Positions 1-64,000 of a stretch of 64,000 nt of DNA are shown here, one piece after another. The stretch is from Azolla caroliniana (taxonomy: Eukaryota; Plantae; Polypodiophyta). How positions within the stretch are numbered: position 1 is the stretch's first letter; each line of letters opens with the position of its first letter. Both the position numbers and the translations under genes were made by a program. The notes beneath the pieces were generated by a model. The model had not been told where the DNA came from, searched no databases, and was given only the letters and a program-made list of their open reading frames with translations. The stretch is taken from NCBI GenBank assembly GCA_043228905.1, contig JBHGNT010000011.1, forward strand, positions 18,786,001 to 18,850,000, given 5' to 3'.

Positions 1-29
1 TACTTCTCTCAAGATATCAAAGTATTATT

Positions 30-260
30 TGTTGGGAAAACATGTCCCTCCGGATGGCAAGGAGAGCACGAGCCGGATCAGTCGGATCCGAAGGAAACGA
101 GAGACCGGATCCGGATCCAGATCAGTGTCCGGATAGGCATCCGAAAAAGGACACATATGTAAATAAGTTTTGTGATGCACCTATTTAGGCTAGAGTTGTA
201 AATAGTCCTAAAGTTATATTCGTATAAATATAACTAGGGAAAAACATTAGAAGCGTGTGT

Positions 261-298
<38 letters not shown>

Positions 299-2798
299 CA
301 TAGCATCTCTGTTGTAACCGGCTACAGGCGAAGAAGAGGAGCTCGTAGGCAATGTTGAGGTCATTGCCTATGAGGCTCAGTGTATATCTCTCATAGTGAA
401 TTGTTCGGAGTCTTTGGGCTCTCGTGGTTTTTACCCGTTTGGGGTTTTCCACGTTAACATATGGTGTCTCCGTGTAAGTAAATATTTTTCTGATTTTCTA
501 TTTCCTCTCCCTTGTGTGTGAATATTTCTCAGATACGACGATGACAAATTTGTCTATTAGCTATGGGGCTTAGCCGAGAAGAAAGTGATTCGGAGCCAAA
601 ACATTGTCTTTATGGAAGAAAAGACAATTGTCGACTAGGAGAAAGAGAAGTCGAATACATACTCTCGACCAGTCGGAAGTCGAGCACTGACTGAAGTACA
701 AGGGGCGTCGACCAAATTTGGACCGAGAGTCGGATCAGTCAAAGGCTGATCGGGAGTCGGTCGTGTAGAGAATCGACAAAGTCAAGAGCCAACTGAGGAA
801 CAAGGGGAACCAGTCGAAAGAAGACCATCGACCGAACATGGATCTGAATCCGACTCGGATGAAGAGCCAACCGAAGAAGTAGAACAGGAGCTGACTGCGT
901 CGAATGGAGGTAGAAGATACTCTTGAAGAGAGAGGAGAGCCCCATGCAGATTTCCTGATAAAGAGTATGTACTACTAACCGACGAGGGGGAGCTGGAAAG
1001 CTTCGAAGCAAAGAGGGATACCCACAACCTAGATTGGTCAAGTGCCATGCAAGACGAAATGGATTCCTTGAATGAGAACCACACGTATGAACTGACTGAG
1101 CTGCCGAAAGGAAATAAGGCACTCCGGAACAAGTGGGTATACAAGTTGAAACCGGGAGATGGCGGGAATCCACCTAGATACAAAGCCTAAATTGTCGTAA
1201 AAGACTATCAACAGAAGAAGGGTGTAGATTTCGATGAAATATTTGCCCCGGTAGTGAAGATGACATCCATCTGGACAATCTTGAACATAGCGGTCGGCAT
1301 GGACCTTGAAGTCGAGCAACTAGATGTGAACACGACCATTCTGCATGGAGACCTCGAGGAAGAAATCTATATGCAACAACTGGAAAGATTCGCCCAAAAA
1401 GTGATGGAGAACCTGCCGGTTGAAGAAGAGCCTTTAAGGACTGAAGCAGGCTCCCCGACAATGGTACCGAAAGTTCGAATCCTTCATGGCCGGCCAAGGA
1501 TACCACAAGATGTAGGTCGACCATTGCGTGTTAGTGATGCAGTTCGATGGAGGAGACTTCCTAATCCTTGTGTTGTATGTAGATGACATGTTGATAGTCA
1601 GACGGGACCGTGTCAAGATCGGAAGCCTAAAGAGAGATCTGAGCAAGTCGTTCACGACGAAGGATATGGGTTTGACGAAGCAAATCGTAGGGATGCACAT
1701 AGTCCAAGACAGAACAAAGAAGTTGTTGTGGTTGTCATAGGAAAAGTAAGTGACAAAAGTGCTCCAAAGATTCAACATGGAAAGCTCAAAGCTAGTCGGT
1801 TTGACACTTTCGATGAACAATAAGCTATCCAGAAGACAAAGTCGGAGAAATTTGAGATGATGAAGGTACCCTATGCCTTAGCGGTTGGAAGCCTAATGTA
1901 TACAATGGTTTGTACCAGGCCGGACATTGGATATGTTGTCGAAGGCATCAGCTGATTCATGAGCAATTCGGGCAAAGAACACTGGGAAGCAATCAAATAA
2001 ATACTCTGATACCTAAGAGGTAGCTCGAGCATGTGCTTTCGATTCGGCTCATGTAATCCCATACTAGAAGGTTTTACTAATTCGGACATGTGGGATGATG
2101 TAGATACCATCCGGTATGTCCGGGTATGTTATGACTTATGCAGGGGGAGTTGTCTCGTGGCAATCGAGGTTGCAGAAGCTCGTGGCATTGTTGACCACGA
2201 AAGCAGAGTATATGGCTACATTGGAAGCCGACAAGGAGATAATTGGGATGAAGGAGTTCATCAAAGAGTTGGGGATTCGACAAGAAGAATTCTGACTCTA
2301 CTGCGATAACCAAAGTGCTATCCACGTTGCGAAGAATGTTGCCTACCACTAGGACTAAACACATCCAACCGAGATATCATTGGCTCCGGGAGTGGGTAGA
2401 AGAAAAGGAGTTTGCTCAGATGAAGATCCACACAGCGAAAAACGGATTAGACATGCTGACGAAGGTGTCGTCGTCAGAGAAGCTGAACGCATGTCGGACA
2501 CGGGTCGGATTGACGAAGCACCCCATGCTAGAGTGAAGGGGGAGTTTGGTGGGAAAACGATGTCCATCTAAATGGGAAGGAGAGCAGGAGCCGGATCAGT
2601 CAGATCCAAAGGAAAAGAGAGTCTGGATCCGAATTCGGATCCAGATCAGTGTTCGGATAGGCATCCGAGAAAGGAATCATATGTAAATAAGTTTTGTGTT
2701 GCGCCTATTTAGGCCAAAGTTGTAAATAGTCCTAAAGTTATATCAATATTAATATAACTAGGGCAAAACATTAGAAGTGTGATGTTCATATTGTTGTA

Positions 2799-2847
<49 letters not shown>

Positions 2848-3086
2848 AGCGTAGCATCTCTGTCTTAACCATCTACATGCAAAGAAGACGAGCTTATGGT
2901 CGCTGCCTACGAGGCTCACTGTATATCTCTCATAGTGAACTATTCTAAGTTTGTGGGTTCCTGTGGTCTGTTTGGGGTTTTCCACGTTAACATCCGGTGT
3001 CTTTGTGTAACTAAATCTTTTTCTGATTTTCAGTTTCCTCTCCCTTGTGCATGAATCTCGGTTGTGGCCAAACCCTATTTTCAACA
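30..3086 (+). mobile_element. Degenerate, internally deleted Ty1/Copia LTR retrotransposon (Tnt1/Tork-like)
   Basis: 5' LTR starts TGTTGGG at 30 and is truncated near 525. 3' LTR is 2547-3086, ending CAACA. PPT GAAGGGGGAG lies at 2535-2544. Near-TSD TTATT/TTATC. The interior holds stop- and frameshift-broken integrase C-terminus, RT (LYVDDML) and RNase H (RTKHIQPRYHW), homologous to the intact ORF at 29109-33182. Confidence 0.93.
2547..3086 (+). repeat. 3' LTR of the degenerate Copia, containing a (TG)n(AG)n microsatellite
   Basis: Direct repeat of 30-525, directly preceded by the PPT. Confidence 0.9.
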
Positions 3087-4207
3087 TTATCTACCTACGA
3101 ACCATGTGTCTTTCAAATGCCAAACACTATTATTGGCAATACCAAGCAAGGAAATATTATAGGACATCACCAAATACCAACCACACTTTTAGTGCCAATA
3201 ACTAATCCTCACATAAAAATAGAGCTCTTACAAGAAAATGAGCCAAAAACATCTATAAACTACCCTGATTTGAGTATTCTATGTTTTTTTTTGTTCATTC
3301 TTGGTTCTATGGGAGTTCTGATTTATAACTTCAAACAAGGATGAGATTTCCCTCTATAAGAGTTATTGGTCAAAGCTGGCAATATCCCATTTCTCTCATA
3401 TCCTAACATTTTGTATGCTTCCGGATGGCATGTCAATCCCTCTTTAATTTTTTACATCATAAACATGTTCACCATTTTATCACAGACTGCAAAACTCGTC
3501 TGATATGTAAAGCCACCAAGGCATCATGTTGCAGACCAAAAGTGAGAAATAAAGATTTTCACGACAAAAACGTAGAACCCATTGCAAATCTCCACCCGCA
3601 AATCACTTCACTGTTTTGATTATAAGAGCACAGTTGAAGATATTGATAAGAATGCTATTGAAACATTTTGGTTACTTGATATTTTACATTCTCTTGCATG
3701 GCTAGGTTGGCCTATAACACATGAAACTAAAATATTCTTAGTAACTTATAATTACAGAATACCCCCAAAATCTCTGGCACCACAAGAGTAGTTGAATATA
3801 TATATTTATATATGCACATTGGATACATGCCCGTGGTACACGATAATTTACAGTTTTTGTGTGATAAGCAATCAATTTCACTTGTTATTTCCCTGCATGT
3901 AAAGAGTTGCAGGGAATTTCTAGCTCCAAATTTATACAACTCACAACCACCCAATTGCAGTTTCCACAAAAACAACAAATATTTTGGGGTATACCAGTCA
4001 CAAACAAAAACCAGTCCGGATAAGATTCTGGCTCGGAATCTTGGCCAAACATAGTCGACCTGTTTAAATAGTATAGGCAAAACCAGTTTTACTGGAACCT
4101 CTACTTATGCCCTCAGTATTGTAAAAGGGGATAGATATTTGTGCATCAAAGTGCATATTCAGGCACAAGATGTTTCCATATAAATCTCTTGGACATCGAT
4201 GAAAATT

Positions 4208-7200
4208 TTAACCGAAACCAAAGCCCTCGCTGCCTTCATGGATAGCTAAGAGCAGCCTTTCCCGAAGCTGCTCAGTTGAGGCATATTCCGGAATATCCAG
4301 CTGATTAAAACTGTGTATGACAAGACACACCTCAGTGAGTACAATGAAAAGCAACAAAGACCACAGATATGATAAAAGTCATATTTACATTGATGAAATG
4401 CCTTGTGAATTCACTTCCACTACATACCATGTGTGAGCAGATGGAAGCCTCTCCGGAGGCCCATAGGCCTTATGGATCTGAAACTTCTGTGGACCAGAGA
4501 TTCCTTGCAATGCTTGGAACCCTTCAAGAGGAACCTGGATAGCAAAGGAGGCCTCATGAATACGTCCAACAGTTAAGTATTATAAATATTTAAGCACACT
4601 CATATCTAAGAAGATTGTACCTAGGTAATAGACAATATCAGTTACACGGTATACCGTACCTTAGATGTTCCAGTTATAAACTGCAGCAAGCGAGCCATGT
4701 CTTCCTTGCTAAACGCCTGCACAACTTCCCAAAACCATTGAACGACAGGGGAAGCAGCAGTGTAGCCAGTATACTCTGTATTCACCTTCAGATCTTCCAC
4801 TGCACAATGTCTTTTTATGAGACAAGCTGCAAAGGTTTTACCATTTGACCATGAAATAAAATAAAAGTGTACTTACAATCTATCTCCGGAAGACCACTGA
4901 TAAGCAGCTCCAATTCCTTATCATTGAATATTGATATCAGATCCCTTGATATAAGCTCATTAAACCCTTCAAGAAACGCATTGATCTGGGGGCGTATAGC
5001 AGTTGTCAGCCTATGTTCAGCAACCAGATCTACATACTCATGCTTGTTTTCTTCTGTGACTCTGATATTCCTGCCCTCAGGTATAAGTTCATGGTCCATA
5101 ACCTACAAAACTCAGTGAAATAAATAACTTCAATACAGTTCGAAGACTCTAAATCACTAAGGTGCAACAGTAACCGAACCAGATTTGATGATTTTTCTTA
5201 TATGTATGTATGTGATGCTGTGATGGAGACAAGAATATATTTATTTCAATCCAAGGTTGTTACAGCACTAACCATCATAGCATACATACATTTCTAGATT
5301 GTATGACCACTACACTATATGCAGTTCTTAAATACTTGGGTAAACTAAAGCATACACCAACTTAGTAGATTTAATATGCTGGAATAACCAAAGAGAAAAG
5401 ACATAGGCAATAGTACACCTCAGTTCTTTCATATAGGATATGTTTCTCCTCGTCAGCATCAATACTGAAGGTAAGGCCCAGAATATCAGTCACGACATTC
5501 TGCAACCACAACACAATAATTATCAATCACATATAGTATGATGCGCAAAAAGCAGCTAAACGACCTTCATCTTCATACCTCAAGAACCCATTTTAAGCTC
5601 TTATAGAAGTCTGGGTCTACAGCCTCAATGTCATGGTAAGTCACTTTCACTCCTAAGATATGTTTATAAAAGGATCGAGTAAAATAAACATCTAGAAGCT
5701 GGCCATCAAATAAGGCTTTGGCAACCTACAAAATTAATTATATATTAGTTTAACAAGCCATTTAAAACCTAACAAAAAATCAACTTAAAGAAAGTATTAC
5801 AACCACAGAAAGTTAAGAAAGAGTGATGAATTACAATCAATAAGCTAGCAGAGATGAAACGTACCACACGTCCCACAAATTTGAAGTATGACAGATGCTC
5901 TGTCTGATATACAGAGTTGGGGTTAGGCTGGAAGGAAGACTCATTGCCAACAGTCGTAAAGAGAAGGGCACCCTTATCAAAAATGACTCTCGATAGCAGC
6001 TGATACCATTCTCTGGTTAGCCCACCAGCATCTATACCCTCCTCACCTTGGAACTGCACCGTTAGGCGACCCTTCAGTTCCTCCGGAGTTCTCATTCTCA
6101 ATTGGTTATATGAGTCTTCCAAAACATACGCTCGTCTGACTCTTATACGTAATGGAGCGTAATGTTGCTGCTCATGCTGATGCCTAATACGTGATTTGAA
6201 ATAAGCCCTCTTATTGTCAAAGTCTATTAGCCTAGGAGCCTTTAACAGCAGAGAAAGTGACTTCTCCAATAACCCGGGATTCTGCCTCACGAATAAATTG
6301 AGTAAACGCCTATGCTTATCAGCAAACCTAATAAATGTCACCCCCTTATCATCAGCCTTCGTTAGCTGCAAGGATGTTGGCTCAGAAGTAGATGCAGAAC
6401 TTGCAATCTCTTTTATCTCACAAGCTGTTGCAGTAAGAAGTTCGTTGTTTACTTGAGATGCTGGAGATGATCTCAATTTGTCACAGAGGATGAAAAACCC
6501 TTCAATGAATGGCAAAAGTCTCTGTGTTCCTGGAGAGAGAGGTGGCATGACTGCAGCACTTCCGCCAGAAAATGTCGTGAGAGCAGTGCCAGGTGAAGAT
6601 GACGGTGATGTGATCAATCTGCTCTCAATCTTTATAGCACAGGTACTAAGAGCTTGCCACAGAGGCTCAATGTTCGTATTCAAATCTCTTATAACAGAAA
6701 TGCATTCATCTTCTTCTTTGTTCAGAACACCATCTTTACCACCCACTTTTGCCTTCAATGCACTGAGAGCTGAGAGAACTCTCAAGGTAGCTGCCCCAGC
6801 CATCGAATCTGCACTAAGTTGTATACTATCTGCATCACTAAGTGTATTGAGCTCCTTTACAGCAGATCCACTCAGTTTCTGTGCAGCATCAGCTAGTTCA
6901 GTGATAAATAAGCACCGATGAGGTGGTGCAATATCAGCAATCTTATTGAGGACCTCTGATACTCGAGAGTAAGCCAAGTCTGAGAGCCTGCATGAAAAAA
7001 TGAGTGAAGTCAAAAAGATTGTAAACGCCCATTAAGTAAAAGCATTAAATATGGCAGCATACCCTTCACGACCAAGTAGCAGGCACAGTTGACGAAGTTC
7101 CTCGCTAGGTAGATGAAGAAAGATAGTGAGGGGATCAACTTTTTTCTCTGAAGTACAAGTTGCTGTGTTCAAATGTTCCCCATCAGGGTGATCCTCACTT

Positions 7201-10200
7201 GGCCTAATTTCTGATTCCTGCCCACTGCTTGCTCCTGCAGCATTCTCACTATTCGACTCGAAAGTGCTAGATTCAGGTCGTTCTCTAGCTTCCTGGTTAG
7301 TCTCTATAGCAGATATGCCGGCTTGTGATACATGGGACTGCACTATTTCACAAGCTTTGCTCGTTACAACTTCAATCAGACCCAACACCTGACACAAAAT
7401 AATACGTTAGCAGCTAACATTTAAATAATAAAACAAACATGAAGAAAAGCTTACCTGCTCCAAATGGGCACTACTTCTAGAATAAAGTGGCTGATTAAGC
7501 AATTTGAGAAGCAGAATTAGAGGAATCTGGCCCTTCAAATTTGAACCAGAAGATTCTTCCATCATCTCATCTTCCACCTTCTCTTTACCCTTCTCCATCA
7601 CCTGTTCTGAAACCTCCGTCTTTCGTTCAAGGCTTGCCATGGGTTCAGAATACAGTAGCAAACTTGCAACTAAAGCCTTGTGTTTTGCCAAGTAGGTCAA
7701 AATCTCTAATATGCGGCGGGAGACAAGAGGGGGAACTCCTACAAAGGTGAACAAACTTTAATCAGTGAACAAAAATAGATATGAGAAAAAACAAATACTC
7801 TGCTTCCCTTATGTTTACCATCTGAAAGCTGAGGGCGTGCATACACGATATTTGATTGACAGCCATAAAGCCGATGTGGGGGTGCCCCATCAGCAGATAA
7901 ACCATTGGTAGAGTCTCTAGCCCCATTGGGTCTGAGCATGTCCAACAACAATTGAACTAAAGTTGCACATGTAAGACTGTGAGAACAGAGATTATAGAGT
8001 AACCGTTGCAAAATGCCCTTCCCTAAAGGCTGAAAAACACAAAGACAATATGAAACAAGGGAAATTTAAGAAACGAATCAAAGACAACCCCACAATTCCA
8101 AAAGCAAACACAAACCAAACCTGAGCTAATCGGAGCAGCCTCAAAATAGCCTTAAGAGCAGGAGTATCAACCAGAGCTTTTCCTTCTTCCAGATTTTCTT
8201 TGTTACCAGAAGATACGACACCAGATGTTGTCCTTCGCCCTGGTTCAGAGCTCAAACCACTTCCCACAGCCCGATCTATAGCATCAGATATTCCTCTAGA
8301 ACCAATATCCATGATATTACGCCTACCTCCAAGTCTGTGAGATAAGCCAAATATATTACGAGATTGAAGTTGGCTCATTGCCCTTTCACGAAGCAAGCGA
8401 GCCTCCGCCAAGAGGGCAGGAGGAAGTGCAGCAAGCACTGATTCAGATGATGTTAAAAGTACCTACAATTCAGATGTTACGACCATGAATAAGTTAGCTA
8501 ATGAGAGAGGATATTTTTCAAATGAAGAATCCAAATATTAAAGGATTTCTTCACACCTCTTCTCTAAGCTCTGCTGGGAATGTTGCAATGATAGATGCAC
8601 TGTCCATATCCACAGGCTGTCCTTCCAGGTGATGAGCCTGAATTATCCTTTGCGCTTGCTGCTGTGCAAGTACTTCAGCCTGGATTTCTGGGGGAAGAGC
8701 TGCAAGGAACTCTGGATCAATATCTTGAACAGAAGAAGGTTGGTGTTCCTCAGTCCTGGTTGGTTGTGTTTGTTGAGAAGCTAATACTTCAGCTCTCAAA
8801 TCCTCTGGAAGGGCCTCTAAAAATGTGGGATCAATCGAGTTCCGAGATATATCTGTTTGTTCCCCTAGCAATGATTCACCCCCGTCTTCAGCATGCTCTG
8901 CAGAACCAGATTCCATAGGTCTATTGTTATCTACAGCAGATGGCTGATCAGAGCAATCCTCAAGAGCAACACCCTCCGTTTGTGCCTCTCCTCTCTGTAC
9001 ATTAACTTGTCTTGTTCTTCCATCTGCTCTTGTCATATTTGCAATTTCACTGGATGGATGGCCTGCGTCAATCCTGTCCGAAACAGCAGCTCTATCACTT
9101 TCATCATGGCCATCAGCACTACCTATCTCCACCTCCAAGCTTCGTAGACTCTCGCCAACTGTTGCTCCACTTCCACTACTGTCCTGGCTGGTAGCTTCTA
9201 TGTCTTTTACAGCAGATCCTGTTCTTTGATCATGCATATGCACATCAAGACCTGCATTTGGAAGCTGGTCATTTAGCCCTTCCCCCACATTAAGTGCAGT
9301 GTAAGATGAACCTTCATTCTGCTGGGCCTCTTCAGATAAATTCACCAGAGGATTGGTTGGATTTTCTTGAGGGTGTTCATGAGCAAGAGATGCAGTGTCA
9401 GCTTCCTCTCTACCAATGGACAGTTCTGGGGCTCTGGGAGCCATATCAACCAAGTCTGACATATGCCCATCGGCAACAGGTCCGCTAGAGGGTTGTGCAC
9501 CTGAAGTTGGAGAAGAGAACTGTGATAGAAACTGTTCTTCAAAAGCTTGCGCGAGAGCCACATCGATAGCTCCTCCCTGCAACTGACCATCATCTGTCCA
9601 GCTACTAAATTGTCCATCAGCTCTGCTGCCTCGCCTTCCCACCCTTGGTAACATAGGGAAATCTAGAAATACATCCTGTCCTCCAACACCACGATCTCCG
9701 AAGAGTCCATCTCCTACATGATCAACCATTGTACTATCATACCATGTATAGAGCTGAGAAACATCTAGACCATCATTTAAAACTGCCTCAGCCTCTTGAC
9801 CTACAAGAACTCCTGTTGAAGCCCAAGGAGAGGATACAGAAAACCCACCTGATCCTGGTACATTTGGCCGATTCAAAAGAGGGTGGCGTGAACTCCGGGT
9901 AATTTCAGTTCCTGTTCTGTCAAATGTCCTGTAAGAGGATCCGCGGCGCCGATCTAATCCACCTGGACGACGGAATGCACCAAAGAGGTAATCAATATTC
10001 ATTCCCTGGAAAGGATCTACCTGGTTAGCAGTATCCGTGGGACCAAGTACTTGGATGTGATTAAAGCCATTTGCCCCATCTCTCCAACGTACTCCAATTA
10101 TGCGATTCTCACGCCATTCATCCTCGTCCTCATCCTCTTCACCTTCTTCTGCCATATCATCATCATATTCTTCCTCTAGCTCATGTTGATCGGGGTCTTC

Positions 10201-13200
10201 AGCATCTGTGTCCGGAGGTGATAATGCAACCTCATCCTCCAACTCGTCATCATCTTGCTCATCTTCTTCATCCTCATCTTCCTCTTCCCCAGCATCATCA
10301 TCCATATCCTCATCATCATCTTCGTCCTCCCCCAAGTCATCTGCATCTCCATGATCTATCCTAAACGTCATTGTAGCACCAGCTACATCTCCTACTTCTG
10401 CATCAGGCATAAAGTCTTCATCTTCAGTTTCCAAGTGCACGTCATCATCCTCCTCGTCATCCCCATTGGCAACTTCATCCAAGCCCATGTCATGATCCAA
10501 CTGCTCATCATTCCTCATATCATCGTGCACAAGAATTCTTCTGATAGCCACTTGCAAGTCTTCTCGCAGTGATGCCTCCATCTCATCAATGTTTTGGATA
10601 TCGGGTGGTTGGGCATTAGAAAAGATCAGTCCATTTTCTGCATCAGTAGCATTCTCCAAGTTCCTTTTTGAATCAGTCATGTCACCCACACTAGCAGCTC
10701 GTGTTAATGCTTCCAGTGCTTTTGCAATTCCACTAACAAGTTTCGGCGCATCTGGATGATCCAAGTCAATCACTTGTATTAACGTAGTAAGAGCCTGCAC
10801 CAGATCAGTTTCAAGCATTGCCTTGGCCATTTCTGTTGAAATGCCAGGGGACTGACCATTGCCAGAGGATGTGTGCGATAAAAGAACCGTGTTCAAAAAA
10901 TCAATGAAGGCACACATTTCTTTGTCTGGAGCTTGTGAGCCCTCCTGACTGCTTGCATCTGGAGAGCTTGAAGCACAAATAAGAGATCTGGAAATTTCTG
11001 AAAACAGTCGCCTCCTACCTTCAGCTGATCTCATGCAAACTGCAACAAGGAACTGAACTGCTTTGCTAGAAAGCTTCTCTTTCAACTCATGTTCAGGTGA
11101 ATTTTCAGTGATACTAGATCTAAAATTCGGTACAAGCTTATGAAGGATACCATGCAGAAGACCGCCATGACCCACAGCCTCAGTGTGAAAGATGTTTTTT
11201 CCTTGGCTGGTCTCTGTGTCCCGCCTGAGGACAACAGTTGAAGATGATGAATACATGAGAATAATATCTGTGGTCAGCTTCAAAATGAAGCTTACTTTAG
11301 CAAGGGTAGCAGAACTTTCTGACATGGACGATTTATCTGATTTATCTGATTTCTCTGTATCGTCTACTTTTGCTTTACCTTTACCTTTGACAACCACTTC
11401 ATCCACCTCCATTGAAGTGGGAATAGTTGGGGTACTAATCTTCAGAAATCCAGAAGCTATCTTTTCTGGAGGCACAAAATTAATAATAATATCAAGAAGC
11501 TGCTCCATCACATGTGAAAAACTTTGAGGTACCTTCTTGTGGCCCTTCAATGATTTTGATCCTTCAATGATTTTTGGACCACCAACGGTGTTGTCATCAT
11601 GACCTTTCTTCTCCTTGTCCTTCTCAGAACCCCTATCTTTTTCTCTCTCCTTTTCCTTTTCCTTGTGTTTTGATAATACTACATACAGCCTTCCCCCAGA
11701 CTCTTCAATTTGGCAGAGTGCTGACGCAGCCTGCATAAATATTTTGGGATCCCTTGCAACAACCCTCGCCATTGTCGTCAAAAACGTTCTTGGAGAAATG
11801 CGGTTGTTGTGACGGCTTGGGGATGTTGTTAGTGCATGTCGGATTTCTGATTCCATTGCTTGTTGCAGTGTTTGAGGATCCTCAAGAAGATGCCGAATGA
11901 TCGCAGCAGCCACATTGTCAAAGCCAGTAAACAAGCAAGTCCTAGGCAAACTGAGTAAAGCTGACAGACCACCATTATCAAGGAACTGCATGGCAATAGA
12001 GTGAACTTTAGTTAGCCTTGCAGATAATTGAAGTATCGCCTGAGCTGGTGCTGAAGACAGTGGCATAGAGAGCAGGTTGCAGGCAACTGCCATTGTTCTT
12101 TTCTGTTCTTCCTCAGTCATATAGCCCGTGGGCTTCCCCAAGATCGCCTCCCAAGAATTCCTGTGTGTTAAATCAGCGTCAGCTTTTTGGTCTTCAGTGC
12201 TCACCTTCGACGAGTCAGCTGTTATTTCATCAGAACCACCCCCAGAATTTTGCAGAGTCGAATCAAGCTTAGGTCTATGTTGCAGCATAGAATCAAGAAC
12301 AAGCAGCAATGACGTAACCCATTTTGGTACAAATGGCTTATCTCCACTAACTGACACTGGTTTGAATGAGCTAAGAAAATCAAGGGCAATGGATGCAATT
12401 CCGTTTTTAGAAGCAGCTTCTCTGGAAATTGTGTCCTCTGACAAGATCAATGCCAGTAAGTGAGACACAGTTGACAAAGGACAATCGTCGGTCATTGAAT
12501 CCTCTACCTTGAAAAGTTTCACTTCCTGAATAAGATAAGAAATAACTTTTTGCCGATCTTCCCCCTTGTTGCGAGTGCACATCGTAACTATTAAATCTGC
12601 TACAGAAAAAATAATTGTATTGGATCTATAAAGCAAGTTTAAGCTAGACACAAGCATATCATTGACTGGAAGAAGTCGTGGTCTCGATTCTTCGATGTTG
12701 GTGTCTTTTCCCTTGCCACTTGTATCTTCATTGGTTGAATCACTTCCACTTCCTAGAGATAGTGCCAAAGCCCGCGCAAGCTCATCTTCTTCTTGAACAA
12801 CCTCTTCAGGATGGCCAAACAACCATTCCATTGCTAATTCAACACGGTTGTTCCCAACTCTCCTTAACGCTTCCTCAGCCCTAGCTCTTGGGAAACCCAT
12901 TTCAACAATTAATGAAATTGCAGACTCGTCTGGAGGCGATGACTGTTGCCTATTAGCTGTGGTCCCTACATCTGGAGTTTGCTGTACCCTTGTATCTGTC
13001 ACATCGGTGTAAATATGCTTTATTATGGAGACAATTGACCCAATAAAGGATGGGTTACATTGTGAAAACATAGGATGATTCCACAAAGGAAGTACAATTT
13101 CCAGAACCTGAGCTTGAAGGGCCAAAACAAAGTGCTCTGGATCCTTTGGGGTGGGAACAGTCCTTCCACTGACATACTGAACTAAGAATTGTACCATAGA

Positions 13201-16200
13201 TGAAGGTACCAAAAGCGTAGCAGGGTTGACCAAGTGTTCCATCAGCTTTGTGTAATTCTTTAATGTTTCTAGAATCCATGACTCCCTGCTTAATTTATCA
13301 CCCTTCTCAACTTCCACATTTCCTGCTTCTGTTTCCATAGGCAAAGAGGTCCAAAGAAGCTGACTTGTTGCCTCAAAGGTAGTTAATAGCTCCTTGAGAG
13401 TACCATGAGCATACAAGTGATTGACCATACTCGTATTGCAGTTTCTCTTCCTACTGTCCATTATTACTACCGCTGTTATGTCTTCAACAACTTTGCCCAA
13501 ATACCTACACTTCACAGATACTGATGCTTCTGATGACGAGGATGATGGGCCTCCAATGCCTGTGAACTCAAGATTTTTTAGGAAAAGGGTGGCCAAATAA
13601 GAGGCAATGGTGGTGTTTACTGGATTCACTGAATCATATCCATCACGATGACGAGAAGGAACTGCAGTGGCCTTGACAACTAGAGTAACATAGAATCCCC
13701 TTGCAGCAACTGCTAATCGTGTCATCATCTCATAACACATTGTTTCTGCAGACTTGTCCCCATTGGATTCCAAATCACCGCGGACAGTACGAACAGCAGC
13801 ATTACGTGTACGTGCCAGGCGGTCTAATCGAGCCACATGATTCCAAAGCTCAGTTTCCATAGTCTCTCTTCGAGTTCGGCGATCATGTTGCTCAGCGGGT
13901 AACAAAGGAATTAGATCAGATTCAAATCCCCAGCGGCTTCGAGATCCTCCTCCATACCTAATCACAGGGGCTGCTTCAGGTTCGTCTTCATTGTCCCTTA
14001 CTTCACCTTCAGTGTCTATAGCTATGGCTGACTTGCTTGCAGATTCTTCATCTCTACTTGGTTCAATTTTAGCATCATCTACAAGAGAAATTTGCCATAG
14101 CACCCATCTATGAATGCTACCTATATCATCAAAAAGATCACTACCTGCAGTATTAATTTCTGTCATCATAAGAGTAACAGTTCGCAAAAGACAGGTTACA
14201 AGGGACAGATAACACTGTGTTGCAGAGAGGTTCTTTGCCACCTTCTCTCGTGATGCAGCCTCTATATCTGAGAACTTCATAGAGACCAGTGAGTCAGCTG
14301 TTTTCTTCATATGCTCCTTCAAGGCTTTACAAACTGCTTTTGCAAGAGTGCCAGCATGCTGTGATGAAAAAGCTCTAAACGTCGAAAATATGTTGAAAGC
14401 AGTCGGAGATCCTCCAAATGAAACAGGCAAAAGGGGAAGAGTGAAGAGCTTAAGAAGGTCTTCAATGCCTTTCTTCTCAATAAATGCTCGGCAAGTATCT
14501 GCATTTTGAAATATAGTCTCTAGCATTTGTACAGTGTTATTTATGCACTCAGGGAGAAAAGCTTCAGTGCCAATATCACTGCCTGACTCATTTTGAACTG
14601 CTTTGGATTCCTCCTCTTTGTGATTACTTGCTGCCTGTTGTTCTGCGTCCATATCCATGGGAGTAGGCATGTCGGAATCTTCTGTCTCAGGTGTGTCAAC
14701 ACCTCCAATCATTCTGATCCTCTTGAGTATGTTGATACATGCATCTACTCCTGGACCTCGCAATGGGGGTGCATGGCGCATCAGTTCATCTAATCCTGAA
14801 GCTATTGTTGCTGGTGTATCCCCACCCAATGCTTTGAGGTAAGACTTGGATGTGAAGATCTTCACAAAGCACTCCAACACTTTAGAATCAAGAACAGCTT
14901 GTAAACCAGCATGGTTAAGACACAATGCATCCAATGCATGGGGTATGCATGCAACAGCATCTGAAGAGGGTAGAACATCAGCAGTTATGGCGTCCAGAAA
15001 AGCAGTTGGCAAACCAGCAGCATCAAGAGTTGGAAAGCAGGTAGGATCCTTATTTATAAGATCACTCATCACAGAGGCTGCTAAAGAAAACACACCACCT
15101 CCAAACTCTTTAGCGTGCCTGAAGATTGTGCACAAGCATGCAGGAAGAGCACTCTCCTCTGATCCATGCAACCTTGTGGTGTTACCAGAAGCATAGGTTC
15201 CAAGTGCAATGGCACGCAACAATGCCTTGAGCAACAGGCGATGACGGTAAGGGACAAGAATCTCATGCTGAGAGCTACAAACCGTAATATTGCTATCAGA
15301 CACTTCCATTTCTCCTTGTTCATCTTTAGCTCTGTGCTCAATGTGAGTTACCTCATATTGCAACCTTGTGATAGTGTCATCAAGACCACCCAAATCTCTG
15401 AACAAATTCCCTGCTGGATTACTGTAATCCATAAAAGCCTCAAGGATATGGACAGCAGATATTACAAGATCAATATGGTGTAGACTTGTATCTTTTAGAA
15501 GGGGTAGTAGCGTGGGTATGAGGCCTGCTTCCCTTAGTGCAGCACAACCAGCAGACGAAGAAACTAGAACAGTTACCAGGAAAAGAAGAGCTTCTGCGAA
15601 TGGAATTGAACATGTATCTGACGCACTTGTTAAGGAGGCAACTGCTTTTTGCACCAGACTTGGTAATACACCCCTATGTCCACCAGCACTAACAACATTC
15701 AAAACATTTGACTGGCGAGGCCGATCTTGGGCCTGTGCAGCCAAGGCCCGAAGAGCTAAAATCCTAATATCCTCTGGAACTGCATCTTCTGACTGCAAAA
15801 GTGCTACCAATTCATTCACAAATTCGGGCTCATTCACGAAAAAGGCTGTCAGATCTTCATGATCTGGGTTTGATTGCAATAGAGCGGTGAATGCTAAGAG
15901 ACGAATGCAAATGAACTGCCTTCGAATTTGTAGAGTATGAAATGCCCTCGCAAATCTTAAACGAGTAAACAAAGAGAATCTCAATTTCACAGGCACATGA
16001 TACTGATCTACTAGCTTTTTGAAAAGCAATAGGTCACTTTCTGGCCTCATATATACATCGGGAATGTGTATAACTTGCTGTCCCAAACACAATGCTGCAG
16101 AATCCGATTCTTCACCAGACAGGGTATCTGCATAGAACTCATAATGAAGGGTCGATGCCAGCTGAAAAGCATCAGCATCACAACCATCTTGAACTGCACA

Positions 16201-18684
16201 TGATAACAGCCCAAGTCCTTCTTCCTTACCCCCCCATCCCTGAGATAGAGAGAAAAGGTGCCCATTAAAGACAGAGTCACCATGCCATCGGACAGACCTG
16301 GTAGACTGAGCTGGCTTTTTCACAAGTGCAGCCAATGTCTGTAGTGCAGCAATGACAACCACAGAATTCGTCGATGCGAGTAATGACAAAAGATTCTGAA
16401 AACAATGCACAAATAATTAGTATTGATAATAGAAAATATACACTTGACCATTTACAGGAAAATGGTACCCCCAACTCCACAAAAATATGAAGGCATAGAA
16501 GGAACATTACTATAAAGATTTCATTGCCTACTCCTTTGCCTAGTTTACTATCAATGTATGGAAAATTCTGAATTTCCTGCACAAAGCCTGTGTTCAGAGT
16601 TTTCCTTATCATCTGAATTCTATATATAGTTTGTCTCTTTATCTTGTTACCGCCCTCCTGTTTGCACTTCATAAATGAGCATTGGTAAAGTTTCTTGATA
16701 TGTTTAAATCATATGGTTTCTCCCTTGTGTGTCACTCGCTACATCTTTATTTGACATTATTTACCCCTATCTGGATAGATATGCTACATTGTGTTTTCCC
16801 CCACAACAACTTTATTTTCCATTTGCTGCTCAATATGTCCACAAATGAGAATGTAGAATGTTGGAAAGGAAGTCCTAAAATACTAGAGGAATATTCTTCC
16901 TCATTGAATCTAAGTTTCAACAGTCTTGACAGAGATTCCCCAATTTTTCATTAATTCACTCCTCTATATACATGAATTAGTCGTGAAACAACTTTATTTT
17001 TCGTTTGCTGCTCAATATGTCCACATATGAGAAGGCAGAATGTTGGAAATGAAGTCCTCGAATACTAATAGGAATCTTCTTCCTCGTTGCATCTAAATTG
17101 TTACAGTCTTGATAGAGATTCCCCAATTTTTCATTAATTCACTCTTCTATACACATGAATTAGTAGAAAATATGCATTCCACATACCTAACATGGACACA
17201 ACAGTGCATCATAAAATAACTAGCCTAAGGCTAACAGCTAGAAAGAAAAAAAAAAAAATATGCAACAAGTATACAGCTGTTCGTGACACTTATCATCAAG
17301 GATCTAAGGAAGCAATAGCAGATAGGATTTTCTGCAGTCCATTGCTTAACTGCTCAATTACAAATACCTTACTTAAATTGACTTATTAAATATATCTCCT
17401 TGCCAAGTTGAACATCTTAACAAAAGAAGGGTTCTTCTATTAAAAAAGGGTACCTCATGTGATCTGTAGAGATATTTGTTCGCACAATTTTCGAAGATGA
17501 TCCGAGAGACCCGCAGAATCTCAAAAAGAGCGCCTTCGGGTAACTCCTCCTGGGGCTCTAGATAGTCTTCATCCAACTGTAGGTCTTTCCTTGGCTTTAT
17601 GTACTTCTCGAAAAAGAGGTCAAAGTGCTGAAAGAGATCTGTCCAGTGATGATAATCTCCCTATAGCCCAGGTTTCAACACAAGATAGTCATAAAATAGT
17701 TCAAAGCAATATTTGACAATGCAGATCAAGAACAAAATTTACCTTCTCATAATTCCAACAAAACCCAGACAGTGGATCTTGGATATTCTCCAAAGGGGTA
17801 CTTGTAACGCTCGATATAAATTTTTTAACATTTGCAGGCTGCAGAAGGGCAATAAAAAAACAATATACCCCAAGTTTTTGCTTCTCATTAAACTTTACCA
17901 GAGTATTGAGCACATATTACATTATTCTAAGTAGGTCCAACATATAGTGATTAGCCTGACTGATGGATTACGCCACATGTATTGGTCTAACCTCCTATGA
18001 TGATATATTAGGTCATATATAACCAAATGCTACACACACAAGTATGATAGATTATGTCATATAACGTGATTAAAACCAACTGATGGATCAGACCATGTAA
18101 TAGCAGTATAACCATAAGATGATCCATTAGTCCATATATGCAGTGATTAGACAAATTGATGATCAGGTCATATACAGCAGTCAACAAACTCTAACTGATA
18201 AATGGATTAGGTCATAATACATATGTTCCGGTATAACCCCATATGATGATAGATTAGCTCATAATACATACACAGTGAGGTCATATGTAGTGGAGGAGAT
18301 CCATACGATGACAGGTTAGACCATATAAATTGTTTAAACACATCAGATTATATCGTGTACGGTGTTCTAAACCGGTGATGATAGATTAAATGCTATATCA
18401 CACACTAAGCCATTATGATGATGTACTCGACCATATATAGAGGCACTACCCAATTCTTATACAAAATAGTGATCTAAACCTATATGCTCACGAATTAAAT
18501 CATATATAGTGATAACCAAACTGATACAACATGTACTTTTCTTCCAATCCAAGACCTAATTCACACACACACAAATGTCCTTGTTTTGTGAATAACATTT
18601 AAAAAAAGCAACATAATCTAATGAAAGATGAAGAAAAGAAAATTCACTTACCGCATCAGCGCCTCTTTTCTTCCGAGGTTTCAT
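4208..18684 (-). CDS. UPL1: HECT E3 ubiquitin ligase, UPL1/UPL2 (HUWE1/Tom1) type, about 3754 aa, 15 coding exons
   Basis: GT-AG exons read by eye: 18652-18684, 17743-17838, 17454-17660, 8557-16395, 8121-8462, 7819-8029, 7455-7738, 7063-7388, 5865-6987, 5579-5725, 5419-5499, 4877-5102, 4660-4799, 4428-4534, 4208-4310. They sum to 11265 nt, a multiple of 3. Motifs: ARM-like N-terminus, UBA ([15 protein letters not shown]), UIM ([12 protein letters not shown]), acidic tract, UBM repeats ([18 protein letters not shown]), HECT ([15 protein letters not shown], catalytic AHTCFNQL, terminal EGFGFG). UPL1 and UPL2 cannot be distinguished. Confidence 0.96.
16806..17163. repeat. Two-copy tandem duplication of about 180 bp in UPL intron 3
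   Basis: The unit acaactttatttt...gattccccaatttttcattaattcactc...catgaattagt occurs at about 16806-16980 and 16988-17163. Confidence 0.9.
17945..18520. repeat. Degenerate minisatellite with about 40-bp period in UPL intron 1
   Basis: A TGATRGATTAGGTCATAT-like core recurs at about 17961, 18001, 18045, 18081, 18120, 18157, 18201, 18247, 18309, 18379 and 18419, with divergent linkers. Confidence 0.7.
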
Positions 18685-19158
18685 GGAAGCAACTCAGTCT
18701 CTATCGCCAACACAGAATAATCTCTCAATCCATCCACCACCTTTCTTTCGTTCATACAGTAAACCCTGGTGAAGCTGAAGACTGATCAGAGGACCCTCCC
18801 CCCACCCAAAAAAACAGGTTTCAGGTTTCGGATTCCAATTCCAAGTGATTTTCAGTATCTGGTTACAAAGGCAGAGATCATAAAAAACGGAGAGAGGAAG
18901 GAAGGAAGAGGGTGGGGGGGGAGGACAAGACAGAGGTTTGAGAGATCCAAGAGAGAGCTCGACGTTTGGGATTTGTTTTCTTTTCTTTTCTGATGATGAC
19001 TTCAGAGAGAGGGAGAGCGACTGTCTGCTTCCTTCCCACTTCTTCTCCTTCGTTAGCTCTGTGCAGCAGCAATCAACGACGACAATAGAAGCAGCAGGAG
19101 AAGGAGGAGGCGGAGTAGCAGAAGGAGCAACGAAGAAGAACACCAACAAAAGGACCCA

Positions 19159-19280
19159 TTTTTATTTTTATTTTTATTTTTATTTTTATTTTTATTTTTA
19201 TTTTTATTTTTATTTTTATTTTTCTTTTTCTTTTTCTTTTTTATTTTTTTTTTAATTTTTTTTTAATTTTTTATTTTTTT
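19159..19280. repeat. (TTTTTA)n microsatellite and T-rich tract upstream of UPL
   Basis: About ten TTTTTA units followed by T-rich sequence. Confidence 0.9.
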
Positions 19281-22200
19281 AACCCCTTTTTCCTTCCTCT
19301 CTCCATTCTACAAAATTTTCTATTCAGAAAATTCTCAGGAAAAATATACCTATTTATTTATCGATAAGGCAAAATTCAATCAATTAATTAAGTAATATTT
19401 ACTTATTCATTCATTTTATCTATTTTATTTATTTATTTATTTTTATTTGGTTCACATCATTATAGTTTTGCTATTCTTTTTTTAATTATATATATAAATA
19501 ATAATAACAAGATGGACTTAAAAAACATGCCTTAGAAGGAAATCCCTTCCCTTCCCATGTTCTTCTCCATCCCATCCCATCCTCTCGTGTGTCTTCATTC
19601 ATTCGTTTATGTGTGAATGAACCCTCCTGCCTGAATGCGCCCAGCTCGATTTGCATTTGTCCCGAGATTGATCCATATATCCGCCTCGTAGATGGTCGGC
19701 CATGTTGCATCTCAACCAATCTAATGTGAGAACCATGTCAATACATTGGTGTTTAAAAGAGCTCACTCGTCCTTCCATCTTTTGGATGCATGTCCATCTA
19801 CCATTGCATGGTCTAAAATATATATATATATATATAGCCTTGTCAATACAACGTATTCTTCTTGTCCACTTCTTTGATTTCGTTTCTCGGTCCCACCTTG
19901 AGTAGCGCTTATGTGGCTCCTACTTGTCCTACATCAAGGTATGAGATTTACATATGTTGGGATGCATCCATGAATCAAGGTAGGTGATGTATCTTGAGTA
20001 TAAAAGTTGTTTGATGTCAACATGCATGCATAAGGTAGGATACAAATTTTCGAGAAGGTTTTTTGTGGTGCATACTCCAGTATGACGGCAAAATACTTTG
20101 AGTGGCTAACTATAACATACGGGAACCACATGGATACATCTCGAGCTTGTTCATCGTTGCAAAGCACGTAATGGATTCTCTCATGTTGGAACCTTTGGAC
20201 TGTGTGGTGGAAATGGCTACCAATGTTCTTTTGAGCTTCAAAACTCATGGATTTATATTACAATAATGAATTGAATGCTAGGATTTTCACAAGCATGTCA
20301 ATCAAAAGGGTCATGCAGAGGAGCCAATATTATTCTTCGAGCATATTCTACATCTATCAAAGTTACGGTTTTCTTTCAATTTAAAGCAACAATCATGTCA
20401 ATAGCACTTTGATTTTTGATTTTTGTGTTGAACCATAAACATTTTCCCTCGAAGCCACAAAAAGGAATAACATTAATCTAGGTTAAATACAATTGATATC
20501 ATTGTGGACAAGTAGTTTGATCAACAACAAATTTTATAACTATGAACCTCGTAAAAAGAAATCTATGAGCATAATGCAATGGATTTTGAATCCATGGTCT
20601 ACCTCATTATATTCTAATCCCTTTGAAGCAAAAAAACCATACACGATTCCACGTAAACGATGATTTGACCATAGTAGTTTTTTCAAAATTAAATTATCTA
20701 ATTACTATTTTAGTAAATGTCTTTACAATGGAAAGCAACTTGGTGCTTTGTTGTTCTATGCTCATCGATTCATGAACAATCAATCAAAGACTCATTAGAG
20801 AGCAGTGTTAGGAACTAAGGCCGTTAGTGTGGAATCATAAACAACACCTCGACTTGAAGATCATTGAGTGTGCAAGTGAGAGCAAGATCTCATAGCAGAA
20901 TGAGAGAGAAAGAAAGAGAGAGAGACCAAGAGGCACACAGGATGTAATTTTATTACTCAAACTCAATGTTACAAAACAATGGCGGCAATAACCAAGATGA
21001 ACAACAACAACAAACTAGGTTACAAAAGTGCATTATATATTAATTGGGCTAGGCCAACTGCCCTTTAACATATTTATAGAATTGTCCTAAATCTAATTTG
21101 TCCAAGATACAATGTGAATATAGCCATTATAGACCAATATTTGACACTCTCCCGCAATGGGCATATACAACGGAAATCTGTAGTAAAGAAGGTAAATGGT
21201 CAATACATATTTGTAAAAGGTCATCAAACAAATTAGATTTCTATTCGAGTCGGTAAACTCCGAAAAACAGAAGGCCGAATCGGTCAGGGTTGGAGAAACT
21301 GAGACTGAACCTCGAATTGTCGATGATGATTGTCCGAAACCATCCTAAATGTCCGACTCAATCAGACTAATTTTTCATTACGCCCATCTAGTGCCGAAGG
21401 GATCGGAATTGATCCGCCGAAAAACACTTAGTCATCCCATCTACGACATTATCAGATGTAGGTATCTTCTTGAGGCCGATTTTCCCTGAAATGACGTAGT
21501 CCCGAACAAAGTGATATCTCGCGTCGATCTGTTTCGAGGCGTTGTGCTAAACCGGATTTTTCGACAAAGCGACAACACCTTGACTATCGTTGTAGACAAC
21601 TAGAGCTGAGCCGAATTTGGCTTGTCGAAACGTGCAAGCTAGCCAAACAAGCCATAAGGCTTATTTCGCCACGTCGGATGCGGTTATGTATTCAACCTCG
21701 ATCGTTGATGTGGCAGTGCACTCTTGAAGTTTCGATTTCCACAAGATCGCTCCATTGACGAATTTGAAACAATAACCGGTTGTCGATTTTCGACTGTCCA
21801 CACAACCAGCAAAGTCAGAATCAGTATAACCGACTACGCCTGATGCATCATTCGGGCCGATTGCCAAAGTCTTTTGTGCCCACCAGATATCTGAACACAT
21901 GTTTGATTGCGTTCTAGTGTGATCGACCAGGATTGTGCATGAATCTGCTGACGACTGCTGCGACATGAACAATGTCAAGCTGTGTCACGACCATTGCGTA
22001 CATCAAGGAATCGACTGCCGATGCATACAATATCGACTTCATAATTTCCCCCTCCGAACCGGATGTCGTGCAGTCTCGTTGAGACAGCCAAAGATTAATT
22101 GGGAGCAGGGTCGAAACAGATCTGGTCTATTGCATGTTGAAGTGTTCTAAGACACGTCCAATATAGTCAGATTGAGACAAAAACTAATGTCGTTGATTCT

Positions 22201-22326
22201 TATTCAAAGTTATCTTCATCGTGAGAATGTGTTGTGCCAGACCAAGGTCCTTCATTGCAAACTTCAATCGCAGTTGTCGAACAAGTTCGGCGAGATCTCC
22301 AGCATGTCGACAGGAGAGTAGCATGT

Positions 22327-22813
22327 TGTTGGGAATTCGGTCCCTCCGGATGGGATCCGATGTGAATCGGATCCAGGGACATATCTATAAATATGTTTCT
22401 AGTGTGCCTATCATGGCCATATTTGTAAATAGTCCTAAAGTCATATAAGTATAAATATGACTTAGGGCAATCACTTTTGTGTAGAAGTTGGTTGTTATCA
22501 TTATTATTGTATAGAGAGAAACACACACACAAAGAGAGAGTGAGAGAGAGTGAGATATAGAAAGCTTTTCTGTTGTAACCGTTGGTCGACGAAGACATAG
22601 AGCTCGAGGTCGTTGCCTCTGAGTCTCGCATTCTATTCTCTTAGAGATAGTTGGAGTTTGTGGGCTCCCATGGTTTTTCCCGATTAGGGTTTTCCACATA
22701 AACATCTGGTGTCATCTAATTCTGTGTAAGTACACTAATCGTCTTATTCTTATTCTCTATTTTCTTCCATTGTGAGTTTGAGACTCGGTTGTGGCCAAGC
22801 GCTATTCCTCTCA
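22327..22813 (+). mobile_element. Solo LTR of the same lineage as the 30-3086 and 28369-33971 Copias
   Basis: Starts TGTTGGGAATTCGGTCCCTCCGGATGG and ends CA. Perfect TSD CATGT at 22322-22326 and 22814-22818. Confidence 0.92.
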
Positions 22814-23606
22814 CATGTCATTCATGTAGATGATGAGGAAGATGGGAGACCCATCCCGAGTTGTTTTGGTGAAGAGGCAGTGGTCCTCGTCGTTTTTGGA
22901 GAAGTCGACTAATTGGATGAAGTCGTCAAACTTCTTATACCATTGTCTTGGTGCTTGCTTTAGGCCGTATAAACTCTTCATGAGTCGGCAAACTAGATGT
23001 TCCTGGTCGGATGCCACAAAGCCTTTCGGCTGCTCCATATAGATTTCCTCCTCTATGTCATGGACACACCAACTGTGGATTGGGACGAAGCACGGATGAT
23101 GGGGCTATAAGAGACATGCTACGAACTTGAAGCTAAAAGTGATGAGGCTAGGAACTCTAGAAGTTGTGAGTGACATGAGAGCATGAACACATAGATGAAG
23201 AAGTTGACAAGATGGAATGAAACGAGAATTATACTAGATTGATGTGTCAATGAGTGGTGTTGAATCCCTTGAAAGGGACCAAGGAGGTTACAAGTATTTA
23301 TACAAGTTCCGAGATCGAATATCTCTATAATATAATCGAGAAATATCTCTAGAATATACTAACGACTAGAATATTCTAATTTTGAAATTTATTATCCGCT
23401 AGATTATAGAATACTACACCATTATATACAAATGTATGCTCATGTCAAAATGTTTGAGCATGACATCTTGTTGATGTGAGGTTGCAGGTTCAATCCTCAC
23501 CAACTATGTATTTGATGTCACTGTGTCGTGACATTATCCTCCCCTTTATGGCCTCCTTTTCGAAAGCGTGGTGTAGGGGTGAACAGGAGTTGGAGCACCG
23601 ATGGGG

Positions 23607-23880
23607 GTGAGCGAGCATGTGTCGTCCTCACCGGAGACACAAACACCAACGAGCGTGAGTGACCATGTGCGGTCCTCACTGGAGACATGAATACCAACCG
23701 ATGTGACCAACCATGTGCGGTCCTCACCGGAGACACGAATACCAACAGGCATGAGCGACCATGTGTGGTCCTCACTAGGAACTGGAACACTAACGGGAGT
23801 GAGCGATCATGAAGCCCTCACCGGGAACTAGAACACGAACATACGTAAGTGACCATGTGTGATCCTCACTGGGAACTTGA
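23607..23880. repeat. 48-bp tandem repeat, about 6 copies, inside the TRIM-like element
   Basis: Consensus is approximately gtgagcgaccatgtgcggtcctcaccggagacacgaataccaacgggc. It produces the 16-aa periodicity in ORF 23518-23790. Confidence 0.88.
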
Positions 23881-23986
23881 AGAACAACGAGCAAAGGAGT
23901 GCAGGTGAAGCGGTCGACTCGACTTCTTCTATCATGAGAGGGTAAATTGTCGAGGTTGACCCAAAACATGTCACAAACGGTAGTGC

Positions 23987-24320
23987 TAGCGAGAAACCAA
24001 TGTGATCCCCACTAGGAAAGTGAGCGGTTGTGACCCCCACCGAAACTAGAAGGTGAGCGATCGAAATCGATCCTCGTCAAAAGAAAGTGGAGTGAAATGT
24101 AGACCAAAATGCAAGCGAGCAACGATTCGATCCCCACCAGGAAAGTGAGCGGTTGTAACCCCCACCGGAACTGGGAAGGTGAGCGATCAAAGGAAAGTGG
24201 AGTGAAACTTGAACCGAAATGAAAATGGAGTGCAAACGAGCAATGATTCGATCCCCACCAGAAAAGTGAGATGTTGTAACCCCCACCGGAACTGTGAAGG
24301 TGAGCGATCGAAATCAATCC
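23987..24320. repeat. About 120-bp tandem repeat, 3 copies, inside the TRIM-like element
   Basis: gatccccacYaggaaagtgagcggttgtRacccccaccgRaact...aaggtgagcgatc occurs three times. Confidence 0.85.
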
Positions 24321-25734
24321 GTTTGATGAAGACAACAAGTGGTGTTGAAAATGATGATGTCAAAGACAATGCAGCGATGATGATGATGAGGAGGAGGAAG
24401 CGTCTCTAAAACCAAGGATGTTGATGACGGTAACTCTAGAAGCAAGTATTGTGACGATGGTAACTCTAAAAGCAAGGGCGATGACGAAGACGGGCGATGC
24501 TTCCAATTGGAAGCAATTCAAACTGTCACGGGCACACCAACCGCGGACTGGGACGGACCACGGATGATGGGGCTATAAGCGACAGGCTACGAACTTGGAG
24601 CTAGAAGTGACGAGGCTAGGAACTCTAGAAGTTGTGAGCGACATGAGAGCATTAACAAAGAGATGAAGAAGGAGACAAGATGGAATGAAATGAGAATACT
24701 GGATTGATGCGTCAATGACTGGTGTTGAATCCCATGAAAGGGACCAAGGAGGTTCCAACTATTTATACACATTCCGAGATTGAATATCTCTAGAATATAC
24801 TCATCTAGAATATACTGTACAATATCTTTAGAATATATTAACGACTAGAATATTCTGATTCTGAAATGTACCATACGCTAGACTATAGAATACTACACCA
24901 TTATGTACAAATATATGCTCATGTCAAAATGGTTGAGCATGATATCTTGTTGATGTGAGGTTGCAAGTTCAATCCTCGCCAACTATGTATTTTATGCCAT
25001 TGTGTCGTGACACTCTAGGTCATCGTGGAGGAATGTTGTTTTTATATCTAGCTGAATCAACTCTAGGTCTTCGGTTGCCACTATGCCGAGCATGAAGCGA
25101 AGAGTCGTCATTTTTACCACTGGTGGAAAAATCTCATCGAAGTCGACACCATATTCTTGTCGGAAACCCTTCGCGACTAATCTGGCCTTGAATTTTGGGG
25201 TGGCCGAATCAAATGTCTATCTTAATCTATAGACCCACTTGCATGGAAGAGCACATCGATTTTTCGGTAGTTCGACCAAGTCCCAAGTTTTGTTTGCCCG
25301 AATGGAGTTCATTTCCGACTCCATCGTCAAATGCCATGTGGCCGAATTGACTGATGTTGATACTTCTTCGTATGACGTGGGTTCACTAGTGTCCATGAAG
25401 AAGATTCCAAGAGAGTATCTCACAGGGGGTTGCGATAGTCTCTCAGATCTTCGAGGTATGATAGGACTAGTCACATCCAGTGTCAGAGTCACGTGGTCCA
25501 AAGCTGAATTATTCGGTTGTGCCAAGTTGGTGTGAGAGGATTTGGCTACCCGTGAAGCCGACCTCGTGTTATGGGTTGGGCCTTCGTGAAGCGGCGACAC
25601 ATCTGAAAAAATTACCCTTCGAACTTCAATAGGCGTTTCGGTCGTCTTATGCACAACTGACTTATTGAACACTACGTCTGAACTTCGGACGATTTGTCTA
25701 TTGCCGATGTCCCAAAGTCGGTATTTGAACTCAC

Positions 25735-26541
25735 CGTTATCGTGAAGTTTCCGGCACATAGTGAGAAACCAGGAGATATCGGAAGAATCGGTAGGGCGCA
25801 CCATGTGCACTTACCCTTGTAAAAATGTGTGAATAATAGGAGTTAAGTCGGGACAGAGAATCCCATGTAAGTCGGGATTTATCCCACATTGTAACGCATC
25901 CCTCTCCTTGTTCTATAAAAGGAAGGGATGGTCCCTTGTAGAGGGGTTGCCCATTTTGAGTTAGGAGGGTATACCACTTAGGTCTAGGGTTTGGTAGAGT
26001 TCTTCCTCTTCATCTTATTCTTGTTCCCTTAGGGTTTGTACTTGGGTCTTCGCCCTATTTCGTTTAGGGTTTCGTCTTGGTTTTCTCCTTCTTCTTCTGC
26101 CCCTCTGTGTCTGTTTAGGATTTTGGCCCGGTGAAGAGCTTGTATGTTATGTGGGGGTTTACTTCTACTCAGCCTCCTGTGCAAGACCCCGCTCGGTGCG
26201 ACGAGCCCGAGAGCTCCCCCGACGACGGCTTGGCGGCAAACTACTGTTGTAATGTAACCTACCTTGGTCCGGCCCGAAGCCGGGATTGTATATTTTCCTG
26301 TAATATATATATATATATATATATATTCGTGTTTGTTTGTGCATATCGGTGTATTTGGTGGAGTCAGGAGCAGAGCCCCTTGTTTCCTGTGTATAAGAGT
26401 CGGTGTGGCGCACATGCTCTCTCTGTCTCTCGTGTTCGGTTGCTTCTGGGACGCGTCCGGAATCGTCTTCTCGGCATCCCTTCCTCTCTCGTCCGAGACC
26501 CCCGTGGTCCCGCCCCTTCTACACGCACGCGCGTAATAACG
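25735..26541. mobile_element. Putative solo LTR or unclassified 0.8-kb insertion in the host Copia integrase
   Basis: Interrupts the host peptide GYGPNG|EFKYRLWD. Termini CGTTAT...ATAACG are a 6-bp inverted repeat. TATA-like TATAAAA near 25914. TSD is only approximate (CTCAC vs CAACAC). Confidence 0.7.
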
Positions 26542-27184
26542 CAACACCATTTGGTCCATAACCAAGGAAAATGCATTTCCTAGACCTTGGAGTAGGTTTG
26601 CGGTGGTCGTCTTTTGGTATGAGGGCGTATGCCTCACACCCGAAAATCCTCAACTTGTCATAATTCGGCTTACTATCGGTCTATAATTCCTGAGGTATTC
26701 AAAGTCCTAGAGTCCTACTCGGTGACATATTGATTATGTGTGTTGTCGTAAGTAGGGCCTCTGCCCAGAAGCTATCCGACAATGCAGAGCGTTGGAGCAT
26801 GGATATTATCCGTTCTTGAATTATCTGATTCATCCACTCAGCAATTCCGTTCTACTCCGAACTATAGGGTGTCGTGTATTCACGTCTGATGTCGTGTTGT
26901 CGGCAAAATCTGATGAATTCTTCAGACTTGAACTCTCATTCGTTGTCGGTCTGAAGGCATTTCAACGTTCGATTGGATTGGTTCTCTACCCTAGCGAGCC
27001 ATTCGGAAAAGATCAAGAACACTCGATCTTTGGTTTTGATCAGATAAGCCCACACCTTGCGAGTCGAGACATCGATAAAGCTGACGATATGGCACCGCCG
27101 AGAGACTGATGTGGCATAGGAACACAGGCTTCCGAGTGGAACAAATCGAGTGGACTCGATTCTCTCGGTGTTGATGTAAGGTGT

Positions 27185-27510
27185 GATGCGGCTATCTGTT
27201 TGCCATACTGACAAAGCTTGCAGAACTGATGATTGGAGAAGGAGAGTTTGGGGATGTATCCGCCTCTAGATAGGTGCGTGATGCCAGCCTTGCTGAGGTG
27301 TCTGAGGTGCCCATGCCATAATGATGACATAGGAATATCAACCATAAAAATGATGCAGCTATATGTTTGCCATACTGGCAAAGCTCGCAAAACTGATGAT
27401 CGAAGAAGGAGAGTTTGGGGATGTATCCACCTCTAGATAGTTGTGTGATGCTAGCTTTGCTGAGGTGTCTGAGGTGCCCATGCCATAATGATGACATAGG
27501 AATATCAACC
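27185..27510. repeat. 167-bp tandem duplication of the GAG-pre-integrase segment
   Basis: VDIPMSSLWHGHLRHLSKA..YIPKLSF..HQFC.LCQYGK is encoded twice. Confidence 0.9.
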
Positions 27511-28850
27511 AGGAACAAGTCACCCTCTCTTAGTGTGACATATAACGGGTACAGAGAATGCACTTTCCATCCTCAAGCAAGCAGGAGGTTTCCCCTGTGA
27601 ATTGTCCACACTCCTGATGAGAAGTCAATGCGGATGTCATCTTTGTCCAATTGTCTGGCTGAGATCAAAGGTACGTGCCAGACATTGTGTAGTACTAATG
27701 TAGAGCCACTCAAGAGGTTGACCTCACTATGCCGATTCTGATTATAGCATTGTTGTGATGGATTCTGGCCATAGAGAGAAACAGAGCAAGATGCGTGTGA
27801 ACGGGTGTGTGCATGGATGCACACAAACTTAAGACTTTATGTACGAACGTATGTAAATAGCATAGTACTAGAAAGTGCTAGGAGGAGTAGGATTTAATGG
27901 GCACTTTAAGGCGCACACACATAGAGAGGAATACGAGGATTTGGTGTGGGGAAATTGAGGAGAGAATCAGGGAGGACAGAAAGCGGCAGTCTTTATCGGT
28001 GATGTAACGACCTTCCCCTTTGTTTTATAAAAAGGGGAAGTTTGGGACTGTATTGGGGATCCAGGATTTGGAGGACAAAGTGTTGTCGATTTGAGTGTCA
28101 AGCTCTTTCTCTCTCTCTCTCCCGTCTCTATGTGTCGTGCGATGTGCTGATTCGAGGAAGAAGTTGAAGCCTCTGCTCGTGTTGGAAGCCGTGTGCTCTC
28201 GACCTAAGGTTCGTCGTTCCATGCGTGTGTGGGTGTGTGCAGCTCGCAACTTTGTCGTTGGCTAAGTTCGATTGTAATCTCTTCTTCTCTGATAATCGTT
28301 AGTATTTTGCTGAGTCTTTCCTTGTGTAAAGACATTACCTTGTTGTTCCCTCTTGCTTCTGTCATGTGTGTCGAAATTCCGTGCTCGGCCACAACCGAGG
28401 AACTGGATCGATTCACAGAAAACGGGAAATACAACAATGCACGAAAACAATAGAGAGAAGGGTACACTGGATGTTTTACGTGGAAAACCGTAGACGGGAA
28501 AAACCACGGGAGTACAAGACTCCAAACCAAACACTATACAGAGAAGTATACAATGGCGAGCTGCAAGGCGACGACCTTGAGCTCGCTGTCCTCGCCACAG
28601 GCGGCGGAAATACACAGAGGCGTCTACCTCTTCGTCTCTCGCGCTCTATCTCTCTCTCTCTCTCACGGCTACTCTCTCTTCACTCCCCTTGAGTGGAAAA
28701 ACAGAAAAATAAGCCGCATAAACTGTTTGCCCTAAGTCATATTTATACACATATGACTTTCGGGCTATTTACAAATATAGCCTCAAGGGCTCTTGGCAAA
28801 CATATTCACAAATATGTCCCCGCATCCGGATCTCCCTCCGGGTACATTCG

Positions 28851-29037
28851 TCATCCGGCTCCGTAACCGGGGTCTTCAGCATCCGGCTCCGTAGCCGGGG
28901 TATTCATCATCCGGCTCCGTAGCCGGGGTCTTCATCATCCGGCACCGTAGCCGGGGTCTTCATCATCCGGCTCCGTAGCCGGGGTCTTCATCATCCGGCA
29001 CCGTAGCCGGGGTCTTCATCATCCGGCACCGTAACCG
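28851..29037. repeat. 28-bp tandem array (6 full plus 1 partial) in U3 of the 3' LTR
   Basis: Unit tcatccggcWccgtaRccggggtcttca. Confidence 0.95.
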
Positions 29038-29108
29038 CAACCGGGCTTGCCGTCATTCATCTCCGGACATCCCATCCGGAGGGACCGAAATCCCAACAAA
29101 CTCCCCCT

Positions 29109-32100
29109 TCACTTCGGCATGGGATGTCTCTCCAATCCGACCCTCTTCCGGCACGCTTCCAGCTTGTCGGGTGTGAGCACTTTGGTCAGCATATCTGACC
29201 CGTTCTCTTCCGTGTGGATCTTCGTCAGCATGAACTCCTGGTCTTCTATCCTTTCCCGGATCCAGTGATATCTTCGCTGGATGTGCTTCGTCCGGGAGTG
29301 ATAGGCCGCGTTCTTCGCAAGGTGGATGGCACTCTGACTGTCGCAGTAGAGTCGGTACTCCTCTTGCCGGATACCGAGCTCTCTAATGAAGTCCTTCATC
29401 CATATTATTTCCTTGCCGGCTTCAACAGCCGCCATGTACTCCGCCTCCGTGGTTGACAACGCAACCGTCTTCTGCAGCCTCGACTGCCACGAAACAGCTC
29501 CCCCTGCATACGTCATCACATACCCTGATGTGGACCGGCTGGTATCTTCATCAGCCGACATATCCGAATCGGTAAAGCCGTCGAGTTCGGGCTTACCGGA
29601 GCCGAATCGGAGGCACACGTTTGCCGTGCCCTTCAGGTATCGGAGTATCCACTTGACCGCGTTCCAGTGGTCTTTGCCGGGATTGCTCATGTACCGGCTC
29701 ACCACTCCGACTGCGTATCCTATGTCCGGTCTTGTACACACCATTGCGTACATCAAGCTTCCGACGGCAGAGGCATATGGTACTTTCATCATGTCCTCCT
29801 TCTCAGCCTTTGTCTTGGGGCTCTGCTTGCTGGACAACTTGCAGTTTGCCGGGAGGGTTGACCCGACCGGTCTTGCTTCCGACATGTTGAACCGGTGAAG
29901 CACCTTTGTCACGTACTTCTCCTGTGACAGCCACAACTGCTTCTTCTTCCGGTCCCGGATGATGTGCATCCCTAGTATTTGCCTCGCCGGACCCAGGTCC
30001 TTCATTGAGAAGGTTCGGTGAAGAGCCTTCTTCAGCATCCGTATCTTGACCTGGTCCCGTCCGACGATCAACATGTCGTCCACGTATAGGAGGAGTATTA
30101 GAAAGTCTCCTCCTTCGAACTTCTTCACAAACACGCAGTGATCGGACTGCGTTTTGTGGTACCCTTCGTCGGTCATGAAGGAGTCGAACTTCCGGTACCA
30201 TTGCCGGGGAGCCTGCTTCAGTCCGTAAAGGCTCTTCTTCAACCGGCATACCAGGTGCTCCTTCCCTTTCTTCTCGAATCCTTCCGGTTGCTGCATGTAG
30301 ATCTCTTCTTCGAGGTCACCGTGAAGGAATGCTGTCTTCACGTCCATCTGTTCTACCTCGAGGTCCATGCTTGCCGCTATGCTCAGCACCGTCCGGATGG
30401 AGGTCATCTTCACTACCGGGGCAAATATCTCGTCGAAGTCGACGCCCTTCTTCTGCTGAAACCCCTTCACCACGATCCTGGCTTTGTATCTCGGGGGGTT
30501 TCCGGCATCTCCCGGTTTCAGCTTGAACACCCACTTGTTTCGAAGTGCCCGCTTTCCTTTCGGCAACTCCACAAGTTCATATGTGTGGTTCTCATGCAGG
30601 GAATCCATCTCGTCCTGCATGGCACTCAACCACCTGCGGCTCTGGGTGTCATGCTTTGCTTCTTCAAAGCTCTCCGGCTCCCCCTCGTCGGTTAGCAGCA
30701 CGTGCTCTGGTTCCGGAAATCTCCGGGGGGCCCTTCTCTCTCTTAGAGGATATCTCCGTTCCGGAGCTTCGGTAACCGGTTCTTCCGATTCTTCTTCATC
30801 CGAATCCATTTCGGGATCGGGGCCGGTTCCGGTATCATTTTCATCTTCTTCGGCCGGTTCTGTTTCTTCACCGTCTTCGGCCGGATCCTCGAGAGCTAAC
30901 CGGTCCCTTGCCGGTCGGGACTGCTCCTCGTAGAGTTGATCCTCACCGGTCGACTTGGAGCTCTTCATCTTCTTCTCCGACTCCCAGTCGGCGAGTGTCT
31001 TGTTCTCCATGAAGATGATATCTCGACTCCTGAATATCTTCTTGTCGACCGGGTCCCATACTCGGTAGCCGAACTCGTCGTCGCCGTAACCGAGGAATAT
31101 GCATGGCCGGGTCTTTGGATCTAGCTTTCCTCTCCGGTCCTTTGCCACATGCACGTATGCGAGACACCCGAACACCTTCAGATGCCGGTAGGACACTTCC
31201 TTACCGGTCCACACTTTCTGCGGCGTGTCTCCGTCCAAAGGTACTGAGGGTGATCTATTTATCACATACGTCGCCGTCGACATTGCCTCAGCCCAAAACC
31301 CCTTGGGTAATTTCGCATGCGCCAGCATACTCCGGACCCTCTCCATTATGGTCCGGTTCATCCTCTCGGCCAGCCCGTTCAGTTCCGGCGTCTTCGGCAC
31401 AGTAAACTCGAGCCGGATCCCCTTCGAGCGACAGTACTCCTGGAACTGCCCCCGGTATTCCCCTCCGTTATCCGCTCGTATCGCTTTCAGCTTCTTGCCG
31501 GATTCTCTTTCCACTCTCGCGTGGAGTTCTTTGAAGACGGACAACACTTGGTCCTTTGTCTTCATCGGTGCCGTCCACAGTCTTCGGCTATGATCATCTA
31601 TGAATGTTACGAAGTACTGGGCTCCGCCATGTGACTTCGTTTCTACCTGACACACATCGGTGTGCACCAACTCCAATGGTGCGCTACGTCTCGTCGGTGG
31701 CCTTGAGTGGAAGGAGGTTCGGTTCTGCTTACCGGCCAGGCAATCGGTGCACTTTTCCAGGTGCACATGCTTCACTGGGATAAGGTTGTCTTCTGCAAGC
31801 CTCTTCATCCCCTTCTCACTCATGTGGCACAGTCTTTTGTGCCACAGCTCACCGGCAGTGTCAGCTGCCACATTCAGCTCTTCCGGACATAGCCGGGAGT
31901 TCATCAGGTACAGTGTGTTGACCTTCCGGGCCCGAGCCACTATCAGGCTCCCCTTGCTGAACTTCATGACACCGTTCCGGATGCTACCCGTGTAGCCTTC
32001 ATCATCTAGCCTCCCGGCCGAGATCAGGTTCAATCGGACTTCCGGAACGTGTCGCACATCCTTCAGCAGCATCTTGCATCCGGTTGATGTCATCAGCCAC

Positions 32101-33182
32101 ACGTCTCCTATGCCGGCAATCCGGCATGTGCCTTCATTTCCCATCCGGACACAGCCATGCTCACCGGCTGTGTAGGATGAGAAGTATTTCTTCTCCGGGG
32201 TCAGGTGGAACGACGCTCCAGAATCGACCACCCAGGTCATCTCTACACCGGCAAGGTTCAGCTCCCTCTCTTCGGTAATGAGCATTATCTCTTCTTCACT
32301 TGCCGCGAGTGCCGTCGTTCCTTTCCGGTCCTGCCCTCGCCGATCCGGACCTCTCCGGTCCGTGGCTCCCCGGTATGCACCGTTTCTCTCCGGTGACTTC
32401 TTCGAATCGGTGTCGTCGGCTCCGTTGTCCTTTCGGTAATGCCGACAATTCTTCTGGAAGTGCCCCGGCTTCCCACAGTGGAAGCATGTGGGCCTTCCTC
32501 TTGACTGCGACCGGGTCCCCGACTTCTCCCGTCTTTGCGGACTCCGGTTCCATTGTCTTCCCCGATCCGATTCGGTAAGCAGCGCCTTCGAGTCGGAGGC
32601 CGGTTCTTTATCTCTCCGACGCGCTTCTTCGTTCAAAATGCTTGTCTTTACCGTTTGTAGAGACAAGTTATCTTCGGTGCAGGAGGTGCTGAGAGTCACC
32701 ACCAAGTTCTCCCAGCTTTCCGGCAATGTACACATCAGAATGATGGCTTGCATTGCATCCTCCAACGGGAACTTGATCGCCGCAAGCTGGTTCACGAATC
32801 CCATGAACGTGCTTACGTGTTCCACCATACTCTCGCCGTCCCGATACTTGAGGTTCACTATCTTTCTCATCAGGGAGGTTCGGTTCAACGCATTCTTCCT
32901 CTCGTAGAGGCCCGACAGCTTCCTCCACATCTCATATGCGTTGGTGTTGTTCGCCACGTGTTGTAGAACGCTCACGTCGACGTATTGCCGAATGGTTGCA
33001 ACGGCTTTCCGGTTCAGAAGCCTCCACTCCGTCTCAAGTACCCCCTTGGGTATTTCCGACCTGTCGATCGGTTCATACAGGTCCCGAACAATGAGCAGAT
33101 CCTCCATCTTTATCTTCCAGTCGGCGTAGTTCTGCGCATTCAGCACCATCATCCCCGGCTGCCCGCTGCTGCCGCCTTCCAT
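29109..33182 (-). CDS. Copia gag-pol polyprotein, 1357 aa, uninterrupted
   Basis: Gag, zinc knuckle CFHCGKPGHFQKNC, protease WVVDSGAS, integrase (VHTDVC, RADNGGEY, NGLAERMNRT), RT LYVDDML and RNase H, in Copia order PR-INT-RT-RH. The first ATG after the PBS is at 33182. Confidence 0.97.
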   Translation of the reverse strand: MEGGSSGQPGMMVLNAQNYADWKIKMEDLLIVRDLYEPIDRSEIPKGVLETEWRLLNRKAVATIRQYVDVSVLQHVANNTNAYEMWRKLSGLYERKNALNRTSLMRKIVNLKYRDGESMVEHVSTFMGFVNQLAAIKFPLEDAMQAIILMCTLPESWENLVVTLSTSCTEDNLSLQTVKTSILNEEARRRDKEPASDSKALLTESDRGRQWNRSPQRREKSGTRSQSRGRPTCFHCGKPGHFQKNCRHYRKDNGADDTDSKKSPERNGAYRGATDRRGPDRRGQDRKGTTALAASEEEIMLITEERELNLAGVEMTWVVDSGASFHLTPEKKYFSSYTAGEHGCVRMGNEGTCRIAGIGDVWLMTSTGCKMLLKDVRHVPEVRLNLISAGRLDDEGYTGSIRNGVMKFSKGSLIVARARKVNTLYLMNSRLCPEELNVAADTAGELWHKRLCHMSEKGMKRLAEDNLIPVKHVHLEKCTDCLAGKQNRTSFHSRPPTRRSAPLELVHTDVCQVETKSHGGAQYFVTFIDDHSRRLWTAPMKTKDQVLSVFKELHARVERESGKKLKAIRADNGGEYRGQFQEYCRSKGIRLEFTVPKTPELNGLAERMNRTIMERVRSMLAHAKLPKGFWAEAMSTATYVINRSPSVPLDGDTPQKVWTGKEVSYRHLKVFGCLAYVHVAKDRRGKLDPKTRPCIFLGYGDDEFGYRVWDPVDKKIFRSRDIIFMENKTLADWESEKKMKSSKSTGEDQLYEEQSRPARDRLALEDPAEDGEETEPAEEDENDTGTGPDPEMDSDEEESEEPVTEAPERRYPLRERRAPRRFPEPEHVLLTDEGEPESFEEAKHDTQSRRWLSAMQDEMDSLHENHTYELVELPKGKRALRNKWVFKLKPGDAGNPPRYKARIVVKGFQQKKGVDFDEIFAPVVKMTSIRTVLSIAASMDLEVEQMDVKTAFLHGDLEEEIYMQQPEGFEKKGKEHLVCRLKKSLYGLKQAPRQWYRKFDSFMTDEGYHKTQSDHCVFVKKFEGGDFLILLLYVDDMLIVGRDQVKIRMLKKALHRTFSMKDLGPARQILGMHIIRDRKKKQLWLSQEKYVTKVLHRFNMSEARPVGSTLPANCKLSSKQSPKTKAEKEDMMKVPYASAVGSLMYAMVCTRPDIGYAVGVVSRYMSNPGKDHWNAVKWILRYLKGTANVCLRFGSGKPELDGFTDSDMSADEDTSRSTSGYVMTYAGGAVSWQSRLQKTVALSTTEAEYMAAVEAGKEIIWMKDFIRELGIRQEEYRLYCDSQSAIHLAKNAAYHSRTKHIQRRYHWIRERIEDQEFMLTKIHTEENGSDMLTKVLTPDKLEACRKRVGLERHPMPK

Positions 33183-33695
33183 TTTCTGTGTTACCGTCGC
33201 TCTGATACCACTTTGTCGAAATTCCGTGCTCGGCCACAACCGAGGAACTGGATCGATTCACAGAAAACGGGAAATACAACAATGCACGAAAACAATAGAG
33301 AGAAGGGTACACTGGATGTTTTACGTGGAAAACCGTAGACGGGAAAAACCACGGGAGTACAAGACTCCAAACCAAACACTATACAGAGAAGTATACAATG
33401 GCGAGCTGCAAGGCGACGACCTTGAGCTCGCTGTCCTCGCCACAGGCGGCGGAAATACACAGAGGCGTCTACCTCTTCGTCTCTCGCGCTCTATCTCTCT
33501 CTCTCTCTCACGGCTACTCTCTCTTCACTCCCCTTGAGTGGAAAAACAGAAAAATAAGCCGCATAAACTGTTTGCCCTAAGTCATATTTATACACATATG
33601 ACTTTCGGGCTATTTACAAATATAGCCTCAAGGGCTCTTGGCAAACATATTCACAAATATGTCCCCGCATCCGGATCTCCCTCCGGGTACATTCG

Positions 33696-33910
33696 TCATC
33701 CGGCTCCGTAACCGGGGTCTTCAGCATCCGGCTCCGTAGCCGGGGTATTCATCATCCGGCTCCGTAGCCGGGGTCTTCATCATCCGGCACCGTAGCCGGG
33801 GTCTTCATCATCCGGCTCCGTAGCCGGGGTCTTCATCATCCGGCACCGTAACCGGGGTCTTCATCATCCGGCTCCGTAGCCGGGGTCTTCATCATCCGGC
33901 ACCGTAACCG
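33696..33910. repeat. 28-bp tandem array (7 full plus 1 partial) in U3 of the 5' LTR
   Basis: Same unit with one extra copy, which accounts for the 28-bp LTR length difference. Confidence 0.95.
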
Positions 33911-34059
33911 CAACCGGGCTTGCCGTCATTCATCTCCGGACATCCCATCCGGAGGGACCGAAATCCCAACAATGTGTGCGTCCATGTTTGCATGCCCGTG
34001 GGCCTATCATTGTTCTTCGGCATCCTACCGGGAATAGTTCACTCCTTCAGTCCTGTGTG

Positions 34060-35700
34060 CTAACCAGCCGATATCCTGGAATCGTTCCGGATCGGGCATG
34101 CAACTGGAAACCGATCCGGTGAAGCCATCTGGACTCCGACCCGATCCTTCCAACTCCCACTGGCTCCTTGGTCTGAGACCCTTGTGGTCCCACCCCATTC
34201 TAACACGTCCCCGCGGAATACTGGGACAACGTGATTTGCGGTCGTGGCGTTGACGAGGGTGTCAAACCTTGCAAAGAGGTTAGCAATCACATCTGCGAGC
34301 TGTGTTTCTACCATTTGGTGTTATTTGGTGAGGCATACATACTCGGCGGAGAGTTCAGTGTGGGCTTGCGTAGCTTGTTCTTGGCTGTGTTACCACGTTG
34401 TCTACGCTCAGTGGAACTCTTCATCAAGTTGGTGGTGTCGGGTTTGTTCAACGAGTAATTTTGCCTTGAGGGGGTCTTGATCTCCATATTGTCGATGTGA
34501 GGTGGGTTGGGGCAAGCAATCTTACGAGGTCGGCGAGTGTGGGGTTCTTTAGGTTGCGGAGTGTCGTCAATAAGCATGGGAGGTGGTGGGTGGATGGTTG
34601 TGCAAGGTGAGGGTGTCGAGGTTTCATCAAGAAGAGAGATAGTCAAAGGTGGAAGAGGTAAGTCCACCAGGTCCTGAGGGTTGTTGAGGATTGTTTCAGT
34701 GGTGCAATTTCGAGCACGAGGGGTCATGGTAGTGATGTGATGGGACACATAATAGAATGTCGAACACAATTCCTGGATCTCTGTTGAGGTGAATTCATAT
34801 GTCTGGAATTGTTTCGTGCACTCAGTGATATCCTCAGCAATGTCCAGGGTATTCTTAGCCACCACGTGGGTGATTTGTGGTTGCTTATGTGCTGGTGGGC
34901 GGTTGCATTGGCCTTGGTGGACTTGTCTTAAGAAGTTGCATTCCCAAATGCGCAGGCACTCGGTCTGGCCCTGTATGGTTACCTTGTAGCATCGCTCCTG
35001 GTAGCGTATATAAGGGGGGTTGGAGGGCCAATATTGAACTTTGCGTACAGATAGTGAGTGAGGAACCACACGAAATTGGCTACCGATTTGGGTCGTATTT
35101 GCCATTCCTTGACTCGTTGAACGAACTTGGGGGCCCACTGAACCGAGCGAGGAGTGTGGGCCCACTTGATGAATTCGCCGGTGACACGGGAGATGGCATC
35201 AGTGGAGGCAGTGTCACCGATCATGGTGCTACAACGTTCGTGGAGGTGAGGGGGAATTTTCATGAAATGCCAACCTTCCCATCCAGAGTACTTGGTGTAG
35301 GCTACAAGTATGATATCGGGAACGACGTCGGGGGACTTTGTTGTTTGGAAGGGGGCACCATCAATTGGCAAGTGGAGCGTGACATAGACGTCGACCGCGG
35401 TGAACTGGAACTCAATAGGCTAGCATACGTGAAGGCTTGCATGCAAATGTGGCAATGTCAGGGTTGTACCCTATCAGGAACCAGTTAACCAGTTCAGGGA
35501 GTATGACCCAAAGGCCAATCCCGAGGAAAAACTTGAGGCCAGATAATAGAATGTCGAACACACTTCCTAGATCTCTACTAAGGTGAATTCGCGTGTATGG
35601 AATTTTTTTGTGCACTCAATGATATCCCCGACAACGACGTCAAATAAATGTGTAGGATCTATGTATCGATGGAGTTAAACCCTCCTCGATGTCATTTGCG
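34060..35700 (-). pseudogene. Unclassified degenerate coding region, probably TE-derived, with an internally duplicated peptide block
   Basis: Overlapping minus-strand ORF fragments broken by stops and frameshifts. A roughly 100-bp block at about 34745-34850 recurs at about 35545-35640. Confidence 0.4.
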
Positions 35701-35750
35701 GAGCTCGGACCGTCGTACACATTTTTTATGGCGAATCAGGCAGAGATGGT

Positions 35751-36026
35751 TGTGGGACACCTTCGAGCCTCACACTCAATTAATGATTAAGTGATTATTA
35801 AGCACAATCTCTCTCTCACTCTCTCAAGTTCGCTCTCATAGACAATAAGAGTAATGAATAACTGAACACTTCATTAATCTCTCTTAAGTTGAAGGGATAC
35901 AAGAAGGAGGAGAGGAAGCTCTAGTTCTTAATCAATAGGAATACCTTTACAAAATGGAAGAACCCTTACAAAGCCACCACAATGTGGTTTATATAGTATT
36001 TACATTTAGGGTATGGCCCTTTCACA
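35751..36026. mobile_element. Possible short solo LTR
   Basis: TGTGG...TCACA termini and LTR-like composition, but no convincing TSD. Confidence 0.35.
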
Positions 36027-36789
36027 CTTGGTTGTCCATTAGCCACTTTTCCTCTTGCCATTTCCTCTTCATAGTTCCTTTGACCGTACTACATCCTTGT
36101 TGGTGCACTCTTCTTCATAACCAATCGTGGTGCAATCCAAACGCTAACAATGTGCAAACCCTAAAACTTCCTAACTACTACCATGATGACCAAACAAACC
36201 CTGAAACGAAATAGGGAGAAGACAGAGAAGACTACCCAAACCCTAAAGAAGAAGGAATAGAAGAAGAAAGTATCAAACCCTAATGGTCTACCCCAAAACA
36301 ACAACATGGTGACCCCTAATAAGAGCCCCATCTTCTCCTTTTATAGTCTAAGGAGGGAAGGTTGTTACCAAAGTGTGGTCAAATATTCCTCTCTTTTTCA
36401 AAGGAGATAACTTGCCTTGATTTAAGGAGTAATTGATGAGGTACATTAAAACCCCTCTCACTTTCACACTCACCCCACTACCCTCTACATATGCATGTGC
36501 ACTAATGTACACATCACATTTATTCCACACTAACTCCTTTGTGCACTTCAACACCCATTATTTTTATTTATAATTTTCTTATGTGCATGTGCAAGTCGTT
36601 GCACATCCCCGTTCTCGCCTGTTCCACTCGATTTTCCTACCGTTGCCGGAAATCTTCACAACGTATCTACCAAAGCATTGCTAAGTACAATACGACATGT
36701 TTTTCTAGCAATCTCTTGTCAATGATCTCCTCATGAACTCCCTTTCCGTTATCAACTGCTTATACATGGCCACATGCCTCGTGTCAATA

Positions 36790-37200
36790 GAGGAAATACC
36801 CAAAGAGGTGGTTGATACCTCCAATGTATACAACCATTGAACATGAAGAAGACATTTAGCCTTTCCTATCTCATTTTAAAAACCTATTGCTTTTGAAAAA
36901 CTACATTTGAATCACCCTTGATAGCATCGTATTCCCCTTTTAGTGTATGTACCAAAGTCAACCAAATCTCCTTGACTACATTCATAGCATTCCATTGAAT
37001 TTCCTAAAATATCCTTCTAGTCCACAAAACCCATAAGACTTTTGAATTGATCGTCTCCCAAACCACACCATTCTATACTAAATTAATAGACATACCTGGC
37101 GGCACTTCCTCAACATATTGATCTCTTGTATACAATGCAAAGATAACCTTTTCTTTTTCATAATCTTGTAGTTCACCCTTAACATCTACCCACATCACTG
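36790..37200 (-). mobile_element. L1-like LINE 3' fragment
   Basis: Manual translation gives VLWVLW...IWLTLVHTLKGEYDAIKG...HWRYQPPLWVFP, matching the LINE C-terminal motifs near 39880-40050 and 60030-60215. Confidence 0.7.
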
Positions 37201-39662
37201 ATTTCACATGCATTTCTAATCATGAATTGTCTCTCAATGTTAGTATATATTTCTTTGTCTCTCAATGCATATATAATATATATAAATTGTTATTGAGGTG
37301 TACTTTTCTAAAGTCAATGATTTCACATTCTGCATTAACATGTAAGTTTTGTCTAGTTTCTTTTGTTTTTTCCTTCATATTCACTTATTAAATCTAGTAT
37401 TACGAGTTCACTTCTCTCGTGTTTTCAAGTATACATATACAACTCATTGTAAATGTTCTATTCATTCATGTCCTTTCTTAGCTTTCTTATCTCTACGTGG
37501 GCCATAATAAAACACAAAATATAGGTTATTACACAAATTGATATTAATAAAATGAAACATTAGGATCAATATCGTACACCAATGGGAGTTAAAACTTTGA
37601 CGTATACGAATACATTTGTTGTGGTTCAACCATCATCTTCGGATCATCAACTAAGGTACGATGTACATAATTTGATGTGGTCAGTACGATGTCTCGAGGC
37701 TATTGCAAATGCCAAGAAAACGATGGTACACATTAATTTATATGCAATATTTCTCAAGCTGAACTCAATGATTTTTCCAACATTTGGGACGACACAAAAT
37801 GTTTGGGAAAGTTAAACACACAAAAGTGATGAACAAACTTTGAAGTAATCACATAACATAATAATTAGACAATCAAACAATAAACACATAATCATGGATA
37901 GTATGTGTTTAACATTAACATGTTAATTTACAAGGCAATATATAACATTGTTTCCCGATCATGTAAAGATAATTCAAAGAGACTTGAAAGGTTACATCAT
38001 TTTCATTGATTGTAATAATAAATTTATGTGACTATACTCATTCAAAAACAAAAAGAAGCATTGAAAGTTTGAAATATTCCAATTCCATGGTAAAAATAAA
38101 TGTGGAAGGTGAATCTAAAGGACTTGTTTGATTGTTTTGTTTCAGAGAGGAAATTTAGTGCAAGCCAATCTTATGTGAGTTACACAATGGACTACATATC
38201 TAAATCATTTATGAAATATAAAAACCCAATGCCTAATAAAACTTTCATTTCTAATGTATTCCAATTTGAAACAAAAAATAGTTAATATTCACTTCCATTA
38301 AAGTATTCTTGTTTAAGACCTTTTGTAGTTTCATTTTTAGCTCAATTATAAATAGTTAATTCTCTTTCTTTAGCTCACTTATTCATGCCTCGGCTATAAA
38401 GGGCACTATATTTTCTATCCATCTTCTTCAAGATAGCCTAAAACTAAAATAAACTCAATTACCATGCCCGACAATAGATTTGTCGAAGATTGTTCGAGGT
38501 ATTATATAGATCAAACTAATAGTGAGTGATATAATAAGAGATTAGGGAAAATAATTAATCAAGGGTGTTTAACCCACCGACAATTGTCGAGCAAAGGACA
38601 TGCAACAAACATAAAAGATCATATTGTCCCATATCCCTTAATATTGCCTTATGGTATACCTTGGTAGTTGATGAGGGATTTATGTTTTCTCAAAGTGTGT
38701 TACACCGAGTGCATGTCTTCCTTTTGAGAGGTTCTCCTTGTTGAAATCATTAATTGAGGTGTTAAAAGCGACAAATTGATCGAGAGTTGTGGTCCATCAC
38801 TCTTGAGTTGCCACCTATGCTAACCTTAATCTACCGAACTCTCAATCACCTCTCTCATGTAAATAACTTAACTAGTGCCTCCAAAAGGATTAAGCATTGA
38901 ACATCAATCTACATAACCACACCTTTATTAAAGAAGTTAGCATTATATACATAAAAGGACAATTTATCAGAGCTAAATAGTGCTTAACCTTAATCACTTG
39001 TTTCACATGTATATAAGAAAGGAAGAAGGGAGAGATAGCCCTAGATTAGGTTACGAGGGGATCTTAAGACAAAAGTTCAAGAAGAAGTAAAAATTCATGA
39101 AAGTGACTTTTACAACTCAATTACAAAAATGTTGTCCCCTTTCCATTGGGTCGTCATTTGACCTAAAGGTCTAGAAGCAATTTTGTTCTATCCCCCTTTT
39201 TCCTAGCTTACCCTTTTTCCATTGGATGTCTTCATGGGTTGTGCTACACATGGCATGTACAAAGTCTCAAGAATGTTTCAAGATTTGCAATTAAGGGGGT
39301 AGTTAGTCCCATTTTTTATAATCTAACACCTAAGGCTCCTAGATAGATTTATGTGTTTGTTCCAATTACTAGGATAATTGTTTTCCCAACTATCCTACCC
39401 TTGACCCATTAAAATTAACTTTAGAATTGGTCTTTTAGGTTATGTCCATAACACAAGGATATTACATATCTTTTTTTTAGGGTAATTATATTTAGAGCAT
39501 GATAAAACTGGTGTTCTTTTCTACAATAAATTGCTATAATGAAATGTTGATAGTTGACGATGAGGGACATCATGCCAACCTTATTGCCAACTTCTATGTA
39601 ACTTAGACGAGATTAGAACTCTTTGACCACAATAATTACAATATAATTAGTGAAGATTCCTC

Positions 39663-40690
39663 TTTTTTTTACCAAAAAAGAATATACTCCTTTCGTTAAA
39701 ATATACACAAACTATCCCTTTCTCAGGTAGGCCGAGCCAAGACTATCTTATCCTACATAAGGGATCTCACTTACTTATCTTACACTTTCACATATGGCTC
39801 TAGTCATCCTTTCATGCACATCACCTACGTTCACTATCCCACATGCCATGTCTTTCACACCCCTCGTTCATCTAATGGGAGGGGGGAACAACCATTTGGG
39901 TACTTCATACTTCCATAGTATATCCATTCCATTTGCTGCGGCCATCAGTGTAGTACACCATCACATTAGTTCTGCAGCATCATTAGTACCATCAATCCGC
40001 TCATATTGAGCTCTTAGTGTAGTTATTAGTGTGTGTGCCAGATTAGCTTAATCGATTTAGCTAGGGGGCGTTTGTGTGTTGAAAATACCATGGTACACCT
40101 TGTTGTCCATATATACCATATAGTAATGGGGGCAAGCAACATCCAAAGATCTCCAAGTTTTTGGTTCTGTGCACAAGTTGTAGGTACCCTGTTGTCAGTT
40201 ATCAACCGCACAATGTCATTCTCCCTTCTGTACTTAGCATCGCATGTGCTATTATATTTTGCCACATCATCCTCAAGACAAATCTAGCAAGCATGTCCCC
40301 AATTGAGGCTGAACGAACTAGAGGCATGGCAAAGCAAACGTAGTGCCCTTCCCCGTACAACCATTGCCTTGCGACATTCTCCTAAACAATGGGAAATGCT
40401 TTGTATCTGTCCATAGGCAATACATCTAGGGTCTACATTGGGGCCTTTACCGCACGTCCCTACCGACAAGGCTCTATGTGCAATAAACCATAAACACATC
40501 ATTATCTTGCGGTCATATATGTCATGTCATATCATTTTCCAGAATTTATCTAGTCTCATTTCACCAATGCCCTCCTGTATCCAAAATTTCCTTGCTTCAA
40601 TCTTGTCGTGTTATTGTTCTAGAATAATTTGCTTCCCAATCTTCGTGTTATACCTGAAAAATTGAACCAGCTTTTCCCCATCAGTTCATC
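39663..40690 (-). mobile_element. L1-like LINE 3' fragment (zf-RVT and C-terminus)
   Basis: LWFIAHRALSVG...C...SISHCLGEC is a decayed zf-RVT, followed by IWYIWTTRC and PKWLFPPP. Possible A-tail near 39663-39670. Confidence 0.78.
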
Positions 40691-41343
40691 CTGTTGGCCG
40701 GCAAGGCAAAAAGGGTAGGTTAGAGTTCAGAATGTAAAAGGGGTATTTAATTAGGAATAGGGAGTTGCAATTAATAAGTATTAGGAAATATTATGAGAAT
40801 TAATAAGTATTATGCTATTTTGAGAAGCGGACGGACGGACCCAGAATCGGTATGCCAATTCGGATCAGGACCGGATCGTTGCCGGTTGCCGGTTTGTAAC
40901 TCAGTCAGAGACCTATAGAAGGACCCGGAAAGAATGTAATCAACGACGGATAATTAAGAGAAGTGTTGTTGTTTTGCATATGATTAAGTGTTTATCTGAT
41001 TACCGTTTTATGCTGAACATTATTAATCTTACGCGTTGTCGCGTTGCTACGCGCATGCGTGGAGAACGAGGCGGGACCACGGGGGCCTCAGACCGAGGAA
41101 TAACCGAATGAAGGGAGGGGAATGACTCTTACGATGTAATTCACATGCGCACAGACCCACAGAATCACAGGAATTGCAATCAACCACAGAACGCGAGATG
41201 GAGACAGATTGAATGCTTATGTATATATAAATCAAGGTGTTACAACCAGCAAGCCGACGAGTGATAGGTGTGAAAGTGTTTTTTGAATTCAAACCATTGA
41301 ACACTAGATGGATATAAATTATGGATAATTCACATTTGGAGGA

Positions 41344-41443
41344 NNNNNNNNNNNNNNNNNNNNNNNNNNNNNNNNNNNNNNNNNNNNNNNNNNNNNNNNN
41401 NNNNNNNNNNNNNNNNNNNNNNNNNNNNNNNNNNNNNNNNNNN
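41344..41443. other. Assembly gap (100 N)
   Basis: Run of exactly 100 N, typical of a placeholder of unknown size. Confidence 0.99.
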
Positions 41444-41658
41444 AATACTTGATAATAGAAAAATATTTGGGTTTACAATGTGAATCATGAAAAGAATCAG
41501 TGATATGTAGTATACTGTGAAAATAATTGAAAACGAATGATTTTCGAGGCTCTACTTACAAAGATCTGAATGTTGAAAAAAGGAACTTGTTTATGCAACC
41601 ATGAATAAATTGGTGGAGACAACTACTTGGTTAGTTTTTTATTTCTTCATGTAATCAG

Positions 41659-43110
41659 GTTGAGGATTCTAATTCAGTCAGAATTATGTGCCTTCTTCCA
41701 GCAAAGTTCAATAAAAGTCTTTGGATTAGAAAAGGTATAACAACTTAGATATCTTTTCCTTAATTCTATATACTTGGGTTTCAATAAAGACGCACGGCTT
41801 ATTTCTTCATGTTGCATATATATGTAAATATGTTTTCATCTCCATTTGATAACTTTGAGGCTCTCTTGCAAAATCTTTTAGTAAATTTTGATGGCTAGAA
41901 ATTAAAAACGTAAGCTTAGAAGACATTCAAATTTTGGCTGTGTCACATTGTTAGAAATGGGAAATTGCTGTTCTAGATGCGATTTTTTTCTGAGCGCTGC
42001 AAAATTTATTTGTTAGTGACGTCTAGAAATGTATTGCCAGAGACTTTTACAATTCATGTTGCATCTAAAATAACAACTTGATTATGCAAAATTATATATG
42101 ACATCAATGGGCATATAAAAAAATAGTTGAAAAATAAAAAAGCCACCTTCAGAAGTGTTTATTTCATGTTTGTGGGCAGTGATGTGATTTGCTACCCATG
42201 CTTTGAGGTTATTTGTAAAATGGAAGCTATTGAAATGCTACATTGTGGTATTCTTGCAAGCACTGGGAATTTGTATGGCAGTTTTAACAACTAGTTTTCT
42301 TCCACATAAGGCCATCAAAACATTTAAACGTTTGATTTATGTTTTAACAACCTGAAAAGTGTTCACAGATTTAGAAACCAAGTATCCTATTTTCTTTGTA
42401 CTAATTGGGTGATGAGAGAACAAATATTATGACATGGTCAAATGTTCAATAGAAGATGATTATTATGAGCATACATTAAATATTAATTACCCCTAATGAT
42501 TGCTGACAATATGACCATCTTGCATGCAAAACAATCTGGTGAAACAGTAGAGATTGGCTTATCCCCAAGCAACTTGCATTTATATCACATTCTTTTATAT
42601 TATCCTGCTTGCTTCTTTAATGGGTTTTATCATGAATTAGTTATGTTGATATATTTTATATGTTCCATATTTTCAGACATTCAGATAACCGTCAAAAAGG
42701 CATATTTTTACTATATTTCAGGGAGTTTTGTAGTGGTTGAGGAGATTGAACGGGAGAAAGCACTAGAAGCAGGCAGTAAGGTCACTGGAATCATTTGTAA
42801 TGTTCTTTTTGAAGAGCAGATACGGACATTAAAAAGATCATCAGCTTGGTCTCTCTCTCTCTCTGATGTTCGCACAATTTTGTTTTCATCTTGAAATATA
42901 GTTTCTGAAGAAATGTTTGATATGTTCAGGCCAACAAACTTTGATAGTGAAGTAATGGAGGCTTCAAAGATGACGGAAGGGTCTTTGTGTGAAGAATTAG
43001 GTGATGATGGGAGTGGAGATGAAGGTCTAGCACCATTGGAAGCTAATGAAAATAGGCGTGCAGTGGTCCAATGCGAATTATCTGAGTCCAGTGATGAGGA
43101 TGAGCCATGA
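41659..43110 (+). CDS. EIF1AD: eIF1A-domain (OB-fold) RNA-binding protein, eIF1AD-like; only the 3' exons are present
   Basis: GT-AG exons 41659-41734 (CLLPAKFNKSLWIRKG), 42722-42848 (SFVVVEE...KVTGIICNVLFEEQIRTLK) and 42930-43110 (acidic tail, LAPLEANENR) join in frame. The start exon was not found. Confidence 0.85.
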
Positions 43111-43529
43111 TTGCACTCTGATGTAATCAATGCTCTACTATTAGAACCATTTGTCAGCACATAAGAGAGTTTTGAATTGAAATTATATATTCATCACACC
43201 CAAGTTCATCTAAATGAATGATGAAAGAAAAGAACTAATGGAACTTTTTTTAAATTTGATTATTAAATTGGAAAGAACACAAAGAAATTGGTTACATGGC
43301 TTTTTATTATGTAACTCATAAGGCTCTTTTTTGTCCATAGAGTAGAGGTGTTTTTAAATGGTAAATTAGGTTTTATTTGATGATCAAATCTATTAGGTTT
43401 GTTTGTATTGTGTAAGGTTTTTTTTAATCCACAGAGTAGACAAAGGTTTTTTTTTAATCTATAGATGTAACTTCAAATGTTGAAGTCAATTATGACCACA
43501 TTATTGCTATGCCTTTAGGTATCTAATTT

Positions 43530-43820
43530 GCAGTAACGATATCTAAACCCTGAACCGAACCGAACTGAATCATGAAACCATTAAACTGAACTATTAAAAA
43601 ATTCAAACTGTTAAGCCATTAAACCGGTAAAACTGTGGTTTTGTTGTTCGGTCTCAGATTTCAGCTTAGGTCAAATTTTAAAATTTAAAATTTTCAAAAT
43701 TTCAAGATTTTTATAAAATATGAGAATAAGGCATAAAAATAAAAGCACTTTTTTAAATTTTTTACAAAATATAAAATAATTAAACCGTTAAACCATTAAG
43801 CTGTTAAGCTACGTTACACA
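43530..43820. mobile_element. Possible MITE/hAT-like remnant
   Basis: Imperfect termini CAGTAACG / CGTTACAC with clustered AACCG/AAACC subterminal motifs. No TSD confirmed. Confidence 0.3.
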
Positions 43821-44762
43821 GTAGAGCAAAAACTTTTAGAAAGTATCAAAAAGGTATACGAGTTTAATGAATCACAACACCAGCCTGGAAGTAGGCATCC
43901 AAGACAGTTGACCCTAAATCGCAATCATGCTGCTGGCAGCAACTTGTGGCAACCATGGCTTATTGAATGAGAAAAGTACTTCTACTTGATTTGAACCGCT
44001 GTTGCTTGTTCAAGAAGAGTATTTTCTCAATGTTAAAGGTGACCAAAAAAAATACTAAGCAAACCTCAAGCAATTTACGTCAAGATGCTGATGTCTCTCA
44101 AGACTTTGAAAGAGTTGGAATCTGACCATGGATGTGAAACATGCTTGTCGCATCCAGGATTTAAAGATCCACAAGTGAAACATGATGTTACACTCTGAAT
44201 ACTGGTACCAACGCATTCAAGGTATTGACTAACATGAGACAAAATCTTGCAACTCCAAATGCTCAGTACCAACACAAATGAGAATAAGCAAGAAGAAAAA
44301 TGAATGCCCAAGTTATGGCAGATGCCTGATTAGATATTAGATATAGTATATGACAACAAGATGTAATTCTATTGGACCTCTTCAAAACCATTAAGACTTA
44401 TCCCAGTGATAATACAAATGTTTTGCAGAATCCAGTTATCCAATGAACTTGGTATCAATGTGGAAGCCCAATATTTATTGCTATCTGAAATGTGAAGAGT
44501 CGTGCGTCAATTAATTATATGAACACCTTGTTACATTGTTCATTAATCTGAATCTTCATAATATACATGTTACCCATTCTCCCATGCAGTTTTTGTACCA
44601 ATGCATATAAAAATGGATTTCTTTTTGTACACACTGCACAGTGATAAAAAGCCAGCATTTCCTTCTACTGAACAGGACTACTGATATTACAGCTCAGTTT
44701 AAAGCCAATCTACAGCATGCACTGCCTCTCAAAAGTATGAGCGAACATTCATCCATCCAACA

Positions 44763-50504
<5,742 letters not shown>

Positions 50505-50550
50505 CTTTCTGCGCCTGTGTCTGCCTCTCGATGTTTGTCTTTAGTCTCAG

Positions 50551-50807
50551 AAACCCTAACTTCTCGACAAGAAGAAGAATACGAGGAAGATGAAGATTAT
50601 GCTTTTTTTCTATTTTTCCTATTTTTTTTATTTTTATTTTTATTTTTCGGTTTTGCACAATTTCAAAATATAGCCCTACCATTCATTATTCCTAGGAGTA
50701 CCCCCCTCAAGAGAGACTCTATTTGGAGGCTTTTTGAGTAGAACAAAACACAAAGGGCTTGCGGCCCGAGATGAAGCAACGCATTTCATGGCGCTTCGGG
50801 ATGGGCC
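50551..50807. promoter_or_regulatory. Telo-box (AAACCCTAA, 50551) and site II motif (TGGGCC, 50802) upstream of HAM
   Basis: Exact motif matches within about 300 bp of the ATG. Motifs this short can occur by chance. Confidence 0.45.
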
Positions 50808-52431
50808 ATCATGGCTGCTCACCTTCCCTTATCTCTAATCTCTATAGTGTCTACTCATTCACGTTTTCAGAACAAGCGAACCATTATTGCAACTCCTCCT
50901 GTTTTGGCCCTATAAAGCCAAGTTTAGCCACTCTTCAAAGAAAATAATACACTTCGTCTTTTCTATAAGTGAACACAAAGAGGGACATTATAAAGGGAAA
51001 GAGCTTTATGGAGAGACGTTTCATAGATTGTCTTCAGAATTCCAAAAAATGAGAGGTGTTCTTAGAAGTTCACCATTAATTACAAGCATTTGTGCATGTG
51101 TGAGTAGTAGTAGTAGTAGTAATAGTAGTAGTTATGGTAGTAAAACGTTTTCCTTGAAACCTTCAAGATGTAGGTTTGAATCTCATGTGTGGATTCCATA
51201 GTCCAAGGATTGAAAAGTCTACTATTTCTTTTATGATGATGCTCATTCGACTCCTTACAATAGAATTGTTTCTCTTGTGAAAAGCTTTCTCATCTCACAT
51301 TATTTTCTTACTTCTTTCGAGTTATATCTAGTTGATTATGAATGAGTGCACATATGCATGCATGTATGTGTTATGAAGGGAAAAAAACATACTTTCAATC
51401 CCCACCAATCTAGACTTCCTTTCTGGATAAAAGCTCATGTGGATATGAATACATCCCAACAAACCCTACGGGGCTCTTTGAAGAGAGCAAGTGGTTGTGG
51501 GAATGACATTTCCACCAATAAGGCACACACAAGGATTCATCACCACCCAAATCATTAAAACAAAGTCAATGCTTCTCTTTTACACGGTTGCATGTGTTAA
51601 CACAATATTCATTTTACGAGCTATGTGTTTGCTTCTCAAGCCATGCATGCACACAACTACCTTGATTGAGAAGCAAATGACAGAGGTTGAGCAAAAATTT
51701 TAGCCTAGTTCCTATAATACATCTCTCATGCAAGCTTTCTTTAGAGAACACACAAGGCAACCAAATATATTGTTGATTTAATGGAGGCAAGTTGTGGAAC
51801 ATGTTTTGCCTAGTTTCTAACATACACATCTTACATGGGCATTCTTTAGGGAACACATGATGCTATCGAATATATTGAAGAATTCCTCCACCATCAAAGT
51901 TAGGTGCTTTTTTAGGGTGATTATTTCGATATTCAAAGACTCAGCCATTGCTAGTAACTTATATAGCCATCCAATGCTCAACTAGAGTAGCCCTAGTTTT
52001 TCTCAGTTCTCTATCTATAATTATCCGATTAGCTACAATGGTGCTCAAACAATATTGTCAACCTCTGAACTCTATGGAAGTACACCCATATTAGTCATGA
52101 AAAATAAAATATGTCATAGCCATAGATTATATTTACATGCAATCACAATTTTATTCACAAGTTCAAAAAGACTGTAAGGAGAATTTCTTTCAGGTGGAGA
52201 AGACCCAAATTATTAGGCCCCTCTTTCCAGAAAAGATGAATATTACAAGATAGAGTTTTCAGGTAGTATACTTTTCCAACATAATACAATTCATCCAGTG
52301 TAGGAGGCCATGGTAGGTTGAGTCTTGCATCATAAAACCGAATACATTCAGTAATAAAAATGTGAAGTGTTTTTACAACAGCTGTCCTCCGAAACAAAAC
52401 CCAATTCATATAGCAGAGCCACCAACAATCA

Positions 52432-55400
52432 TCATTCTACTTGAGAATGAATTGATACTGTTGTGGCAAGGTCCTGCTGTCCTTGGGTGTTATGACCTAC
52501 AACTTCTCTTGAACTTTGCTCTTGAAAAACATCCAAGCTGAACTCAGCATTCGAGCTTTCATTCACCAATATCACATTTTTATCAGCCATTTCAACCGAT
52601 GACTCATCTGCAGACAAACTCTCTCTCTTGTTAGAACTCTCTTCTATTGATTCTTTCAATTCATCATTCTCAGGCACCTTGAGCCTATCTTGCTTCAAGG
52701 GACCATCATCTGATACTACTTGTACATCTGATGCATGCTCATGAACATTCGACACTACCTTGTTCGTATCCATCTTCTCTATAGTTTTACAAAGCGAATA
52801 ATACTTCAAAACTAGTTCTTTATAATCATTGAGAAGCGATTCAACATCCTCAATTCGGAGATCTCCAACACTTGCATATAGAAAAGGGAACTCTCTTGCA
52901 AGTTGCCCGACTTTATCTGCAGCTAGCAATGCTGATGAACCTTCAGCTTGCAAATTTGATAAAGAAACCATTGAGGTGTTATTGCTAGAAACCGATGGAA
53001 AACCAACTTTTGGAAGCTTGGTTTGACCATCCAAAATTTCGGCTGCATGTGAAGTATTTGGAGAGATGGATCCAGGAGGGAGATTTGTCGTCCTCCTTAA
53101 TGATTCTCTGGCAAGGATCATTTTCTTCTCAAATTCTTTCTCGTCCATCGAGAGAGAAGCTGCATTCAGATTTTCAATGAATGATTCGGCTGATACAAGG
53201 TTTGTGAAATAGTAAGCTGCTTCTGAGACCAACTTTGAATGCTGTCTATACCTTTGGATGAATAAAATATTGGAATAGAGTTGTGGGGGATTTGCCTGCT
53301 TAGAAAAAACAACATTTATGTTACTGTGAAAAACATGTAAAGGTCGTATGGTTGCAGGAAAGTTCCAACTCTAAGGAGCTATAAAAAAAGCACCTCAACA
53401 GCTAAATCTAGAATAAAAATGAAGAGCACAATCTCTCTTTTTCTCTATGAGGGGAAACATCAAAAGTTTTAGCAATATATCACTCTAAATATGAGGATTA
53501 GAACAATCTACATGTTTAATAGAGAGTGAAATCTAGCAGATTTGTAAACTTGACTGAGTTGATCCACTTACGCTGAAGTTCATGGAATGCATCTTCTGGT
53601 TCTTCTTAAACTGCTTCATAGAGGCAACAAAGTTTCCTCAAGAGTTTGGTGTAAATACCTTTCTTCAGTTTAAACTTTACAGATATATATGCACATTTGG
53701 ACTATAGCCCCTCGAAGGATCTTGGGAGCTATCTACGGTTATGAATGCCATGTGACCTATGCAGGCTATTTGTGATCTTATTACAGTAATAGAGAATACT
53801 AGTTATCATGCCACCTCAAAGGATTTGGAAATACCAGACTTTGGAAGTAGTTTTCGTACTTCTCATAAAGTTTGGATATAGTTCCAAATTGATTTTACTG
53901 CATGTACTTCTCAACGCTGTCCCATATCTCAGAAATTTTCCTCAACACATCCACCAATAGAATTAAGTTGTGTGTATTTGAGATTCACTAACTCCCACTC
54001 CAAACATGAAATGTGTGCAAACGAAATGTCTCAATACATTTCAATTATCCACTTCCTAAAGGCATGTCCAAGCTCCTCTGTTCAAACTTCTTGGATTATT
54101 GAATCAGCCAAGTTCATAAACTGATCTTTTGAAGAACCTTCTATGCTTTGGAAACAGGATTGGGAAGTCAATAACACACCCAAGAAAGAGAGTGAAAAGG
54201 TGAGAAGGATTAAGAGATCTAGGATCAAGGGGCTACATTCTGATACCATATCAGAAATTGCAATGGAAGTAAGACATGAGACACAACACATAGATGAGAA
54301 TGACCCTTGTATCAACCAAGAGAAAAGTGACAAGGCGTTATTCTCAGCACAGGCACTTACATACACAGACACACACATATATATAGGATGAAAGTATCCT
54401 AATCTTACAAATGTTTGTGTGTAAGCAGATGGAGAGAGTGAAGAGAACAATAAGGCAATAAGGCCAACAAGACAATAGTTGATTTGGTTGTATTGTATGG
54501 AACCTTGAGCTCATTAGTTCAACACGCTGATAGTTTATGAATAAACATGTCTAATTTAGAATAATAATTCATGTTCTTATATAAAATAAAATTGTACAAA
54601 ATCAAAGAAATACCACCTTTAAAAGGACATAAATCAGTACTGGCAGAAATTCATCTGCACCTGTAGGATTGTCATTAGAAGCCATGCAAATATTCATTAT
54701 AACTTTGCTGCAATTCAGAATACTCTCAAGCTTTTCACGAGGATATTTATATGAATTAATGTTTTGAATCTCCTTTTGGGCCAACTGCAAAACGAGGAAA
54801 ATAGAGTGAAGATGGTATAACTTTTATCTGAAGGAACCAATGAAGTAAAATCAAGAAAATCATTCAAAGGAATCAGAAAGAAGGAATAGATAAATGACAA
54901 CTTTTTATGTATGATTTGTTACATTATAGTGAGAACAGAATATTCTTACAAGCCATGATGTTTCATTCTGGAACTTAGGTAGAATATCAAGATGCTCCGG
55001 TCTTATAAATTGTTGCAGTAACTGCACCTTCTCGTATACTCTCTGATCATGTTCTACTTCTTCAGGAACTGCACCAAATGTCCTTGAGTAGAGTTTACTC
55101 ATCAAATATTTCTCCAATCCCTGTATATAAAAAAAAATTTGAGGAAAAAGGTCAAGCTTTGAGATAGACATTAATAACCAGGTGCAGTGAATTACAATGC
55201 ATAACACAGTTGTTAAGTGAAACATGGCACGTTCCTTGTTTTTAATATCTTACACGGTTTAATATTTCCAATTTAAAATGTTGTTCATATGCTAAATGTA
55301 TACAAGAAACATACTCATATTTTAATTTGTCGGGAACTGGCCTTCATTAGATGGCAATAGATAATGCCAAGGGGCTCATAATGTGAAGGAAACCATTATG

Positions 55401-58400
55401 GTTTCTGACTTGTATAAAATGGCAAGAACCCTCATGTAAAAAGGGCCTTTGCACCCCCAGCTTTGGGGCTACCTTTTGGTTCTCATCCTCTCCCTTTCAC
55501 TATGGGTCATTTTCCTCCATGCAGCTTTTCTGCACTAAATGTGAGGAATGTGACAACTAGTGTAATTCCCGGTTCTGCCCTCAAAAGAACATCCTATTTT
55601 CATAGTTTTAGCAGAGAGAATATCCTGTGTTCATAGTTCTAGCATAAAGAAATTGAAATACACATGCCAAACATCTAGAAAACAATAAGTGCAGAAGAAT
55701 ATATGTTATAACGCTGCTCAGACATTGAGATGACACGATAGAAATCTACTCAGGTGTCTTAATAGTGTAGATAAATACATGTGTATACAAGAAACAAAAT
55801 AGATGATATCTCCAGCACATGGAGAAGACATGGTCAAACTGAGATAAAATGAGAACAATTTATTTAATTGGGAAAAAAAGGAGGATAGCTCAATTTTCTA
55901 AAAATTGGGAATTCTACATGATTATGTTCAATATACAGGAGTTTGCTAGAGTAGATACCAGTACATTCTTTTTTAACTATTTTTCACCAGTTGTGTTTGA
56001 ATTTCCAATGTATTGTGGAGAAACACCAAATTCACAAAATACAAAACATAATTCCCACTTGGTAAGCACTCAGTATGTGAACTCTTAAATACCTACTACG
56101 TCAGAATAGCCAAACATGTGCCCATATGAATACAGCAATTCTTACTCAAGACGCCCACAAAATCATAATATGTTCTCAAATGCACATTCTTTGTTCAAAT
56201 ACGAGCTCAATGTCTAGCATAAAATATTCAACCCACACATAAACCTCAAACATCGTCATAATGGTTGCTATCACCATTATGTAAGCTAGAGGCCAACAAC
56301 ACAATAGTTGTTCAAGAATTCCAAAAACTATTACACAAACAACTTGTTGTTTTCAAAGAATCACATGCAAGATATGTTCATGAACTTTTCTAGGACTTTT
56401 GCTCAAAGATTCATGATATGAGTGTCAACAAGATTTACAAACTCTTGTAATTTCAACTAATAGAGTTTGAAATTACCCAAATTCTTGACATTTATTACCT
56501 AATCTGATAGAGCTTGTGGAATTCAACCATCACATATCTGTGCAAGTGCTCGACATTTGAAGCATAAGTAAATATAAAAAAATTGTGCTGCTCAATTTGA
56601 GAGGTTGATTTGGTAATGGAATAACTACCTCTCCAGCACTTTCCAGCTCTTCATTTGTTGCACCGGCCCAGAGAGGATGCTCCTTGAACGTTATTTCCAT
56701 ACTGGCCAAAAAATCTTGTACACTTTTACTGTCACTTTCTGGATTAGGAGGCTTGCCTGACAGATCATTGATGAAACTGCATTGACAAATAAGATCAAAT
56801 ATCTTCAATGTGGCTAATTGTTTCAAATGTCTATAGTTTTGTTCATCAAATTTGGGGCAGCTGCCTGTAAGTATATTTACAAATTGCTCTTATTCACAAA
56901 TGAAAACCTCCAATCTAGATTTCAGTGAAATATGGTATATTTTGTCAAATATTCACATGGGTAAGCATGCAAAATGTGTTATTTAACATACCTAAAATAA
57001 CAAGGGAAATCAGTAGCTGAATGTAAAGAGAGGCAGGTGGAAAATCAGAGACATTGCACGTCAGTTAACATTCCCAAGTATTGAAGAAGAGATGGGGTTT
57101 CCCCATTAAGAAACATAAAAAAAGGGATTCAGTTTCCAAGGCTCAAAATCGCAATTTCCAGCAAGTATGTTTTGACTAGGTGGATGAAGTATCTTGATGA
57201 AGTAGTCATAGAGTTGACAAAAATGCATCTTCACCGCTGCAATGTATTCAGCCCTCAAAACAATTTCCCTCCCAAATCATGAACAAAACTTCAAGAGACG
57301 TTGCATTGAAGTGCATTTCTCTAGATTTCTTTTTCTGCTTTACTATGAGAAAGTAGATATGAACCTTGTTGCATTACTGAAGCTTAAATGAAAATGAACT
57401 GCATGGACTATCCTATAAACTGCTAATATTGCTGCTCCAGAAGATATTTATTTCACACGAGTGAATCCAATAATTGATGATATCAACTGAGGCACCTACT
57501 CAGGCTATGGAGAATCTATGTAGGCTTCCCAATAATGTTTGAAGCAATCTACTGACCATTATCTTCTCAATGGCAAATCCAATGAATGAAAAAGACACAT
57601 ATTTGTACATTTTATTTAGATTTGATCAGAACTTCCGGGTATGCTTGAAACAATCCTGATTGCAAGTCAGTTGGCAAACTGAATCAAATGAATGGCAGTG
57701 GAACTTGATGATTCCCGTTTTAGTCTCATTAATACCCATCTCAAAATCAAATCCAATGAATGACAGAGAGCTGTTTAGAACGATGTACTTCCATAAATTG
57801 AATCATCTATGTTAAGCAGAAAGTATTTGGTGTTCAAAACATGCTTAAAGAAATTTGGTTGGCACAAATTGGAACACCTACTAAGCCAAATACAATAAAT
57901 AAAACAACATCAATCGATATAAATTGGAATATCTACATAGACTGAATGAATCAACGTAGATTGTCAGAAATTGAAACATATACTTGAGGCTTCATTTGGC
58001 CTTCCAAACATGCTTAAAGCAATATAATTGACATAAATTACATCAGTTAAAAAAATACAATAAATGAATCACTGTCTATAGACATAAATTTTGGAGTCTA
58101 CTTAGGCAAATAAAATGAATGAATCAGTGTCTATTGTCATAAATTGAAACATCTACTCGAGTTTTCATGGTATGCCTAAAGGACAGTTTTGGTTCTCAAA
58201 TGAAAATCCAATGAATGAATGAAATAGATACATATTTTGAGCTATACAGCCATGGAGCACCAACATTATTTAAGTCTTGAATAGAAATACAAAGAATGGA
58301 ACAGAGATGCCCATGCTATCGAATTTATATTCAGTCTATACTAAAGCTAATGAAAGTGTTTATTAGAAAATCCAGATTATTCCTGAAAGACCATCATTAT

Positions 58401-58707
58401 TGATGGAACGATCGAAAATAAGATAAAACATTGTTCATCAAAGACCAGAAATTTTCATGAAATATCGTCATGTCAAACCCTCATTTTACAGATCTATTCT
58501 GCATATAACTTCAAAGCATTTCCCCCCTCTTCAGAACTTCGAGTGGCCACCTATGTTTTCCTTCATTATGAAATGTTAAGTGAGGAGAGATAGATAGATA
58601 GATTATATTATCGTCTTCGGAGAGAGAGAGATTTACCTCCTAATGGATCGCACAAGGTCAGCTGCAGATGGATTTCTCATACGATCCATGAAGTCGTGAA
58701 ATTCCAT
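52432..58707 (-). CDS. VPS9A: VPS9-domain Rab5 guanine nucleotide exchange factor, VPS9a-like, 473 aa, 5 exons
   Basis: Exons 58637-58707, 56629-56776, 54950-55120, 54617-54784 and 52432-53295 sum to 1422 nt. Motifs FHDFMDRMRNPSAADLVRSI, HPLWAGA, GLEKYLMSKLY, GADEFLPVLIYV, ANPPQLYSN and SEAAYYFTNL. Confidence 0.95.
57860..58160. repeat. Degenerate tandem repeat in VPS9a intron 1
   Basis: Recurring aaattgRaacatctact...aatgaatca...gtctat motifs. Confidence 0.55.
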
Positions 58708-58913
58708 AGCTTTGAGAAGGAGTAAGGGAGAAGAAGAATCTACGGCTTAGAATTAACCGGAGGTAGGGGGCAGCAGAATGAAACCCACGAGGAGCCTGAG
58801 GTTGGCTCTCACAGAGATAAATTCGCCCAGAGGCCAAAGAAAAGCTGAGAGAGACAGAGACAGAGACAGAGGGTCCTTTACCATGCCATGTAGTATCATT
58901 ACCGCATAGTACA

Positions 58914-59215
58914 TTACATACATACTATGTATGTATGTATATGTATGTTTGTTTGTTTGTATATGTACATATATGTAAATTGTAATAGTGTATGTATGTT
59001 TGTTTGTATGTATGGATTATGTATGTATGTATGTATGTATGTATGCAGAAGTGTTATAAACAGCAATAATAGGACATTAGTGTATGTTTGTATGTATGTA
59101 TGTATGTATGTTTGTTTGTATGTGTGTATGTGTGTATGTTTGTATGTATGTATGTATGTATATATGTATGTATGTATGTATGTTTGTTTGTTTGTTTGTA
59201 TGTGTATGTGTATAG
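58914..59215. repeat. (TATG)n/(TTTG)n compound microsatellite
   Basis: Directly visible simple repeat. Confidence 0.95.
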
Positions 59216-59300
59216 TTTCAATTTTCAAATATCATGTTTGCTCGTAAGAAATGACTACATAACATTATTAGTGTTCCAACAAATTTGACAACATTTAATC

Positions 59301-60298
59301 AAACTTCCTTAACGTAAATAGTTAGCAAAAATTCTAAGGAGGCGTTGCCATATCAGTTGAGACTCAGTACATTCCCATAAGCAATGTTTTTGAGTTTCCA
59401 TTTGTAAATGGCATCTTGCACAGGTAGAATCTACTCCCATCCTATGCAGCCATGTGCCAACCGGCAGGGCTCGGTGTACAAGTAACCACTGTACGTGCAA
59501 TATTTGATGCGGTTGTTTTCTTGCCCATAATACCACCCAGAAATTTGCAAGGAATTGGGGAGTAATACCTTGTTGATTCCAATATTGAAATGCAGTCGGT
59601 ATCACATCTCGTGTATCTGAAAGCACATGTCTTCCTAACTGTACAGAACATTGGAAAAAATTAAACTTGTTTCCCATAAAAGGATCTGTCCACTGATAAT
59701 CAATTGGATCCCACTCTAATCTGAATACTGGTTTTTTAGCCAACACCCACAACTACCATTGGTTTTCACTTGGGGCATGGTGGTTTGGACATCTCTTGTC
59801 CGTGATGCATTTCATTATGGCGTTGAATCTATGGACCATGGATTTTACACAAAATCTGGAAGTGTTCATACAATACCGTTGTTGTAATTACAGTTTATAG
59901 GAACACGAAAGGAGGTCCAACCAGCATGGGAGATATTGAGTAGTACCACTATATATCATATTTGGAAGGTTAGGTGCTCTCTTATTTTCCATCAGCTGAA
60001 AACACCACCGGCCGAATTGGTTTAAAGTACTTGGTTAGACATAGTTCATACTTTGAAGGGACAATGGGATGGTATTGTTGGAGATTCTTATGCTAAAATG
60101 GCTCAACGGCATGCGTTTATCACTATATGGAAAGCTACTCCATTCATGACAACCAACTGTGGTACTCCTTATTGGCATTTTCAACCTCCGAAATGGTTGT
60201 TTCCCCCCCCCAATCACATAGAATTTAAATCTTGTAAAATGGTTACACCAATGAAAGGATATATTCAATAAATAAATAAATAAACTTCCTTAACGTAA
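59301..60298 (+). mobile_element. 5'-truncated, 5'-inverted L1-like LINE with 17-bp TSD and (AAAT)n tail
   Basis: AAACTTCCTTAACGTAA at 59301-59317 and 60282-60298. The zf-RVT (WLLVHRALPVG..CARC..ETQKHCLWEC) is on the minus strand, while the C-terminus (WLDIVHTLKGQWD..PPKWLFPPP) and tail are on the plus strand from about 60030. Confidence 0.9.
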
Positions 60299-62830
60299 CT
60301 CACTTTTAACAAGTAACTTGGGATTTGTGTGTTTAGCTTGACTTCAATTATATCAAGTTTCAACGCATGCTTTTTTTTACTTACATTAGAGTTTATACAA
60401 AAATAAATTAGTTATTGGCTTCCACTTCAATACAATCTCTTTTATTAAAACTCAAGTCGATCTGATGTTGATGACATTAGGATGAATGGAATCCATGTTT
60501 GGCTACTTCTCCTTGGTTTAGTCTTAATGTCTTTTTATATACCATGATGATTATCTATATCCTTTCCTCCATTTACGAGGGACGATTGTCATTCACTTTT
60601 GGCCATATATTTCTCACTTCCAAATCTACCTTCTTTTGATTCAATATAGCATATACTCCATGTTAACATCCACCGTTGTTTTATAATCCTTCCTTAGTTT
60701 GGCTTCCATAAAAGACTAATATTAACTATTCCCTTGTGACCCTTCCTTCCATCAAACAAAAGAACTTGTGGATAGATGAACTCTCTCCCCATATGATAGG
60801 CAACTTGAACCTTTGCAAGGTTCAATCTTGCTTTCGAGCTTTGCAGTGATTTGAATTCATCTATTATTCGCAGCTTGGTACTTTGTAGCAACTTCAATAC
60901 CATGGAACTAAAAAAACAATATTGGTTTTAGAATTGACTATGAGATGATAAATACACGGTACTTCCCGTGAAGGGTTGATTGTGACCCATATGAGCCATA
61001 GTAATATCCAATCTCACTAAATACAAATCTTGTTTTTTGTTATGTTGCTCTTACATTGATAGTTGTGTTGTAGATGGGCCAAGTTAGGGGTTTGCAATTC
61101 ATATATCAAGTTGTTTAGGCTTCATAAATCTTTATATGCATTTTTACCCATTGTGATCATATGTTTGTGATGGTTAATGTTATGGAGCATGTAACTTCAT
61201 TCTCGATGTTCATCTAGTAGAGAGACATCATTACCAACACTAAACACATAAATATCTTGCATCTTTCTACTAGTTGATGTGGTGATTTCCCTACAACCCA
61301 TGACATGACAAATGACTTCTCATTAAACTTGCCAATGGAAGCTTGGCACAACAATGGACCTCTATATCTAGCCCCGATGTGATTTGTTACCAATAGTTGA
61401 GGCAAACTAAATCCCATATGGTCATCAATCACACTTGCCCATTGTTCGTTCAGTCACAATCTTTAGGATAAGGTTATCCAAATTACTCTAGCCAACCAAA
61501 AACCAAAATCTTAAGCGTGAATAATCTTGGCAACACTTTATTCAACATCTCCTTTTGTGTCATATCCCCCACTTGTTTCCAGAAAGAATAAACAACCAAT
61601 AACTTGTTGCAAAGGGTTAACAAATCTTGATTTAAGTTAGAGATGTTAAGTATGCCAAGTTGTTCTCTCATATCGAGCTAGCATTGTGCTTGGGTTAGAG
61701 AGAAAACATTTGTAAGTTCAACCCAAAGTCATTGACGCACGAATTAGATGAGCAACACAGGAAGACATAAGAAGATAGAGACGTAGTATGGTGGTGCAAC
61801 AACACAATTGTAGCATAGGATTTTATAATCTATATGTTCACAATGATGTCCACGTCGAGGTACTCGAAAGGAGCAAGGCCCTTTGACCTTTATTGTGCCA
61901 ATACATTCAGTCAATCTACATATCAGTACCTTGCAAGATCATGTAATTGTTAATGTTGTGCCCTTCCCACAACCCACGACATTAATGAATAGCAATCAAC
62001 GATGCTTACTAGCCATGCAATATATTCCTTATGTTGTATAAAAATGTGCACATCGTGGTTGATCCAATCCTTCAAACTCTTCACAGTTTGCTAGCCATCG
62101 CTTGTGATTTTCCAAAGGAGGGGAGGCAAGCCACAAGGAAGGGAAAGCTGCAGTGAAAAGAGCTCGGGTCCGCCCTATGCATGTAATAATGCTTGCCCAT
62201 GACTGACTGGAGTAGCGAAATTATTGTTAGAAAGATGTCCACACCTAATATGAAAGTCGAGTTTGTTGGATTGGACCCATACGATTGATTGTGCATGTGT
62301 GGGATACATACATCCAAGGACATGGCAGGATGGGAGAGTTGTCTTGCCTCCTGAATACTCAACATACATGTATGTATAATGTACAATATAGAGAGAGAGA
62401 TAGGCCACATTGCATATGATGTCTAGGTGTCTTCTCTACTCTTGCTTGCATATTGCTAAGTAAGGAAAGATGAAGCAAATGATGTGAAGTCTTTTTTTTG
62501 TTCTTATCAGAAGCCAAATTGCCCCCATTTTGTCCTCATTGTAGGAAATAGGGAGGGTGGAAGTTGGGTATAAAAATTCCATCACAGACTTCTTCTGCTT
62601 GTTTTCCTCATCATCGCGGGGATGGTGTTTTACCCTTCCTTCCATTCCATGTCCTTATGAAGTATTTATCCCTATCTTTTATATGAGTTGCAGAGAGTCT
62701 TTCCGAGTACAACGTCGATTTAGTTCTCAAATCCAGGTAATGTTTTGTTTTTCTACTTTCTACAGTTCTTTTTCTGATAGTTCTTTATTATTGTTGTTGT
62801 CTAGAAATAATTTATATTTGCATAGATCAA

Positions 62831-62881
<51 letters not shown>

Positions 62882-62929
62882 CCATCATCACTGTATATTC
62901 TTTAGATTAGGTATGGACTCACCATCTGA

Positions 62930-63950
62930 ATGGATTCCGCATTTTTTTTCGTAATGACCCAACTTCTCGAATAAAAATGAATCAGAAAAGGTTTGGTGAA
63001 ATCCAACCCTTCATTTCTTGAAAAAATTACTTTGTATATGTTTTCTGAAATCAAAACCCACCTCATGAAAACATGAGTTTTCCAAAGGTTTTATGAAATT
63101 AAACCGACCTCTTGAAAAAATGAACTTGCAAAGGTTGTTAATGAAATCAAATCCATGTTCCTGACTGGAATGTATATCTAGTGAGATTAAAGTGCGAGGC
63201 TTTTTATGTCTATACCCAATCTATTTTGAACATGATATTGTATCTGTAGAGTACATCTCTTAGAAATCAACCTACGTCTGATGTTTAAATTTGTAAGAAA
63301 CCCCCTTTGTGATGTTTGATTTTGCGAAGGTTTTGAAATGAGCCTATTCTAGATATTGAAAAATTGCAAGGAGTTTTTTGTGCATCCAAATAAATATTTG
63401 CATGGCTGCACTTATGTTTGTGGAACTAATGGCCAAATGTCTCACATATACGTAGATAAACTTTATGAGTCTTCACTAGTGTCAGAAATCAACAGTCTTC
63501 TTCATACATTTTTTTTGTAACAGACCTAATTCTTGAGATTAGATAGATTTGCAACATGAACCTGATTCTGGATATTGAATTTGCATAGAGTTCGTTTTTT
63601 CCTCACTTGGTCAAATTTTTTTTTTGGGTGCAGTTATTTGATGTTGCTAATGCCCAAATGTGTTCTGTGCATGTATTTGTAGTGCAAATTTGAGAGTACT
63701 CATTGCTGTCTGTAATGAACCAGTTCCTCGTATAAAGTTTGGATGGAGCTATTTCTTATGTAGATTGAATGAAATGTTTCGGTAATTGTAGATAAACATT
63801 TGGAGTCATCCCTCACCAATACACTTCTTGATATTGAGTAGCAACATCTTTTGAAATGAGACCAGTTCCTGATATTTTCATTCACAACGATGAACCCAAC
63901 TCCAGATATTGAATTTGCATGGAGTTTGTTTCCCTTTATCTTCATCAAAA
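62930..63950. repeat. Highly degenerate tandem repeat region
   Basis: Variants of gaacc...ccagatattgaatttgcaWRgagtt and aaggtttt...gaaat recur across the stretch. Confidence 0.5.
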
Positions 63951-64000
63951 TGTTTTCATAGTTACAATTATTTGGCGTATCTAAATCCAAAATGTTGTCT

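What the first reader, a model, noticed from the sequence alone, without database searches (positions are those of the whole stretch)
23430..24992. TRIM-like element whose two LTRs each carry a tRNA-like cloverleaf and Pol III promoter module
Seen: both LTRs (about 23430-23515 and 24910-24992, plus strand) contain a D-arm-like GCTCA..TG(G/T)TTGAGC, an anticodon-arm-like ACAT-CTTGTTG-ATGT (UGU, Thr-like), and a B-box/T-loop (GGTTCAATCC at 23487-23496; AGTTCAATCC in the right LTR). Flanking AAATRTA/TGTATTT can pair. Presence in both LTRs means the module travels with the element. Known: Cassandra TRIMs carry 5S rRNA-derived Pol III promoters in their LTRs. Inference: this may be a tRNA-based analogue. 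The PPT places the element on the minus strand, so the module would be antisense in U3 and might act as an antisense promoter, TFIIIC insulator or captured SINE head.
Basis: partly seen in the sequence, partly recalled or inferred. Interest (0 to 1): 0.75.

Follow-up and report, generated by a model that had tools for sequence, protein, structure and literature searches.

The report
Backward tRNA relic in fern retrotransposon
A high-copy, non-coding jumping element, likely from a fern, carries a worn tRNA-like sequence backwards in both of its end repeats; the element likely uses an ordinary TATA promoter and likely primes its own copying, so it is a variant of the known tRNA-bearing Helenus elements and probably not one driven by a tRNA promoter.

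Summary
The motifs are there, but the LTRs are 478 and 489 bp and the element is 1,957 bp (23056-25012, TSD CTCTA), inserted in a broken Copia. The host is likely a fern. The tRNA likeness is real but weak: ARAGORN and Rfam find nothing; a tRNA-core model ranks the two modules first and second in the window (15.2 and 10.2 bits). All 29 metagenome matches sit at an LTR tip; none is a free SINE. The B box is kept, the A box is not, and the module folds as two hairpins, not a cloverleaf. It is antisense. On the other strand, a conserved TATA box lies 32 nt before an 11-mer complementary to the primer site (11 of 11 in L019): Tf1-type self-priming, inferred. So the module is unlikely to be the element's promoter. 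tRNA-bearing LTRs of non-autonomous elements are already described (Helenus, Kojima 2024), and this scan noted self-primed, tRNA-box TRIMs in fungi before. My searches found no description of the antisense, U3-tip, self-primed plant form. Verdict: new variant of a known kind; what the module does is inferred only.

The parts
23056..25012 (-). Non-coding, non-autonomous LTR retrotransposon, 1,957 bp
   Evidence: LTR alignment and TSD; no Pfam hit in 8 internal stop-free frames; joints that skip the element in host-Copia contigs
23051..23055 (.). Left target-site duplication CTCTA
25013..25017 (.). Right target-site duplication CTCTA
24524..25012 (-). 5' LTR (489 bp)
   Evidence: 29 transitions and 19 transversions in 475 sites against the other LTR, K2P 0.11
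23056..23533 (-). 3' LTR (478 bp)
   Evidence: 54 and 45 contigs run on into unlike flanks at 23533
23436..23500 (+). tRNA-like module (D-arm, anticodon-arm, variable-loop and T-arm register), antisense in U3 of the 3' LTR; B box 23487-23496
   Evidence: 10.2 bits, E 0.24; 16.7
24915..24979 (+). tRNA-like module, antisense in U3 of the 5' LTR, followed by TTTT at 24990
   Evidence: 15.2 bits, E 0.009
24760..24767 (-). TATA box of the 5' LTR (copy in the 3' LTR at 23295-23302)
   Evidence: found in 13 related LTRs
24725..24735 (-). Predicted first 11 nt of the transcript (self-primer), 32 nt after the TATA start; copy at 23260-23270
   Evidence: exact 11-mer in 8 of 13 related LTRs, spacing 32 in 10 of 13; the start site itself is not mapped
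24511..24521 (-). Self-priming primer-binding site, 2 nt inside the 5' LTR; decayed in this copy (9 of 11)
   Evidence: 97-99.7% of contig depth in 4 runs has the complementary letter at the two mismatched places; 11 of 11 in L019
23534..23548 (-). Polypurine tract abutting the 3' LTR
   Evidence: same tract behind the tip in 8 of 29 loci
23607..23881 (.). Internal 48-bp minisatellite (about 5.7 copies)
   Evidence: much longer array in L001
23985..24312 (.). Internal repeat of about 121-125 bp spacing, three copies

Best explanation
The module is likely a tRNA-derived sequence (SINE head or tRNA pseudogene, Thr-UGU-like) captured backwards at the U3 tip of a non-coding LTR element that is likely transcribed by Pol II and likely primes its own reverse transcription, and it is likely kept as RNA hairpins at the 3' end of the genomic RNA rather than as the element's promoter. 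Shown: element anatomy, antisense position, family-wide presence, TATA, primer/PBS complementarity, loss of box A, two-hairpin prediction. Inferred: Pol II starts 32 nt after the TATA; the first 11 nt fold back onto the PBS and RNase H of an unknown autonomous partner (Tcn1-type Gypsy or TAR-type Copia) frees the primer as in Tf1; the PPT primes the second strand; one capture event was copied into both LTRs by reverse transcription. Odds by step: tRNA origin about 0.8; not the promoter of the genomic RNA about 0.9; self-priming about 0.85. Why it is kept is the weakest step: RNA structure next to the PPT about 0.4, passenger in a constrained LTR tip about 0.25, B-box or tRNA-binding role the rest.
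For: Orientation: PPT, TATA and PBS are all on the minus strand. TATA-to-primer is the best-conserved LTR segment outside the search seed, 88.7% (n=14) against 83.4% for the D+anticodon part, 73.3% R/U5 (n=10) and 60.7% for the adjacent U3. L019 has an 11 of 11 primer/PBS match with pair probabilities 0.59-1.0; Tf1 uses its first 11 bases this way (PMC7175516, passage). tRNA register: top two hits in the window; Thr-UGU takes 3-5 of the 10 best matches for each of 6 copies while making up 27 of 162 tRNAs. Module at an LTR tip in 29 of 29 seed matches (25 distinct flanks) and 5 further copies. Hairpins: z -3.6 and -3.3 on the genome strand against -1.6 and -2.2 on the tRNA strand; lower on the genome strand in 18 of 25 copies; 89.8% of cells paired against 74.2% for the cloverleaf; almost free of gaps (aligned fraction 1.00 against 0.85-0.88).
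Against: No significant covariation for either structure (89 of 500 shuffles reach the two-hairpin score, 29 of 500 the cloverleaf score). Wobble asymmetry favours the tRNA strand, not the genome strand: 19 G-U against 9 A-C cells. Substitutions per site in the D+anticodon part (0.18) equal those of R/U5 (0.18) in 9 loci. The T-arm region has 2 of 24 variable places against 17 of 74 beside it, p 0.15. The hairpin-2 columns were fixed by my search seed. Of three LTR/PBS junctions seen, two are imperfect (9 of 11 in the window, 7 of 11 in L001). No autonomous partner and no donor tRNA or SINE was found.
Confidence: 0.5

Rival explanations
1. The module is a live antisense Pol III unit or TFIIIC site: the B box binds TFIIIC, and a roughly 85-nt RNA antisense to U3 ends at the T run before the LTR tip, or the site shields the Pol II promoter from silencing.
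For: No place in the B-box core 23488-23496 varies at 12% or more in 4 runs; GGTTC in 20 of 29 copies; TGGTTGAGC in 13 of 29; TTTT within 22 nt behind the T arm in 22 of 29; wobble asymmetry favours this strand.
Against: TRGCY of box A in 1 of 29 and in neither window LTR; GCTCA in only 10 of 29; B-box conservation not significantly above its neighbours (p 0.15).
Confidence: 0.2
2. Chance resemblance: two ordinary LTR hairpins happen to contain GAGC and GTTCAA at tRNA spacing.
For: ARAGORN and Rfam are blank; the left module scores 10.2 bits beside an unrelated 9.8-bit hit; my models were biased towards its motifs; no acceptor stem; no donor found.
Against: Anticodon hairpin with 7-nt loop, 5-nt AGGTT variable loop and T loop all fall in register with one extra base; 34-40 points above the next site in the window and above 12 simulated windows.
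Confidence: 0.15
3. On the genomic RNA the module is the complement of a tRNA's D, variable and T arms and anneals a host tRNA in U3, as the 3' half of the Ty3 bipartite PBS does, to bridge the genome ends or aid packaging.
For: Position in U3 and antisense polarity fit; Ty3 binds the T and D arms of its primer tRNA in U3 (PMC5371799, passage); a tRNA-like sequence in HIV-1 U3-R is reported (title only).
Against: The element appears self-primed, so no primer tRNA needs anchoring; the longest exact run shared with any of 162 viral-contig tRNAs is 11-15 nt; the complement is predicted to be buried in hairpins. Host tRNAs were not available.
Confidence: 0.1
4. A true Helenus/TRIMp3: the tRNA-derived boxes drive Pol III transcription of the element itself (which would need the element to read on the plus strand).
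For: tRNA-like sequence in both LTRs, 5-bp TSD, non-coding interior.
Against: PPT, TATA and PBS lie on the other strand; no purine tract abuts the right LTR on plus; TTTT directly behind the module; 11 TTTT runs on the genome strand; 1,957 bp against 311-1,263 bp for Helenus (PMC10886601).
Confidence: 0.05

Closest known systems
Helenus / TRIMp3 (Kojima 2024, PMC10886601; parts 1-5 of 6 of the text read, legend passages, supplement records for Selaginella)
   Same: Non-autonomous LTR element with a tRNA-like sequence in both LTRs, PPT, 5-bp TSD as in plant and fungal Helenus; proposed origin by SINE insertion into an LTR; Thr is among the isotypes seen.
   Different: Helenus is 311-1,263 bp, keeps boxes A and B, and has a tRNA-complementary PBS; in Helenus-1_SMo (325 bp, the only plant family) the tRNA-like part reads in the same direction as PBS and PPT (by eye). 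Here it is antisense, at the U3 tip of a 480-bp LTR with TATA, box A is degenerate, and priming is predicted to be tRNA-free.
Cassandra TRIM (as described in PMC10886601, introduction; original paper not read)
   Same: [quoted passage not shown]
   Different: 5S-derived and transcribed by Pol III from inside the 5' LTR through to the 3' LTR; no 5S match here and the polarity is opposite.
Self-priming LTR elements: Tf1 of S. pombe, plant Tcn1 chromoviruses, TAR Copia (PMC7175516 and PMC6317226, passages and supplement file 3 rows)
   Same: 11-nt complement between the predicted transcript start and a PBS beside the 5' LTR; 5-bp TSD (Tcn1 83% self-priming, TAR 89%).
   Different: No coding sequence, so the lineage cannot be assigned. 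A PCR survey found no Tcn1-like clones in ferns (PMC2864245, passage). No tRNA-like U3 module is mentioned in the passages read.
Ty3 bipartite PBS in U3 (PMC5371799, passages); HIV-1 U3-R tRNA-like sequence (title in a reference list only)
   Same: tRNA-related sequence in U3; in Ty3 it is complementary to tRNA arms on the genomic RNA.
   Different: Those elements prime with that same tRNA; this one is predicted to self-prime.

Membership tests
Helenus / TRIMp3 | Two LTRs, PPT, non-coding interior, 5-bp TSD (plants, fungi) | tested here: met
Helenus / TRIMp3 | tRNA-like sequence in both LTRs | tested here: met
   weakly: 15.2 and 10.2 bits with my model; Rfam and ARAGORN blank
Helenus / TRIMp3 | Short element (screen under 1,000 bp; range 311-1,263 bp) | tested here: not met
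   1,957 bp, LTRs 478/489 bp
Helenus / TRIMp3 | Box A with TRGCY and YGG | tested here: not met
   TRGCY in 1 of 29 copies and neither window LTR; TGG half kept in 13 of 29
Helenus / TRIMp3 | Box B with GGTTC | tested here: met
   left LTR and 20 of 29 copies (seed allowed G or A); 73-87% of depth in 4 runs
Helenus / TRIMp3 | tRNA-like part in the sense of the element, able to drive the genomic RNA | tested here: not met
   antisense to PPT, TATA and PBS; TTTT behind it in 22 of 29
Helenus / TRIMp3 | PBS complementary to a host tRNA | tested here: not met
   no TGG-type PBS; the site matches the element's own LTR. Host tRNA halves could not be compared.
Helenus / TRIMp3 | Transcription by Pol III | not testable with these tools
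   only contigs were available
Tf1/Tcn1/TAR-type self-priming elements | About 11 nt of LTR complementary to a PBS beside the 5' LTR | tested here: met
   11 of 11 in L019, 9 of 11 window, 7 of 11 L001; complementary letters at 97-99.7% depth at the two window mismatches
Tf1/Tcn1/TAR-type self-priming elements | That 11-mer is the 5' end of the transcript | not testable with these tools
   inferred from TATA+32 spacing in 10 of 13 LTRs
Tcn1 chromovirus or TAR Copia lineage | RT/INT phylogeny, chromodomain | not testable with these tools
   no coding partner inside the element in the window or in the 13 of 29 loci whose frames were scanned
Cassandra | 5S rRNA-derived LTR domain | tested here: not met
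   no 5S match in Rfam
Functional tRNA gene | Acceptor stem, canonical D loop, purine 37, cloverleaf fold | tested here: not met
Free tRNA-derived SINE | Copies outside LTRs with own body and tail | tested here: inconclusive
   0 of 34 copies outside an LTR tip, but from one exact 24-nt seed and no whole genome
Retrozyme | Hammerhead ribozyme in the LTR | tested here: not met
   no Rfam hammerhead match

The most novel reading that the evidence does not exclude
Thousands of fern LTRs carry a back-to-back design: a Pol II promoter with tRNA-free self-priming on one strand, and a captured tRNA gene on the other that still recruits TFIIIC/Pol III, making a short antisense RNA or a chromatin boundary that protects the element's promoter. 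This would be a use of a captured tRNA gene not described for Helenus or Cassandra in the papers I read.
Probability: 0.15. Interest if true: 0.7.

Novelty: new variant of a known kind. Interest (0 to 1): 0.36.

Why it matters
It extends tRNA capture in LTRs to a large, high-copy, probably fern family and shows that such a module need not be the element's promoter, which bears on the untested TRIMp3 idea. It is also a candidate snapshot of the proposed SINE-into-LTR origin, caught in the non-productive orientation. The self-priming signature implies a self-priming autonomous lineage in this host, although a PCR survey found no Tcn1 in ferns. Without expression or binding data it remains repeat annotation.

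Tried and rejected
No whole genome is held, so no genome-wide copy set, partner or host tRNA set. No RNA holder listed; one run guessed as RNA is probably DNA. Viral contigs: 0 matches to the module. ARAGORN at 85-90% called an AT-rich Ala(agc) pattern on the minus strand at 23351-23439 and 24830-24918, not the module; 25-29% GC and mismatched stems, rejected as noise. Rfam hits on the region and on 20 of 29 loci were sub-threshold miRNA/snoRNA models, the best caused by an inverted LTR pair in L008. One search used wrong columns and is void. One pattern was mis-spaced and found nothing (redone by BLAST). Exact-match search for self-priming failed on the window copy alone because of its two mismatches. 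Pfam on 83 stop-free frames found retroelement domains only in flanking DNA. Lack of cover upstream of 23420 in two runs is not used, except that 11 contigs show a different upstream sequence there. Six of 29 loci (L002, L004, L010, L012 truncated or rearranged; L017 matching L008 over the module; L025 sharing L016's flank) plus L021 and L024 were left out of alignment A1 (21 loci and 2 window copies). Literature searches found no antisense tRNA-like U3 module in a self-priming plant element; Repbase and most subscription papers are not searchable, I read only the Selaginella-related part of the Helenus supplement, and PMC2802660 was not held.

Full report
Observation. They are not the LTRs but an 85-nt part of them. 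The LTRs are 23056-23533 and 24524-25012, 86.8% identical, ending TG...CA, with the 5-bp duplication CTCTA. The 1,957-bp element interrupts a degenerate Copia pol region; contigs of the host Copia family skip it, with 5 shared letters in two runs. No other copy lies in the window. The interior holds minisatellites and no Pfam domain in 8 frames. The neighbouring ubiquitin-ligase gene has its best match in Adiantum nelumboides (78%; next a liverwort at 69%), so the host is likely a fern.

Family. 16 of 19 listed runs from 8 studies hold part of the element. 3,537-9,266 contigs per run were laid on it, with dozens of unlike flanks at the LTR tip; laid runs cover organisms A, B, D and E. An exact 24-nt seed found 29 metagenome contigs with 25 distinct flanks. 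In all 29 the LTR tip follows 23-40 nt later, and in 8 the PPT follows the tip. Five further copies without the seed are also at LTR tips. No free SINE copy was seen.

Is it tRNA-like? Standard tools say no: ARAGORN and Rfam. I fetched 162 tRNA cores from viral contigs and built a covariance model from 60 of them. It ranks the two modules first and second in the window, at 15.2 bits (E 0.009) and 10.2 bits (E 0.24), the third hit being unrelated at 9.8. The D stem, a 7-nt loop reading UGU in the anticodon place, the AGGTT variable loop and the T loop fall in register with one extra base. A second scorer agrees. Both lean towards the module through their training pattern. Thr-UGU is the commonest isotype among best matches, but not always the top one. 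Departures: 14-nt D loop, T at 37, no acceptor geometry, broken stem pairs. I put tRNA ancestry at about 0.8, a functional tRNA near zero.

Polarity and priming. On the minus strand the PPT abuts the left LTR, a TATA box lies in mid-LTR, and 32 nt after its start lies an 11-mer. This unit is the best-conserved part of the LTR outside my seed (88.7%; exact 11-mer in 8 of 13, spacing 32 in 10 of 13). Two bases inside the 5' LTR lies its complement: 11 of 11 in L019, predicted to pair, 9 of 11 in the window, 7 of 11 in L001. At the window's two mismatches 97-99.7% of contig depth in four runs carries the complementary letter (486 other rows of that table were not shown). Tf1 primes with its first 11 bases in this way (PMC7175516, passage); plant Tcn1 and TAR lineages are predicted to do so and make 5-bp TSDs (PMC6317226, passages and supplement rows). 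That TATA-to-start spacing of about 30 nt marks Pol II, and that four T stop Pol III, is recalled knowledge. The start site is inferred, not mapped.

What the module can do. It reads away from the element's transcript, about 150-200 nt upstream of the TATA, at the far U3 tip. TTTT follows in 22 of 29 copies and in the right LTR, and the genome strand has 11 such runs. So it can hardly drive the genomic RNA. Box B is kept; the 5' half of box A is not. The module is better conserved than the AT-rich U3 beside it (83% against 61%) and nearly gap-free, but by substitutions no better than R/U5 and worse than the TATA unit. It folds as two hairpins, more stably on the genome strand (most of 19 other LTR tiles are near z 0, one outside the module reaches -2.2). 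Covariation is not significant for either structure, and wobble asymmetry points to the tRNA strand. I therefore commit, weakly, to a captured relic kept as RNA structure beside the PPT, with a live B box, chance, and tRNA annealing as rivals.

Known systems. Helenus (PMC10886601; text parts 1-5 of 6, legend passages and two supplement look-ups) already covers non-autonomous LTR elements with tRNA-like LTRs, including one in Selaginella, and proposes SINE insertion as origin. This family fails its size, box A, PBS and polarity features, so it is not a member, though it shares the likely origin. Elements of 1.5-4 kb have no settled name (PMC13570524, passages). Ty3 has a tRNA-binding site in U3 (PMC5371799, passages). 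A PCR survey found no Tcn1 in ferns (PMC2864245, passages). Six searches found no report of this arrangement, within a library that lacks Repbase and most subscription papers. Earlier notes of this scan describe self-primed fungal TRIMs with tRNA-like boxes, which I did not check.

Verdict. Observation partly confirmed; interpretation partly supported; new variant of a known kind; interest 0.36.

Noticed in passing
L013:905-962 (minus): A second, better tRNA-like head (22.6 bits) in flanking DNA, unrelated to the LTR module and single among these loci; possibly a fern SINE head.
   Followed up: partly
window 23204-23355: Summed contig depth over the TATA/primer bins is several times that of the module bins in all four runs; depth is no copy number, but other families may share this promoter core without the module.
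   Followed up: no
window 23368-23377 and 24847-24856: GAA-nn-TTC palindromes resembling heat-shock elements (label recalled) in the variable U3 between module and TATA; repeated in related LTRs such as L011.
   Followed up: no
L008, L014, L017; L025: Head-to-head inverted LTR pieces in three contigs and a tandem duplication of module plus tip in L025; real rearrangements or assembly artefacts.
   Followed up: no
L011:1100-1750: A truncated 3' LTR runs into a degenerate Gypsy RT/RNase H segment in the same direction; probably the insertion target after a deletion, not shown to be a partner.
   Followed up: partly
window 28369-33972 (minus): Intact Copia element: 1,382-aa open frame at 29109-33257, LTRs 96% identical.
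   Followed up: no
window 5769-16416 (minus): UPL1/HUWE1-type HECT ligase exons, including a 2,621-codon stop-free stretch.
   Followed up: partly
window 24498-24513: A perfect palindromic hairpin directly behind the PBS, and a predicted U5 stem, both reminiscent of the structures recalled for Tf1 priming.
   Followed up: partly
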